Below are positions 1 to 64,000 of a stretch of 64,000 bases of DNA, piece by piece (position 1 is the stretch's first letter; the number at the start of each line of letters is the position of its first letter). Position numbers and translations under genes: made by a program. The stretch is from Candidatus Bathyarchaeota archaeon. GTDB lineage: Archaea > Thermoproteota > Bathyarchaeia > Bathyarchaeales > Bathycorpusculaceae. The notes beneath the pieces were generated by a model, which saw nothing but the letters and a program-made list of their open reading frames with translations, had not been told where the DNA came from and did no database searches. The DNA lies in NCBI GenBank assembly GCA_963707955.1, contig OY970176.1:1824001-1888000 (forward strand), written 5' to 3'.

Positions 1-232
1 ACTGCCTTCGTAGTGTTCCCGACAGCATCCAGCTCGTCCAATGATTTTTCAACGTCTTCTTCCACCTCAGACATCTTCGCTATTCCACCAGCGTTATCTA
101 CTATGGGACCGAAGGTGTCAGAAGCCATGATTATTCCTTTCATCCCGGTGAGGCCCAGGGCTGCCGCGATGATGCCGTATACTCCCAGTAACTCTCCTCC
201 GAATATGAAATAGCTAACCGCAATCACAGCTC
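1..232 (-). pseudogene. hppA: Membrane-bound H+-translocating pyrophosphatase, 5'-truncated fragment that continues off the left window edge
   Basis: Manual minus-strand translation: AVIAVSYFIFGGELLGVYGIIAAALGLTGMKGIIMASDTFGPIVDNAGGIAKMSEVEEDVEKSLDELDAVGNTTKA (DNAGGIA and LDAVGNTTKA PPase motifs). No N-terminal half lies upstream. Confidence 0.85.
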
Positions 233-288
233 CGCATTTTGAACATGCCCATGCAGTTCCGTCTTCTAATGCTGCACTAACTACTGTT

Positions 289-705
289 TCATATTCTAGA
301 ACTCTTGGAATCGGTATTCCTGAAGGCAACAGTATCTTTGTTTTTCTTCCTCTGTCGAGTTGATTTCTTAGCGCGCGCGTCCTTCCTTTCTTTGAATTGA
401 CTGTTAAGAAAGTCTGCTTCGCTTTGGGCTTTCTTTTTAGTTAGAGAATGCCTCACTATTCTTACTGGGCTGATGCCTTGTTTTCTGATCACAACATAGC
501 TGGGTGAAGGATGTCTATGATAACTCATTATGGGCTCACAACAGAAAAATTGCCTATGGACTCTTTTTGACACGTTCGTACTTCGTGGCAATACAAACTT
601 TGAATCCAGCATGTTAATATACTCCGCTTCCCACTCTGCCAGAAGCAAAAGTTTTTGCCCAGTAAGACCGAGAAAATCGGGTTCTCCGCTTTTACTTTTT
701 GGCAA
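289..705 (-). CDS. Hypothetical basic protein (doubtful)
   Basis: 138-aa ORF with no recognised motif, in an AT-rich segment. Confidence 0.3.
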   Translation of the reverse strand: MPKSKSGEPDFLGLTGQKLLLLAEWEAEYINMLDSKFVLPRSTNVSKRVHRQFFCCEPIMSYHRHPSPSYVVIRKQGISPVRIVRHSLTKKKAQSEADFLNSQFKERKDARAKKSTRQRKKNKDTVAFRNTDSKSSRI

Positions 706-1177
706 AGCAGCTTAGAAACAGTAAGGAAGTGAAAAACATGCGATATATGCAAAACAAGAAAGAAATGCAAGAACGAAAGAGAAAAAATGAAATGAATCGC
801 ACTATCATACAGAAGACGCAATGCCACTAAGATTCCCATCTTTTTCTGTCTAATCAGCTCATCCCACAACAGTTAACAAGGAAACAAACCCTTACCAAAC
901 GAATTTTCACACGAAGCCTTATCAACCGAAGACTTCACAGAACCCTTTTTATTAGTAATGGATTTAAGCAAGATGCAAAGTCGGTCTTTTGAGTTGAATC
1001 TTTTGGAACAAGCTACAAGCGCGCGCTGTATTATGTCGGTGACGTTTGTTTCGAATTTCATATTGACCGTTTGGAAAGGGTATGATTTCTGATTAGAATA
1101 AGAATATTTTCCTCGTCTTTAAGCTAGCCCATGCTTAATCTTAAATCGAAGTCAGTGTTGTCCGTCTTATCCTGTTG

Positions 1178-1720
1178 TCAGGATACGTCAGGCATTTTCT
1201 TCGCCGAGCGTTTCGTCCTGTAGGCAACGGTTGCGGCTATTGTGGCTACGATGAACAGGGGCAGAATCAGAGAAGGCGAGAATTCAGGAACCGTCGGCAC
1301 GACTATCAGTGTACCGTACATTATGGATGGATGTACAGCGCACCTGTAGGTGAAGGTTCCGCTCGTCGTTGCATTAAACCCGAAGACTGTGCTTAATGAG
1401 AATGCAGTAGAGTTGGGTTCACCTTGGTTGATGACACTGTTGTTGTTGTAATCGAGGAAAAATTGGTGTGGGAGACCATCTTGGCTGTGCAAGGTCAGGT
1501 TGAGGTAATCGTTTTGGTTAATGGTTATTGTTGGTCCTGGGCTCGTTATGTTTGTAGTAGTAAAACCCCAGCCATAGGTTGCTGAACCGTAAAGCATGAT
1601 GTTTACTGTGGTTGCGGCCCTCGCTTCTTGAATTCTGATTGAAGTTGCAGATATTCCGATGAGAAGCACGACGATCGTTGCGAGGATGATTTTTCGAAGC
1701 ATATGATCACACTGCTTCAC
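1178..1720 (-). CDS. Secreted cupredoxin (type-1 blue copper) protein with PEF-CTERM anchor
   Basis: Signal peptide; PHQF...YRCAVHPSIMYG gives a His/Cys/His/Met ligand pattern; C-terminal VPEF + TM helix + basic tail. Confidence 0.8.
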   Translation of the reverse strand: MKQCDHMLRKIILATIVVLLIGISATSIRIQEARAATTVNIMLYGSATYGWGFTTTNITSPGPTITINQNDYLNLTLHSQDGLPHQFFLDYNNNSVINQGEPNSTAFSLSTVFGFNATTSGTFTYRCAVHPSIMYGTLIVVPTVPEFSPSLILPLFIVATIAATVAYRTKRSAKKMPDVS

Positions 1721-1785
1721 TTTGATGTGCTCTGGATATTAAAGTTTCGAAGACATAAAGGTGTGTGAGTGTGGCGCGCTGGCTG

Positions 1786-4224
1786 CTATCTCTTGGATAA
1801 ACTCTCTTCATGTCCCATTAATCTGAAGAAGTGAATCTTTAGTTGGTCGGTTATAAAGAAGCTAAGCAGTGCGTAGCCCCAGACGAAAGCAGCTAATCCC
1901 AACCCAATCGGATTCATGAATACGCCGTAGATAGCGAACAACGTTCCGATGACTTGAGTGCTCTCTGTAGTCACGAAGAGAATACTGGCTGGAAGCGGAC
2001 GTTTCCAGAAGTGGTTCACTCCGGTGCGCGCCAGATAAATCGTGAGGTGGCCAGCCACGGTCATTTTTAGGAAAATCAGCGTCTGCAGCATGCCATAGCT
2101 TAAGTGAAGTACGTTCAAGCCAATTATGAAGAGCAAGAAGCTTGAAATGACGCCTGTTGCGCCAAGCAGAGAAGCCACGATTAATACGCCTCGCATGTAC
2201 CAGCGAACTGGTTTTTCTTGTACCGTGACATTATCGTATGCAATTGTCATGATGGGCATGTCATTAAGCAATGCGAGAATGACTATCATAACTGCCGTTA
2301 AGGGATACTTGTTGAAGATAAGAATTGTAAGCGACAAGAAAATTAGCACGCGAGTAGTCTCGGCGATTCGGTAGACGGCGTAATTGGTCATGCGTTCGAA
2401 AATCTTGCGGCTTTCTTTTATCGCATCGATGATAACCGAAAGTCCTGGTTTCGTGAGCACGACTCCCGCTGCGGATTTAGCCGCGTCAGTGGCTCCAGCA
2501 ACGGCAATCCCTACATCTGCTTTCTTTAATGCGGGAGCGTCGTTAACTCCGTCGCCAGTCATGCCGACAATGTGTCCTCTTTCTTGAAGCAACTGAACAA
2601 TGTGATACTTATGCTCAGGAAAAACTTGAGCAAAACCATCAGCGTTTTCAATAATGCCTTTTGTTTCGCTGTCAGCCTTGTCTATGAAAGAAGAAGCTGG
2701 TATTATGTTTGTGCCCAGATTAACCTCTTGAGCAATCTGTTTAGCTATAGCAATATGGTCGCCAGTGACCATCTTTACGTTTATGCCCATCTCTTGCGCT
2801 GTTCTTATTGTCTCAGCAGAGTCTTCGCGAGGCGGGTCATAAATTGCAAGAAGACCAACAAATTGCCACTTTCCGTCTTCGTCTCCCTTAATTACTCCTA
2901 GCGCCCGATGACCCTTGCTCGCGAAAGTGTTCACAACTTTGTTAACTCTGCTTTCGAGTTCTGCCTTGTTGGAAACAAGAGACAAAACAACTTGCGGCGC
3001 ACCCTTGGACACTCTGAAGCGCCCACCATCACGGCTCTCCACCGTGGCTTCAGTCCTCTTTGAAACAGGGTCAAACGGCTTGAAATGAATCACGCTGTAT
3101 TGGCTAAGGGCGTCGGAAACTGCTCTGATCGCCTTGGCTTTGACGATGACGGCGTCATCGATGGGATCATGATTTTCTTCCTTGGAAGCTAATGTTCCAT
3201 ATAGAAGAGCGTCGTCGACTTCGAATTTGCCAAAGGCTTGTGCTTCTGCAATGGTAAGTTCGTTTTTTGTTATCGTGCCTGTCTTGTCCGCGCATAAAAC
3301 GTCAACTCCAGCCATTTCTTCAATTGAAACCAGCTTGCTAACGATAGCTTCTTTTTTGGCGAGGGCGATTGCCCCAATAGCCATAGTGACTGTCAAGACG
3401 GCAGGCAAAGCTACAGGTATAGAAGCTACAACAAGAACCAACGCAAACTGAAGAATAGCTAAAGGATTGGCATGTCGAAAGAGCGCTGCGATGAACACGG
3501 CCGAAACCATTATGGCTGCAAGGATAATCAGATAGTTACCAATTCTTATTACGGCTTTTTGGAAGTGGCTTACGGTTCTGGCTTCTGCGACCAGTTTGGC
3601 GGTTTTGCCAAAGAAACTGCTGATTCCAGTGGCCACGACATAAGCGTCCATTTCACCTTGCCTAACGATAGCTCCTGCATAGGCAACATCAGAAACGTGC
3701 TTCTCCACCGGCAGAGATTCACCGGTCAACGCGGATTCATCCGCGAGCAAGTAGTCGCCTTTCATAAGCTTAACGTCGGCAGGAACAATGTCACCCAAGC
3801 GGACCCGTACGATGTCCCCAGGGACGAGTTCCTTTGAGGGTATCTCGTGCCATGTCCCGTCTCTTAACACTCGGGCTTTGGGAGCAAGTCGCTTTTTTAA
3901 CAGTTCTATGGCGTTGTCTGCTTTCCGTTCCTGCCAGAACCCCACTACGGCGTTCACAATTAGCAACGTGAAAATGATGGCAAAATCATCGTAGTGCTGT
4001 ATGATTACAGATAGCGCTGCGGCTACTTCTATCATCAGGGGAATGGGTCCCCAGAAATAACCCACAAACTTGCGAAAAGGACCAACTTTCTTTTCAGGAA
4101 TATCGTTAGAACCATACTGTTGAAGCTTTTTCGTTACTTCTTCTGTAGATAGCCCAGTCTTCACGTAGGTTGGGAATGGAGTTTCTTCTGATGAGTTTTT
4201 TGATTGTTTGGATTCCGCTTGCAA
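1786..4224 (-). CDS. Plasma-membrane proton-efflux P-type ATPase (type IIIA)
   Basis: TGES, DKTGT, FDPVSKRT, KGAP, TGD and GDGVNDAPALKKAD motifs; IPVALP in TM4; LLND in TM6. Confidence 0.95.
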   Translation of the reverse strand: MQAESKQSKNSSEETPFPTYVKTGLSTEEVTKKLQQYGSNDIPEKKVGPFRKFVGYFWGPIPLMIEVAAALSVIIQHYDDFAIIFTLLIVNAVVGFWQERKADNAIELLKKRLAPKARVLRDGTWHEIPSKELVPGDIVRVRLGDIVPADVKLMKGDYLLADESALTGESLPVEKHVSDVAYAGAIVRQGEMDAYVVATGISSFFGKTAKLVAEARTVSHFQKAVIRIGNYLIILAAIMVSAVFIAALFRHANPLAILQFALVLVVASIPVALPAVLTVTMAIGAIALAKKEAIVSKLVSIEEMAGVDVLCADKTGTITKNELTIAEAQAFGKFEVDDALLYGTLASKEENHDPIDDAVIVKAKAIRAVSDALSQYSVIHFKPFDPVSKRTEATVESRDGGRFRVSKGAPQVVLSLVSNKAELESRVNKVVNTFASKGHRALGVIKGDEDGKWQFVGLLAIYDPPREDSAETIRTAQEMGINVKMVTGDHIAIAKQIAQEVNLGTNIIPASSFIDKADSETKGIIENADGFAQVFPEHKYHIVQLLQERGHIVGMTGDGVNDAPALKKADVGIAVAGATDAAKSAAGVVLTKPGLSVIIDAIKESRKIFERMTNYAVYRIAETTRVLIFLSLTILIFNKYPLTAVMIVILALLNDMPIMTIAYDNVTVQEKPVRWYMRGVLIVASLLGATGVISSFLLFIIGLNVLHLSYGMLQTLIFLKMTVAGHLTIYLARTGVNHFWKRPLPASILFVTTESTQVIGTLFAIYGVFMNPIGLGLAAFVWGYALLSFFITDQLKIHFFRLMGHEESLSKR

Positions 4225-4540
4225 AGCCTTCTATTCTATTAACCGAATTAGTGTTTTTATTAACAGAATAGGCAAGCTTCAATAGCATCATCGCTTTTTA
4301 ACGTTTCCCAGCGATTGGGGAAAGCGAATCTTCAAATTCTATGGTATGTCTGACGATTTTCCTCGCACACAATAGTACTCTAGGCTCAATCGGTATTTGG
4401 CGGCTACAGGGCAGAAACTGCACATATAACCTGGCTCTAGGACTGTATCTTCGGATTTGCATCTTGAACAGTAAAGAGTGCCATTTAAGGGCGAGTTTTT
4501 GTAACTCGCGCGCGCCAAGGCATTCGTTAAACTGAACGAG

Positions 4541-4965
4541 TTATTGGGGCGTGGGGGAGCGCCATATGGCTTCGAGTACGCTTTCGGTGAACGTTTTTTT
4601 GCTGAGATGTTTTGCGAAGTCGGAAACGACTATTATTCCGACTAGTTCGTGGTGCTTCATGACTGGAAGTCTTCTTATTTTGTTGTTAACCATTCTTCTG
4701 GCTGCCACGCTTAGAGAGGCTCTGGGCCGATGGTTATGAGGGGTTTGGTCATTATGTCTGAAATTTTGGTGTCTATTGATTTTCTTCTGGCCACTACGCG
4801 TCTTACGAAGTCTCTTTCGGTGACTATTCCTCGGGGTATTTCGCCGTCCAGGACAACTATGTCCCCGACTTCTTTTTGGCTCATGAGTTCTGCGGCTTCT
4901 ACGATGGTTTTGTCTTTGTCAATGGTTAGCACACCCTTGGTCATAAAATCTTTTACTTTGGGCAT
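4541..4965 (-). CDS. CBS-pair protein, frameshift near 4715
   Basis: MPKVKDFMTKGVLTI...GIVTERDFVRR...MTKPLITIG continues in another frame as ...AARRMVNNKIRRLPV...VSDFAKHLSKK...PTPQ*. Confidence 0.8.
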
Positions 4966-5206
4966 TGTTCTCAGATTATCATGGTGGCTAATTGAATAAA
5001 TAATTTGCCGAATTTCCCAAAGACGCGTCTTGTCGTTCTTCGCTGAAGCGATAGTTTCGTCAATAGCAGCCTGTAGTTCGCGCGCGCTGGCACGCGTACT
5101 TACGAATAACTGTTTATGCGAAGAATTTTTTGGTGGTGTTCTGTTATGCAACTATTTTCTTGCACTATACGGGCGCGCAAACATCATTTGGAAAAATGTA
5201 AGGTTG

Positions 5207-5539
5207 TTACCAGCCGTGCTTAATAGTCGAAGGTGTAATCCCCTTCTTCTTTTGTCCTTCACTCTTCGCAACCTTGAAATTGTTAATCCTAACGGTCCCA
5301 CCTTCGAGTGAAGCCCAATATTTGTTGTTCAGTTTTCGATGGTAAATAAACTTGTTCACCAATCTCTGCAGCTCTTGTGGGGACGATTTTTCAGAATCTA
5401 CTAACACGTTATTGTCGTAAGAAGTGATCTCCACTTTGAGGGTCGTACGAAGGAAGCTAGCCAGCGATTCTCTTTCATCCTTTAATTCGCCCAAATTCAC
5501 TTTCAACCTCCCCTTCCCCCATGAGAACAAAGCATTCAA
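5207..5539 (-). CDS. Ribosomal protein eL22 (L22e)-like protein, divergent; start uncertain
   Basis: Size and pattern LKVNLGEL..LASFL...KVEI....LVNKFIYHRKL..KYW resemble archaeal eL22-like proteins (recognised from memory, not searched). Confidence 0.5.
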   Translation of the reverse strand: MNALFSWGKGRLKVNLGELKDERESLASFLRTTLKVEITSYDNNVLVDSEKSSPQELQRLVNKFIYHRKLNNKYWASLEGGTVRINNFKVAKSEGQKKKGITPSTIKHGW

Positions 5540-5567
5540 CCTCCACCATGATAAGAGTCACATGCGC

Positions 5568-5771
5568 TCAAAAGTGTATCCATATTCGTGCGCCCTTTTG
5601 CTCGCGAATAAGATTATACGTAGACTGGTAAAAAGTCACTGGTTTAGCTTTGCCTAACGTGTCGGGGAAAACCTCCCATAGCCTGAGACCAGAAACCACT
5701 CTCGGAACAACACCCAAAACCTGCTGCCACTTCTCCTGAAGCATCGACATCCTTTCCACTTGAGCCTGCAC
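5568..5771 (-). CDS. Small hypothetical protein (possibly leaderless) or a non-coding transcript
   Basis: GTG start about 26 nt downstream of a TATA-like box (5794-5800) that carries the shared upstream motif. Confidence 0.35.
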   Translation of the reverse strand: MQAQVERMSMLQEKWQQVLGVVPRVVSGLRLWEVFPDTLGKAKPVTFYQSTYNLIREQKGARIWIHF

Positions 5772-5793
5772 GAAAACCGTTGGTGTCTTCGTC

Positions 5794-5820
5794 TATTAAA
5801 TGTGTGTCAGTCGCACGATA
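5794..5820 (-). promoter_or_regulatory. TATA box plus shared operator-like box, copy 1
   Basis: Minus strand TATCGTGCGACTGACA-CACA-TTTAATA. Confidence 0.6.
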
Positions 5821-6031
5821 ATGTTACGATTCCTCTTGAATTCCATATAAAGCGCGTCAGTGGGGCTTCAGGGCGATTTTTGACCCGATTTTTGAGGCAA
5901 TGCTCCGACTTGGCAAGTGCGAGTGGTTTTTGCGAAGTAGATGATCTCGTTCTCGTCAACTATTAATCGATGCACTTCTAGGAAGTTGTTTGCGAGTTTT
6001 TCTTTACTCAGTTCCTTTAACCGAGAATTCT

Positions 6032-6202
6032 TCATTCATACCTGGTTAAGTACAGCGGCTTAGAAGCCTCTGAGCGCCTTAGTTCAAGAGGAACATCTGT
6101 TAGCGAAATCGACTTCTTTGATCCTTTGCTCGGATGCTCTGTGGTTCTCTCGGTTCTCGGTAATTCCTTCACCTCACAACCCGACCCTGAGACGTTCTTC
6201 AT
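6032..6202 (-). CDS. Microprotein, 56 aa (MKNVSGSGCEVKELPRTER...YLTRYE)
   Basis: Manual translation; GGTGA SD 7 nt before ATG; TATA at 6235-6241. Confidence 0.5.
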   Translation of the reverse strand: MKNVSGSGCEVKELPRTERTTEHPSKGSKKSISLTDVPLELRRSEASKPLYLTRYE

Positions 6203-6234
6203 TTTTTGATCACCAGCATACCAAACAAATCCTC

Positions 6235-6277
6235 TTTTAAACAGATGTCAGTCACATGTCAGTCTGACGTGTCGGCA
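6235..6277 (-). promoter_or_regulatory. TATA box plus shared operator-like box, copy 2 (tandem half sites)
   Basis: TGTCAGTC at 6246 and 6257 and TGTCGGCA at 6270, next to TTTTAAA. Confidence 0.6.
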
Positions 6278-6591
6278 AGGTCCTCCCATGACCCAAGACC
6301 AGACACCACTCCCAAAATATACGCTAAAACCCGCCAGTCCCCATGCCCAAACGGGTTCAAGTCCGCGATCATCCCTAACGCGCGCCAGTTTGTTGCTAAA
6401 TTCGCGGGATTGACATAAACCTGTTCTGCCGTTCTCAGGCGTGGACAGACACCAAGACTTGGGACGTAAGATTGCTAGGAAAACACCACCATGCCCAGAG
6501 GCTATTCAAAAATTGACACGAACGATTCGATTTAGCAACAGCCTAGCGCGTTATTATTTTCATACATCCAACTCTCCTGCACCTTCAAACA

Positions 6592-6738
6592 TTATTGACC
6601 TTTTATTTCTTCTATGTTCCAGTATTCTTTAGAATAACATCCAACACAATGCGAACATACGTATACTTCTCTTTTTGATCCTTTTTCTTTTGCTATAAAT
6701 TCGGCTTCTCTTTTACTACACCTACCACAATTGGGCAT
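6592..6738 (-). CDS. Zinc-finger microprotein, 48 aa (MPNCGRCSKREA...YVCSHCVGCYSKEYW...GQ)
   Basis: Manual translation; AGGAG SD; CxxC-x20-CxxC; too short for the ORF track. Confidence 0.65.
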   Translation of the reverse strand: MPNCGRCSKREAEFIAKEKGSKREVYVCSHCVGCYSKEYWNIEEIKGQ

Positions 6739-6756
6739 GTTTTTTCTCCTTTTATA

Positions 6757-7173
6757 TTAGCGCGCGCTATGCAAGATTTGTCTAAGCTCGTGCGCTAAAG
6801 TAACAACTGTGGCACTTTTCAATTTTAGCGCTTCATATCTGGCAGCAATATCAGCTAGATTCTGTTTAGCATTCGGGATAAAGACTTTGCCAGAAGTCTC
6901 AGCAAAGATGTTTAAGGATTTCCCATTATCTTCTATTATCAGTCTTTCAACAGTTCCAAGAGGTAGCTTATTGATAGTTAACTCAGCACCCATAGATAGA
7001 GGATAAGACAATCTGAAATCATCTATAGTCCCGCAAACGGTTAACAGTGACCGCGGTGTGATTTTTGGCGAACCACATTCACTGCCATCGGCTAAGTCTA
7101 TGTGCACAAATAACTTACACACGATTCGTGGCATGTTAATTTCTTTTGTCTCAAGCATTTGGGTTTTCTTCAT
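6757..7173 (-). CDS. Hypothetical protein
   Basis: 138-aa ORF with GGTGAG SD and TATA at 7209-7216. Confidence 0.65.
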   Translation of the reverse strand: MKKTQMLETKEINMPRIVCKLFVHIDLADGSECGSPKITPRSLLTVCGTIDDFRLSYPLSMGAELTINKLPLGTVERLIIEDNGKSLNIFAETSGKVFIPNAKQNLADIAARYEALKLKSATVVTLAHELRQILHSAR

Positions 7174-7208
7174 CTAGCTCACCAAGGATACCAAACAGAA
7201 TCTCGGCT

Positions 7209-7234
7209 CATAAATATGTGCCAGTCAGGTGACA
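7209..7234 (-). promoter_or_regulatory. TATA box plus shared operator-like box, copy 3
   Basis: Minus strand TGTCACCTGACTGGCA-CATA-TTTATG. Confidence 0.6.
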
Positions 7235-7292
7235 ATCTTACAGTGTCTCTGATATCATTTCTCAATTAGTGTCGCTAGGTGCGTAAAATAGT

Positions 7293-7433
7293 TCACTGCC
7301 GGAGTGGGCACAAAAACCGAGAGGAGAAAGGAGAGAGGTGGATGGACACGGCCCTGAACACTTCCACCTTTGTGGGAGAGAACACCCTTTCGTAGTACGT
7401 TCCCTCTTGAGGGTCAAATTCAACTTTTTTCAT
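7293..7433 (-). CDS. Microprotein, 46 aa (MKKVEFDPQEGTYYERVF...)
   Basis: GGAGG SD; ATG immediately after the stop of the upstream microprotein. Confidence 0.45.
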   Translation of the reverse strand: MKKVEFDPQEGTYYERVFSPTKVEVFRAVSIHLSPFSSRFLCPLRQ

Positions 7434-7434
7434 T

Positions 7435-7590
7435 CTATTCCTCCCTTTCCATTTCACTCTTTTTACAGGTCTTGCCATCGTCACAAAAAACGTCGCAAGT
7501 CCTGTCAATCTCCACGCCGTACTTTTTACAGATGGGTGACTTTCTTCTGTGCAGCGCATTCATAGATGCGTCATTTCTTGCCATGCCCAT
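7435..7590 (-). CDS. Cys-rich microprotein, 51 aa (MGMARND...PICKKYGVEIDRTCDVFCDDGKTCKKSEMEREE)
   Basis: Manual translation; C-x10-C-x3-C-x5-C. Confidence 0.5.
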   Translation of the reverse strand: MGMARNDASMNALHRRKSPICKKYGVEIDRTCDVFCDDGKTCKKSEMEREE

Positions 7591-7751
7591 CTTCTTTCTC
7601 ACACTCAGGTTGTTTGAAGGCGATATGTTCCCAAATGTCTGTCCTCGTCAGACCTGAGTTCTATTGCTTCAATGTTGCCTAAGTCAAGACCGCTCGAAAG
7701 TGGTGGAACTGGTTTTCCGACTTCGGCAATTTGTAATCTATCCACTTCTGG

Positions 7752-7785
7752 TTTAAGTGTATGTCAGTCACTCGACAAGGTGACA
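7752..7785 (-). promoter_or_regulatory. TATA box plus shared operator-like box, copy 4
   Basis: Plus strand TTTAAG-TGTA-TGTCAGTCACTCGACA (TGTC-N8-GACA palindrome), with an extra TGACA. Confidence 0.6.
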
Positions 7786-7830
7786 AAACACGTTAGAAGC
7801 GAGGCAAGTTTACATTGAAAGCATGTAGGT

Positions 7831-9111
7831 TTATCGAAGATTGGCTATGTCTCTGGAGAGATCAGCCCATATTTCCTCCGCTAAAGCCCAAAACATACTG
7901 ACTACATTGCGATCAATTGACCAAACCATTTCGCGTGGAATCCTGAGCACAGGAGATGACGCAAACAAGCATTCCGAATCTGTAACCATGAGGCTTATGG
8001 GTCTTTCTTCCACAACGCGTAAATTGACCTTGCCCGCCAAGTTTTGTATGAGCTCGACATTCTGCTCGTCAACGACTGTTACCCACCGTATTGAAACATG
8101 CTTTTTTCGCAGCCTCTCAAATTGTGGTGTAATCATTGAAATACTCTCGTTATCTATTCTCGAAACAATGAACAACTTCGATTGTGCACGAGCTAACGAA
8201 TCGAGCAACTGTTTCTTCACATTCTCAGTCCCCCGAACAACTACGATTGGTTGTATGGCTTTCCCACTTCTTATCGAGCTCATCTCTAATTCAGCTGGCA
8301 CTGAAACCTGCCAGACTTTTTCAAAAAGATCTTTCATGGTACCAATATGACTGGAGTCATTAGTCCACAATTCGTGCATCAACCCTTCGTCGGCAAAACT
8401 TCCATCTAGGTATATTGCTGAGCCCATGATAAGTTCCTTATTGTCAACTAGCGTCGCCAAGGATGCCACTCCAGCAGAGTGCCTTATCTCACAAAAATCG
8501 CTCAGTTTGTCGACTTCTTTCAAGTTTTTCTCATTGATTTCGGTCACTATTCTTATCTTTACGTTCCTTTGAGCACACTTTCGGAGCAATCGATCCCTGT
8601 CATATATGATGGCACGTTGGATTTCCATACTTGGAGTTATCCAGAGGACTTCGCTTTTCGCATTCTGCAACATTTCCTGGATTTTCTCATTTATCAGACG
8701 TTGGCCTGAGATAAGCGCAAAGCGTATAGGCTGAGGTTCTGTTAGCCCAGCGGACTTGCCTTCAACTTTTTTCAATTCACTTTCAAGTACCATTTTCTTT
8801 TCATGAAGTTCAGAGATCTGGCTTGAAAGAAGTTCTTGCTGATGTTTGATTAGTTCTGAAAGAACTTCTTCTGGATTGATTGCCAAGAACTTGGTGGGCC
8901 TGTCAATAATTACTTCGATCATGCCCAATTTCTCCAATCGTGGTAAAACGCGATAGATTTCTTGGCGCGGGATATTCGACAACCTTGCTATTGCCCGAGC
9001 ACTTGCTTTCTTGAGCTGAAGAAGGGCTAGATACACTTTCGCTTCGTTTCCAGAAAGACCAAAAGACATCAATTCCTTAATCAGCTTCTCTGACAGTGGC
9101 ATGAGTGTCAT
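7831..9111 (-). CDS. TrmB-family transcriptional regulator with two effector (PLD-fold-like) domains
   Basis: FGLSGNEAKVYLALL...IPRQEIYRVLPRLEKLGMIE wHTH, a coiled coil, then two repeats of AKSEV/AQSKL...VDNKE/TDSEC...FEKVW/AEEIW. Confidence 0.9.
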   Translation of the reverse strand: MTLMPLSEKLIKELMSFGLSGNEAKVYLALLQLKKASARAIARLSNIPRQEIYRVLPRLEKLGMIEVIIDRPTKFLAINPEEVLSELIKHQQELLSSQISELHEKKMVLESELKKVEGKSAGLTEPQPIRFALISGQRLINEKIQEMLQNAKSEVLWITPSMEIQRAIIYDRDRLLRKCAQRNVKIRIVTEINEKNLKEVDKLSDFCEIRHSAGVASLATLVDNKELIMGSAIYLDGSFADEGLMHELWTNDSSHIGTMKDLFEKVWQVSVPAELEMSSIRSGKAIQPIVVVRGTENVKKQLLDSLARAQSKLFIVSRIDNESISMITPQFERLRKKHVSIRWVTVVDEQNVELIQNLAGKVNLRVVEERPISLMVTDSECLFASSPVLRIPREMVWSIDRNVVSMFWALAEEIWADLSRDIANLR

Positions 9112-9456
9112 TTTGTCACCCTACTATAAGTCAGGCAAAACCCTATTAAAGCATGCGACGCCTGGAGTTCCTTACCGCGCGCGCACTCAAATCTCCGGAA
9201 CTGTTATACCGTCCTGATAGACAGCATTTCAAAAAGTACTTTGGCGCCCTTCGAAAAAAGAACGTTCATGTCTCATATTGTCGGCATGTTCATACACTCA
9301 GCTTGCGAAACTAGTTGTGAGGAGTATTGAATACACAAAAACCCAAACAACCGCGCGCCCTATGAAGCTAGTGTCGGATGAGCGTATGTCAGACGAGGCT
9401 TTATATTCGAGTATATCAGCTACGTTGCGATATAATTCGGCCGAAGATGCCATCAA

Positions 9457-9725
9457 TGAAAAAAGTTGAACTAGATAGAATAGATACCCATTCGATAAAG
9501 AAATTGCTGATAGAGATTGGGAGTCCGATCATCCCGCTCACCCTTGTTTTCAAGGCCTTAGGTTTCAAAGGAGTTACAGGGCTAAATTGGGGAATACTCG
9601 CTGGGGCTGTCTCTGCGCTAGCAATTGAATTAGGCTACAAGGTCGAAAGAGTCGGCAGGTCCATCGTTCTCGTCCAGCGGAAAGAGAATCTAACTAAGAG
9701 CAAAAGTCCGACTGAGAGCCCTTGA
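9457..9725 (+). CDS. Hypothetical protein directly upstream of the hydrogenase operon (start uncertain)
   Basis: 3' part of ORF 9378..9725; likely ATG at MKKVELD. Confidence 0.5.
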
Positions 9726-9799
9726 GATTAAGGGTAAAGACCCTGGTGGAAGTTTGAAAGAAACGTTAGAAGGAAACTTGATGGGTACCCCTTCAGTTT

Positions 9800-10150
9800 T
9801 TGACGGAGGTGCTCCTCGCGTTCGCTATTGACTTAGTGGTAGCTTTCATTTTGGTATTTGCTGCCTCGTGTCTGATATATCTGCTCGGTCGCTACTTGTC
9901 GCCGAAATCGGCCAAGACTGAAGGCGGCCAATCGACGTACGCCTGTGGCGAGAAAGCGAGTTTCCCGAAACTGAGGATTAACGTGTCATTGTCAAAGTAC
10001 TTAGTCTACTTTGTCGTTTTGGACTCATCAGTATTACTGGTAGCCTTCGCTTCCTTAGCCCTTTCCGTATCAAACGTTCTGCTCTTCATGTTTTATCTGT
10101 TAATAATGGTTGCAGCGGTTTTGCTTCTTGTTGAAGGAGGCGACCAGTGA
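9800..10150 (+). CDS. nuoA: NuoA/FpoA-like membrane subunit
   Basis: 3 TM helices; YACGE loop; YFVVLD. Confidence 0.85.
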   Translation: MTEVLLAFAIDLVVAFILVFAASCLIYLLGRYLSPKSAKTEGGQSTYACGEKASFPKLRINVSLSKYLVYFVVLDSSVLLVAFASLALSVSNVLLFMFYLLIMVAAVLLLVEGGDQ

Positions 10151-10599
10151 CGTGCTGTGCCAGTTTGGCTAAGTGGGCTCAAAAGAAGTCGCCATGGGTC
10201 CTCCACTTCAACTCTGGCGCCTGCAACGGATGCGACATCGAGGTCGTTGCCCTCCTAACGCCAAGGTATGACGTGGAACGATTTGGAATTCTTCTTGAGC
10301 CCTCGCCAAGACACGCTGACGTTCTGCTAGTCACAGGTGTGGTCACCAACCAAGTTGCAGACAGGCTAAAGCGCATCTATGAACAGATGCCCAGCCCGAA
10401 GTTCGTCGTTGCAATAGGAGCTTGCGCCTGCTCAGGCGGCGTATTCGAGGGCAACTACAACGTAGTCGGCGGAGCAGACAAGATCATTCCGGTAGACGTC
10501 TATATTCCTGGCTGTGCACCGAAACCTGAGGCAATAATTGACGGAATCGTGAAGCTACTCAAAAAGAGGAAGGAGGAAGAAACCAATAACAAACGTTGA
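10147..10599 (+). CDS. nuoB: NuoB-like / group 4 hydrogenase small subunit
   Basis: GACNGCDIE, SPRHADVLLVTG, GACACSGG, PGCAPKPE; CxxC as in hydrogenases rather than the tandem CC of complex I. Confidence 0.92.
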   Translation: MTCCASLAKWAQKKSPWVLHFNSGACNGCDIEVVALLTPRYDVERFGILLEPSPRHADVLLVTGVVTNQVADRLKRIYEQMPSPKFVVAIGACACSGGVFEGNYNVVGGADKIIPVDVYIPGCAPKPEAIIDGIVKLLKKRKEEETNNKR

Positions 10600-12175
10600 A
10601 CAAGAGCTTCTGGCAACGCTTACAGAAAAACTCGGAGAAAGAGTGCTCCAGACGCTTCCCATACAACTCGAAAAGATCTCTGTTCGAGTCAACCCAGGCG
10701 TCCACAGAGACGCTCTGAAAATCCTGCTTGACGGAGATGAAACCGCCGGCATATCAGCAATCACAGGTGTGGATCTAGGTGAAACCATCGAAATATTGTA
10801 CCACATCCGTACGCATGGAACCATCGTGACGATCAGGACACAAGTGCGAAAAGAAGATGCTAGAATCAAAAGCATAACCGACATGCTTCCAGGTGCAAAC
10901 TTTCACGAAAAGGAGGTTGCTGACCTCTTTGGCGTAATCTTTGAGGGCCATCCAAACCCGGGAAGATTGATTCTCTCAGAAGACTGGCCGAAGAACCTCT
11001 TTCCCCTCAGAAAAGATGCTCCGATCACAAACATTGAAAGCAAAACAGACAACCTTTCTCTTGAGGAAGAGGATAAACAGTCCTCAGATGAAGGAACTCT
11101 TACAACGATTATTCTTGGGCCACAGCACCCTGCGCTAATCGAGCCAGAGAAGTTCTCCTTGAAAGTCGACGGAGAGATCGTGACAGAAGTCACGCCTCGC
11201 ATCGGTTATGTTCACAGAGGAATCGAAAAAGCCGCAGAGAGCCGCACGTACCTAAAGGATGTCTATTTGGTTGAAAGAATATGCGGAATCTGCAACGCAT
11301 GCCATGCGACATGTTTCTGCCAAACGGTAGAAGCAATAATGGGAACTGAGGTACCTCTCAGGGCAAGATACTTGCGTACCATAGTTCTAGAGCTTAACAG
11401 AATTCAGAGTCACATGCTGTTGTTAGGCCACGCGGGGCTTGAGATCGGTTATGAACCTCTTTTCCAGTACATGTGGCGTGACCGAGAAGTCGCGATGGAC
11501 ATGATGGAATCACTTACCGGTAACAGGGTTATCGCATCGTTTGTTGCCGTTGGAGGGGTAAGGCGAGACCTGAAAGAGGAAAGGATTCCGGAAATCAAGG
11601 CAGGACTGGCAATGTTGAAGGAGAGAATGGGTTTCTACAAGAACCTGCTTGAAAGTGATTCCACTTTGAAAATGCGAACGAAAGACGTTGGAATATTGAA
11701 GAGAGAGGATGCGTTGAAACTTTCTGTTGTTGGCCCCGTGGCACGTGGATCGAACGTGAAAATAGACGTGAGGAAGGACGAACCCTACGCCGCATACGAT
11801 GAGATTCCTTTCAAGATGATAAGTCGCAGTGAAGGTGATTCTTGGGCAAGGCTAGTGGTTCGCCTTGATGAGGTCAACGAAAGCATCGATATACTAACCT
11901 TTGCGCTGGGCAACTTGCCAGGGGGGCCTTACAGAGTGAGAGTTCCTAGAATTGTACCTCCTGGCGAGGCGCTTAGCCGTGTCGAGGCACCAAGAGGCGA
12001 ACTGTTCTATTACGTAAAAAGCAACGGCACAGCCTACCCTGAGCGTGTCAAGATGCGTACTCCAACATTCGCGAACATATCATCTTTCGTTCAGATCGCA
12101 AGAGGCGGCAACATAGCCGATGTGCCCGCAAGTTTCGTGAGTCTTGACCCTTGTTTTTCATGCACAGATAGATAA
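10586..12175 (+). CDS. Fused NuoC-NuoD-like [NiFe]-hydrogenase large subunit (group 4)
   Basis: NuoC part EKEVADLFGVIFEGHP...PLRKD; GPQHP, GYVHRGIEK, L1 ERICGICNACH, EAPRGE, L2 DPCFSCTDR*. The frame is open back to ATA 10586 after a GGAGG; the ORF track starts it at 10643. Confidence 0.92.
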   Translation: MTNVEQELLATLTEKLGERVLQTLPIQLEKISVRVNPGVHRDALKILLDGDETAGISAITGVDLGETIEILYHIRTHGTIVTIRTQVRKEDARIKSITDMLPGANFHEKEVADLFGVIFEGHPNPGRLILSEDWPKNLFPLRKDAPITNIESKTDNLSLEEEDKQSSDEGTLTTIILGPQHPALIEPEKFSLKVDGEIVTEVTPRIGYVHRGIEKAAESRTYLKDVYLVERICGICNACHATCFCQTVEAIMGTEVPLRARYLRTIVLELNRIQSHMLLLGHAGLEIGYEPLFQYMWRDREVAMDMMESLTGNRVIASFVAVGGVRRDLKEERIPEIKAGLAMLKERMGFYKNLLESDSTLKMRTKDVGILKREDALKLSVVGPVARGSNVKIDVRKDEPYAAYDEIPFKMISRSEGDSWARLVVRLDEVNESIDILTFALGNLPGGPYRVRVPRIVPPGEALSRVEAPRGELFYYVKSNGTAYPERVKMRTPTFANISSFVQIARGGNIADVPASFVSLDPCFSCTDR

Positions 12176-12187
12176 TGAGGCGAAAGC

Positions 12188-13176
12188 ATGAGTCTAGATT
12201 TCACTTTCTTCTTCCGCGTGCTGATTTTTCCAGGCTTCTCATTTATCCTCTTTCTCACATTTCTGTGCGACTGGATTGAACGAAAAATAGAGGCAAGAAT
12301 GCAGAACAGAATCGGCCCAACTTACACTGGTCCTGCTGGCATTCTACAGCCCTTCGCCGACTTCGTGAAGTTGCTTACAAAAGAAGACATGGTTCCCCGC
12401 GACGCAAGAAGCATCGTTTTCAAGCTTTCCCCGATCCTTTCTTTCTCAACGTTTGTCCTTGCCATGTTTTTCTTGCCTATTGATGGTTCGAACGTGATTC
12501 TCAATTCGAGTTTTCAAGGTGACTTGATCTTCGTCTTAGCCCTGGTATCCATTGCCAATTTCTTCCTTTTTCTCTCAGGCTGGTCCTCACGTAACCCCTA
12601 CAGCGAAATTGGCGCAACTAGAGTTTTGACCCAGTTTCTTGGCTATGACATACCTCTTTCAATTCTTGCCTTCAGCCCTGCTGTTCTTGCAAGCGGCCTA
12701 AGTATCTCAACAATAGCAGCCAGTCAGCGTTTTCCATTTGCTCTTTTGGTTCCATGGTCTTTTGCACTGTTTATTATCACTCTTCAAGCCGAGTTGGAGA
12801 AAGACCCATTTGATGTTCCTCATGCCGAGACTGAGATAGTAGGTGGATACGAGACGGAATACAGCGGTCGGCGATTGGCTTTACTTAAGCTCTCTAAAGA
12901 TGTACAAATCGTTCTTGGCGCTGCCATCGTAGTAGAACTGTTCTTAGCCGGTCCATATGGACCAGTTTTCTTGGCCCCCCAGGACTCTGGTATACGCTAT
13001 GGTTTATTCTCAAGGTTTTCCTTATTGTCATAATCACTGAGTACCTGACGTGCGTTTTTGCGAGACTGCGCATCGATCAAGTATTGGACATCAACTGGCG
13101 AACGCTAGTGCCGCTCTCGATTCTGTCACTTATTGCCACGGTTGGAGTCGCGTTCTGGCTTAACTTGAGGATCTGA
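12188..13176 (+). CDS. nuoH: NuoH-like membrane subunit, frameshift near 12970
   Basis: ERKIEARMQNRIGP, QPFADFVKLLTKE, PFDVPHAETEIVGGYETEYSG; C-terminus WFILKV...ARLRIDQ lies in a shifted frame. Confidence 0.9.
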
Positions 13177-13182
13177 TGAAAA

Positions 13183-13566
13183 ATGGCTAAGAAAAGAAAG
13201 TTGTCGCCGATGTTGAAAGAAGTGATTGCCCAGATTTTCACAAAGCCTGCCACTCAGAAATATCCAGCAGTCAGGCCGAAAATTCCTGAAGGCTTTCGTG
13301 GCAAACAGATATTTGACATAAACCTCTGCATAAGTTGCGGCTTATGCGCTAGCGACTGCCCAGCGAAGGCCATCGAAATGGTGGATGTGGAGGGTAAGAA
13401 AAGGCCTCTGTTTCATCTTGATCGTTGTGTTTTCTGCTATCAATGTGCTGAAGGCTGCCCGAGAAACGCGATAAAAGAAACAGGATTCTTCGAACTTGCC
13501 TCAACCAGTAAGTGTGACCTGGTAATAAGACCTGAAACAGACCACAAAAATGGGGGCGAGAAGTAA
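13183..13566 (+). CDS. nuoI: NuoI-like 2x[4Fe-4S] subunit
   Basis: GFRG...CISCGLCASDCP...CVFCYQCAEGCP. Confidence 0.92.
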   Translation: MAKKRKLSPMLKEVIAQIFTKPATQKYPAVRPKIPEGFRGKQIFDINLCISCGLCASDCPAKAIEMVDVEGKKRPLFHLDRCVFCYQCAEGCPRNAIKETGFFELASTSKCDLVIRPETDHKNGGEK

Positions 13567-14032
13567 GACGATCCTAGAAATACTCGCAATCGCATTGGTC
13601 GTCTCAGCTCTTCTAGCAGTTATTCTTGACGACGCTGTATACTCGGTTGCTTCTCTAGCGATAACCCTCATGCTGGTGGCGATTCTATACTCTTTAAATG
13701 ACGCTAGCTTCGCAGCCGTTTTCCAGTTGGGCATAAGCATCGGAACATTAGCAGTCCTCTTCCTGTCAGGTGAGACTCTAAGCGAGAAAACGAAAGAGAG
13801 AAAGCCCTTAAGAAAAGCATTTCTCGCCACAATAGCAGGAATACTGCTCTCAGTTCCGTCCTTTCTGTTTTCAGTTGGCGCCCCCTCGAGCACCACTTCT
13901 TCCGATGTCTCATTTCCAGAAGCTTTGTGGAACTTGAGAGCAATAGACATTGTCTTGCAGGGCTTAGTAATACTGACCGTGGCCTTGGGCATTGCCATAG
14001 TTTTACGGACAAAGAAGGATAGAAGTAGATGA
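13550..14032 (+). CDS. nuoJ: NuoJ-like membrane subunit
   Basis: AAVFQLGISIGTLAVLFL; LWNLRAIDIVLQGL; operon position. Confidence 0.8.
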   Translation: MGARSKTILEILAIALVVSALLAVILDDAVYSVASLAITLMLVAILYSLNDASFAAVFQLGISIGTLAVLFLSGETLSEKTKERKPLRKAFLATIAGILLSVPSFLFSVGAPSSTTSSDVSFPEALWNLRAIDIVLQGLVILTVALGIAIVLRTKKDRSR

Positions 14033-14376
14033 TTGACTACGTTGTCTTATCTATGACTCTGCTGGCAATCGGCATTTACGGCCTAGTGACTAGGCGTCAT
14101 ATTCTAAAGATCCTTGTATCGATTGAGCTGATCGCAACCGCAGCATCGATGAATTTCATCTTGCTCGCCTCCTCGTTGAACAGAGCATTGGGAGAAGCTT
14201 TCCTAATACTTGCCTTCTCTACAGACACATGTGTAACAGGCGTCGTCCTAGCATTATTGATTCTAATAGCCAAGAAATACGGGACGGCCGACATAAGAAA
14301 ACTGGCCGAACTGGAGTGGCTGGAAAAAACCGAAGAAGAAAAAGGCAACAGTGAAGCAAGCGAGGATGATGCTTAG
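14029..14376 (+). CDS. nuoK: NuoK-like membrane subunit
   Basis: IGIYGLVTRRHILKILVSIELI; 3 TM helices. Confidence 0.85.
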   Translation: MIDYVVLSMTLLAIGIYGLVTRRHILKILVSIELIATAASMNFILLASSLNRALGEAFLILAFSTDTCVTGVVLALLILIAKKYGTADIRKLAELEWLEKTEEEKGNSEASEDDA

Positions 14377-16332
14377 TTGCTCCCATTCACGCCTTGGCTT
14401 GTATGGATAATTCCGATTTTTTCCAGCTTGTTAGTTCCGCTCATCAGCCGTTTTGGCGGAAAGGCGAGAAACTACTATGCAGTTATGGTAAGCTTAGTCA
14501 CGACCATTTTCGCTCTGTCTATGATCCCTGACATCTACTTTGGCACTTTGAGCAGTCCAGAATCAACTGTGGCGTGGATTCCTTCGCTGGGTGTCAGTGC
14601 AGGAGTGCGCGTGGACCCACTTAGCGTTTTCTTCGCTTGTCTAATTGCTTTCTTCAGCTTCATAGTAATCCTCTATTCCGTAGGTTACATGGCGGGAGAA
14701 GAGGGCTTGGGCAGATACTATTTTTTCATGCTCCTCTTCATAGGTTCAATGATAGGACTTGTCATGTCGGACAACTTCCTCCAGATGTTCATCTTCTGGG
14801 AAGTAGTAGGGCTCTGCTCGTATTCGCTGGTTACATTTTGGTACAAACGCCCAGAGACCGTTCGTGCAGGGGTCAAAGTCTTCCTCATAACTCGCATAGG
14901 TGACGTTTGCCTACTAGCCGCTATTGCGCTTCTTTACGCCAGCTTAGGCTCATTTTCCTTCTCCTACACGATCGCTCATATAGGAACCGTGCCAATGCCG
15001 ATTCTAACTGCCGTTGCGTTTCTGATGCTTGGCGGGGCAATCGCAAAATCAGCTCAGCTTCCTTTGCACACGTGGCTGTATGATGCTATGGAGGCTCCCA
15101 CCTCAGTCAGCGCTCTCCTGCACGGCGCAACTATGGTGAAGGCGGGAGTCTACCTCATCGCTAGACTATTTACGTTGTTTGGCCCACTGATTTCTTTGAT
15201 CCCTCTGTGGCTTTTTTCTATGGCTTGGATCGGAGCTATTACTGCATTCGTCGGTGCCACGTTGGCATTGTACACTCCTGACATAAAGGGAGTGCCTGCT
15301 TACTCAACTGTTAGTCAAATAGGATTCATGATGGCAGCGTTGGGCACTGCTTCGTCTCCTGCTTCAGAAGGTTGGTTTGCAGGTCTGTTTCACCTGATAA
15401 GCCATGCTTTCTTTCAGGGCCTTGGTTTCCTTGCCATAGGCGGAATAGTTCTCACGATTGGAACACGTGACATGCGACAGATGGGTGGACTACGAAAAGC
15501 CATGCCGATAACTTTTGCACTCTGCCTTATTGTCTTGTTCGCTCGCACCGGAGTGCCTCCGTTTGCAAGTTTTTTCAGCAAGGGCCTGATAGTAAGCAGT
15601 CTCTGGTCGACTGGCGATTTCCCACTTGTGCTCACGGTCTATGCCGCCGTCGCAGTCACTTTTGCTTACACTTTGCGATTCATTATACTCACTTTCCTGC
15701 GGCAACCATCGGAATACGTGAAGCAAAGCCATCCACATGAACCGCCAAAGATAATGCTTTTTGCTTCAGGCATACTCGCCGTTCTGTGCTTCGTTTGGGG
15801 TTTCCTCGCGAATTCAATTGCCACGTTCATGCACGTTAGCGTGCGAATCGGGTTAAGTGAAGTATTTAGTTCATCAACACTGATTTTCATGCTTGTTCTC
15901 CTCATCGGGGGTGTTCCCGTGTACATCTTCTATTACCGTAAATCTAGACTAACGGAGATAGTTTCAAACAGCTTGACTCCATTGAAAGCAGTTTTGGAGC
16001 ATGGCTATTTCTTCGATGATTTCTATGAGAAAGTTGTTGCCAGAGGAATCATGAGAGTTACTGAAGGCCTTGGATATGTTGAGAAAACAGTCTTTACTCC
16101 CTTGCCCTATTTTCTTGCAAATGGAGTAATGACCCTAGCTCGTGGCACTCATAAGTATTTTGACATTCTTGTGGACAAAATGCTATACGCTGTAGCAGAC
16201 AAAACGATGTCTTCCGCCTCAAAAATCCGAAAAACACACAATGAATCTTTACAACGTTACATAGTAGCAGCATTACTCGGTTTTCTGGTACTCCTGATAA
16301 TAGTAATAGTGACGGTGTTGAAGTTGTGGTAA
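14377..16332 (+). CDS. nuoL: NuoL-like antiporter subunit with extended lateral helix
   Basis: FWEVVGLCSYSL, KSAQLPLHTWLYDAMEAPTSVSALLHGATMVKAG; long amphipathic C-terminal helix plus final TM. Confidence 0.93.
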   Translation: MLPFTPWLVWIIPIFSSLLVPLISRFGGKARNYYAVMVSLVTTIFALSMIPDIYFGTLSSPESTVAWIPSLGVSAGVRVDPLSVFFACLIAFFSFIVILYSVGYMAGEEGLGRYYFFMLLFIGSMIGLVMSDNFLQMFIFWEVVGLCSYSLVTFWYKRPETVRAGVKVFLITRIGDVCLLAAIALLYASLGSFSFSYTIAHIGTVPMPILTAVAFLMLGGAIAKSAQLPLHTWLYDAMEAPTSVSALLHGATMVKAGVYLIARLFTLFGPLISLIPLWLFSMAWIGAITAFVGATLALYTPDIKGVPAYSTVSQIGFMMAALGTASSPASEGWFAGLFHLISHAFFQGLGFLAIGGIVLTIGTRDMRQMGGLRKAMPITFALCLIVLFARTGVPPFASFFSKGLIVSSLWSTGDFPLVLTVYAAVAVTFAYTLRFIILTFLRQPSEYVKQSHPHEPPKIMLFASGILAVLCFVWGFLANSIATFMHVSVRIGLSEVFSSSTLIFMLVLLIGGVPVYIFYYRKSRLTEIVSNSLTPLKAVLEHGYFFDDFYEKVVARGIMRVTEGLGYVEKTVFTPLPYFLANGVMTLARGTHKYFDILVDKMLYAVADKTMSSASKIRKTHNESLQRYIVAALLGFLVLLIIVIVTVLKLW

Positions 16333-16333
16333 C

Positions 16334-17833
16334 ATGATTCAAGATACACTCTTGTTGACACTGCTCCTCCCTGCATTCGCGGTCCCAGTTGTTTACTTAA
16401 CAGGAAAGAGATCTCCAAAGGCAGCAGCGATTCTTCTTGCTTTGATAGCCCTAACTGACATCGCGTTGCTCTTGTCAACTGTGCCTACTATTCTTGATCC
16501 CACAACTGGGCACAAGTACGTTGAATCTTACTCCTGGATTCCAGTTCTCAATTCCTCTTTAACCCTTTTTGTTGACGGCGTAAGCTTATCGATGGCAATC
16601 GTAACTCTGGTGCTTATTCTAACAGCGTCCCTGTTCTCAATCGATTATATGCAAGAAAAGAAAGGCCTTGCTGAGTATTATGGGCTTTTGACGTTGCTAT
16701 TCGTAGGTCTCGTCGGTGTTTTCATAACATCGAATCTCATGCTCTTCTACTTCTGCTGGGAATTGATGCTTATCCCGACATTCTTCATAATCGGTGGGTG
16801 GGGCTACAAAGAGCCGTACAAAGCAGCATTCAAGTTTTTCATATTCACCCACGCAGGTGCCGTCTTCGTCCTCCTCGGCATAGGTGGCATCTTCATGGCC
16901 ACGGGCAGTCTGGACATGTTTCAGGCACAAGCAGCTTTGATGACAGGGCATTCGGATATTGTTAGGTGGATTTTGCTGTCTCTTACCGCTGGCTTCGCCG
17001 TGAAAATGGCCGTCGTGCCAGTTCACATGTGGCTACCAGACGCGTACTCTGAGGCACCAGCACCGATGTCTGCCCTTCTCAGCGGAGCAATCACCGGGGC
17101 CGGAACCTACGCGATGCTCAGAGTGGCGCTAGGAACAGTGTTCCCAGCAATTATGTCTACTACTTTCGGCACCGAATTTCTGCATGGTTTGGCATTGTTC
17201 GGAGTCACATCTGCCCTATTCGGTGCCTTGATTTCCACGCTAGAAAACGACATAAAGAGGATAATATCATATTCGAGCATATCACACATGGGATACGTCC
17301 TTTTCGGATTTTCCCTATTTTCTTCCCCAATAGCAATAGCGGGAGCAGTTCTGCATCTTGTGAATCATGCCATAAGCAAAGGATTGTTTTTCCTGTCTTC
17401 CGGGGCGGTGACAAAGCAGGTTGAAACTCGAGACATACGGGAAATGGGAGGACTCGCAGGACAGATGCCAATAACAGCGACATGTTCAACCACAGCAGCA
17501 TTAAGTATCGCAGGAATACCACCGTTCGCATGCTTCATAAGCGAACTCCTAATATTCGTTGGGGCCTTCCAGACAATCATCAGCGACGGTTTCTACCTTT
17601 TGCCGACGGCCTTGATGTTGATAGCCACTGTCTTATCACTTGCTTACGTCTTGAGATACCTAAGTCATGTCTTCTTTGGTCCTGTCAAATCCGAAAAAGT
17701 GAAAGAAGCCCCGTTTTTCATGAATTTCGCGATGATTATCCTGGTTGTACTTGTCATAATCTTAGGCGTATGGCCGTCATTCTTCCTTAATCTCATCAAC
17801 ACGTTTAAAGTTGCTTTAATTGGGGGAATCTAA
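16334..17833 (+). CDS. nuoM: NuoM-like antiporter subunit, copy 1
   Basis: CWELMLIP, AVKMAVVPVHMWLPDAYSEAP, DIKRIISYSSISHMG, FISE. Confidence 0.92.
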   Translation: MIQDTLLLTLLLPAFAVPVVYLTGKRSPKAAAILLALIALTDIALLLSTVPTILDPTTGHKYVESYSWIPVLNSSLTLFVDGVSLSMAIVTLVLILTASLFSIDYMQEKKGLAEYYGLLTLLFVGLVGVFITSNLMLFYFCWELMLIPTFFIIGGWGYKEPYKAAFKFFIFTHAGAVFVLLGIGGIFMATGSLDMFQAQAALMTGHSDIVRWILLSLTAGFAVKMAVVPVHMWLPDAYSEAPAPMSALLSGAITGAGTYAMLRVALGTVFPAIMSTTFGTEFLHGLALFGVTSALFGALISTLENDIKRIISYSSISHMGYVLFGFSLFSSPIAIAGAVLHLVNHAISKGLFFLSSGAVTKQVETRDIREMGGLAGQMPITATCSTTAALSIAGIPPFACFISELLIFVGAFQTIISDGFYLLPTALMLIATVLSLAYVLRYLSHVFFGPVKSEKVKEAPFFMNFAMIILVVLVIILGVWPSFFLNLINTFKVALIGGI

Positions 17834-18068
17834 TGATATACATATCAGGCAGAGACCTACCAGTAATATGCAGTGCCCTGTTCTTTTTCCCCAGAAATCC
17901 AGTTGTTAACTGGCTCGTCAAGAGGAAAGACAAAACAACGCTGTCAAAAGCAATCGAGTGTTATGAAGAATCTCTCCTTAATCATTCTTCACCGCGCACT
18001 TGCCATGTAAGGCCTTTACCGTCCGCCAGAGCATTTCGGAAGCTGCACGCGAAGTGAGGTGATAGCAG

Positions 18069-19568
18069 ATGCAAGGCACGCTGTTGTTAACGTTGATGTT
18101 GCCTACGCTAGCTGTCCCATTCGTTTACTTGACTGGCAGAAAAAGTCCAAAAGCAGCTGCAGTTCTGATCGCCCTAATTGCTTTAGCCGACATCCTATTA
18201 CTCTCTACAATTATCCCGACAATTCTTGGAGGTGCACAGCACAAATACGTCGAGTCCTATCAATGGATTCCAGTTCTCAATTCCTCTTTAACCCTTTTTG
18301 TTGACGGGGTTAGTTTATCGTTGGCAATCGTAACGTTGGTACTTATTCTGACCGCTGCGCTCTTCTCAGTCAACTACATGCAGGAAAGAAAGGGGCTCGC
18401 CGAGTACTATGCTCTTTTGACGTTGCTATTCATAGGTCTCCTCGGTGTTTTCATCACGTCAAACCTCCTGCTCTTCTACTTCTGCTGGGAATTGATGCTT
18501 ATCCCAGCATACTTCATAATCGGTGGGTGGGGCTACAAAGAGCCGTACAAAGCAGCATTTAAGTTTTTCATATTCACCCACGCAGGTGCCGTCTTCGTCC
18601 TCCTCGGCATAGGTGGCATCTTCATGGCCACGGGCAGTCTGGACATGTTTCAGGCACAAGCAGCTTTGATGACGACACATTCGGATATTGTTAGGTGGAT
18701 TTTGCTGTCTCTTACCGCTGGCTTCGCCGTGAAAATGGCCGTCGTGCCAGTTCACATGTGGCTTCCGGACGCTCATTCTGAGGCACCAGCACCGATGTCT
18801 GCCCTTCTAAGCGGCGTGATAATCGGAGCAGGGGTTTATGCTATTTTTCGTGTGTCCCTAGGGACTGTGTTCCCTGCGGTCATGGGAACCGATTTTGGTG
18901 CTGAGTTCATGCACGGTTTGGCAGTGTTCGGAGTCCTATCCGCTTTTTTCGGTTCCTTCATTGCGTTGGTGGAAAATGACATCAAACGGATTATAGCTTA
19001 TTCGAGCATATCACACATGGGGTATGTTCTTTTTGGGCTTTCTATGATGTTTTCAGGTAACCCTCCGCAACTGATCCAGGTTGTGATGGCGGGAACAATT
19101 TTACATCTCATAAATCACGCAGTAAGCAAGGGTCTGTTCTTCTTGTCGGGCGGGTCAATCATGAAGCAGCTCGACATTCGAGACATTCGTGAAATGGGCG
19201 GGCTCGCTGGGGAGATGCCTACAACAGCAACCTGTTCGACCATAGCCGCATTAAGCATCGCTGGTGCGCCTCCTTTTGCATGTTTCATCAGTGAATTTCT
19301 ACTATTCGTCGGCGCGTTTCAAGTGATCAGCAGAGATGGTTTCTACCTTTTGCCAACTGCTTTCATGTTAGTGGCTACGGTCTTGTCGCTTGCTTATGCT
19401 TTGAGATACGTTAGCCACGTGTTCTTGGGACCGACAAAGTATAAGGATGCCAAGGAATCGCCGTTTTTCATGAAGTTCGCGATGCTGATCTTGGCTGCGC
19501 TTGTCATAGTTCTCGGCGTATGGCCCACTTTTTTCCTTGACCTTATTAACACGCTGAGGTTTGTTTAG
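18069..19568 (+). CDS. nuoM: NuoM-like antiporter subunit, copy 2
   Basis: Close paralog of copy 1; WLPDAHSEAP, DIKRIIAYSSISHMG. Confidence 0.92.
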   Translation: MQGTLLLTLMLPTLAVPFVYLTGRKSPKAAAVLIALIALADILLLSTIIPTILGGAQHKYVESYQWIPVLNSSLTLFVDGVSLSLAIVTLVLILTAALFSVNYMQERKGLAEYYALLTLLFIGLLGVFITSNLLLFYFCWELMLIPAYFIIGGWGYKEPYKAAFKFFIFTHAGAVFVLLGIGGIFMATGSLDMFQAQAALMTTHSDIVRWILLSLTAGFAVKMAVVPVHMWLPDAHSEAPAPMSALLSGVIIGAGVYAIFRVSLGTVFPAVMGTDFGAEFMHGLAVFGVLSAFFGSFIALVENDIKRIIAYSSISHMGYVLFGLSMMFSGNPPQLIQVVMAGTILHLINHAVSKGLFFLSGGSIMKQLDIRDIREMGGLAGEMPTTATCSTIAALSIAGAPPFACFISEFLLFVGAFQVISRDGFYLLPTAFMLVATVLSLAYALRYVSHVFLGPTKYKDAKESPFFMKFAMLILAALVIVLGVWPTFFLDLINTLRFV

Positions 19569-19580
19569 GAAGGAAAGCAT

Positions 19581-21080
19581 ATGGTTAACATCTTGGACGT
19601 TTCTTCTCCCATAATCAGTTTCGTCTTGTTTTCGCTTCTGACAATCCCTGTGGTTAAGGCCATCCGCAAAAGGCCTAGCAAGAGAACTGCTCTCTCTCTT
19701 TGCTGGTTTGCTATCGTTTTCGTCACTGCAACTGCAACTGTTGCCAACCTCGCGATAAAATATTACGACCAATCTTCATCCAACCCGTTCCTAACCTTAG
19801 CGCTGACAACCGGAACCAATACTGTGTTCTCAAGCGCTTTTCTGATAGACGCAATGTCGATTTACATGGCTATCATTTTCACAATTGTGGGTGCAGTTGT
19901 TTTTCTGTACGGCATGTTCTATGTTGATCTTGACGAGAAACTCTCAGAGAGATACTATGCTATCATGCTTATCGTAATTGGTTGCACAATAGGCGCTGCC
20001 TTCTCAGGGGATCTTCTGACCCTCTTCATTTTTTGGGAAGCCTCCGCCGCGGGTTCGAGCTTCTTGATGCTCTATCAGAGAACCCGCAAATCCTTGCATG
20101 CTACTCTGAGGTATTTAGTTATGATAATAATAGCTTCAGCATTCATAGTTTATGGACTTTCAATAGTGTACGGCATAACAGGCACTCTTAACTTCTGGGC
20201 AGTAAGACAAGCATTGATAGCCTTACCAGACAAACGATTGCTCGTAATCGCCTTCGTTTTTATTGCGACAGGCTACGCTATTGAAGCTGCCGTTGTGCCT
20301 TTTCACATGTGGCTTCCGGACGCTTACACGGCAGCACCAGCATCGTCTTCAGCCTTTCTTTCTGCTCTTGTAGACCAAGGAAGCTACTATGTTCTTTTGA
20401 GAGTTCTCGTTTACATTCTGACGCCAATGACTGTCTTGAACTGGACTGTTATGCTTGCTGTCTTCTCTGCATTGACGATGGTAGTAGGCAATATACTCGC
20501 TTTGACACAAAGAGACTTGAAACGCTTGATTGCGTACGTTTGCGTTGCAGATGTAGGTTACAATCTTGTGGCTATAACCAGCGTAACATCGCTCGGAATA
20601 ATGGGAAACCTCTTCTTCTTCTTGGTGGGAGGAATAACAACAGCTCTTGCCTTCATGAGTATTGGGCTCTTAAACCGCATGGGGTTCAAGACTCTGGATG
20701 ATCTCTCAGGAGCGGGCAGAAAAGCGCCGTTTACGAGCTTGGCTCTAGTCCTGAGCGTCTTTTCCTTTGCAGGCGTCCCGCCTCTTGCGGGCTTCATCGC
20801 AAAGTACTTGGTCTTCACCGCTGCGATAGAAGCAAACCTAGGCTGGCTAGCAGTAATCGGCGTCCTTGCCAGCGTCGTTCAGACCGCGTACTTGCTGAGA
20901 TTGGTTAATCGCATGTATGCAAGAACACCCCAAGAAAATGCAATCAGGATTAAGGAGCCGAGAAGGCTACTTGTGCCCATTTTCATTCTTGTTGCAGCAA
21001 TAATCATATTAGGCATCTATCCTACGATTGTTTTAAACCTCATCCAACCCGTAAGTCAGCAATTTCCGCGTATACCATAG
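19581..21080 (+). CDS. nuoN: NuoN-like antiporter subunit
   Basis: PFHMWLPDAYTAAP, VGNILALTQRDLKRLIAY, AGVPPLAGFIAKY. Confidence 0.9.
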   Translation: MVNILDVSSPIISFVLFSLLTIPVVKAIRKRPSKRTALSLCWFAIVFVTATATVANLAIKYYDQSSSNPFLTLALTTGTNTVFSSAFLIDAMSIYMAIIFTIVGAVVFLYGMFYVDLDEKLSERYYAIMLIVIGCTIGAAFSGDLLTLFIFWEASAAGSSFLMLYQRTRKSLHATLRYLVMIIIASAFIVYGLSIVYGITGTLNFWAVRQALIALPDKRLLVIAFVFIATGYAIEAAVVPFHMWLPDAYTAAPASSSAFLSALVDQGSYYVLLRVLVYILTPMTVLNWTVMLAVFSALTMVVGNILALTQRDLKRLIAYVCVADVGYNLVAITSVTSLGIMGNLFFFLVGGITTALAFMSIGLLNRMGFKTLDDLSGAGRKAPFTSLALVLSVFSFAGVPPLAGFIAKYLVFTAAIEANLGWLAVIGVLASVVQTAYLLRLVNRMYARTPQENAIRIKEPRRLLVPIFILVAAIIILGIYPTIVLNLIQPVSQQFPRIP

Positions 21081-21147
21081 CTTCTGTCGAAATTTCAGGT
21101 ATACATTTAAACATAATTTCCACCCTCTATAGATAGAGGGTCGAACC

Positions 21148-22680
21148 ATTCCTGAGAAGAAGAATAAACTAATCGCGTTTAATGATTTGGAACGATTGAT
21201 AATAGGGCCTGGGTTCTGCACTTTGTGTGGTGCGTGCGAAGCTGCCTGCCCAGTTCATGCAATAAAGGTGGAACATGACAGACCTTACAGGCTTCATGAT
21301 TGTTCTGACGATCTGGACTCTTGCCCGATCTGCTATGACACTTGCCCACACACTGATGCACTTCTGTTTGAAACGTTGAGGTTTGTTGCAGACGCTCCTC
21401 ATAGAAGAGAAAGCTTGGGCTATTACAGAAGGATTTTGCTCGCCCACGCCACTAATCCTACCTTGAGGGATGCTAGCAGAAGCGGAGGCGTCGTAACTGC
21501 ACTTCTTAATTTTGCCATCACCGAAAAAATAATCGACAGTGCCGTGGTCTCAGAAGCCTCGTCTAGAGTGCCTATTAAGATTAACCCTTCAATAAGCCTC
21601 GTACCAGATGATACGCTTTCCGCCGTGGACGCCAAGATCGTGCCTTCTGCAGTGGCAGAGGCTTTTGGTCGGGCAGTTTTTGAGCACGGCAAGCTGAACA
21701 TCGCTTTTGTTGGTATTCCATGCCATATTGTTGCACTTCGAAAACTTGAAGCTTGGCATCACAAGATGATGGGAAGCCTTCGAATAACTATAGGGCTCTT
21801 CTGCCTTTGGACTTTCTCCTTGGGTAAACTCCTCGAATACCTTCTGGACAAATACAGCATTGCGGCTAACGAGATTCAAAACGTTGATTTGACGGCGAAT
21901 GAGTACGTTGTAACCACGGAAAACGGTGTTGTTCGAATCCCACTTTCGGAAGCTAAATCTTACGTTATGAATCGCTGTAGGACTTGCACCTACTTCACTT
22001 CGCAACTTGCTGACCTGAGCGTTGGCGGAGCAGGCCCATTGAAAGACTGGTCTATAGTCATCATCAGAACCAAACAGGGCGAAGACTTCTTCAACAGTGC
22101 TGTCAGAGAGGGCGTAATAACAACTAAGAAGACAGAAACTGAACCAGACGCCTTGGCTCACCTGCTTCAGTTGGCCTCGTACAAGAGACAGTCTGCTTTT
22201 AAGGAAATCGAGGCTATGAAAAAAGTAGGTGTTGCCGTCCCTACCGGCGTGGAGCTTTTCTACAAAACTGCATCCACCGAAATCAGTACGCTGCAGGAAG
22301 TGAAAGTGAGAGAGATTATGACAAGAAAAGTGATCACTCTACCGCCAGCAATGACAGTTGATGAGCTCCTCGACAAAATAGCTAAACATCACCACACTGG
22401 CTTCCCAGTAATAGATGAATTAAACAGAATTGTGGGGATCGTTACCTTGCAGGATGCAATGAAGGTCGCCAAAGAGAATCGAAACAGTGTTTCTGTCCAG
22501 GAGATTGCTACAAAAGATCTGCTTGTAGTTTTTCCCGATGACACCGCTGCTAGGGCCCTCGAGAAAATGAGCCAGCACGATGTTGGAAGACTCCTCGTTG
22601 TGGATGGAAAGCACAAGCTTTCGCTGTTGGGAATTTTAACAAGAAGCGATGTGATGCATGCGCTAAGAAAGAATGTTTAA
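21148..22680 (+). CDS. Ferredoxin-FrhB/FpoF-family (F420-binding beta-subunit-like) protein fused to a C-terminal CBS pair
   Basis: CTLCGACEAACP...CPICYDTCP; SGGVVTALL; VGIPCHI; IGLFC; CRTC...ADLSVGG...WSIVIIRT; then IMTRKVITL...HTGFPVID...VGRLLVVD...GILTRSD. ORF track start is 21187. Confidence 0.9.
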   Translation: MPEKKNKLIAFNDLERLIIGPGFCTLCGACEAACPVHAIKVEHDRPYRLHDCSDDLDSCPICYDTCPHTDALLFETLRFVADAPHRRESLGYYRRILLAHATNPTLRDASRSGGVVTALLNFAITEKIIDSAVVSEASSRVPIKINPSISLVPDDTLSAVDAKIVPSAVAEAFGRAVFEHGKLNIAFVGIPCHIVALRKLEAWHHKMMGSLRITIGLFCLWTFSLGKLLEYLLDKYSIAANEIQNVDLTANEYVVTTENGVVRIPLSEAKSYVMNRCRTCTYFTSQLADLSVGGAGPLKDWSIVIIRTKQGEDFFNSAVREGVITTKKTETEPDALAHLLQLASYKRQSAFKEIEAMKKVGVAVPTGVELFYKTASTEISTLQEVKVREIMTRKVITLPPAMTVDELLDKIAKHHHTGFPVIDELNRIVGIVTLQDAMKVAKENRNSVSVQEIATKDLLVVFPDDTAARALEKMSQHDVGRLLVVDGKHKLSLLGILTRSDVMHALRKNV

Positions 22681-22737
22681 CGTGTATACTGATGTGTGCG
22701 CTAGGAAGACTTAATTGCTTCTTGCGGCGGATCTGTT

Positions 22738-23163
22738 TTGAAGATTATGCACTTCGTTAAAGAGATGATGAGGCCTGTCGTTAAGATAGGTTCGCAGCAA
22801 ACGGTTCTAGAAGCTGCGAAGCTTATGAGAGATTGTGGTCGGAGCAGCTTGGTCGTTATGGAGGGAAATATCGCTGTTGGTATAGTGACCGAGAAAGACT
22901 TTATTACGAGAGTCGCAGCGGAAAACCTCCCTTGCACTACGCTAGTTTCGCAGGTTATGTCCTCGCCTCTCAAAACGGTTGATGCTAACACACCTCTGAA
23001 GGAAGCTGCTAGAATCATGTTCGAAAATAAGATAAGACGGCTCCCAGTCGTGGAGGGTGGAGCATTAGCAGGAATTATAGTTGCGTCAGATTTTCTGTCC
23101 CAACTGTCCAAGAAAACCCTGACTGAGGAAATCTGGGGGGCGCTAACTAGCTCTAGCCTCTAA
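22738..23163 (+). CDS. CBS-pair protein
   Basis: GIVTEKDFITRV...VMSSPL...KIRRLPVV; paralog of 4541..4965. Confidence 0.9.
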   Translation: MKIMHFVKEMMRPVVKIGSQQTVLEAAKLMRDCGRSSLVVMEGNIAVGIVTEKDFITRVAAENLPCTTLVSQVMSSPLKTVDANTPLKEAARIMFENKIRRLPVVEGGALAGIIVASDFLSQLSKKTLTEEIWGALTSSSL

Positions 23164-23194
23164 AATCGATAAGGGAAAGAACCAACGAGGCCAG

Positions 23195-23395
23195 AGAACT
23201 GGCTTGGATTTCCATAAAACAGTCCGTTCGCGCCAGCAGTGTTCACGGCGGTTGTTGCAAACAGTCCTGTGGCTATAGAACCTCATATTCCGCCGACACC
23301 GTGGCACGCGAAAACATCCAAAGTGCTATCAAGACGTGTCCGCGCACGACACCTTGAAACCAAATTGGATACGGCATCCGCAATCAAACATATGA
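23195..23395 (-). pseudogene. Ammonium transporter (Amt) C-terminal fragment
   Basis: [46 protein letters not shown] with an in-frame stop at a conserved Trp. Confidence 0.8.
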
Positions 23396-23462
23396 CGATG
23401 GCTGAAGCGTGCGTTCCTAGAAGCTAATGCACGCTTAAATATGGCTTCTAGCGTGAAAGATA

Positions 23463-23666
23463 ATGGGGATTCGTGGAATGTATAGACTTGCCAAGCTGAC
23501 TGCCACTCAACTTAATGATATCAGGAAGCTTGAAGCTAAGTGGAAGGGCGTTGTGGTCTTGGCGTACGAGAAGGCACCAGAACCGGCGAACCTCTCCGAG
23601 GAACAACTGAGAAGACTTCAAAAATTGGAGAAAGAACTGGGCGTAGTTCTGATAGCATACAAATAG
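23463..23666 (+). CDS. Small protein made of two ~30-aa repeats
   Basis: AKLTATQLNDIRKLEAKWKGVVVLAYE / ANLSEEQLRRLQKLEKELGVVLIAYK. Confidence 0.75.
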   Translation: MGIRGMYRLAKLTATQLNDIRKLEAKWKGVVVLAYEKAPEPANLSEEQLRRLQKLEKELGVVLIAYK

Positions 23667-23772
23667 CCAAGGGCACGTGGAAACGTCAAATCTTGGTTGC
23701 AAAGGATGAGCCATACGCGACTACCATAATTGTTATCAATAAAGACCGACGTTTGTACCATGTGGTGATGTT

Positions 23773-23997
23773 TTGAGCTCAAAGCATAGGACGTTCAAGA
23801 AAAACTTTGAGACGGAGATGCGGGTTAACAACGTAAGATTACCACTGAACCATTTCGTGCAGGAAGCCTTGGCTAACATGATGATAGGTTTCTCAAAAAC
23901 TCTCAAACACGTCGAAGGAGAGGCTCCGGCAAGCATAGAAATAAGAATAAAAAGGCTTCCGAAGCAACTTGAAGTGGACGCTCACACCTACCCTTAA
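23773..23997 (+). CDS. Stand-alone MobB C-terminal-domain-like protein
   Basis: VNNVRLPLNHFVQEALANMMIGFSKTLK...IEIRI resembles the C-terminal extension of MobB proteins. Confidence 0.6.
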   Translation: MSSKHRTFKKNFETEMRVNNVRLPLNHFVQEALANMMIGFSKTLKHVEGEAPASIEIRIKRLPKQLEVDAHTYP

Positions 23998-24101
23998 AAC
24001 GCGTCGCTTATGATCTACGTTGAGTATCCGCCTTTCTTGACGCTCAAAGACCCGTGAACAAGACTTGAATCTGACTATAAGAATTACTACCGTGAGATAG
24101 C

Positions 24102-24845
24102 ATGTTTGAATTGGCTGGAAAAACGGCGCTCGTAACGGGCGGGGCTAAGCGTATCGGTAAGGCTATCGCTGTTGGATTGGCGAAACAAGGTGCAAATATC
24201 ATCATACATTATGGCAAGTCTGAAAATGAAGCAAGAGAATTGCGAGATGAAATAGTTGAGATAGGTCGCAAGTCTTGGATCGTCAGTGCTGATCTTGGGA
24301 ATCCTGAATTGTGCAAGGAACTGATCGCTCAGGCTTACGGATTATCTGGAGAAATTGACATACTTGTCAACAATGCTTCCATTTTCTCAGCCAATGGCGT
24401 GAACGATGTCAGACTCGAAGACATCGAGGTTAACATGTTGACCAATGCGTGGGCCCCCTTCTTATTGAGTAGGTATTTCTCTGAAAAAACCGATCATGGA
24501 AAAATAGTCAATATTCTGGACACAAGAGTTGCCGGGTATGACTTCAATCACTTCGCATACTATCTCAGCAAAAGAATGCTTGAAATCTTGACAAGGTCGA
24601 TGGCGCTGAAGCTGGCACCCAACATAACTGTCAACGCCATAGCACCCGGACTGATACTTCCTCCCCAGGGCAAAGACTACGTTTATCTTGAGCAGAAAAA
24701 GGACACAGTTCCGCTGAAAAAGTATGGGTCGGTTTCGGACATAGTTGAAACAGTCATTTTTCTCCTCAGGAGTGATTTTGTAACAGGACAAATAGTCTAT
24801 GTCGATGGGGGCAAACATTTGACCCAGACCATAGAGGGTCTGTGA
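24102..24845 (+). CDS. Pteridine reductase / FolM-like SDR
   Basis: TGGAKRIG, IIIHY, VNNAS, YYLSK, NAIAPG, VDGG; adjacent to folB and folK. Confidence 0.85.
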   Translation: MFELAGKTALVTGGAKRIGKAIAVGLAKQGANIIIHYGKSENEARELRDEIVEIGRKSWIVSADLGNPELCKELIAQAYGLSGEIDILVNNASIFSANGVNDVRLEDIEVNMLTNAWAPFLLSRYFSEKTDHGKIVNILDTRVAGYDFNHFAYYLSKRMLEILTRSMALKLAPNITVNAIAPGLILPPQGKDYVYLEQKKDTVPLKKYGSVSDIVETVIFLLRSDFVTGQIVYVDGGKHLTQTIEGL

Positions 24846-24866
24846 AAATCTAGGAAGATCTCGCTT

Positions 24867-25244
24867 ATGGAAAAAAGAAGTGAACGAGATATGGACAAGA
24901 TTCTGATCAAAGACCTGCGTTTAAGATGTATCATAGGAATTGACGAGTTTGAGCGTAGGGAAAAGCAGGATGTGGCAATCAACGTTGTTATCTGGTCGAA
25001 TTTGACCGAGGCAGCTAAGACAGACGACATACGCAAGAGTGTTGACTACAAAGAAATAACCAAGCGCATCATAAGGCTAGTGGAAGGGTCAGAGTTTCGC
25101 CTTGTTGAGACGTTAGCAGAAAAAGTGGCAGAGAGTTGTCTTGAACACGCACGAGTCCAAAAAGTTAGGGTGACCGTTGAGAAGCCTGGGGCGCTCCGAT
25201 TTGCCAGAAGCGTAGGAGTAAGCATACTTCGAAAAAGGGACTAG
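24867..25244 (+). CDS. folB: Dihydroneopterin aldolase (FolB/FolX family)
   Basis: DKILIKDL...IIGI..FERREKQ...SVDY...LVETLAE...VEKPGA. Confidence 0.9.
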   Translation: MEKRSERDMDKILIKDLRLRCIIGIDEFERREKQDVAINVVIWSNLTEAAKTDDIRKSVDYKEITKRIIRLVEGSEFRLVETLAEKVAESCLEHARVQKVRVTVEKPGALRFARSVGVSILRKRD

Positions 25245-25253
25245 TCTTCGGCC

Positions 25254-25781
25254 ATGACCGTGGCTTTCCTTTCCTTAGGTTCTAACATCGAGCCAGAAAA
25301 AAACATGCTTGAAGCAGTGAGGCTGCTGTCTCATCATGTCAAGGTGCTGAAGGCGTCAACAGTTTATCTCACTGAACCGTTGCAGCGGAAATCGCAGCCG
25401 GCATATTACAACTGCGTCATTAAAATCGAAACGGACATCGAGCCTTGCAAGTTGAAATTTGACGTGTTGAGAGTCATCGAAAACGAATTGGGAAGGAAAA
25501 GAACCGAAGACAAGTTCGAATCCCGAACAATCGACATAGACATAATACTCTATGGAAATCTAGTCTTTTCAACAAAAGAGCTGACTCTTCCAGACCCAGA
25601 TATACAGAGAAGAGCGTTCTTGGCCATACCTCTATCAGAAATTGAACCCGACTTGGCGTTGCCAATTGGAAATAAGCCTATGAGAGAAATAGCAGACCGA
25701 TTTAAGAAACAATCCAAGATCAAGGAGCTGAAGAGTTTCACTGAAACATTGCAAGGTCTAGTTAGAAGTTTACGCATGTAG
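25254..25781 (+). CDS. folK: 6-hydroxymethyl-7,8-dihydropterin pyrophosphokinase
   Basis: LSLGSNI, YLTEP, IENELGR, RTIDIDIILYG, LPDP. Confidence 0.92.
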   Translation: MTVAFLSLGSNIEPEKNMLEAVRLLSHHVKVLKASTVYLTEPLQRKSQPAYYNCVIKIETDIEPCKLKFDVLRVIENELGRKRTEDKFESRTIDIDIILYGNLVFSTKELTLPDPDIQRRAFLAIPLSEIEPDLALPIGNKPMREIADRFKKQSKIKELKSFTETLQGLVRSLRM

Positions 25782-26336
25782 GATTTTCAGTGCTTCTTCC
25801 TTTGTGGAAGGATGCTTTTCAAAGTTGCCTCTAATTGCGCTGGAAACTGTTTGAACGTGGTGTGCCCGCGGTCCACGCATCTCCATGCAAAGGTGTCTTG
25901 CTTTGATCAGGACAAGCACTCCTCTCGCTTTTAGTTTTTCGTACAAATAATCAGCTAATTGTTTTGTCAAGTCTTCTTGAACCTGCGGTCTTGAAGCAAA
26001 GTATTTCACTATCCGCGGGAGTTTTGATAGCCCCACGATTTTTTCGCCAGGTATGTAGGCAATCGAGACTTCCCCGAATATCGGCAACAAGTGGTGAGCG
26101 CAAAGAGAGTAGAAAGGAATCCGCTTTATGGCCAGAATGTCGCGATAGCCCGGGTTATCGAAAAGTGTGAGTCTAGGCTCACTGGTTTTAGCCAACCCCG
26201 AAAAAATCTCCGTGTAAAGCCTTGCTACTCTCTTCGGGGTATTTCTGTACATCTCAGATTTCTTGTCTATGTCGAACTCGTCTAGGATGGATCTAACAGA
26301 GTTTTCGATCCTTCCGCGGCATCCTTCGTCTTTCAT
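25770..26336 (-). CDS. folE: GTP cyclohydrolase I (bacterial FolE type)
   Basis: TPKRVA, SLCAHHLLP, GLSKLPR, RPQVQE, HLCMEMRG. Confidence 0.95.
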   Translation of the reverse strand: MKDEGCRGRIENSVRSILDEFDIDKKSEMYRNTPKRVARLYTEIFSGLAKTSEPRLTLFDNPGYRDILAIKRIPFYSLCAHHLLPIFGEVSIAYIPGEKIVGLSKLPRIVKYFASRPQVQEDLTKQLADYLYEKLKARGVLVLIKARHLCMEMRGPRAHHVQTVSSAIRGNFEKHPSTKEEALKILHA

Positions 26337-26400
26337 GGCCGTTCACGGTTCCACATATTGCCTTTGATGAAGCTTGGTCAAATGAGGGATTTTTATCTTC

Positions 26401-26679
26401 CTATGCCAGTTTTATATTATCAATTCTTGACGCGAGTGCAAAATCATTCTTCGATAAGCCTTTGACGGCATGTGTGGTCAGTGTTAGTTTTACGTTGTTC
26501 CAACTCCATAGCAGAATGTCAGGGTGGTGATTCTCTGATTCTGCAACGTCTGCGACTTTGTTAATAAACTCAATCGCTTTCCTGAAATTGCTGAACTTAT
26601 AGTTTTTTTCAATAGCATCGCCGACTAGCTTCCAATCTTTAACTTGGTTGAGATACTTCTCTGCCTCTTCCTTCAACAT
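26401..26679 (-). CDS. Pterin-4a-carbinolamine dehydratase (PCD/PhhB); N-terminus probably frameshifted near 26682
   Basis: AESENHHPDI...LTTH...GLSKNDF; an upstream shifted frame reads DLLLAKCNPVEVGVA. Confidence 0.9.
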   Translation of the reverse strand: MLKEEAEKYLNQVKDWKLVGDAIEKNYKFSNFRKAIEFINKVADVAESENHHPDILLWSWNNVKLTLTTHAVKGLSKNDFALASRIDNIKLA

Positions 26680-26788
26680 TGGCTACGCCTACCTCCACAG
26701 GATTACACTTTGCCAAAAGCAAATCAGTAGTGAACAGCTAAAATGACTTGCGTTCACTTCATATGCTTGCCTAGTAGAAATCTACTTG

Positions 26789-27013
26789 TTAGGTTTCGGT
26801 GACTTTTATGACGCTTACTGGGCAGCTGCATTCTGCTGCTTGCGCGTCTGCAATTTTTGAATCGTCGAAGCTGCCTGTCGATCTGCCATTGCTCTTGCCG
26901 CCTACTACTTTTGATTTTCCTTCTGCGTCACTCTCGAAATGAGCAGGATCAATCGTGTAGCAGGTTGCGCAGGCTATGCAGTTGTCCCTGTCAACCTCAA
27001 TTTTGTAAGTCAA
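26789..27013 (-). CDS. Monocluster ferredoxin
   Basis: CIACATC...CPVSVI. Confidence 0.9.
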   Translation of the reverse strand: MTYKIEVDRDNCIACATCYTIDPAHFESDAEGKSKVVGGKSNGRSTGSFDDSKIADAQAAECSCPVSVIKVTET

Positions 27014-27220
27014 CTGGCCATTCCTCTGTGATTTGCAACTATGGACTCATTTGTGCGTCTGTTGTTGGCTTGGCTTCGTATGTGAGCCCACGAGGACCAC
27101 TTTGTCTGCGCGCGCTTTTCTTGTTAGCTCAAAATTTATATATAAATCTCTCGGACATCGTTAAGGTACGCCCAGAGAGCTCGATTGGAGCAAGAGTCTT
27201 GCAACGGAAGGTGATAAAGA

Positions 27221-27667
27221 GTGGGAATCGGCGAGTCAATTAAAACAGGTCATGACGAGTACAGAAGGTTCTTCGCAAAACTGTTCAAGACTACTCCAAA
27301 AGATGCAGAGTTGCGCGAGCAATTGTTCACTGACTTTCAGAGGAAGCTATATGCACACCATGAAGCCGAGGAACTGACGATTCTTCCGCGTATGACCAAG
27401 ATTCCGGACCTGAGAGATATGGCCCTTGAGCTCGAAGTAGAGCATGCAGACATGAAGGTGCATTTTGAAGCTCTTATAAAGGAAGGCTTCGACAGAGAGA
27501 TTTGGCGTTACAAGTTGGCGCCGCTGTATGACATCATGCACGCTCATTGGCTGAAAGAGGAGGAAACTATGATACCCTTCGGACCAGACTACTTCTCAAA
27601 GAGCGAGTGGGAAGATTTTGGCAAGAGGTTCGACGAAATAGTTGAGGATTATTTGAAAAACCACTAA
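27221..27667 (+). CDS. Hemerythrin-like (HHE) domain protein
   Basis: GH...HHEAEE...EH...HWLKEE. Confidence 0.85.
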   Translation: MGIGESIKTGHDEYRRFFAKLFKTTPKDAELREQLFTDFQRKLYAHHEAEELTILPRMTKIPDLRDMALELEVEHADMKVHFEALIKEGFDREIWRYKLAPLYDIMHAHWLKEEETMIPFGPDYFSKSEWEDFGKRFDEIVEDYLKNH

Positions 27668-27768
27668 AGCAACACGCGCGTCAATCATGGCTACATTGGC
27701 AAGTATTAATACGCACCAATTTTGCAGAGACAGTCTACCAGCGCATGCTTATTGCGGTCGGTGCTGCA

Positions 27769-30214
27769 TCAATCACTGGGACCGAGTAGCTTGTAGAATT
27801 GGACTTTCAGGAAGTCAGTAACCACGAACAGCGTCAAGGCATATCCCCATACGATGGCAGCAAGACCCCAGACCCATGGCGGGTAACAGAATTCCGTAAA
27901 CGGTGAGAAGCGTGGCGGTCAGCTGGGTGCCTATTACTGCGAAGAGCAGGATTTTCGCTGGTTTAACTGTCCAGAAATGACCTTTTGTTCGAGCCGCAAG
28001 CAACACCGTATGACCGGCGACAGAGAGTTTCAAGTATATAAAAGACTGGAGAATGGGATTGTGCAGACCTATGTGCAAAACGTTCGTGCCTATCAAGAGA
28101 AGCCCAAAGGAGGAAAAAACTCCTATAATGCCCAAGAATGTGGCTATACCCAACACTTTTCGCATGTCCCACTTCTCTGGGAAGTCAGAGTACTTTACAT
28201 TGTCATAAGCTATCGTGATGACTGGTAGGTCATTTAAAATTGCCAGCAACACTATCATGAGTGCAGTGACAGGGTAGATGGTAAATGCCAAGATCGTTGC
28301 AGTGATAAAAAGCAACACGCGGATGGTCTCGGCAATGCGGTATATGGCGTAATTGGTCATCCGTTGGAAAATCTTGCGGCTCTGCTGGATAGCGTCTATG
28401 ATCACGGAAAGGCCAGGTTTTGTGAGAACGATTGCAGCGGCAGACTTCGCTGCGTCTGTGGCGCCGGCCACTGCGATTCCTGCATCAGCCTTCTTCAACG
28501 CGGGCGCATCATTCACTCCGTCTCCGGTCATGCCTACAATGTGGTCTTTGCTCTGGAGAAGTTCGACTATGTGATACTTGTGCTCAGGGAATACTTCAGC
28601 GAAGCCATCAGCTTTCTCAACAACTTGCACAGCTTCGCTTTCTGGCTTGTTCAGAAAAGAAGAGGCCACTGCAATATCAGTGCCCAAATTCACGCGGCGT
28701 GCAGTCTCCTTTGCGATGGCTAAATGGTCGCCCGTAACCATTTTAACGTCGACACCCATAGACTCCGCGATTTTAATGGTGTCAGCAGAGTCTTCACGAG
28801 GCGGATCATATAGAGCGATTAAACCGGCAAATTGCCACTTATCCTGAGCATCAGTTCTGGCCACGCCGAGAGATCTGTACCCTTTTACCGCCAGTGAATC
28901 AACTATTTCTTCAACCGTGCCACCGATTTTCTCCTTATTCGCAATAAAGGATAGAATTGCTTGCGGCGCCCCTTTCGAGATTCTGAAGCGGGCTCCATTG
29001 CTTTCTTGCAATGTGGCTTCGGTTCGTTTTGAAACTGGATCGAATGGTTTGAAGTCACTAATTTTGTAGTGCCGTAAGGGTTCAGCTAACGCTGTTATGC
29101 TCCGTGCCTTTGCGATAATTGCGTTGTCAATGGGATCTTTATCTTCCTCTCTTGATGCAAGTGCGCTGTACAGCAGTACGTCATTGTCTGTGAACCCGCT
29201 AAGGGGCTTAACCTCGCCTACTGTGAGCTCATTCTTTGTAATGGTGCCCGTCTTGTCTGAACATAATATGTCCATACCTGCCATCTCTTCAATGGCTACT
29301 AACTTGCTCACAATCGCTTCCTTGGCAGCGAGAGCTATTGCGCCTATCGCCATCGTAACTGAAAGCACGGTTGGCAACGCTGCGGGTATCGCAGCAACGA
29401 CCAAGACAAGGGCAAATTGGAGAATCTGAAGTGGATTTTGAGAACGGAGAAGTTCAACAACAACAATAACGGCTACAAGTGCAATGGCGAGGAAAATGAG
29501 GTAGTCGCCGATTCTGATTACGGCTTTCTGGAAATGACTTTGAGTTTTGGCTTCTTCCACGAGCTTAGCGGTTTTGCCGAAATATGTTCCTATGCCTGTA
29601 GTGACTACTAGTCCATTCATTTCTCCGTGACTAGCGACAGAACCAGCGTATGCAACATCTGACAAATGTTTTTCCACGGGTAATGATTCTCCGGTCAACG
29701 CTGATTCGTCAGCGAGCAGATAGCTGCCTTCAATGAGCTTGACGTCCGCCGGAATTATGTCGCCAAGACGTATGCGCACGATGTCTCCAGGAACGAGTTC
29801 GCGAGCAGGCGTTTCTTGCCACTTGTTGTCACGCAGAACGCGTGCTTTGAGCGCAAGTTTCTGTTTAAGCAACTCAATAGCGTTACCCGCCTGACGTTCT
29901 CGCGTGAACCCTATCACCGCGTTTGAAAGTAATAGGGCAAGTATGATGGCGAAGTCCTCCCAACTCTTGATGTATGCGGACATGACGACCGCAGCTTCTA
30001 TCATCCATGGAATCGGCCCCCAAAAATAGGTTAAAAACTTGATCAGCGGGTTCGCTTTTTTCTCAGGAATCTCATTAGGGCCATATAGTTGAAGTCGCTT
30101 TCCCGCCTCGAAGGAAGAAAGGCCATCCGTGCTCGTCGAAAGTCTGCTTAACAGTTCATCAACATTAGCTTTCTTCGCCTCGTCTGCAGTTAAAAGACTC
30201 TTACTCATGAACAC
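27769..30214 (-). CDS. Second proton-efflux P-type ATPase (type IIIA), frameshift near 27867
   Basis: TGES, DKTGT, GDGVNDAPALK; the last TM (LAAIVWGYALTLFVVTDFLKVQFYKLLGPSD*) is in a shifted frame after a G run. Confidence 0.93.
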
Positions 30215-30354
30215 ACCGTATCTGCAATCGACAACTTTTTTGTAATCTCATATTTTGAACTGAACTCTCGTTGCCCGCCTAAGATGCGTCTGCATCATCG
30301 AATTCGCTCAAACATGCTTGGAGCAACCTTTTCTCGGTGCACTTGCTACTCGCG

Positions 30355-31680
30355 TTATTTGTTGTTGACGCTTTTTATCAGTTTGGTCATTTCCTTCTTG
30401 AGTTCGTCAAGTCTCTTCTGATCCATCGTCTCTATTGATAAGCGGAGTATCGGCGAGGTGTTTGATGCTCTAATCAAAGCCCACGAATCTGGAAAAACGA
30501 TTTTGATGCCGTCGATTGTGTCTGTGTTTTCATATGTTTCCGTAGCCTTTTCTTTTATCTTATTGATGACCTGAAACTTCGTCTCGTCTGAGCAGTTTAT
30601 TTCGATTCTTTCAAAAAGCCTCGCCGGCAATTCTTTCACGGCTTCTGACAGTTTTTGCCCCATTTTGGAGACTATGTCAGCCATGTACATACTGTTTATT
30701 ATCGCGTCGTCGAACCAGAAGAACTTTGGAACGCATATGTGCCCAGATTTCTCAACACCAAAAACAGCGTTGTGTCTCTTGGTTTCCTGCACCAGAAAAG
30801 TGTGGCCAACCGGTATCCGAAACACTTTTTCTCCATACTTCCTGACTTCGTCCTCTATGATGTCTGAGCATTCTATGTTGGCGACAACGGGGCCTCTTTG
30901 AGTTTTCATTATGTCCCTTATGAAAAGGATTGCGCTTTGCTCGGTCATGATGACTTTGCCTGTGTCGTCAACGAATATGGCTCTGTCACCATCGCCGTCG
31001 AACGCTATTCCAAGATCTGCCCTCTCTTTCACAACCTTCTCGCAGAGAGCTGTCAAGGATTCAGGTTTCGGTTCAGGATCCCTGTTCGAAAACGTTGGAT
31101 CAGGCCAATCAAACAAGAAAGTCGCCTTAACACCGATTTTCTTGAGAATCTTCGGAACCAGTAGGCATGCAGCCCCGTTTCCGAAGTCAACGGCGATGTT
31201 TATTCTCTCTGGTTTTATTCTTTCAGCTACGAAATTAGCGTACTCTTCGTCCATTCCTATGAGCTTTTTTGCTGACCCTGCGCCTGTTTTGAAACTTCCT
31301 AGGGAGCTGATCTCCCCCAGTTTTTTGTTCTCGTCTTCAAAGAAACCGACTCCGTCTTGGTGGAAGAATTTTACGCCGTTCCACTTTGCTGGCAGATGAG
31401 ACGCGGTTATGTACGCGGCTACGTCGTTTTTCATTTTCCAGTTTGCAAAGACGCAGAGGGTCGCGGGACATGTTCCGACCATGTTGGCGTTTGACCCAGT
31501 CTTTTTCAATCCCGAAACGAATGCCTCCTCGAGTTGCGCTCCGTGCTCTCTGAAATCTCTTCCAATCGTGAAGTTTCCGGGAGAACATGTTCCAGCTGCT
31601 TCACCGATTCTCATCATGATTTCGTCAGTCAAATCTTTACCGTAAATTCCTCTTATGTCGTAAGCTCTGAAGATGCCCAT
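30355..31680 (-). CDS. Phosphomannomutase/phosphoglucomutase
   Basis: FRAYDIRG, ITASH, FDGDGDR, EKSGH, RASNT. Confidence 0.93.
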   Translation of the reverse strand: MGIFRAYDIRGIYGKDLTDEIMMRIGEAAGTCSPGNFTIGRDFREHGAQLEEAFVSGLKKTGSNANMVGTCPATLCVFANWKMKNDVAAYITASHLPAKWNGVKFFHQDGVGFFEDENKKLGEISSLGSFKTGAGSAKKLIGMDEEYANFVAERIKPERINIAVDFGNGAACLLVPKILKKIGVKATFLFDWPDPTFSNRDPEPKPESLTALCEKVVKERADLGIAFDGDGDRAIFVDDTGKVIMTEQSAILFIRDIMKTQRGPVVANIECSDIIEDEVRKYGEKVFRIPVGHTFLVQETKRHNAVFGVEKSGHICVPKFFWFDDAIINSMYMADIVSKMGQKLSEAVKELPARLFERIEINCSDETKFQVINKIKEKATETYENTDTIDGIKIVFPDSWALIRASNTSPILRLSIETMDQKRLDELKKEMTKLIKSVNNK

Positions 31681-32145
31681 CTTCTATCACAAGGCTTCTA
31701 TTTGTTCAATATGACGTTCTCTATTAAAGATCCTTTTCTTATTAGTTATGCTTTCACACACGTTTCTTTGGCACACGACGGGTTTAGAGCTTCAAGCGCG
31801 CGTCAGTCAAATAACAAATCTCTCAGAGGCAACGAAAAGAAAAGAAACTTCCGCGCGCGCATTTAATCCAAAATGCAGCCAAGAAATCCTCAAAATAAAT
31901 CAGCTAATATTCACACCGAAAATTACTGGAGTTATGACTAATGTGTTTTCAGGACTATCGCCGCAGTCGCTACACTGATTATAGACAAAAGGAAGTTCTC
32001 TACATTCTTCACAGATCACGAAAACTAGTCTATCAGTGTAATTGAGGCGCGTGCGTCTGGGTTCTGGATTGATTGGGATTGGTTTTTAATATAACGAAAA
32101 GTAGATAGAGTCGAAAGTGGTAAAAACCTCAAGGAGAGGCAACTG

Positions 32146-32505
32146 TTGGCAACCGATCTTGTCTCAAATATCTTGAAGTTTTTAAGAAAAGAGAGAATCA
32201 AAATGAAACTGCGGATGATTTCTGATTCGGAATTTTGGCTTGAAGGTCCGTATGGTTTTCTGACTGCCAAGTTCCGCGTGGATAAAGGAAACCATCAAGT
32301 ATTGTATGATCTTTTCTCGCCAAAATACGATGTACATTTGAAAGAAGAGGCCCTCAGAGACGTTGAAAAACTAGATCTAATCGTGGAAGAAAGAGGAAAA
32401 TGGGATTATGAAAAATCTATTGAAGGTTTGTGGCTAGTTCTAGATTGTGTCAATCTTTGGGCGCAGGAAAACAGGTTCAGTGTCAAAGAAAAAGACTTAA
32501 CCTAA
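32146..32505 (+). CDS. Hypothetical protein (start uncertain)
   Basis: 119-aa ORF with protein-like composition. Confidence 0.55.
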   Translation: MATDLVSNILKFLRKERIKMKLRMISDSEFWLEGPYGFLTAKFRVDKGNHQVLYDLFSPKYDVHLKEEALRDVEKLDLIVEERGKWDYEKSIEGLWLVLDCVNLWAQENRFSVKEKDLT

Positions 32506-32569
32506 TAGAACACTAGGGCGCGCGCGGAAGACCAGAAGAAGTATCAGAAGAGGCCTCACATAGAAACGG

Positions 32570-32680
32570 TTTATTGATTCAACAGCAGCAGTCTCGCCAC
32601 CTGGCGTATGAAGAATGAGGTCCAGACCCAGTTTCGGATCAAGGTGATGTGTCGCATTCATGAAACCAATCTTGTCATTG
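32570..32680 (-). pseudogene. Fragment of an SDH/ClpP-class serine protease gene
   Basis: DKIGFMNATHHLDPKLGLDLILHTPGGETAAVESI; lies between two GCGCGCGC runs. Confidence 0.6.
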
Positions 32681-32693
32681 TAGCGCGCGCATG

Positions 32694-33524
32694 CTAAGTT
32701 TTCTGGTTCCCCGTCTTGGGGTCTTTCTTGCTTGTGTCTTTGACGATTTCTTTGAAGCCGTACATGCCGATTGGTGGCCATCCTGCTTCTGGCATCGATG
32801 ATGGAACGAGCATTATTGTGTTTGTGCTGGATTGCTGTCCAATTTCGTAGAGGATGTTCATCCACCTCAGCCTTAAAGCTTCGTGGCTTGTTTCGTAGAG
32901 GTTTGCAGCTTTAATCATCATCTGTGCCGCTTCAAATTCTGCCGTCGCCAATGTAACTCTTGCTCTTCTCTCACGTTCGGCCTGTGCTTGTCTTGACATG
33001 GCATCTTGAAGCACCTGAGGAATGCCGACGTCCCTGATTTCAACCGACGTCACCTTTATTCCCCAAGCCTCTGTCTTTGAATCGATTATTCCTCTAGCGA
33101 TTGACCCGACTTTCTCTCTTTCAGTAAGCACTTCATCAAAGCTTGCCTGCCCGATAACCTCTCTCAGCGTCGTCTGTGCGGCAAAGTCGGTGGCGTCTCT
33201 AAAACTCTCTGCGCCCAACACAACCTTCTGCAGGTCTACAGGTTGGAAGTACATGACGGCGTCCACAACCACAGGCACGTTATCCTTAGTCAGAGTCTGC
33301 TCGGTCTTGAAGGAAACCACCTGAAGCCTGGTTGATATGACGAAGGGCACTCGGCTTATGATTGGTGGCACGTAGATTACTCCCGGGCCTTTGAGTCCTT
33401 TGTATCTGCCCAAAGTGAGTAGTGGAGCCCTTTCCCACTCTTTCAAAACTCTAATGCCGCTCAGAAGAATTATCAGCACTATGAGGAGAACAAAAAGCTC
33501 TATCGCCAAAGTCACTGGATCCAT
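32694..33524 (-). CDS. SPFH/stomatin (band 7) protein
   Basis: TLTKDNVPV.VDAV, AQTTLREVIG, WGIKV..VEIRD, AMSRQAQAERERRA. Confidence 0.93.
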   Translation of the reverse strand: MDPVTLAIELFVLLIVLIILLSGIRVLKEWERAPLLTLGRYKGLKGPGVIYVPPIISRVPFVISTRLQVVSFKTEQTLTKDNVPVVVDAVMYFQPVDLQKVVLGAESFRDATDFAAQTTLREVIGQASFDEVLTEREKVGSIARGIIDSKTEAWGIKVTSVEIRDVGIPQVLQDAMSRQAQAERERRARVTLATAEFEAAQMMIKAANLYETSHEALRLRWMNILYEIGQQSSTNTIMLVPSSMPEAGWPPIGMYGFKEIVKDTSKKDPKTGNQKT

Positions 33525-33599
33525 TCAAAACCACCTGATCTGGAGAGAATGTTCTTCACTTATTAATTTTGTCATGCTTAAACGAAGCAGCCTGCAGCC

Positions 33600-34907
33600 C
33601 TATTTCTTGGATTCGTTTGAAGGTTCCACATCAGTTTTCTCGACTATGAGAACTAGATCCTGCAGAGATTTGACCCTTACACACTCGCCCTTCTGAATGT
33701 CACCTGAAGCTGACTTGGCTCTCCACACGAATCCTGCGACTCTCACTTCCCCGTCAGGCTTCAGATCTGTCACCGCCATTCCGGCCTTTCCAATAATCGC
33801 TTCAGGTCCAGTTAGCTTGGTCTTACGTAGTATGGGGCCTATCATCCATCTGAAGTAGAGTCCCGCGACAACCCCGAAGACCACGACCAGAAACAGTTCG
33901 AGCTCTGTCACGTTTGTGATAGGCGACGGCGAATAATTCAATCCCTGCGCCAAGTAATATATTCCAAATGCCCCGACAGCTACACCGGCTATCATGGCGA
34001 AACCGTGTCCAAGCTTGAGTTCGAGCACGATTAGAACTGCTGCAATGGCTAGAATTGCATAGCCAAGAACTGAGGCTCCGATGACTTCTGCGCCTATCAG
34101 CCCCGTGATTATTCCAAAGATCCCCGCTATAGTGAGAATGATCGTCGGATGGTAAATGTCAAGCACGATCGCCACTATTCCCAGCAGAATAAGGATTCCA
34201 TCGAGTGTGGGGTTGCTCAAGGCGCTTATGAACTGATCGTACAAGGATTCGTTGCGCGTGACCTGAGGCGCTCCTGTCAACCCAACATCATTTATTACAT
34301 CATTCAATGAACCTGCAGAACCATCCGCAACGTGGTATGCCACTGCCTCATTCGCCGAGAAAGCCTCATCCTGCTGAACCATATTATATGCAGCCGTGCT
34401 GTTTCGCCCCCATTTTTCGGCGAGGCTGATCATCAAAGAAAGCATTGCAGCCTGCGTATGGTTCTGCTCCAAATCCGTTCCCCCAACAACGATCGGAGTG
34501 CTAGGTCCGATGGCGGAGCCCGTTGCCATGAAAATCTTGTTAGTTGCCATCGCGATGTAGCTTCCAGCGGAGGCTGCTAACCCGTTAGGCACGACGAAAG
34601 TGTAGCTAGGTATGCCAGACTGATTCGCGCGAGTTATCGAGCCTATAATCGAAACCATATCGCTCAACAAACCGCCTGGAGTGTTCATCTGAAATACGAT
34701 CGCAGAAGCATCCTGCTGAATAGCATAACTAACCGCACTGTCAACGAAACCTGAAGAACCAGGATCAACAGGGACATCAAAATTGACTACTACAACTGGG
34801 CCTAATGTTCCCTCAGCATGCCCTTTCATGATTACTCCAAAAAGACAACCTACAACCTCAAGAAAAAGCAGGGCGTAAAACAGGCCGAAGCGCAGACGCG
34901 CCTTCAA
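33600..34907 (-). CDS. nfeD: Long-form NfeD (ClpP-like protease domain + TM + OB fold)
   Basis: MNTPGG, AASAGSYI, IGPSTPI, TGPEAIIGK...LKPDGEVRV.G..W.A; upstream of stomatin; TTG start after AGGAG. Confidence 0.9.
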   Translation of the reverse strand: MKARLRFGLFYALLFLEVVGCLFGVIMKGHAEGTLGPVVVVNFDVPVDPGSSGFVDSAVSYAIQQDASAIVFQMNTPGGLLSDMVSIIGSITRANQSGIPSYTFVVPNGLAASAGSYIAMATNKIFMATGSAIGPSTPIVVGGTDLEQNHTQAAMLSLMISLAEKWGRNSTAAYNMVQQDEAFSANEAVAYHVADGSAGSLNDVINDVGLTGAPQVTRNESLYDQFISALSNPTLDGILILLGIVAIVLDIYHPTIILTIAGIFGIITGLIGAEVIGASVLGYAILAIAAVLIVLELKLGHGFAMIAGVAVGAFGIYYLAQGLNYSPSPITNVTELELFLVVVFGVVAGLYFRWMIGPILRKTKLTGPEAIIGKAGMAVTDLKPDGEVRVAGFVWRAKSASGDIQKGECVRVKSLQDLVLIVEKTDVEPSNESKK

Positions 34908-35134
34908 GTAAGTGTAACTCCTTTTCCAAGTTTGGAACAATCCCTTCTAGACAGCAGCAGTGTCCCTGTTCGAAAGCGCAGGCCCAAAAACGCGGAGGCT
35001 ACGTTCGGACCGAGCATATCAAGTCGCCCAATGTTTTCACCCTGCCAAAAGGGTACTGCAGATATAAAGCTTAAGGTGCACGCGCGGTGGTTGGCTGGAG
35101 TAGAGTTTCGCCCAAACCCAAAACGAACTGAATA

Positions 35135-35455
35135 TTACTCTACCTGGAAGACGTTTCCGCATTTTGTGCATTTGATGCTACGTTTCTCGGTTACTTTGAC
35201 GTAGAACAGAAGATAACCACAAGATGGGCACTTGATAGCCTGTCTCTTGTCACTTGCTGGTTCAGTTCTTGCTGCTGGCTCCGTCCTAGCCGCTGGTTCA
35301 GTTCTTGCTGCTGGCTCCGTCCTAGCCGCTGGTTCAGTTCTTGCTGCTGGCTCCGTCCTAGCCGCTGGTTCAGTTCTTGCTGCTGGCTCCGTCCTAGCAC
35401 CTGGATCCGTTCTGGCCTCTGGTTCCCATTTACTCGCTTGAACCTTTCTTGCCAA
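35135..35455 (-). CDS. Zinc-ribbon protein with (ARTEPA)n repeats
   Basis: About nine 6-aa repeats, then CPSCG...CTKCG. Confidence 0.75.
   Translation of the reverse strand: MARKVQASKWEPEARTDPGARTEPAARTEPAARTEPAARTEPAARTEPAARTEPAARTEPAARTEPASDKRQAIKCPSCGYLLFYVKVTEKRSIKCTKCGNVFQVE
35256..35399. repeat. Tandem repeat of 4 x 36 bp (two alternating 18-bp variants)
   Basis: GCTGGTTCAGTTCTTGCTGCTGGCTCCGTCCTAGCC at 35256, 35292, 35328 and 35364. Confidence 0.95.
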
Positions 35456-35539
35456 TTAACTCATCCCGACTATGCGACTTCAAAACATCTGCCGCTTTTA
35501 TGTTTTCCTGATCTTTCAACCTCCGCGCTAGCGCGTTGC
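35451..35539 (-). repeat. ~90-bp promoter/leader segment, duplicated at 53042-53130
   Basis: GAAAACATAAAAGCGGCAGATGTTTTGAAGTCGCATAGTCGGGATGAGTTAATTGGC is identical in both copies. Confidence 0.9.
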
Positions 35540-35607
35540 GCGCGCCATTTTTAGCTCCTCCAGCCCCGAGTATTATCTTCCACATACTGGGGTCGAAGTG
35601 TGGCCAA

Positions 35608-38130
35608 CTATGATTCATACCACAATATCTGTCTGGCTTCCAGGGGTATCGCAGCCCCACCAAAATAGGGAATGATGCGTGGCGTATAGTCTTCTGCTGA
35701 CCGACGGGCCGGGATACGGGCACGATAGAGATAGCTATTCGCTGTTCCGGCAGCCTCAGCTACCTCCATGACATGAATTTCGGATTCTCCGTTACCCTGT
35801 GGCTCGGCGAATAGCTGGACCTGCACTGCCTTCGGATCAAGCTTATCAAGATACGCTTCTACCGTCATAATATATTCGTCACCTTCTCTCTGCACACCCA
35901 GCCTTTCGAAGTGTAATTTCTGCCAATGCGTCTCCAGTAACTCTCGCCAGTGGCATAAGCGTACTGACTCATTTGCCCCGTCGGCAGAGCGCTTATGATA
36001 GTTCTTGGCAGCAGTGAGGTATAGTCTATCGACATACTCTCGCAGCATTCGGTTCGTACTGAATTGCGGGGTGAGCTCAGCCATACTCGTCCGCATGCGT
36101 GCTATCCAACCGGTGGGGATGCCTCGGCCATCACGTTCATAGAAGCACGGAATAATCTCCTCCTCGAGGAGACGATAGGTCTCTTCCGCCTCTTGAGCAT
36201 CCCAGTTAAGGTCATCACCATGCTCCTGCCCATCGCCTATAGCCCAGCCAACCTCGGCCCGGTAAGCTTCTGCCCACCACCCATCCCGCTCCGATAAGTT
36301 TAAGCCACCGTTTACCAGAACCTTCATGCCACTAGTACCGCAAGCCTCCCAAGGGCGGCGGGGTGTGTTTATCCAAAGGTCCACGCCTTGTACCAACTGC
36401 TCGGCCAGAGCCATATCGTAGTCAGAGAGGAAGACTACCTTGTCTTGCACATCGGAACGAAGCGAATACTCCCACCAAGCTCGTACCAAGGCTTTGCCTT
36501 CTTCATCGTGAGGGTGGGCTTTACCGGCAATAACGAGTTGAACAGGCCGATGAGGGTTGTTCAGTATTCTGCTTAGCCGATCGGGATCATGGAGCAATAG
36601 ATTTGGTCGTTTGTATGCGGTGAAGCGCCGGGCAAAACCCATTGTGAGAACGCTAGGGTCCAGTAGTTGGTTGGACTGCTTTATGAGTTGCACCGAGGCA
36701 CCTGCTCTCGCTAGCTGACGGCCAAGACGTGCACGTACGTAATGGATCAGTTGCTCTGCTTCTTCCATGCGTAGTTGCCACAACGACTCGTCAGTTATCT
36801 TCTTCAAATCGTCTTTAATCGTATCCATGGTATTTAGCCAACGCTCTTTCCCGCAGGCATTGGTCCAGGTCGTATCGGCCGTTGCAGAGTCCCATGACGG
36901 CATGTGAACACCGTTGGTAACGTGGGTGATTGGTACCTCGCCCTTGGGCCAGCGAGGGAATAATGGTTGGAAAATGCGCCGGTTTACCTCGCCATGAAGA
37001 CGGCTGACACCGTTGACCACTCCTGAACCCCGCATAGCCAGAAAGGCCATGTTGAGTGGTTCCTGTGAGTTGGCAGGATCCTGGCGACCTAACGCTAGAA
37101 GACCGCCCAATCCAATACCCAGTTGATCCGCATAATTTGCCAGATAACGGCTGACCAGTTCTGGTGAGAATCGATCGAAACCCGCCTCAACAGGTGTATG
37201 CGTGGTAAAGATGTTGCCCGCACGAGTTGCGGCCAAAGCCACCTTGAAAGGCTGATGTTCACTCAACATAAAGCTGCGCGCCCGCTCGACCACAGCTAGT
37301 GCCGCATGTCCCTCATTCAGGTGACATACTTCAGGTTGAATACCAATGGCATCAAGCAGTCGCCAGCCTCCGATCCCCAACACAATCTCTTGCTGCAGGC
37401 GCAGTTCCGGTCCTCCACCGTAGAGCTCGCTGGTAATCCCGCGGTCAGGGGGACTGTTGATGGGATCATTACTGTCCAGGAGATACAGCTTCACCCGTCC
37501 CACTATAGCTTTCCAGGCACGCAACCACAAGGCGCCACCGGGAAAATCTATCCTTATCCGGAGCCACTCTCCATTCTGGTCGCGTACTGGCATAACTGGA
37601 AGCTGGCCAGGGTCGTTGTAGGGGTAAAACTCGGTCTGGTCGCCACGGGCATCTACTGTTTGACGGAAATAGCCCTGCTGGTAGAGAAGACCCACTCCAA
37701 CTACTGGAACGCCCAGGTCACTGGCCGCCTTGAGATAATCACCCGCCAGAATCCCGAGACCGCCCGAGTAAATCGGCAGAGCTTCACCAAGCCCATACTC
37801 CATGCAGAAATAGGCTACTTTTAGTGTCGATTGAGAATGAGTCTGTTGAAACCAAGCCTTTTCTTCAATCGCCTCGCGATGTTCTTCCACAAGTTCATCC
37901 ATCAGTCCCCGGAAAGTGAAATCGGTCGCCAGTGCGTTAAGGCGATTCGCTTTAACTGTTTGAAGCAGAAGCCATGGGTTAGAGGTCATACTCCATAATT
38001 CTGGATCAATGTATTTCCATAGCTTGTCAGCGGCGTGATTCCATGACCAGCGAAGATCGAGGGCTAACTCGGCGAGTCCTTCTAGTCCTTCCGGCAGGGC
38101 AGGTAACAGACAATTGCTCGATACAGTCAT
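35608..38130 (-). CDS. glgP: Alpha-glucan (glycogen/maltodextrin) phosphorylase
   Basis: YSGGLGILAGD, HLNEGH, FARRFTAYKR, AGKAHP, EACGTSGMK (PLP Lys). Confidence 0.95.
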   Translation of the reverse strand: MTVSSNCLLPALPEGLEGLAELALDLRWSWNHAADKLWKYIDPELWSMTSNPWLLLQTVKANRLNALATDFTFRGLMDELVEEHREAIEEKAWFQQTHSQSTLKVAYFCMEYGLGEALPIYSGGLGILAGDYLKAASDLGVPVVGVGLLYQQGYFRQTVDARGDQTEFYPYNDPGQLPVMPVRDQNGEWLRIRIDFPGGALWLRAWKAIVGRVKLYLLDSNDPINSPPDRGITSELYGGGPELRLQQEIVLGIGGWRLLDAIGIQPEVCHLNEGHAALAVVERARSFMLSEHQPFKVALAATRAGNIFTTHTPVEAGFDRFSPELVSRYLANYADQLGIGLGGLLALGRQDPANSQEPLNMAFLAMRGSGVVNGVSRLHGEVNRRIFQPLFPRWPKGEVPITHVTNGVHMPSWDSATADTTWTNACGKERWLNTMDTIKDDLKKITDESLWQLRMEEAEQLIHYVRARLGRQLARAGASVQLIKQSNQLLDPSVLTMGFARRFTAYKRPNLLLHDPDRLSRILNNPHRPVQLVIAGKAHPHDEEGKALVRAWWEYSLRSDVQDKVVFLSDYDMALAEQLVQGVDLWINTPRRPWEACGTSGMKVLVNGGLNLSERDGWWAEAYRAEVGWAIGDGQEHGDDLNWDAQEAEETYRLLEEEIIPCFYERDGRGIPTGWIARMRTSMAELTPQFSTNRMLREYVDRLYLTAAKNYHKRSADGANESVRLCHWRELLETHWQKLHFERLGVQREGDEYIMTVEAYLDKLDPKAVQVQLFAEPQGNGESEIHVMEVAEAAGTANSYLYRARIPARRSAEDYTPRIIPYFGGAAIPLEARQILWYES

Positions 38131-38153
38131 GACAGTCTCCTTACTATTTATCC

Positions 38154-39061
38154 TTACGCGCGCGCGAACTCCGCCATCAAGATCTTGATCCGTTCAGCCA
38201 TTTCTAAAGCCTTTTTGAAGGGTCGTTGCCAAAGATTTCTTCCAAATACCAGACCAGTTGCGCCTGCTTCTAAAGAGATTCTGACCTTTTCTAGGAGTTC
38301 GCCGTCTCCCATTTCTTCTCCCCCAGATATTAGCACCATCGTTTTTCCTGCGGACTTTATTACTCTTTCAAGGGCTTCCTTTGCGTTAAGCTGGAGCGTG
38401 TCGTACGGCTTAGGATACAGTCGACTTCTCTCTTTGTCATATTCGGGAATGTTTATTTTAACCATGTCAGCGCCCAGTTCGTTGGCCACTCGTGCTGCAT
38501 AGTCAACAGCGTAAACGCTATCCCTACCGCCCTTAGCTTCAATCGCCTCGCCTCTTGGATAGGCCCAAACAATAAGGGGCACGCCAAACCTTTGACTATC
38601 CTCTCTAATTTTTGCGAATTGAATGAAATCTTTATCTTGGGCCGGTGAGCCCACAAACAAGGTATATCCAACGGCGTCAGCGCCCAGTCGGACTGCATCC
38701 TCTACTGAGGCGGTTTGAGGTGAAAAGGCATGAGTATCTGGAGGGATTGATGTTTTTCCATTCAGTTTAAGAATCAAAGGGATTTCGCCAGTGAATTCCT
38801 TCATGTATTTTCAGCCAGCCCAATGTGCAAGACTATGGCTGAAAAACTTCCCTCTTTTGCCAATCTCAACTGGTAGGCAGGATCAACGCTTTCTGGATTT
38901 GCAAAAAAATCTCTCGGGCCATGCTCCAATCCATGATCAATTGGCAGAATAAGCGCCATTCCGTTACCCACTCCATGCTCATACAAGATTCGATAAAGCC
39001 TAGTCCTCTTACCAAGATTAAGGTTCAAATCTTTAAGCAAAGGTCTCTTAACTTGAACCAT
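38154..39061 (-). CDS. Class I (DhnA-type) fructose-bisphosphate aldolase, frameshift near 38808
   Basis: [11 protein letters not shown] in ORF 38801..39061 joins ILKLNG...WAYPRG...ELGADMVK...SGG...FGRN in ORF 38154..38804. Confidence 0.88.
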
Positions 39062-39470
39062 TGTCCAAACCGGCTATATTGTGTAGGTCTTCGCATTATA
39101 AGTTTGACGTCCTAGCTTCACAAATCGAACTCATGCGAAGCACATGCTCTTAAAGAAACCTCAATATCAAAGCCGATTTTTGGATTCAGAACAGAGGAGA
39201 CACTCTCAGATTGGTTAGCATGCCAGCGCGTGCGTTGAATAGGGTGGAAAAAGCCAAGCCATAACATTACTCGCAAGATGAGCAGAGACTAAACACAAAA
39301 ATGTAATTTAGCAACAGACTGGCGCGCAATAAGTAGTGTGAAATCAGACTTTGAGAGTGGAAACAATTGGCTCTAATTCTGAGAAACTAATAAATTGGTC
39401 TCTGCCGTACCTGAATGTTAAGGCGTCAGATTTGGTTACTGAAAGGGGAATACATTTTCACGGATGCCAG

Positions 39471-40715
39471 ATGGCAACCACTAATTCCGTGAAACAGCAC
39501 AAACTGAGGAAACTCATGGCGTGGTTGTCAGACAAAGAGGGAAGGGGAATGGAGTTCATCTCGCTCTACATACCTCGGGAGAAATCAATAGATGAGATAG
39601 TCGCAATGCTCAAGGAGGAGTCTGATTCTGTTGTCATGAAATCTGAGAGCGTTAGGGATCGCCTTCAAGACGCTCTCAAGATTGTAATTCAGCGCTTGAA
39701 GCTGCAGAAGGAAATTCCAGAGAATGGGCTCGCAATATTTGCCGGAACCTACGCCGCGAACGATCCGAAAAGCGAAGTTTTGAACGTTGAAGAGCTCGTC
39801 CCACCAGAGCCGATTACCGCCTGTCTTTACGAGGTTGACGACCATTTTCGGTTAGAGCCGCTGAGGGAAATGCTGAGAGACCAAAGAGTTGTGGGGCTTG
39901 TCGCCATAGATTCAAAGGAGGCTAGCTTTGGGATACTCGACGGTGAACGCCTCGAATTAATTGAAAATATCACGTCGGGGATTCCAGGAAAGTCTGGAAA
40001 GGGCGGGATGAGCCAAAGGAGGTACGAAAGAGAACGAGATATGGAACTCACACAATATTTCCACAGGGTTGCGGAGCACGCAGCAAAGGCATTTCTCGAA
40101 AACCATAAAGTCACGGTGTTGATAGTTGGAGGACCTGGTCCAACGAAAGAGGATTTCTTAAAGGGTGATTACCTTCATTATGAGCTAAAGAATGCGCTTC
40201 TTTCCATAGTTGATACGCAATCCGCCGGCAGAGAAGGGGTGAGAGAGGTGCTTGGCAAATCATCTGAGGCACTGAAGAATATGTGTGCGCCAGAGCAGAA
40301 GAGGACCGTGCAGCGCCTTCTGGCAGATGTGGGCAAGCAAGACGGTTTGGCTATTTGCGGCCTAGATTCAGTGTTGAACGCGCTTAAGAATGGTGAAGTA
40401 GAAGTTGTACTAGTGACAGATAGTACAGATATGATTGAAATTGTTGTAATGTGCAAAAGATGCGAACTGTCAAGGGCGAAGATAGTGGATAAGGAGAAGA
40501 AGGTTCAAACTGTACAGGAAATGATATCGCGCCCATGCGAGAAGTGCAACGCGGTTGAATTCGAGGTGGAGGAGAAGGACATAATAGATGTCTTAGAGGA
40601 TGTGGCTTCACAGACAGACGCAAGGGTTGAGGTGATATCTTCAGAGTCGGAAGAAAAAGCAAAGCTCACAGCTTTGGGAGGCTTTGCCGCTCTCTTGAGA
40701 TACAGACCTAGATAA
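39471..40715 (+). CDS. aRF1/eRF1-family release factor paralog with GGQ replaced by GGM
   Basis: KEGRGMEFISLYIP, IPENGLAIFAG, PGKSGKGGMSQRRYER, GGPGPTK, Zn minidomain, GGFAALLRY; likely start MATTNS. Confidence 0.9.
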   Translation: MATTNSVKQHKLRKLMAWLSDKEGRGMEFISLYIPREKSIDEIVAMLKEESDSVVMKSESVRDRLQDALKIVIQRLKLQKEIPENGLAIFAGTYAANDPKSEVLNVEELVPPEPITACLYEVDDHFRLEPLREMLRDQRVVGLVAIDSKEASFGILDGERLELIENITSGIPGKSGKGGMSQRRYERERDMELTQYFHRVAEHAAKAFLENHKVTVLIVGGPGPTKEDFLKGDYLHYELKNALLSIVDTQSAGREGVREVLGKSSEALKNMCAPEQKRTVQRLLADVGKQDGLAICGLDSVLNALKNGEVEVVLVTDSTDMIEIVVMCKRCELSRAKIVDKEKKVQTVQEMISRPCEKCNAVEFEVEEKDIIDVLEDVASQTDARVEVISSESEEKAKLTALGGFAALLRYRPR

Positions 40716-41073
40716 AGTGGAATGAGAATCGCGAGAACCTTTTCCGGGCGTTTTATCTGGGAACATTTAACTCCGAAACGGGGTCAGAGTTTTGAGATCG
40801 ATCGATTGGAATACGAGTTTATCCGGGAGTCTGGAGAGCTCCTCGCAGGCCTTTGGTGTATGGGGCACTTGATTTAAACAGGTGAAGCGTGTTAGAAGGC
40901 GACGATGAACTCGACGAATGACGATCCAGACGAAAAGAACGAAGCGCAAGAGGAATCTGAGGCGATAGAGCAGGAGCATGAGGTGGACGCCGCTGGAGAT
41001 GTCAAGCCAGTGGAGCGCGCGCGTCAAAAGGATAAAAGTAACAAAATCACATAAATCTTGATGAAGCTGGATC

Positions 41074-42339
41074 ATGTCTAAGATAATGAAGATCAGGTCA
41101 AGGGAAATCCTTGATTCGAGGGGCAACCCAACTGTCGAAGCTGACGTGTTCACAAACGGAGGGTTGTCAAGGGTTTCTGTTCCTTCTGGTGCAAGCACAG
41201 GCGAGTACGAAGCTTTTGAGCTCAGGGATGGCGGGAGGCGTTATTTGGGGAAGGGAGTTCTGAAAGCCGTTAGTAATGTTAACAATGTTATAGCAAAGAA
41301 GATTGTCGGACGGGATTGTACAAAACAGAAAGAGGCAGACGAGTTGATGATAGATTTGGATGGAACTCCTAACAAGTCCAACTTAGGGGCTAATGCTATT
41401 CTCGCGGTCAGCATGGCAATATGCAAAGCGGGAGCTTTGGAGTCGAACTTGTCTCTTTATGAATATATTGCTGAGCTTGTGGATTCAAGAGGTGTGACTT
41501 TGCCTATTCCTCAGATGAACGTGATTAACGGTGGGATGCACGCTGGTATGAAAAATGATTTTCAAGAACACATGATAGTCCCGTTCGGAGCTAAAACTTT
41601 CTCTGACGCTCTAAGAATGTGCTCGGAAACTTATCACACTCTAAAGAAAAACCTGAAAGAAAAGTTTGGAAACTCCGCGATACAAGTTGGTGATGAAGGA
41701 GACTTCGTTCCTCCCTTGAAAAGCGTCGATGAGAGGCTCAAATTCATGTCAGAAGCGGTGGAAGAACTTGGCTACACGAAAGAATTCGCTCTAGCAATAG
41801 ACGCTGCAGCATCTGAATTCTATGGTGAGGGGCGTTATAACATCATGGGAAAAGAATACTCTTCTGCAGAATTAACGGATTTCTATTCTGAGCTGTGTGG
41901 AAAATTCAGGATAGTGTCAGTCGAGGATGGCTTGAGCGAAGACGATTGGGATGGCTGGATTAAGTTGAAATCCGAACTGGGGAAAAAAATTCAGATTGTC
42001 GGAGACGATCTTCTGGTTACGAATGTTGAGAGAATTAGAAAAGCAATTAAATTAGATGCTTGCAATGCTTTGCTACTGAAACTCAATCAGATCGGAACCG
42101 TTACCGAAGCCCTAGATGCTTTTAAATCAGCCAGAAAAGCCGGGTGGAACGTTATCGTTTCTCACAGATCAGGAAGCACTGAGGAAACTTTCTTTGCGGA
42201 TTTGGTTGTTGGCTTAGATGCGGGGCAATTCAAGTATGGCGCTCCCGCAAGAAGTGAGAGGACTTGTAACTATAACCAACTGCTCAGGATTGAAGAAGAA
42301 TTAGAGGGAAAAGCCGAGTATTCAAAGATTTTCGGGTAA
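41074..42339 (+). CDS. eno: Enolase
   Basis: DSRGNPTVE, VPSGASTG, IVGDDL, LLKLNQIGT, SHRSG, ARSER. Confidence 0.97.
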   Translation: MSKIMKIRSREILDSRGNPTVEADVFTNGGLSRVSVPSGASTGEYEAFELRDGGRRYLGKGVLKAVSNVNNVIAKKIVGRDCTKQKEADELMIDLDGTPNKSNLGANAILAVSMAICKAGALESNLSLYEYIAELVDSRGVTLPIPQMNVINGGMHAGMKNDFQEHMIVPFGAKTFSDALRMCSETYHTLKKNLKEKFGNSAIQVGDEGDFVPPLKSVDERLKFMSEAVEELGYTKEFALAIDAAASEFYGEGRYNIMGKEYSSAELTDFYSELCGKFRIVSVEDGLSEDDWDGWIKLKSELGKKIQIVGDDLLVTNVERIRKAIKLDACNALLLKLNQIGTVTEALDAFKSARKAGWNVIVSHRSGSTEETFFADLVVGLDAGQFKYGAPARSERTCNYNQLLRIEEELEGKAEYSKIFG

Positions 42340-42364
42340 ACCAGATTTTGGAGATGACTTTTGA

Positions 42365-43684
42365 GTGAAAGACACAGAATTTTCTTTTGGAGACGCAATG
42401 ATCCCTCAACAGAGGATCCTCGAAACGGCAAAAATGTTAAGACCTGAGATTAGAAATATGGCGAATGCTATTTCTGGAGGCTACGAAGGTGATATGGCTT
42501 CGCTATATCTGCCTGATGATAGACTCATGTTAGGCAAAGTCAGACAAGTCATAGGCAAGAATCTGCAACTGAAGCCGGTTTACCTCGTTGTCGTGGGCAT
42601 TGGCGGCAGCAATCTAGGGACGATAGCTGTTCAGGAAGCTGTTCTTGGAAAACTGTACAATCAATTGACGGCGTCTACAAAGGTATTGTATGCCGACACA
42701 GTTGATTCAGACGGCATTAACAACATAATCACGCTGGCCAAGCCTGTATTAGAAAGAGGAGGTAACATCGCACTGAATGTGATAAGCAAGTCGGGAACTA
42801 CGACGGAAACGATAGCTAACGCCGAGGTGCTCATAGATTTATTACGACGGCACAAGAAAAATTACAAAAATTGTATTAATGTTACTTCAGATAAAGATTC
42901 AGAACTGTGGAACATTGCTGTCAGAGAAGGATTCAATGTTCTAGAAATACCGAAGAAAGTTGGCGGAAGGTATTCTGTCTTTTCGTCTGTAGGTCTGTTT
43001 CCTCTCGGATTACTGGGAATAAATATTGAACAATTATTGGATGGAGCAAGATCCATCAGAGATGCCTGTATTAATATGAATGTCGAAAAGAATCCCGCAG
43101 CGATAAGTGCAATTGTACAATATCTGCATTACAAGAGCGGAAAGAACATATATGACTTGTTTCTGTTCGCGAATGATTTGGAGTCTTTAGGCAAATGGTA
43201 TAGGCAATTAATGGCTGAAAGCCTAGGCAAAGAGTTTAACAAGAAGGGGGAAAGAGTGAACATTGGCATGACTCCAACTGTCTCAATAGGTTCGACGGAT
43301 TTGCATTCAACGGCGCAACTCTATCTTGGAGGTCCATACGATAAATTCACAACGTTCGTGAGGATCAAAAACAGTCGTTCATGTTTAAAAGTGCCAAGTG
43401 TTGAAGGCTACTCGGAGCTAGTTTCTGAGATTCATGGTAAGAGTCTGATGGATATAATGGATGCGACATTGGAAGGAACAAAGGCGGCTTTTAGGAGCGG
43501 CAAGAGACCATTCATCGAGATAACTCTGCCTGACAAATCGGAGCACTCCGTAGGCCAGTTGTTACAGTTCAAGATGATAGAAACCATGTACTTAGGACGA
43601 TTGTTAGATGTAAATCCTTTTGACCAGCCAAACGTTGAAAGCTACAAAAGGGAAACCCGAAAAATACTGGCAGAACAAAACTGA
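42365..43684 (+). CDS. pgi: Glucose-6-phosphate isomerase (PGI superfamily, bacterial-like)
   Basis: GIGGSNLG, SKSGTTTET, VGGRYSV, QLMAESLGK, DLHS, PFDQPNVESYK. Confidence 0.93.
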   Translation: MKDTEFSFGDAMIPQQRILETAKMLRPEIRNMANAISGGYEGDMASLYLPDDRLMLGKVRQVIGKNLQLKPVYLVVVGIGGSNLGTIAVQEAVLGKLYNQLTASTKVLYADTVDSDGINNIITLAKPVLERGGNIALNVISKSGTTTETIANAEVLIDLLRRHKKNYKNCINVTSDKDSELWNIAVREGFNVLEIPKKVGGRYSVFSSVGLFPLGLLGINIEQLLDGARSIRDACINMNVEKNPAAISAIVQYLHYKSGKNIYDLFLFANDLESLGKWYRQLMAESLGKEFNKKGERVNIGMTPTVSIGSTDLHSTAQLYLGGPYDKFTTFVRIKNSRSCLKVPSVEGYSELVSEIHGKSLMDIMDATLEGTKAAFRSGKRPFIEITLPDKSEHSVGQLLQFKMIETMYLGRLLDVNPFDQPNVESYKRETRKILAEQN

Positions 43685-43749
43685 TGTCAGTAAACTCAAA
43701 GTTGGGTACTTCGCTCGGGCGAAATTTCACGAGGGAGAGTGAGGAAAAA

Positions 43750-44643
43750 TTATGTCGCTAATACTCTTGCCAGATTCAGGAAACTCAAATCCAAAGGCTT
43801 TTCTGTCTTGCATGATTCTTCGAGCCCTATGCTCTTTATTTTGCCATTCCGCAACACAACCGCCCTGCTTCCTCGTCCCTTAGATAACAGTTTAACCGCT
43901 TCATCTGCGAATAGACTGGCCAAAAGTCTGCTTCTCGCCGATGGATTGCCGCCTCTCTGAGTGTAGCCCAAAACGCTAAGCCTCACTTCTGCTCCCGTAG
44001 CTTTCTCAAGTTCACTCGCAAGCTGACGGTTGTCTCCGATTCCTTCCGCTGCAACAATTATGCCTGACCTTTTTCCTCTTTCTTTCGTTTCTCTAATAGT
44101 TCTGAAGATTTTTTCATTTTCGTATTTAACCCCCATGACTTCAACTATGAAGATTCTCTCGATGGAGACTGCTGTGTCTCGAATCTTATCGATTTCGGTT
44201 ACTGCCGTATTTACTGCTGTGTCAAATCCTATAGTTTCGTCCGTTCCGAAAACGTCGTTGTCAATTGACGCTGGAACCCCTACGATTGACGTGCCGGTTT
44301 CTTTGCTTAGTTCTAGGGCTCCTTGGAAGGAGCCGTTACCACCAATAACAATAAGGCCATCGACATTGTTTAATGCAAGGGTTTCGGCAGCTTTCTTGAT
44401 TGCTTCATTCTTTTTGAATTCTGGGCATCTTGACGTATGAAGGATGGTTCCGCCCAAGTGTAATATTCCACCAACGGAGCGGGGGGTCAACCGTCTAGAC
44501 GAGTTTGTTAGCAAGCCTTCCCAACCCCTTTCAAAGCCTATAACTTCGAAGTTTTTTGAGTGGGCAATTCGGACAACGCCTCGAATAGCTGCGTTCATGC
44601 CTGGCGCGTCTCCGCCACTTGTAACCACAGCTATAATCTTCAA
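43750..44643 (-). CDS. pfkA: PfkA-family 6-phosphofructokinase with an internal in-frame deletion (possible pseudogene)
   Basis: TSGGDAPGMNA, GGTIL, GGNGS, SIDND, GFDTA, LGYTQRGG; the segment after VEVMG is missing. Confidence 0.88.
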   Translation of the reverse strand: MKIIAVVTSGGDAPGMNAAIRGVVRIAHSKNFEVIGFERGWEGLLTNSSRRLTPRSVGGILHLGGTILHTSRCPEFKKNEAIKKAAETLALNNVDGLIVIGGNGSFQGALELSKETGTSIVGVPASIDNDVFGTDETIGFDTAVNTAVTEIDKIRDTAVSIERIFIVEVMGVKYENEKIFRTIRETKERGKRSGIIVAAEGIGDNRQLASELEKATGAEVRLSVLGYTQRGGNPSARSRLLASLFADEAVKLLSKGRGSRAVVLRNGKIKSIGLEESCKTEKPLDLSFLNLARVLAT

Positions 44644-44781
44644 CCATCATTCCCTCATATCGACAAAACGCATAGGAATGTTTTAGCTTTTCTCTTCACC
44701 TTTTGAAAAGACCTACTGGCTTAGCGCCCACCAAGAGTGCGAGACAAAAAGCTTAAGAAAAGCAATACCGCAAGCTAGTTC

Positions 44782-45219
44782 ATGCCAGAGTTCTGTTTTG
44801 AAGGTACTGCCAGCTGGAAAAGCGGAACCGAATGCGATCTGACAATCAAAGGCAAGCGCTTCATTACTGTCAGTCCTCCGCCTGATTTTGGCGGAAAACA
44901 AGGATACTGCGTTCCAGAAGAGGTGTTTGCAGCTTCACTTGCATCCTGCATGAACACGATATTCCTTCTAATCGCGGGCAATTCTAAGCTGGGGCTCAAG
45001 AAATTGGAGACCAAAGCCGCTGTGAAAATGAACGCTGAAGGACTGGAAAAACTAATTTTCACTCATATACACTTCGCCATCACCGTGAAGCTAGAAAATG
45101 ACAATGAACGAGAAAGGAGAAAGGCCCACTCCATCTATGAAAAAGCCGAGAAGATATGCCCCCTGACACAATCATGGGGAGAAAAAGTCCCAATAAGCTT
45201 TGAACTAAACCTCGAGTAG
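44782..45219 (+). CDS. OsmC-family protein
   Basis: PPPDFGG...PEEVFAASLASC...AEKICP. Confidence 0.88.
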   Translation: MPEFCFEGTASWKSGTECDLTIKGKRFITVSPPPDFGGKQGYCVPEEVFAASLASCMNTIFLLIAGNSKLGLKKLETKAAVKMNAEGLEKLIFTHIHFAITVKLENDNERERRKAHSIYEKAEKICPLTQSWGEKVPISFELNLE

Positions 45220-45327
45220 CATACTTCACAGACTGAATGCCCACCAGCACCGCGCGCTTTCTACGTGACTCGTTTCAACAGACAACGCGCGTGAACGCCA
45301 ACCTTCACGCGAAACGATAATAAGTGC

Positions 45328-46571
45328 TCAATTCCCCATTGCAAGGAGTGATTTGTAAATATCTAGTGTTTGTTCGGCAACCTTTCTCCAAGTGAAATAT
45401 TCTAACACTCGTTTGCGACCGTTTTCGCCCCACGCTCTTGCTCTTTGTGGATCCTTAAGCACTTCTTTTATTGCCCAGGCTATGTCGACCGGATCTTCGC
45501 CATTAACGTGAATTCCATTTTGATCTGGACCTGAAGAAATGACTTGCTCACGGAAACCGACTACTCCATGAGCACCAACAACGATTGGCTTTGCCATTGA
45601 CATAGCCTCTAGGCTAACTATGCCGAACGGTTCGTAGACCGATGGAAAAATGCCGATGTCAGCAGCGGCATAATGCAGGATCCTTTCGTCTTCGGGCACA
45701 AACTCAAAACGACATGTTCTCCCTGATTCCAAGCCGGGCTGCCATCTCGATAATGTCTTTCTGCTCTTCGCCCTTGCCCAAGATGACAAGTTTCGTTTTC
45801 GGATAGTCCTTTAGAACCATCGGCATAGCTTGCACAAGGTTCCTAACACTCTTGACCCATGTGAGCCTGCCAACAAACAAGAGCAAATTCCAGTCCCTGG
45901 GAACACCATATCTTTCTCTTATTCCATCAACCCAGTCTTGATTGCAATTCTGTGGATTATACCGTTCTGGGTCTACTCCGTTCCAGACGACGCTGATTTT
46001 TGATTCGGTCCATCCGTGGCGAACAAGATCGTCTCTCATTGCATAGCTCACTGTGATTATCCGGTCTGCCAATTGCGCTGTGGCTCGCTCGAGATGCGAA
46101 ACCACTTCAGAGCCTCCTCCTCCGCTTCTGCCCCACTCAGTGCTGTGAACATGAAAAACTACGGGGATTTTTGTTTCGTTCTTCGTTATGATGCCTGCGA
46201 TGCTGCTTAGCCAGTCATGAACACAGACAATGTCGAACTTGTGCCCTTCTTCCTTGATCAACCTGTTGATGAACTTAGTTGCGCTTAAGACGTTGTAAAT
46301 GAAAATGTCGCTAAAGAACCGGATGTTTGTCCCCCACTTCAGCAAATCATTGGTAACGAACATTGGAAATACGTTACTTGCATCGGCGATGATTGGACGA
46401 TGAACTTCTACTCCTTCCAAAGTCTCTGATGTTCGGATTTCCAGGATTAAGAGTGAAAACAGAGACATCGTGGCCTAACTCAACATACTCGCGAGTTATG
46501 TATTCTGCATACGTGCCCAAACCACCAACTAGCTGGGGTGGATACTCTAATACAAAAAAACCGATCCTCAA
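45328..46571 (-). CDS. GT4 glycosyltransferase (glycogen-synthase-like), two frameshifts (~46440, ~45710)
   Basis: EYPPQLVGGLG; HDWL...HVHSTEWGR...NGVD...FVGRL; PSVYEPFGIVSLEAM, spread over three ORFs. Confidence 0.85.
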
Positions 46572-46922
46572 CCAACTTCACCTCTCAAGTCTGTTACATC
46601 TGACGCGAAGACAGATTTTACTCTTGCTTCAGCAGCGTATCCCAATGGAACGTTAACAGCCGCAACAATTATGAAAAAGAAACGTTGAGCGCGCGCTTGA
46701 TCTAATCACGTCTCCCGCTAAAACCCCTAGCCCGCCGCTGTATGTTGGCATGTCACTCTTTGCACCGATTTCACTCACACCACACTACACTCTTTATCAG
46801 TAGCGCGCGCTAGCGTGTCTTGCCTAATTACTCTTATGGCACTTTTGCATTAGTAGGACATAGGTGGTAAAGATTTATCTCCAAAATCAACAATAGTACG
46901 GGTAGCTGTTAGAGGTGGTTCT

Positions 46923-47882
46923 TTGTCGGCCAGCACATATTCTCATGCTCCAAAGGTCGCTGTAATCGGAGCAGGATTTGTAGGATCATCGTTTGCCTAC
47001 TCTCTGATGATTCATGGAACTGTGTCAGAGATAGTGCTCATTGACGTTGATAAGAAAAGAGCTGAGGGTGAGGCTATGGATCTGAACCATGGTGTGTCCT
47101 TCGTTCAACCTGTCAGAGTCTGGGCTGGAGACTACCAAGATTGTCAAGACGCGGACATTGTTGTTATCACCGCCGGGCTGGCCCAAAAGCCGGGTGAATC
47201 CCGCTTGGACTTGGTGACAAGCAATGTTGGGATTTTTAGACAAATCATCCCAAGAATAAAGGAATACAACAGAACGGGCATCCTTCTGGTTGCCACAAAT
47301 CCTGTTGACTTGATGACTTATGCAGCCTTGAAACTCTCAGGTTTTCCGTCTAGCAGGGTGATTGGTTCTGGCACAATATTAGACACGTCACGTTTGCGGT
47401 ACCTACTAGGAGAGCACCTCAAAGTTGATCCAAGGAACGTTCACGCCTACATTATCGGCGAGCATGGAGACAGCGAAGTACCCGCTTGGAGCTTGGCAAG
47501 CATTGCAGGCACGAGGCTTAAGGATTACAGTGCAGTTCTCGGCCAAGGGCTTGATGACCTATATTTGAACAACCTGTTTGAGCAGGTGAAAAACGCGGCT
47601 TACAAGATTATTGAGCTTAAGGGAAGAACATACTACGCTATTGGGCTTGGCCTTACCAAAATCGTTGAAAGCATAATTCGCGATGAAAACGCGATACTCA
47701 CAGTTTCAAGTCTACTCCACGACTATTACGGGGTGGACGATATTTGTCTTAGCGTTCCAACAATCGTGAACAGAAACGGCGTGAGAGAAGTTTTGAAACT
47801 ACCCTTGACGGAAGAGGAAATCACCATGCTTCAGAGTTCAGCGTCGACGCTCAAGAACATCGTGAAGTCGCTGACTCTTTAA
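46923..47882 (+). CDS. ldh: NAD-dependent L-lactate dehydrogenase
   Basis: GAGFVG, AQKPGESRLDL (Gln at the specificity position, whereas MDH has Arg), NPVD, LDTSR, GEHGDS, KGRTYYAIG. Confidence 0.9.
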   Translation: MSASTYSHAPKVAVIGAGFVGSSFAYSLMIHGTVSEIVLIDVDKKRAEGEAMDLNHGVSFVQPVRVWAGDYQDCQDADIVVITAGLAQKPGESRLDLVTSNVGIFRQIIPRIKEYNRTGILLVATNPVDLMTYAALKLSGFPSSRVIGSGTILDTSRLRYLLGEHLKVDPRNVHAYIIGEHGDSEVPAWSLASIAGTRLKDYSAVLGQGLDDLYLNNLFEQVKNAAYKIIELKGRTYYAIGLGLTKIVESIIRDENAILTVSSLLHDYYGVDDICLSVPTIVNRNGVREVLKLPLTEEEITMLQSSASTLKNIVKSLTL

Positions 47883-47979
47883 GTATCAATATCCTTTGCT
47901 CTTTGAACAGTTTAAAGACTTAGTAGCTTTCAGATATCTTTAAATTGCCACGGCAAACACACCTTAAGAAGGTGTTAGT

Positions 47980-48258
47980 GTGCGTCCATCTGAATTGCAA
48001 GGAAAGAGTGTCGTTGGAACGGGAGCAAAAATACTAGGATCTGTTTCAGACATTGAATTCGACCCAGCAGAATGGAAAGTGACCCATCTGCGAATAGAGT
48101 TGACTGATGAAGCAGTCAAAACGTTAGGCTACAAGAAACCATTTATGGGGCACGTGGAAATTCTGCTTTCGGTGGGTGCAGTAAAGGCTGTAGCTGATGT
48201 TGTGACTCTTACTAACACAATAGCAGAACTAAAGGATTTTATCGAACCTACAAAATGA
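47980..48258 (+). CDS. PRC-barrel domain protein
   Basis: SELQGKSVV...LGSVSDIEFD..EWKV...VKAVADVVTL. Confidence 0.85.
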   Translation: MRPSELQGKSVVGTGAKILGSVSDIEFDPAEWKVTHLRIELTDEAVKTLGYKKPFMGHVEILLSVGAVKAVADVVTLTNTIAELKDFIEPTK

Positions 48259-48439
48259 GCGCCCACACGAAAGTATCAGCGGCTGATGCAACGCGCACGC
48301 TGGCTATTTTGCAAAGGCAATTCTGGCCGTCGTTAAGCTCTTTGAACCGCCTGATAAAAAAGAAATTGTCATTCAAGCCCGCTTTGCTCATCAGGAACCG
48401 TTCTTCCGATGGTCTCAATCAGCGGTTGTCTGTAACACG

Positions 48440-48718
48440 ATGTCTTATGCTGTGAACGCGATTCTATCACCATTATTCAGGCTTGGGGAAATGATTATAC
48501 GGCACCACACCAGCACTCATAATGGGAGGGTGGAGATCTTGGTTAAGAACTTAAAAGTGGTTTGTGTTCAGACTATAAATGGTGAAAAGCATTATGTCGT
48601 TCATAGTTTTGAGGGTAATGAAAATCCAGCTGGCAGTATAGATTTTGATGAGGCTAAGATCAGAATGATCACGAAAAAAGAAGCCTCTAAGCCACTTCTT
48701 CTATTACGTGCAGAATGA
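48440..48718 (+). CDS. Hypothetical protein (start probably later)
   Basis: ORF without recognised motif. Confidence 0.4.
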   Translation: MSYAVNAILSPLFRLGEMIIRHHTSTHNGRVEILVKNLKVVCVQTINGEKHYVVHSFEGNENPAGSIDFDEAKIRMITKKEASKPLLLLRAE

Positions 48719-48834
48719 AATCATCGTAGCGTAGGCTTAAACAAAAAATGCCAAGATTCTACAATGCGTTCCTGTAGATATGCGTAGCGTGAAACTGGTT
48801 AGAGGGAGGTGAGGAGTTAACGAGTGCGAAAAAA

Positions 48835-49170
48835 GTGGCTGAAAAGACGATTAGCGCAGAGTTAGTCTCAAAAATTCTGAGAACCGTTTCCTTGACAGAG
48901 GCATTCCATTTCTTTACAGACATCGGGCAATATGACGGAAAATCTGCCACTTCACTGGCCGATTTCTCCGAGAAGCTAAAGACAGCACCATTGAAGTCGA
49001 TAGAGTTCCACTTTAAACGAGGAGACTTTGAACGGTGGACCAGGGAGACGCTGGGCGACGAGTACCTTGCAGATGGAATAGGCAGAATCGACAAATCGGT
49101 TCAGGGAGAAGCATTGAGAAAAGCCATACAAAGAACTGTTGAAAACCGCCTCTACCACCTCAAACAATAA
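48835..49170 (+). CDS. DUF5752-like protein
   Basis: ILRTV...AFHFFTDIGQY.G.SA.SL.DF...SIEFHF.RGDFERW....LGD..LA. Confidence 0.75.
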   Translation: MAEKTISAELVSKILRTVSLTEAFHFFTDIGQYDGKSATSLADFSEKLKTAPLKSIEFHFKRGDFERWTRETLGDEYLADGIGRIDKSVQGEALRKAIQRTVENRLYHLKQ

Positions 49171-49263
49171 GAACAGTGACGGTCACAAGCGCGTGCCTAG
49201 AACGCGCGAGCAACGAGCAGATTACAAATCATAGCCCATTTTCACCAAGAAAATGAGCAGCCT

Positions 49264-50640
49264 TTAGGAAGACGCAAATTCTCTCAACTCTTCAATTTTA
49301 TGGATCTCTATCGAGTTGCTGGCATGTTCCATAGTGGTTCTCACACCCTCAGTGAACAAAACAGTTTCTTCATTATCAACCATACGCATTTCATGAAGTC
49401 GATTTGCAACTGTAGATATTCTGTCTTTTTCCTCGTGGTAGTTTATCAGAACAGGGTACACGCCGAACGTGAGTTCGAGTTGTTTTTTGACTTTGATTTC
49501 ATGGGTGACAGCAATTATAGGCTGAGCAATCTTGAAGCGAGCTATCATTCGGGCCGTGTAGCCTGACCGCGTTAAAGGGACAACTTTGTGAACGGGCATA
49601 CTCAGACAAATTCTCTGGACTGCCTTGCTAACTGTGTCGGAAATGTTGATGAACGGAGTATCTTCAACGTTGCTCTTGACGGCTTTCTCTGTTTCATTCG
49701 CTATCCGGGTCATCATCTCAACGGCCTCCACAGGATACTGACCAACCGCTGTTTCGCCAGAGAGCATAACGGCGTCAGACCCGTCTAGTATGGCGTTTGC
49801 CACATCGCTAACTTCAGCCCTGGTTGGATTGGGTTGATGAATCATCGATTCAAGCATCTCTGTTGCAGTTACAACCACTTTGCCCTTCTGATTGCTTAAT
49901 TTGATGAGAGATTTCTGAACCAGAGGCACTCTTTCAGGTTCTATTTCAACTGCCAAATCGCCCCTTGCAACCATTAATCCGCTAGCGGCGTCTAAAATCT
50001 CTTCGATGTTTTGCACACCCTCAGAGTTCTCAATCTTGGCGATTATTCCGCCTTCAAAACTATTGGTCTGAGACAAGTTTTTCACGTCTTCTGCATTTCT
50101 TGTGAATGAGAGCGCAACGTATTCGACGTCATGTTTTTTTGCAAACCTTATGATCTCTAAGTCCTTCTCGGGGAAGGTTGGGACGGAAAGATGCTTGTTG
50201 GGAATGTTAACTCCTTTTCCATCTTCTATGACGCCGCTGGTCAAGGTCAGAAACCGAAGTTTTCGATCTTTCTTTTCAACCACTCGCGTTCTAGTTTTTC
50301 CATTATCGATATATACTTCGTCATCAACCTCCATTTCGTCATAGAAATCGTGATTGAAACAGACTTCTTCGCCATCGAAGCCTACTTCCAAAATGTCTCC
50401 TTTGCTGAAGACCTTTCGTTTAAATGTCCTGATTCTTATTTCTGGTCCTTTGATGTCAATTATTATGGGAATATCCGCAACTTCCCTCACTGTTTCTATA
50501 ACCGACTGGTATTGAGTGAGATTTCCATAAGCGGTATTTATCCTTACGCCGTTCATGCCCGCTTTGAACATTTTTTCAATCATTTGCCTTGAAGAACTAG
50601 CAGGACCCACAGTGCATATGATCTTTGTTTTCTTCAACAA
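49264..50640 (-). CDS. pyk: Pyruvate kinase
   Basis: KTKIICTVGPAS, DIKGPEIR, IAKIEN, MVARGDL, ATEMLESM, PTRAEVSDVANA, MLSGETA. Confidence 0.96.
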   Translation of the reverse strand: MLKKTKIICTVGPASSSRQMIEKMFKAGMNGVRINTAYGNLTQYQSVIETVREVADIPIIIDIKGPEIRIRTFKRKVFSKGDILEVGFDGEEVCFNHDFYDEMEVDDEVYIDNGKTRTRVVEKKDRKLRFLTLTSGVIEDGKGVNIPNKHLSVPTFPEKDLEIIRFAKKHDVEYVALSFTRNAEDVKNLSQTNSFEGGIIAKIENSEGVQNIEEILDAASGLMVARGDLAVEIEPERVPLVQKSLIKLSNQKGKVVVTATEMLESMIHQPNPTRAEVSDVANAILDGSDAVMLSGETAVGQYPVEAVEMMTRIANETEKAVKSNVEDTPFINISDTVSKAVQRICLSMPVHKVVPLTRSGYTARMIARFKIAQPIIAVTHEIKVKKQLELTFGVYPVLINYHEEKDRISTVANRLHEMRMVDNEETVLFTEGVRTTMEHASNSIEIHKIEELREFASS

Positions 50641-51054
50641 AACATCTCCTCATGCATCCTAGACATAACACATTCCAAGTTAAGCTTAACGGCGAGTAAT
50701 TCAGGCTTGACCGTGAAAATTCGGTTACAGCTGTTTCCAGAAAGAAGGACAATAGTTCAGCCTGAAATAACATGGGTTTTCTCTGCTTTGACTCAATTAA
50801 GTCCAGCATATTTCGCGCGCACTCCGTCTCGGGGTTTTCAATTATTCATTTTTCTTATCAATAGTTTTGCAATGTCCGCAGTTTGGTCTTTTGGCTTTTA
50901 TGTGTTCTTGGAAAAAGGAAGAAGTTGGTTTGTGCTTCAAAAGCGCGCGCGTTTCTTTTCTATATTTGACGTGATACATAATAGAGAAGTGGGGATTCGG
51001 GCGCAGGCTTCGCCTTGCGAGTTCTTCTGAGTAATGAACAAGCTTTGAGGAATA

Positions 51055-52110
51055 TTATTCTTTATTGTCGTGTTTTCGCGGCAGTGATTCCAATCTTTTC
51101 TTAAAGGATGCCGCCGATTGGTTGTCGGCGAGTATGTATAGATAATCTCCTTTTTGCAGTTCAAAGTCAGCGGTCATGTTGTGAATTATCTCACCGTTTC
51201 GGTAAACCAGCAGTATCGGGTCGCCTCTGTCTATGTCTCCATATTTTATTCCTTCAGAAGTGATCTCGAATCCAATGACGTATTTGGATTTGAGTTTTTC
51301 AGACAGAACGATACCTGCCACTTCATTCGAAATTATCGAAGATGCTAGCATTCGCCCTATTATGTCATAAATCGGTGCAACTGTATCCGATCCCGCAGCC
51401 TTAGCACTTTCTACGAGCTCCTTATCATTTATGATGGAGACTGCTCGGATGTTCTTGTTGAGCTTTTTGGCGGTCAGAACAGCAAGCATGTTGTCTCCAT
51501 CGTCATCAAAGGTGGATATTAAGTAGGAAGCTCTTTCCACACCGGCTTTTTTGAGAGTCTCATAAATGTGGGTAGTCGGTCCCCCCACGGCCGTTATTCC
51601 TTCCTTTCTGAGCATTTCCATTTGGTCGTTGTCTTTTGCTATGACAACAAATTCTAAACCAAGCGACTTCAAGTCGTCTACGACGTATTTTCCCAGGAAT
51701 TTGTAGCCCACTACTATTACGTGGTTCTTCATTCTCCTTGCCCTTCTCATCGTCAATGTCTCAGTCCGCAGCTCGCTCTTAAGCGCAGCCGTAAATGTCC
51801 CTTGGACAAGGGAAGCTGCTGACCCTACGCTAAGTATGAAAACTACTATTAGAAGAGCCTTTTCAGAAGCTGGCATAGTGAGGATGCCAGGATTGTAGAT
51901 CCCTATGGTCGTGATCGTTGAAACAGCCCCGAGAAGTGCAGTCAACAGGTCCAGCCCCTGATAATACATGAAAACCAAAGCTCCGAAAATAAACATCGAG
52001 CACAGTATCGAAAGTTGAATCCAAACAGATTTGACAATATAAAACGGGGTGTATACCGCAAGATCTAGCAAATCTCTTGGTCTTCTCACAGCAATTTCTC
52101 TGCAAGGCAT
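51055..52110 (-). CDS. 2-TM ion channel with RCK (TrkA-N/C) domain and a non-canonical filter
   Basis: TM - STITTIGIY - TM; NHVIVVGY...DDGDN...A..AGSD. Confidence 0.8.
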   Translation of the reverse strand: MPCREIAVRRPRDLLDLAVYTPFYIVKSVWIQLSILCSMFIFGALVFMYYQGLDLLTALLGAVSTITTIGIYNPGILTMPASEKALLIVVFILSVGSAASLVQGTFTAALKSELRTETLTMRRARRMKNHVIVVGYKFLGKYVVDDLKSLGLEFVVIAKDNDQMEMLRKEGITAVGGPTTHIYETLKKAGVERASYLISTFDDDGDNMLAVLTAKKLNKNIRAVSIINDKELVESAKAAGSDTVAPIYDIIGRMLASSIISNEVAGIVLSEKLKSKYVIGFEITSEGIKYGDIDRGDPILLVYRNGEIIHNMTADFELQKGDYLYILADNQSAASFKKRLESLPRKHDNKE

Positions 52111-52428
52111 GTTATTTAGTTCTGGCGCACGTCTCAGAAATGATTAGGGTGTTCCGTCCATAAGTGGATTGTGTTTAGCACGTAGTATAGCTAGGAATTC
52201 TCTTTGGGAAAGTGGCAAGGGTTCTATTTGCGCTTGGATGAAAACAAGGGAATGCGTTTAACGCTGAGATACTGCATGTGATATGTGGCAAAGAGTAAAC
52301 CATTTCTCTTTTGGTATAGTCACATTTGATGGCTTTCGTTTACGCTTGAAGTTTTCGCTTTCGATCAGATACAATTATATTCTCCATTATTTGCTGTTCG
52401 TAAGAGTGCTCAAAGAACCCGCTAAAAG

Positions 52429-52881
52429 TCAGGTTATTTGTTTTGCCTTGGGGAAGTGTCCCAGAATCTTCTTAATGAATTTGTTTTCGAAATCCAAGGC
52501 TTCCATCGTGTTTGTGACTTCCTCAATGACCTCGTCCTTCGTGTACTTAGCCAATCTTCCAGTAAACTCGTCAAGTGCGAGCCCGCAAGAATACACGTGG
52601 ATTCCATCCTTGCTCGGTGAGACTAGAACGTGCAGTCCAGACCGTTGGGCTCTTCTTACGTATTCACCTAAACTGAAAGGGAACAGCAATGTTTTCAATA
52701 TGAGTGGAACCAATGCGCCTTCGCTTGCAAAAATAGTTGTCTTCCCGTCGCGAGTTGATTCTTCTTCCTTTATTCTCAACCTCATTCCTTTCAAAGCTTC
52801 GTCACAAAAACTAGTTACTTCATCCATAGACGCATTTTCTACGAGAACTTCTCTCTCAAAGCAAACAGCCGCGTGCACCAT
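52429..52881 (-). CDS. Hypothetical protein
   Basis: 3' part of ORF 52429..52998; likely ATG at MVHAAV. Confidence 0.6.
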   Translation of the reverse strand: MVHAAVCFEREVLVENASMDEVTSFCDEALKGMRLRIKEEESTRDGKTTIFASEGALVPLILKTLLFPFSLGEYVRRAQRSGLHVLVSPSKDGIHVYSCGLALDEFTGRLAKYTKDEVIEEVTNTMEALDFENKFIKKILGHFPKAKQIT

Positions 52882-53041
52882 TAAACCTGCACCTGAGGAT
52901 ATAGTCTCTTCTGTCTTCCTTTTATTGTTTAGCGCGCGCTGATGGCCCGTGGTGAATTCTCCTAACGTTTCTAGGAACAAATCAGGGTGTCCACTCACGC
53001 CAGAGCATGGTCAGACAAGTTTATGTCAATTCCCCGAATAT

Positions 53042-53130
53042 GCAACGCGCTAACGCGAAGGTTGAAAGATTAAGAAAACATAAAAGCGGCAGATGTTTTG
53101 AAGTCGCATAGTCGGGATGAGTTAATTGGC
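53042..53130 (+). repeat. Second copy of the ~90-bp promoter/leader segment
   Basis: About 4 mismatches versus the reverse complement of 35451-35539. Confidence 0.9.
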
Positions 53131-53227
53131 GCACGCTTGCGTCAAAGGACTGTTCTGGATGACCTCAAGCGCGAAAACAAATTAAGCGTGTACATTGAGA
53201 TATTGCTAGCCTAGGGCGTGCAAGCGC

Positions 53228-54439
53228 ATGGTCGAGCCTTTTGTGATTATGGACCAAATCATAATTATTTTGCTTGCCGCCATTATCGCAGCCAAGATAT
53301 CGGAACGTTTTGGTTTGCCAAGCATCATTCCTCTTTTCATCATCGGCTATTTGGTTGGTCCATGGGGATTAGACATTTTTGTTCCTTTAAGTCTTGGTCT
53401 TTCTTTGAGTGCTATTGTGACTCTGGCCATACCAATCATACTTTTTGACGAGGGTATGCGGATAGACCTGAAATTGTTGAACGACTTCAGATTAACGATT
53501 TTTCTGCTGGCAACGCTTGCCGTTGTAGTTTCAACGATTGGTGTAGGTCTTGTGGCATATTTTGTATTTGGGATGCCTCTGCTCCAAGCCCTTCTCATGG
53601 GCGCTATATTGGCCGCAACGAGCCCTGCTGCGGCAATAGCTATTACTGAACAATTGAAGATCGAGCGAAAGATTTCTACTATTGTTGAAGGAGAAGCTTC
53701 TTTCAACGATGCCACGTCAATTGTCTTGTTCACCATCATTTCCGGGGCTGTTCTTGGCGCAGGTTTGTCTTTCTCTGGCGCAGTTTTTTCTTTCTTGGTG
53801 CTGTTCTTTGGGGGGCTGCTTGTTGGATCGTCGCTTTCTTTTTTGGTCATATTTTTCATCAGAAGGTTCAACATGCAAGAATACGCAGTTGCTTTGTCTT
53901 TTGTGAACTTCTTTGGTGCTTATGCTATCGCTGACGTACTACATGCTAGTGGAGCGACAGCAGTAATTGCCTCTGGTCTTGTTCTTGGAGGGACTCTTAA
54001 GAAACCCGTCTATGGCGTGACACAAGGAAAGGTCTTTGATTTCTGGTCCAACGTGTCGTTTCTCGCCAGAAGCATAATCTTTCTTGTATTGGGAGCAGGT
54101 TTTTCACTTGCAGCATTAAGTTCAGTTTGGCTTGAGGCAACGATTGTTATTCTGCTTCTTTTTCTCGTTATTCGCCCGATCTCCGTCTTTTCGGCCACCT
54201 CCTTCGAGAAGAAATTGTCGAAAAAGGAGAAGTTTTTCATCTCGTGGGTGGGAACTAGGGGGGCAGTACCAGCGGCTTTAGCCGCAAGCGCAATCGGATT
54301 GGGAATAGCAGGGGCTGACAAAATATTCAGCATAGTCATGATAGTTGTTCTTGCGTCTCTAGTCATAGTGGGCTTCTTGGGACGAAAGATGGCGAAGTTT
54401 ACGTTAACAAATCCTTCAACGAGCGAAAAACAAAAATGA
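53228..54439 (+). CDS. CPA1 (NhaP-type) cation/H+ antiporter
   Basis: ILFDEG, AATSPAA, VEGEASFNDA, GTRGAVPAALA. Confidence 0.9.
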   Translation: MVEPFVIMDQIIIILLAAIIAAKISERFGLPSIIPLFIIGYLVGPWGLDIFVPLSLGLSLSAIVTLAIPIILFDEGMRIDLKLLNDFRLTIFLLATLAVVVSTIGVGLVAYFVFGMPLLQALLMGAILAATSPAAAIAITEQLKIERKISTIVEGEASFNDATSIVLFTIISGAVLGAGLSFSGAVFSFLVLFFGGLLVGSSLSFLVIFFIRRFNMQEYAVALSFVNFFGAYAIADVLHASGATAVIASGLVLGGTLKKPVYGVTQGKVFDFWSNVSFLARSIIFLVLGAGFSLAALSSVWLEATIVILLLFLVIRPISVFSATSFEKKLSKKEKFFISWVGTRGAVPAALAASAIGLGIAGADKIFSIVMIVVLASLVIVGFLGRKMAKFTLTNPSTSEKQK

Positions 54440-54529
54440 AACAACGTACTGCTGGGCTACTCACGTACCTGAGGCTTTTGCAAAAATCTCTTAAATAGAG
54501 CTTGGGGTTAAGAGGATTGTGATTCATCT

Positions 54530-55765
54530 TTGGTTGATGTATCACTAGCTCTCTTGATCAGCGCGCTGATAATAGTGATAGGCTTTCTGGGGAACTACTT
54601 TTTCAAGCGAACAGGCTTGCCTGACATGCTGTTTCTGATAATCATAGGAGTTCTCGTTGGACCTGTTTTGAAGCTGTTTGAACCATCAATTGTAATGGGC
54701 TTGGCTCCGTACATAGCTGCCCTAGCATTAGTTTTCATCTTGTTCGACGGCGGCATGAGCTTGAACATTCGCCAAGTTCTTTCACACAGCCCAAGGGCTG
54801 TTCTTCTGGCTGTTCTAGGCTTCATATTCAGCATGTTTGCAGTTGCACTTTTCATGATCGTTCTCTACAGAGTTCCGTTGTATTATGGATTGTTGTTTGG
54901 GAGCATTTACGGTGGAAGCAGCTCCATTGTCGTAGTTTCTCTGGCTTCAAAAATCCACGTCAGTGAAAAATGCTCCACAACCTTGATTCTAGAATCAGCG
55001 ACGACTGACATACTGTGCATTGTTATCTCACTATCCTTGATAGGGATAATAATAACTGGCCAAGCGAACTATCTGGCTGTCGCCACAGGCATTATTACCG
55101 AATTCGCGGTCGGAGCGGTATTTGGTTTGATTATTGGAATTGTCTGGTTGTTCCTGCTCAAGTTTGTGTCTCCAATGCCCTTTTCTTACATGCTAACGCT
55201 GGCCATTGCACTTCTCGCCTATACTCTGTCTGAGAATTTTGGTGGCAGCGGAGCTTTGAGTTCACTGCTTTTCGGCCTGATATTGGGCAACGAAAAGGAG
55301 ATCATGAAACATTTGAGGCGAAAAGAGACACGCATGGTAGCTGTTGATGCTGGTCTTAAGCGTTTTGAGTCGGAGATAGCCTTCCTGATTAGAACGTTCT
55401 TCTTCGTTTTCTTAGGAATAATTGCCACCATTTCTAGCATCAGCCTGCTTTTTCTTGGAATAATCCTGACGCTTCTGCTGCTACTTGTGAGGTTTGGCGC
55501 TGTATGGCTCACTACGATCGGAAGCGAATTGCAAAAAGAGAGATCCATCATGACGTTTGTATTGACACGTGGCCTAGCAGCAGCAGTTTTGGCAACTCTG
55601 CCAATACAGTACGGCCTACTTTACCCCGACACCTTCATCAATCTCGCCGTTGTAATAATAATGTCCACAGCCATAATCGCAACAGTAGGCATTGCGATGG
55701 CTTCACATCTACGACGCCAGCATGCTCAGGGCGCGCAGAAAGAGCAACTTGACGAAAAGCGTTGA
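54530..55765 (+). CDS. CPA1 (archaeal NhaP-like) cation/H+ antiporter
   Basis: ILFDGG, GGSSSIVV, LESATTD, RTFFFVFLG, RGLAAAVLA. Confidence 0.9.
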   Translation: MVDVSLALLISALIIVIGFLGNYFFKRTGLPDMLFLIIIGVLVGPVLKLFEPSIVMGLAPYIAALALVFILFDGGMSLNIRQVLSHSPRAVLLAVLGFIFSMFAVALFMIVLYRVPLYYGLLFGSIYGGSSSIVVVSLASKIHVSEKCSTTLILESATTDILCIVISLSLIGIIITGQANYLAVATGIITEFAVGAVFGLIIGIVWLFLLKFVSPMPFSYMLTLAIALLAYTLSENFGGSGALSSLLFGLILGNEKEIMKHLRRKETRMVAVDAGLKRFESEIAFLIRTFFFVFLGIIATISSISLLFLGIILTLLLLLVRFGAVWLTTIGSELQKERSIMTFVLTRGLAAAVLATLPIQYGLLYPDTFINLAVVIIMSTAIIATVGIAMASHLRRQHAQGAQKEQLDEKR

Positions 55766-56085
55766 GCAGGTTTTGCTATTTGAAGAAAAGACGCTCAAAT
55801 CTGCTGGTAGCGCGCCAAAGAGCAGGAGACTTTTTCTTGGGAATCGCCCTTTTGTTACTTGGGGACAAGCAGAGAAACAAGTTTTAAATTGTTGGGTCTC
55901 CTTAAGGTGGTCCCTGTCATGGTGACTGTCTGAACCACTATCTTCCTCTTTGGAACTCACGTGCAGCAGGGTTACCTTGTTGATTATCTTTTCGGCAAGA
56001 CGAACGATCCTATGAAGGCGAACATTGCGACAACCAGGACAGTCTGAGGAACGCGCTAGATGTTGTTGCAACGCAAAAAATCACT

Positions 56086-57387
56086 TTACTGGGCGAGGCC
56101 TTCTTTTTTGTAGTCAGTTGTGATGCCATGGAGAGCCTTGCTTAACAGCCATAGACAAAGATAGGATAGTGCGAAGACAACGACCATGACGACCGCGATC
56201 CCAAGCAGCTCCACCCCTAGCTGATGAACAGCGGCGTACCCTCCACCAAAGAAAAGGCCATTTGGCAACGATGCAAAACCAGAAGCCGTAGAAAAAGCAC
56301 TCCTTGCAAAAAAAGCTATCATGGCGGTTCCAAACAAGCCTCCTACCATATGCCCTGGGAATAACCCTACCGGATCAGAGAACCACTTGAACCTTGAGAA
56401 CCATCTTTCCGCTGCTAGGAAAATCGGGCCACTTATGAAGCCAACGATCACGGCGACGCCTGGACCTACGAAGCCTGCTAGAGGAGTTATCACGATAAGA
56501 CCCATCAGTACTCCGTTGACTGCATAGAGCAAACCTGGGTTCTCCTTTGTCATCAAGTATCTGATGAGCATTGTTGACATTAATGCAGATGCAGCCGATA
56601 GAAATGTTGTCAACACTACTACTTCGGCTCCGTAACCAATCGTTAGCACGCTGCCAGGGTTGAACCCAAACCATCCTATCCAGAGCAACAATATAGAAAG
56701 CGTAAGCACATTTGGGTTCAAGTTAATCCGAACGCTTGGGCTTTCCTTTAACCCTTTTTTCTTCTCTTCTCTCCATACTTGATAGACAAAAGCCAGTCCT
56801 GCAGCTCCAGCTGCTCCATGAACGACTAGGCCTCCTGCAAAGTCTCTCATTCCCATAAGGTACAACCAGCCTGTCGGGTTCCATATCCAGGCCGCTGGCA
56901 AACTCCAGATAATGATGAAGTAAGGAATAGAATACAAGAAAAAAGCCTCCAACTTCACCTTCTTCAGAACTATAACGCCGACTAGCGCCAAGGTCACTGA
57001 GGCAAACGCAGCCTCAAAGATGAAGTATGTTCCGGCGGTTATACCCGTAGCGAAATACTGCGACGTCATGGACCACCAGACCCCAGTCAAGAGTCCAGCT
57101 ACGTTTGGTGTCAACCCGCCCAGAAAGACTCCACCGTAAAACGGGTTTCCTATCACTCCGCTAAATGTCGGTGCAAACGCCACGTCAAAACCCACAAATG
57201 CCATAAAAAACAATGCAGAACCACTTATCAAAATGGTCTTGAGCAAGCTCTTTGAGTGATCTTCTCCAAGCTCACCAACTTCCAAGAACCCAACAGCTAT
57301 CGTCATCAGAAAGACTAGAAGAGCTGACAACAACACCCAAAGGTTATTCGAGATGTTCGGAAGTTCCTCTGCACTCATTGTTTCCAC
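56086..57387 (-). CDS. amt: Ammonium transporter (Amt)
   Basis: DFAGGLVVH, LWIGWFGFN, NGVLMGLIVITP, second His in FPGH. Confidence 0.9.
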   Translation of the reverse strand: METMSAEELPNISNNLWVLLSALLVFLMTIAVGFLEVGELGEDHSKSLLKTILISGSALFFMAFVGFDVAFAPTFSGVIGNPFYGGVFLGGLTPNVAGLLTGVWWSMTSQYFATGITAGTYFIFEAAFASVTLALVGVIVLKKVKLEAFFLYSIPYFIIIWSLPAAWIWNPTGWLYLMGMRDFAGGLVVHGAAGAAGLAFVYQVWREEKKKGLKESPSVRINLNPNVLTLSILLLWIGWFGFNPGSVLTIGYGAEVVVLTTFLSAASALMSTMLIRYLMTKENPGLLYAVNGVLMGLIVITPLAGFVGPGVAVIVGFISGPIFLAAERWFSRFKWFSDPVGLFPGHMVGGLFGTAMIAFFARSAFSTASGFASLPNGLFFGGGYAAVHQLGVELLGIAVVMVVVFALSYLCLWLLSKALHGITTDYKKEGLAQ

Positions 57388-57572
57388 ACCTGTTTTCTGC
57401 GAATGTTCGTCTTTTTTATTATTAAGTCTTATCCCACTATTTCACCAGCACGCTCAGCCCAGCGCGCGTTGTGCGAGTGAAAGTTTTGGCGGTGGCTCTG
57501 TTTAACTTTGCTTTAGCTCGATGTTCCGCGCGGGCGCTATTTTTATTAGCTTAAGAAGAACATGGTGTAGGT

Positions 57573-57965
57573 ATGCATCAGGGTTACGTTTTCCCATGCT
57601 TTGGGGAATCTCTCAAGAATTGTGTGAGAAGCAGACTGTTCACTTGTTCAGGCGAGGCTGCTCGCGAGATAGGACCAGGCTATCTGGTCTTCTTTGTTAA
57701 CGCGGATTCAGACACACTTGTGGGACCATTCACGGCCTCAGGTTCATCTAAAACAGGACCAGAGCCTGGAGCATGGACTCAAGTCATTGATCCGCACACT
57801 TTTTCTGGCAACTTCAGAGTCGAGTGGGAAGAGCTGCATGAGTTGAAGCATGCTCGGAGAAAGTTTCCTTTTTTGAAGGACCTCAACGCTTGTAAGCTCT
57901 CTCCGCTTCAAGTTGAAGATCTGATCAGTGCTTTGAAAAAGGCTCCGTTGTTCCATCAAACATGA
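57573..57965 (+). CDS. DCD-domain-like protein
   Basis: GYVFPC...C....LF......IGPG..VFF.N.....LVGPF.A......EPGAW matches the DCD pattern as I recall it. Confidence 0.55.
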   Translation: MHQGYVFPCFGESLKNCVRSRLFTCSGEAAREIGPGYLVFFVNADSDTLVGPFTASGSSKTGPEPGAWTQVIDPHTFSGNFRVEWEELHELKHARRKFPFLKDLNACKLSPLQVEDLISALKKAPLFHQT

Positions 57966-58047
57966 AATCCGCTCATAGGTGTAAACAAGCTTCAAAGTGG
58001 AGAGCTCCTTGGGCACTGAACAAGGCGCGAGCTAGCAACCAGCGGAA

Positions 58048-58395
58048 CTATAGTCTCTTCAAGAACAAGATCAGAGCGACTGTTTGATTATGCTCCTCAT
58101 CCTTCGCGGAATATAGAAGAGTGACCGTTCCATGCTCTTTTTCCGCCTGTTTGATCTTCTGCACCAGCTCTCCTTTAGCCTCTAATTCATCTTCATACTT
58201 CTTCTTGAACGCGTCCCACTTCATTGGGTCATGAGAAAACCAGTTACGCAGATCATTACTGGGCGCAATTTCCTTCAACCACAAGTCGATCTTCGCTTTT
58301 TCTTTTGACATTCCTCTAGGCCACAGTCTGTCCACAAGAACCCTGAACCCATCTTCCCTAGAGGGCTGCTCATAAATCCGCTTTATCTTTATGAT
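58048..58395 (-). CDS. DUF488 (YeaO-like) protein
   Basis: [25 protein letters not shown]...APS..LR.WF.H...HNQ. Confidence 0.9.
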
Positions 58396-58834
58396 TCCTG
58401 ATTCCTCCGCATTGTTTTCTGAAACGCAATTTCTCTGGCAACGGCTTGCCTCAACGTGTCACTCTTCTGTTCACGTTATATGAATCTATTGTTCTGTATG
58501 GCCACAGTCACAATGGTAAAAATTCCTAGTTGATATCATATTGAATCGCGCTGCGCGCGCTCGCCTAGCCATCGTGATTCAATACTTAGCGCGCGCTTAG
58601 TCTCAGTCTTCACGGTATTATTGGATAAGATTCTAAAGCTAAAGTGTAGAAAAGGGACACGCCTATTTGGATCCAAATATCCATGGTACGTTGAAACCGA
58701 GGAGGGGAGGGATCCCTAGCCTGCTAGGAAGAGAAAGTGAGTCTACGGGTTTACGCTTAGAAGCCAGGGATGGAAGTTAGACCCTAGAGCCCGCGCGTTT
58801 TAGGTTTTGGGTGGGGAAAACATTGGAGCTAAAT

Positions 58835-58995
58835 GGACTCCGAACTTTCTTGACGCAGCGGCAATCGGCATCGGAGCAGTAATCGGTCAGGAATCCTCGT
58901 CGTGCTGGGCGTTGCTATGGGTTAAGCAGGACCGACGAGCGTGATTTCAATGGTTACCGCGGAGACGATAGTGTTGTTCAGCGTACGAAGTTTCT
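58835..58995 (+). pseudogene. APC amino-acid permease N-terminal fragment
   Basis: LDAAAIGIGAVIG / GILVVLGVAMG*AGP..VISM with a frameshift and a stop. Confidence 0.65.
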
Positions 58996-59074
58996 CAGGG
59001 TGAGCGGGCGCAAAAAGTATTAAACTGAACTGGCGTCAATTGTTCCTGTAAGCAAATGGCCAGAGGTCGGTTTC

Positions 59075-59921
59075 ATGGAGAATGAGGCTTTCATAAAGAA
59101 AATTCTGGTTCCTGTAGACAAGTCTGATTCAAGCCTTAGGAGCCAAGAGACAGCCGCGTTGGTAGCGAAGAAAACACATGCGTCCGTCACGGTTTTGCAT
59201 GTTGTACCCAGCGTGTCGTACGGTGAGCCACAGACAAACGCTCTGATTCTGAGCGGCTTAGACCAAGAAGGGCAGCGGATAGTCGGCGAAGCTTAGGGAA
59301 CTTTTCATGGAGGAAAAAGTGGAAGTGAAGGCAGAAGTTCTCCATGAGGAGGACGTTGCTGCGGCTATTCTTGAATTCTCAGAAGATGATTTTGACCTAA
59401 TCGTCATGGGTGCTCGTGGGGAGAACGAGAAAGGTCTGAACGCACTTGGAAGCGTAACGAAGAAAGTCATAATGCACGCAAGTTGCCCAACGATGATTGT
59501 CAAAAAGGTTTCGACTCTGTCAAACATGCTCGTTTGTGTGGACGGTTCTGACCATGCAATGAAAGCCTTGAATTATGCCTTAAGCTTGGCCGAAAAGATG
59601 GGTTCGAGAATGGCGTTGTTGAATGTCCAGGAACCACGCTTGCATAAGACCTCGCCTGACGTTGCAATGGAACTTGGCGGCCGGGTTCTCATCGAATCGT
59701 TAGGTGCGGTTGCAAAACGGAAACTTGCGGCTGAGAGGAGACTCGAGTTTGGCGTTCCATCAGATGTGATAGTTGACATGGCTGAAAAGGGGAATCATGA
59801 CTTGATCGTCCTTGGGAGCAGGGGGTTGGGAGCAGTTAAGAGGTTCTTGCTGGGAAGTGTAAGTGATGATGTCAGTTATAAAGCGAAGTGTTCGGTGTTG
59901 ATAGTTCCAGCAAAAACGTGA
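59075..59921 (+). CDS. Tandem universal stress protein, frameshift near 59293
   Basis: KKILVPVD.S...; DLIVMGARG...LGSV; LVCVDGS...DLIVLGSRG...LGSVS. Confidence 0.88.
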
Positions 59922-60066
59922 AAAACGCATAACCGAAGGAATTTTATGGCTCGTGCTGTCATCTTGCAAGTGTCAGGGCCTTCTGCGAAAAATTCAAGGA
60001 GACCAAAAACTTAGTAGGCTGTACAGGAGCTTGTATGAGCTAATATCAAGTGGAGGCTGAATTGCA

Positions 60067-60846
60067 GTGTCATACGTTTTCAATATACCCTTTCGAGACA
60101 ACCTTAAGCTAAAGCATATCATCGATGATGTTAAAAAAGATGTGAAACTGCAGACTATGTGGCGATGCTCAAACGTCATGGCTATCGACCGTATGGGCTT
60201 CACTGACCACGGTCCGACACATGTTAAAATCGTATCTAACTCCGCGTTGAAACTCTTGAGAATCCTGGTTAAGAGCAAAGTCGTGCCCAGCATCGTGAAG
60301 AACTACGGAATGAAAAACGAAGATGCAGAGGTCGTTGTCGTTCTGGGTTCAATCTTTCATGACTTAGGCATGATTGTGGCAAGGGACAAACATGTCTGGT
60401 TCAGCGCTCTGTTAGCTCTGGGCTTCCTTGAGAAGTATTTGGCACCGATCTACTCTGAGGAGGAGCGCACGATAATCTGTTCAGAAGTGTTGCACGCTAT
60501 AGTGACTCACGAAGATCCGAACAGACCCTTAACTGTGGAAGCCGGCATAGTGCGAGTTGCAGACGCCTTGGACATGGAAGAGGGCAGAGCTAGAATTCCG
60601 TTTCAGGCTGGAAAAGTGGATATTCACTCGGTTTCTGCACTGTCAATCGAGAAAGTGGACATCCAAGAGGGCGAAGAGAAACCGGTGATCATAAGAATAA
60701 CGATGTCGAACTCGGCCGGCATCTTTCAAATAGATGAACTGCTTAAACCGAGAATCGAAAACTCTGGGCTGCAGAACTACATACACGTGGTAGCGGAGAT
60801 AACCTGGGAAAAAGAGAGGAGAATAATAGAAAAATTCGAGATCTGA
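60067..60846 (+). CDS. HD-domain phosphohydrolase
   Basis: DHGPTH, FHDLG, HAIVTH, VADALDM. Confidence 0.88.
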   Translation: MSYVFNIPFRDNLKLKHIIDDVKKDVKLQTMWRCSNVMAIDRMGFTDHGPTHVKIVSNSALKLLRILVKSKVVPSIVKNYGMKNEDAEVVVVLGSIFHDLGMIVARDKHVWFSALLALGFLEKYLAPIYSEEERTIICSEVLHAIVTHEDPNRPLTVEAGIVRVADALDMEEGRARIPFQAGKVDIHSVSALSIEKVDIQEGEEKPVIIRITMSNSAGIFQIDELLKPRIENSGLQNYIHVVAEITWEKERRIIEKFEI

Positions 60847-60911
60847 CCGCTGCAAAGGTTTTCCAGACGGAATAATCAGTGCGATCTTCCGATACGTAGT
60901 CTAAGGGGGAC

Positions 60912-61469
60912 ATGATCTTGAGCAAGGCGGACAAAGTCTTGAAGGAAATTGAAAGCATGACCGACAGGAAATCTCTACCCATCTTGAGGCCAGATAAGGG
61001 ACATGTATTGGCGAGAGTCATTCACGAAGTAAAGCCCAAGCGAATATTAGAGGTCGGAACACTAATCGGCTACTCAGCAATCCTGATGGCAGGAGAGCTT
61101 GAAAGCGACGCTCATCTGATCACCATTGAAATTCACGCGAATGAAGCTGAGATGGCAAGGGAGAACATAAAAAGGGCAGAGGTGTCCCCACGCATAGACG
61201 TCGTCGTAGGCGACGCAATCGAAGTTATACCAAAACTAGCTGGCAAGTTCGACATGGTCTTCATCGATGCAGAGAAGGCAGAATATCTGCACTACTTGCG
61301 ACTTGTCGAGCGAAAACTCCATCGAGGAAGTGTTGTCGTTGCGGACAACGCAGGCATCTTTGCCGATCAAATGAAGGATTACTTGGATTATGTGAGGTCT
61401 TCAGCGAGGTATCGTAGCGAATACGTGTCTTTCGGCGAAGATGGAGTTGAAGTGAGTGTCAAACTGTAA
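60912..61469 (+). CDS. SAM-dependent O-methyltransferase (COMT/CCoAOMT-like)
   Basis: ILEVGTLIGYS, FDMVFIDAEK, VVADN. Confidence 0.9.
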   Translation: MILSKADKVLKEIESMTDRKSLPILRPDKGHVLARVIHEVKPKRILEVGTLIGYSAILMAGELESDAHLITIEIHANEAEMARENIKRAEVSPRIDVVVGDAIEVIPKLAGKFDMVFIDAEKAEYLHYLRLVERKLHRGSVVVADNAGIFADQMKDYLDYVRSSARYRSEYVSFGEDGVEVSVKL

Positions 61470-61549
61470 CGACTAGCGCGCTATGCTTTTCCGTAGACCG
61501 GGAGTGATGCACCGCTGATTATTTTCGAATCGTCTAACGATTGCGCTAT

Positions 61550-62446
61550 TCATATCTGCGCAACATGCTTTTCAACCATATGATGCGGGTAATAGCTTTC
61601 TTTGGCTTTTCTAAGGCCTGGGAGGCCCAAGTCTTGCTCTCTATTTACAAATCTGAGGTTTCTGAGTTCTTTTTGGCAGAACCATTGGTTGACGACCTGA
61701 TACAGACCCTCTATTTCAGGGTTGGCTTTTTCAAAGTGGATGACAGCGGTATTATCATTTAGTAGTTCAGCCAACGTGAAGGCTTCAAGCTTATCGTCGA
61801 CGTAGACAGCTCCTCCGATAACACCAAGATACGCATAGTTGTCAAAAGCCGTCTTTATCGCCGTGTTTTCTGCCTCTAGGCCTGGAACCAAGTTGCAATT
61901 GCGAAGGCTGCACCATTGCGTTTGAAGCTGGAGGCACTCGTTGATTTCTGATGGTCCAATGCTTACGTACCTGCATACGTGTTTAGAAAGACAACGGGTG
62001 ATAAAGTTTCGTTTCGCGTGGTACTTATCGCCAGGGAGCTCAGCAAGGTCATTTGTCAAGTAAACATAGTCCCAATCATCACGATCAGGCTCAACCTTTG
62101 AGCCCTCAATGCTCAGCTGTTGTGATTCTTCAAGAGTCAGTCCATAAAGCGGCGGCAACTGAGAGTTTCCAAGGCTCATCGTCCTCAATGTCTTCACCAC
62201 GCTCGTCAACGGTTGTTTCCCCAACGGGGGTAAGAGAAAGGTCTTGCCGTCATGGAGCCTCCTCCGCTGTAGCAACACTGTTTCGTCAAGGCGCGAGAGT
62301 TGGCCTGGTTCAGAACCATTCCACACGAATAGATTCGTGAATGTGAGCTCGGATATTTGCGGCTGCATCTCCTTGAGAAGTGAGTCGAGTAATGGTTTGT
62401 CGCCTATGGTGAGGTTTCTGAAGTTCGGAAATTGTGGAAGTTGCGT
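61550..62446 (-). CDS. DUF2156 / aminoacyl-PG-synthase C-terminal-like GNAT protein
   Basis: SELTFTNLFVW, DYVY...L.G.KY..KRN, HFEKA, NREQDLG..GLRKAK.SY.P; frame open to ACG 62446 (ORF track start 62368). Confidence 0.88.
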   Translation of the reverse strand, partial: TQLPQFPNFRNLTIGDKPLLDSLLKEMQPQISELTFTNLFVWNGSEPGQLSRLDETVLLQRRRLHDGKTFLLPPLGKQPLTSVVKTLRTMSLGNSQLPPLYGLTLEESQQLSIEGSKVEPDRDDWDYVYLTNDLAELPGDKYHAKRNFITRCLSKHVCRYVSIGPSEINECLQLQTQWCSLRNCNLVPGLEAENTAIKTAFDNYAYLGVIGGAVYVDDKLEAFTLAELLNDNTAVIHFEKANPEIEGLYQVVNQWFCQKELRNLRFVNREQDLGLPGLRKAKESYYPHHMVEKHVAQI

Positions 62447-62778
62447 TTAGCTCACCTACGAAAACACTCTTGAACGGTGCAGCAATTTTTCTTGCCTAGT
62501 CATTAGGCGAATCTTTCCTTAGCACTCACTCTTTAGATATATGTCATGTGCCAGTCTTTTTGCATCTATTCTAGCTCTGTCTATCAACCGAGCTTATGTC
62601 CACTCTTTCATTTTCTTTTCTTGTCATAAAATATATAAACAGTACTTTCGAGATAGGTCTCACTTGTATGAATTAGCATGAATTCAGGATCTGAAGGCGA
62701 CGGCTTAGGTTGGATTTCAGTCCTAGCAGTTAGGAATTGTGAGGGTCGCCTGAGGACGGCGTGGTCGGAGGAAAGAGA

Positions 62779-63249
62779 ATGGTGGAAAGAAAACTGAAAG
62801 TGGGCGATAATTCGAAGGACTTCAGTCTGCCAGATCAGGACGAACAAGAATTCACGCTTTCGAAGTTCAAGGGAAAGAGAGTGCTGCTTTCGTTTCATCC
62901 GGCGGCATGGACCTCTGTCTGCGCTGAGCAGATGAAGTCTCTAGAGCATAACAAGAAAATCTTTGATTCTCTCAACACAATAGCTGTTGGAGTAAGCGTG
63001 GACACCGTGCCCTCTAAAAAGGCTTGGGCAAAAAGCCTTCGCATCAAACACACGAGGCTTCTCTCAGACTTCTGGCCACACGGCAAGGTCGCAGAACTCT
63101 ACGGAATATTCAGGACCAAAGAAGGATTCTCTGAGCGCGCAAACATAATCATCGACGAAAGCCAGAAGATAGTCTTCTTCAAAATCTACAAGCTAGGACA
63201 GCTTCCTGACATCCGAGAGATAATAGACTTCTTAAAGAAGATGCCTTAG
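62779..63249 (+). CDS. Peroxiredoxin (AhpC/TSA, AhpE-like)
   Basis: FHPAAWTSVC, LSDFWPHG, SERA. Confidence 0.9.
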   Translation: MVERKLKVGDNSKDFSLPDQDEQEFTLSKFKGKRVLLSFHPAAWTSVCAEQMKSLEHNKKIFDSLNTIAVGVSVDTVPSKKAWAKSLRIKHTRLLSDFWPHGKVAELYGIFRTKEGFSERANIIIDESQKIVFFKIYKLGQLPDIREIIDFLKKMP

Positions 63250-63318
63250 AACTGCCTGCGCCACAAGGTCCCTTCATCGATGGAGAATGGACTGCGCCGT
63301 GGATGGAGAGCGCAAGTT

Positions 63319-64000
63319 CTAGGAGATGTACGTGACTTTTTTGTCCTCTTCTTTCCGTGTTTCCTCGGCCTGCAAAACTCTTTTTTCCTCGATCTTCTGC
63401 AGGCGTGTGACCATCTTGTCGCCCTTTGCTATCTCTTCATCTAGGCCTGCGAGGTTGGCGTCAAAACCGAGCATAGATTGCAGTGTCTCTAGGACGCTTT
63501 TGGCAGACCTCGGGTCGGGCAAGTATCCCCTGGTCTCGCCTAGAAGGCATAGAGCGTCTATTCCCTTGAAATGAGAAAGTCCTAGAATCAGGCCGGCCGT
63601 GCCGACGATGGGGCTTCCAGTCGGACTCACTTCTGCTCCGGCCTTCAGGGCTTTGTTCAGGAGTTCTTGCTCCGTGGCTGCTGCGACGACTTTCGGTTTG
63701 TCCTTGGCCTCCATTCGGTATCCGCCTATCGTTATTATCAATTTTACATCATGCTGCTTGGCGAAGTTCAGTATGCGGTCGGAAATCTCGTACTGTCCCT
63801 CAATCGTTTGGGCTTGGCTGTCGCCTGTGAAAAGGATGAGGTCGTTCTTTCCGTTCTTGTTCTTCCAGAAGTAGAATGTTCCTCGTAGAAGCCTGACGTT
63901 TCCTTTCTTGCTGACGATCACGAAATATGGAAAGTGTGGGGAGTAGAGGTAGGCGAACTTTTCGGCCTTCAACTGCTTGACTAGGTGGCGTATGGCGATT
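63319..64000 (-). CDS. PAC2-family proteasome assembly chaperone (5' end outside the window)
   Basis: LYSPHFP, GDSQ, TIGGY, IVGTAG, LLGETRGY.PDP. Confidence 0.88.
   Translation of the reverse strand, partial: IAIRHLVKQLKAEKFAYLYSPHFPYFVIVSKKGNVRLLRGTFYFWKNKNGKNDLILFTGDSQAQTIEGQYEISDRILNFAKQHDVKLIITIGGYRMEAKDKPKVVAAATEQELLNKALKAGAEVSPTGSPIVGTAGLILGLSHFKGIDALCLLGETRGYLPDPRSAKSVLETLQSMLGFDANLAGLDEEIAKGDKMVTRLQKIEEKRVLQAEETRKEEDKKVTYIS

Follow-up and report, generated by a model that had tools for sequence, protein, structure and literature searches.

The window, a stretch of 64,000 nucleotides of a bathyarchaeial genome assembled as a single contig of 2.35 Mb, carries on its plus strand between positions 9800 and 21080 a gene cluster whose open reading frames and Pfam/NCBIfam matches give the order A-B-CD-H-I-J-K-L-M1-M2-N. 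The features of this cluster and its immediate flanks are:

9378..9725, + strand: small ORF upstream of A, of no family (no Pfam or NCBIfam match)
9400..9407, + strand: TATA-box-like motif, candidate operon promoter, the only TTTATATW match within 9000-23500
9800..10150, + strand: hfoA, NuoA-like (PF00507, E 2e-5)
10147..10599, + strand: hfoB, hydrogenase small subunit/NuoB-like, with CxxC in GACNGCD (PF01058, E 1.8e-35)
10643..12175, + strand: hfoCD, NuoC-like domain fused to the [NiFe] large subunit (PF00329, PF00346, PF00374)
12188..13179, + strand: hfoH, NuoH-like, broken by a 1-nt deletion (PF00146)
13183..13566, + strand: hfoI, NuoI-like, 2x[4Fe-4S] (Fer4 families, NuoI-type NCBIfam matches)
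13550..14032, + strand: hfoJ (PF00499)
14029..14376, + strand: hfoK (PF00420)
14377..16332, + strand: hfoL, antiporter-like, 651 aa (NuoL NF005141, 453 bits)
16334..17833, + strand: hfoM1, antiporter-like subunit (NuoM TIGR01972, 331 bits)
16740..17034, + strand: gene-conversion tract in M1, paired with 18469-18763 in M2
17833..18057, + strand: spacer ORF of 74 codons, relic of the nuoN 5' end (from alignment to N)
18069..19568, + strand: hfoM2, second antiporter-like M subunit (NuoM TIGR01972, 325 bits)
19581..21080, + strand: hfoN, antiporter-like subunit (NuoN TIGR01770, 262 bits, top match)
21187..22680, + strand: FrhB/FpoF-like protein (2x[4Fe-4S], FrhB_N, FrhB_C) fused to a CBS pair (Pfam)
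22738..23163, + strand: stand-alone CBS-pair protein (PF00571)

The top-scoring models are NuoM for both M1 and M2, NuoN for N and NuoL for L, and the genome has no PF00361 genes besides these four. The motif TTTATATW, which we take as the archaeal TATA consensus, has eight matches across the whole window against 3.0 expected; the small ORF at 9378..9725 probably has its real start further downstream and, among the 80 loci of our comparison set, has a homolog only in the closest relative of this operon, L010 (82%). M1 and M2 are separated by a spacer of 235 bp in which no TATA-like box was seen, and M2 is preceded by the ribosome-binding site GAGGTGA, an arrangement consistent with a single transcript.

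The CD protein contains the L1 motif RICGICNACH and terminates in DPCFSCTDR (L2), directly before the stop codon, so that all four NiFe cysteines are in place; both motifs are kept in all 74 near-full-length CD homologs, with L2 at the C-terminal end in 73. B has a CxxC rather than a tandem CC, and GxCxGC is found in 67 of 76 B homologs. The top solved relatives of CD are HycE (7z0s_E, 285 bits) and MbhL (6cfw_L, 262 bits), with the alignment reaching the C-terminal motif, and HypD is encoded elsewhere in the genome (475 bits). There is no NuoEFG in the operon and no Complex1_51K (NuoF) match anywhere in the 97%-complete genome. The initial annotation, which had claimed this gene order with four antiporter-like subunits, the four Ni-Fe cysteines of CD, the hydrogenase CxxC of NuoB and the lack of NuoEFG, is upheld on each of these points. 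The cluster is a Hfo-type, Fpo-like membrane-bound [NiFe]-hydrogenase, probably of group 4g, a kind already described in Bathyarchaeia (Loh et al. 2021, PMC7886697), with the A to N subunits in one ordered cluster, C and D fused, an extra M and a frameshifted H. Synteny is common to the Bathyarchaeia loci, including Bathycorpusculum L060; this shared synteny and the 59% CD identity to that locus indirectly favour the group 4g placement.

Two other assignments were considered and rejected. An Fpo/Fqo F420H2 dehydrogenase, whose FpoD lacks NiFe ligands and reduces methanophenazine or quinone, does not agree with the NiFe motifs in CD, which scores 317 bits against the FpoD model (cut-off 600) and, unlike FpoD, retains them. 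Complex I proper, with a quinone-reducing NuoD lacking NiFe ligands, is incompatible with the four cysteines of CD and with a genome devoid of NuoF; the system would resemble the 2M complex in its working, yet is not a member of complex I proper.

M1 and M2 share 78% protein identity and are each 25-26% identical to N. In the flanks of the M1-M2 alignment dS is 1.6-2.0, i.e. saturated, and dN/dS is 0.09-0.13, whilst orthologous parts of the window and L010 operons give dS of 0.66-0.72. The central third (alignment columns 126-250) has a dS of 0.156, and contains a tract of 298 aligned nt with 97.3% identity, including 102 nt that match exactly, compared with 72.4% identity outside the tract. 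This near-identity points to gene conversion, through which the middle portions of M1 and M2 (about M1 residues 136-234) are still being exchanged. The spacer ORF is colinear from Met1 with residues 1-36 of N (13/36 identical, E 0.004), and the spacer has no Rfam match; its similarity to the start of N identifies it as a relic of the nuoN 5' end left by the duplication. The extra M arose long ago, when M and the first ~75 codons of N were duplicated in tandem, and purifying selection has kept both copies since.

The duplication accordingly looks both real and old, and both copies look functional and long maintained, judged by the dN/dS of about 0.1 and by their residues. Of 167 family-conserved columns M1 keeps 160 and M2 164, with all conserved charged residues present in both; the TM5 Glu, TM7 Lys, TM10 His, TM11 His and Lys and TM12 Glu are retained in each. 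Five of those charged residues are invariant across 59 family members, and the TM10 His occurs in 58. The TM8 Lys of canonical NuoM is replaced by Gly or Ser throughout the M family, so pumping by these subunits may differ from that in complex I.

The initial annotation had proposed a survey of nuoM copy number, and this revealed an older two-M clade besides the window. Among the 80 loci compared, 55 are complete; 46 of these have one M, and five belong to an older, independent two-M clade that includes one further locus with two M and no N (members L039, L044, L048, L055, L057 and L069). In that clade Ma and Mb form separate clades (97, 99) with 62-68% identity between them, and a separate promoter appears to serve the second M and N. 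Two-M Hfo operons originated, on these phylogenies, at least twice. Across the loci, which include three from Asgard archaea (L034, L042, L049), the number of antiporter-like genes per operon is two, three or four. L010, whose CD, H, L and N proteins are 87-97% identical to those of the window operon, has a single M that groups with M1 in the N-terminal tree (99/97) and with M2 in the C-terminal tree (98/96); in the central tree M1 and M2 group together (99/91). The M of L010 is, by this pattern, a hybrid of M1 and M2; L010 has gone back to one M, so the second copy can be dispensed with.

The lateral helix of L was examined in an AF2 model (pLDDT about 50 in the helix), where it is extended and spans approximately residues 545-610, with TM16 at 623-650. 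The tail after the invariant D547 is 104 residues long vs 71-76 in the solved NuoL/NdhF chains of E. coli, M. smegmatis and T. elongatus, and so exceeds these three three-pump chains by about 28-33 residues; by this measure its length appears to match the 26-residue insertion in the L lateral helix that Yu et al. (2022, PMC9040806) give in the relevant passage for 2M complex I. The same length class is also found in 17 one-M loci, and an even longer one is present in 11 one-M loci and in two that have M but no N; the short class occurs in none of the seven two-M loci. Helix length does not, therefore, track M number: the length seen here, common to one-M relatives, permits a fourth pump, and neither proves nor diagnoses one. 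Through the quantised length classes, the pitch of the membrane arm can be read from sequence.

Directly 3' of N lies the FrhB/FpoF-like gene, the only PF04432 gene of the genome. The solved relatives closest to its product are FrhB-family chains; it scores 84-181 bits against FpoF and FrhB cut-offs of 269-475, and carries the additional CBS pair. A homolog directly follows N in 10 related loci, and lies within 2.5 kb upstream of A in nine. This protein is a candidate electron-input module. An earlier claim that the complex has no input module is thus correct as regards the missing NuoEFG and incomplete in that the sole FrhB/FpoF-family gene adjoins N; this gene, the nuoH frameshift described below and the 235-bp spacer had not been mentioned in the initial annotation.

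These features suggest a bathyarchaeial Hfo-type hydrogenase with four rather than three antiporter-like subunits (L, M1, M2, N) in its membrane arm, a reading to which we give an even chance; that both M proteins are assembled together, and that the H+/e- ratio is thereby raised, we infer from sequence. The clusters of I and B would carry electrons between the NiFe site and a soluble carrier of low potential, the carrier being either ferredoxin docking on I or F420 via the adjacent FrhB-like protein. The redox chemistry would be coupled to ion translocation by H/A/J/K and four antiporter modules, held by an L lateral helix that is presumably one unit of ~26-28 residues longer than in three-pump complex I, and the fourth module would increase the ions moved per H2. 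Against this reading, the span between H2 and ferredoxin is about 100-200 mV, which at normal membrane potential falls short of what moving about five ions per two electrons would need. With so small a span the complex would work best in reverse, using the membrane potential to reduce a low-potential carrier with H2 when H2 is low, or as a proton pump only where H2 stays very low.

It is possible, albeit unlikely, that M1 and M2 are instead alternative isoforms that occupy a single M position one at a time, retaining three pumps in a complex tuned to conditions. This would suit the single hybrid M with which L010 manages, the prevalence of one-M operons, the occurrence of the window's helix class in one-M loci, and the apparent promoter of the second M and N in the older clade, which would make modules separately regulable. 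However, the spacer without a promoter-like box implies that the window copies are co-transcribed, no two-M locus has the short helix, and the copies diverge in their N- and C-terminal thirds whilst conversion keeps the central third near-identical, a pattern that would fit different neighbours better than different chemistry. More speculatively, and in our view doubtful, the Hfo arm may be an evolvable, perhaps regulated gearbox in which pump modules come and go as tandem M genes recombine unequally, the L helix varies by quantised increments of ~26 residues, with independent insertions at three or more positions, and the Mb-N promoter of one clade could allow cells to switch their ions-per-H2 ratio.

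We think it improbable that the extra M adds no net charge translocation and serves as a cation/proton exchange module converting a proton into a sodium gradient, in the manner of the Mrp-like part of Mbh, which has one antiporter-like subunit besides that module. The antiporter-like subunits are homologous to MrpA/MrpD (NCBIfam matches), and such a role would make the thermodynamics easier to reconcile than about five H+ per H2 would; against this, M1 equals M2 at all conserved charged positions, the two being almost identical around M1 residues 136-234, and Pfam and NCBIfam searches found no MrpE/F/G or MbhA-C-like genes in the operon.

A similarly small probability attaches to decay of the locus, whereby a genuine nuoH frameshift would mean that the complex is broken and no longer made, and that the second M has no present function. 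A one-base shift, located in a homopolymer stretch between 12959 and 12983, breaks the hfoH reading frame, which ends early at 13033; in alignment with L010 one base is missing, and the +1 frame at 12976-13176 encodes the conserved C-terminus. Hfo is also patchy in the genus, with a significant PF00361 match in two of 10 other same-genus genomes (five of the 10 being <90% complete). Yet the 67 codons downstream of the shift are still open and conserved, the remaining genes are all intact and dN/dS is about 0.1; the position of the shift in a homopolymer is as expected of sequencing error, and a second hydrogenase gene elsewhere in the genome that also looks split hints at indel errors in the assembly. 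Finally, it is highly improbable that the two M genes are an assembly artefact, e.g. two strain alleles placed in tandem: the exact 102-nt repeat common to both would allow this, but the genome is a single contig, the copies are just 72% identical beyond the 298-nt tract and are separated by a degenerate nuoN relic (36% identical to N) that is not allele-like, and the two-M architecture recurs in six loci of other assemblies and in G032.

Among living systems, Hfo is considered to connect energy-converting hydrogenases most closely with respiratory complex I. Should the fourth pump assemble, the number of pumps would already have been variable at the hydrogenase stage, before quinone chemistry, and the window species and L010, with operons so nearly alike, would form a natural two-M/one-M pair for testing ions moved per module. 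Bathyarchaeia are among the most abundant sediment archaea, and the extra pump subunit of this variant may alter the energy exchanged per H2 molecule; the apparent inadequacy of the H2/ferredoxin couple for five ions per H2 is an energetic puzzle that bears on how Bathyarchaeia produce or use H2 close to the thermodynamic limit.

The initial annotation had placed the complex between Fpo-like group 4 hydrogenases and 2M complex I, and comparison with known systems supports this. The 2M complexes of Nitrospira, Chloroflexi and others (Chadwick et al. 2018, as cited in passages of PMC9040806 and PMC7117926), for which a higher ion/electron ratio and reverse electron transport are proposed there, similarly have a second M between L and N and an L lateral helix longer by ~26 residues; in those accounts they are quinone reductases without NiFe ligands, whereas the D subunit here is a hydrogenase large subunit, the genome lacks NuoF, and one-M operons share the helix extension. 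The five-pump Complex_I_3 of Ca. Manganitrophaceae (Yu et al. 2022, PMC9040806) has, according to the relevant sections, extra pump modules with 26-residue helix insertions; insertions in complexes without an extra M, read there as an evolutionary transition, parallel the helix length classes of the present family. Unlike the window complex, Complex_I_3 is described as bacterial and quinone-linked, with MrpD-like replacements of L. The complex-I-like group 4 [NiFe]-hydrogenases of Asgard archaea, with ferredoxin as the proposed donor, share a NuoBCDI-type peripheral arm, an active-looking NiFe site and the lack of NuoEFG, but are reported in the excerpted text to have fewer antiporter-like subunits than complex I (Appler et al., preprint, 10.1101/2024.07.04.601786). 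The membrane arms of E. coli FHL (HycE, 7z0s) and P. furiosus Mbh (MbhL, 6cfw) are different and shorter.

Closest of all is Hfo itself, described in the corresponding parts of Loh, Herve and Brune (2021, PMC7886697) as an Fpo-like 11-subunit group 4g [NiFe]-hydrogenase of Bathyarchaeia with the order A-B-C-D-H-I-J-K-L-M-N, L1/L2 in D and no NuoEFG; homologous Bathyarchaeia loci include a Bathycorpusculum MAG with 59% CD identity. The window differs in its L tail (104 residues vs 74-83 in the Bathy-6 type) and in the FrhB/FpoF-like gene adjoining N, FpoF/O being reported absent in those parts. The suggestion that no 2M hydrogenase had been described holds for the supplement of that paper, which lists one hfoM per MAG, but needs qualifying in view of the hot-spring Bathyarchaeia 'Family-5', for which a one-sentence passage of Qi et al. 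(2021, PMC8407382) notes a Fpo-like operon with an inserted fpoM copy, which the initial annotation had missed; that passage calls it an Fpo-like complex, not a hydrogenase, and does not analyse its origin, selection, helix length or stoichiometry. It is the second M that sets the Hfo of the window apart from described Hfo.

The genes from A to N lie tightly packed on the + strand, and open reading frames, Pfam and NCBIfam all bear out the order proposed in the initial annotation, with two M and four antiporter-like genes:

Genes of the hydrogenase operon (coordinates within the window, strand, identity)
9800-10150, +, A, expected Pfam and NCBIfam family
10147-10599, +, B, expected Pfam and NCBIfam family, with GACNGCD as the hydrogenase-type CxxC
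10643-12175, +, fused CD, expected Pfam and NCBIfam families, with RICGICNACH and, at the C-terminus, DPCFSCTDR followed by the stop
12188-13033 as open frame, +, H, expected Pfam and NCBIfam family
13183-13566, +, I, expected Pfam and NCBIfam family
13550-14032, +, J, expected Pfam and NCBIfam family
14029-14376, +, K, expected Pfam and NCBIfam family
14377-16332, +, L (651 aa), expected Pfam and NCBIfam family
16334-17833, +, M1, best score NuoM
18069-19568, +, M2, best score NuoM
19581-21080, +, N, expected Pfam and NCBIfam family

Both the Ni-Fe cysteines ascribed to CD and the hydrogenase CxxC ascribed to NuoB are present in these motifs. L, M1, M2 and N are the only four PF00361 genes of the single-contig 2.35 Mb genome, and the genome as a whole yielded no NuoF-type gene. 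Gene order, motifs, NuoM scores of M1 and M2, the four PF00361 genes and the lack of a NuoF-type gene together make the original description correct.

A search for CD relatives, restricted to one genome per species, found 164, and the best 80 of these were retained; nearly all are from Bathyarchaeia, with a few Asgard records, and A-B-CD-H-I-J-K-L-M-N synteny is general among their loci. All 74 near-full-length CD homologs carry both NiFe motifs, the second (L2) forming the end of the protein in 73 of the 74. Among solved proteins CD is closest to HycE (285 bits) and then MbhL (262 bits), with alignments that reach the C-terminus in both, followed by Nqo4 (238 bits), and its score against the NuoD NCBIfam model (360.4) is barely at the cut-off of 360; by sequence the subunit sits between hydrogenases and NuoD. 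The genome also encodes HypD and two further NiFe large-subunit loci, and an Rfam scan of positions 9000-23500 gave no match. As judged from its genes, the hydrogenase module looks intact. We identify the enzyme as the Hfo named by Loh, Herve and Brune 2021 (PMC7886697), which the portion of that paper covered here presents as an Fpo-like 11-subunit [NiFe]-hydrogenase of HydDB group 4g, proposed to spend membrane potential on H2-driven ferredoxin reduction.

One gene departs from this picture. Compared with L010, the locus of the closest relative, nuoH is one base short at a homopolymer stretch within 12959-12983; the 67 codons that remain are read in the +1 frame, with conserved sequence, as far as 13176, and a double stop stands just before nuoI. 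The break looks like an assembly indel, and could otherwise be a genuine recent frameshift. Two further genes are split: CD in the closest relative lies in two overlapping frames (L010:9908-11528), probably through an indel error of that assembly, and another [NiFe] large-subunit gene of the window's genome (G000:C1:2216218-2217439) is seemingly divided into open frames of 295 and 240 aa, which hints at assembly indel errors.

M1 and M2 are 78% identical to one another, as against 25-26% for either and N. Their DNA identity is 72.4% outside a central tract (16740-17034 and 18469-18763), within which it rises to 97.3% over 298 nt, 102 nt of them exact. Synonymous divergence calculated by the Nei-Gojobori method is 1.6-2.0 in both terminal parts, as against 0.16 centrally, indicating that the centre was recently homogenised by gene conversion, and dN/dS is 0.09-0.18 in all parts, such that both copies are under purifying selection. 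A recent duplication followed by fast evolution of the M1 C-terminus and M2 N-terminus was rejected, since synonymous divergence is also higher there (pS 0.64-0.71 versus 0.44-0.46).

Naming residues by alignment to E. coli NuoM, both copies retain TM5 Glu, TM7 Lys, TM10 His, TM11 His and Lys, and TM12 Glu. Five of these six positions are invariant in the 59 family members compared, and TM10 His is present in 58. The canonical TM8 Lys is replaced by Gly or Ser throughout the M family. M1 keeps 160, and M2 164, of the 167 columns with conservation of 95% or more; L058, a locus with a very long branch, was left out of this count and of alignments A1-A3. A complex prediction for M1 and M2 (998 residues, alignments A2 and A3) scored 0.00 in a run made without controls, and speaks neither for nor against binding. 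The sequence patterns argue for a genuine, old second M, with long-term selection on both copies and four conserved antiporter-like genes.

The single M of L010 provides a view of how old the arrangement may be. In a tree of 62 M proteins, M1, M2 and the L010 protein form one clade (SH-aLRT 99), within which the grouping depends on the part of the protein considered: the N-terminal third unites the L010 protein with M1 (99/97), the C-terminal half unites it with M2 (98/96), and the central part joins M1 to M2 (99/91). Synonymous distances to the L010 gene agree, at 0.72 for the N-terminal part of M1 and 0.66 for the C-terminal part of M2, with 1.4-2.2 for the remaining two combinations. Part trees and distances thus identify the L010 gene as a hybrid with the head of M1 and the tail of M2, the product to be expected of unequal crossing-over between tandem copies. 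It follows that the two-M state is older than the species split, and that one lineage has returned to one M. An assembly collapse might conceivably have produced the single gene of L010 instead.

The 235 bp spacer between M1 and M2 contains an open frame of 74 codons, whose residues 1-36 are colinear from the first Met with residues 1-36 of N (13 identical, E 0.004 in a single comparison). Within the window blastn found no DNA similarity to the spacer elsewhere, the sole match being that to the start of N at the protein level. A remnant of this kind would be expected if M had been duplicated in tandem together with the start of N. No BRE/TATA-like box was found between M1 and M2, the only operon box being at 9400-9407.

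The initial annotation also proposed a survey of nuoM copy number. L, M and N occur together in 55 of the best 80 (of 164) loci, 46 with one intact M, five with two and four with a fragmented M. Two M genes are also found in another bathyarchaeial clade of six loci (L039, L044, L048, L055, L057 and L069, the fifth of which has no N), where first and second M are 62-68% identical and fall into separate clades (supports 99 and 97); this case is independent of that in the window. Two operons (L026:15627-17237 and L028:15663-17183) end after L and a single M of the first-copy type of this older clade, their loci containing neither N nor a second M. A PF00361 search covered 61 related genomes, and a set of four adjacent genes was confined to the window's genome and one other (G032). 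Spacers between the two M genes of the older clade (e.g. L039:17292-17574) contain a T-run, a conserved TATA-like box, which we take to resemble an archaeal BRE/TATA element, and GGTG before the second M, suggesting that the second M and N form their own transcription unit.

In 2M complex I the lateral helix of L is described, in the part of Yu et al. 2022 (PMC9040806) covered, as bearing a 26-residue insertion. We measured this helix in 55 L proteins as the residues after the invariant Asp (D547 in the window's L), omitting from the statistics L009, which is cut by a contig end; the use of residues after the YFxDxxY motif is an approximation, adopted because phmmer alignments to solved chains stop inside the helix.

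Length of the L tail and M content of the locus
74-83 residues, 17 rows, all one-M
102-104 residues, 20 rows, 3 two-M (window included) and 17 one-M
126-129 residues, 17 rows, 4 two-M, 2 M-only (no N) and 11 one-M

From the phmmer alignments the solved chains have tails of ~71 (E. coli), ~76 (M. smegmatis) and ~73 (T. elongatus) residues. Extra units lie at at least three different alignment positions (e.g. L001:13730-15760, L022:13717-15744, L039:13715-15748), from which we conclude that the helix changes in steps of ~26 residues; one insertion type visibly repeats the adjacent helix segment in tandem. The L proteins of L026 and L028, with tails of 127 residues, belong to the longest class. 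The window's L is one step longer than those of three-pump enzymes, and the short class is absent from all two-M loci. Helix length was nonetheless rejected as a diagnostic of pump number, since long forms occur in many one-M loci too; the L helix permits a fourth pump without proving one. An AF2 model of the window's L (mean pLDDT 74, but ~50 in the lateral helix) was used for helix boundaries only, placing helices at 545-573 and 575-610 and the last transmembrane helix at 623-650.

Directly after N, positions 21187-22680 encode a 497 aa protein with a two-cluster ferredoxin domain, FrhB_N, FrhB_C and, C-terminally, a CBS pair; among solved chains it is closest to those of the FrhB family, and it is the only PF04432 gene of the genome, which also has F420 ligase homologs. 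An FrhB-like homolog occurs in 21 of the best 80 (of 164) loci, in 10 directly after N and in nine no more than 2.5 kb upstream of A, a conserved linkage to the operon. The absence of an input module therefore holds for NuoEFG, whereas it need not hold for an FpoF-like one. Nearby are P-type cation ATPase genes (1786-4224 and 27815-30214, both on the - strand) flanking the region, CBS-domain proteins (4711-5151 and 22738-23163), a TrmB-family regulator (7831-9111, - strand) and, a few kb downstream, a pterin biosynthesis cluster of FolB, HPPK and GTP cyclohydrolase I (24867-26336).

Mechanistically, all four antiporter-like subunits would be placed within one arm, each contributing to ion translocation. 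The potential of H2 is ~-414 mV at 1 bar, becoming less negative as H2 falls, and that of ferredoxin ~-450 to -500 mV; on these values the span is too modest for ~five ions per two electrons, and the enzyme would accordingly make most sense in one of three modes. It might operate in reverse, the direction suggested for Hfo by Loh et al., and so gain leverage where H2 or membrane potential is low; it might pump only where partner organisms hold H2 very low; or its modules might not each move one ion. More speculatively, docking of the FrhB-like protein could make F420, rather than ferredoxin, the partner, and gating of the enzyme by adenine nucleotides could act through the CBS pair.

No description of a two-M hydrogenase was found in literature on Bathyarchaeia nuoM, extra antiporter-like subunits in group 4 or 2M, a coverage that mostly excludes subscription journals. 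A sentence of Qi et al. 2021 (PMC8407382), the only relevant match for fpoM and Bathyarchaeota, does note an extra fpoM copy; in the part covered, the operon is regarded as an Fpo-like complex and analysed no further, and the clade found here may also be the one in Fig. 9 and Data Set S4 of that paper. We regard the window as bearing a known hydrogenase in a two-M form that is real, selected and recurrent, whose evolutionary record comprises duplication, gene conversion, reversion through unequal crossover and quantised helix lengths, and whose function is testable. 2M complex I itself is already in print (Chadwick et al. 2018, as represented in citing papers, e.g. PMC9040806). The Hfo of Loh et al. 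2021 (PMC7886697) has, in the supplement, one hfoM per MAG, whereas the window has two M; and the Asgard complex-I-like hydrogenases, in the part of the preprint covered (10.1101/2024.07.04.601786), have fewer pumps, in contrast to the additional one encoded here.
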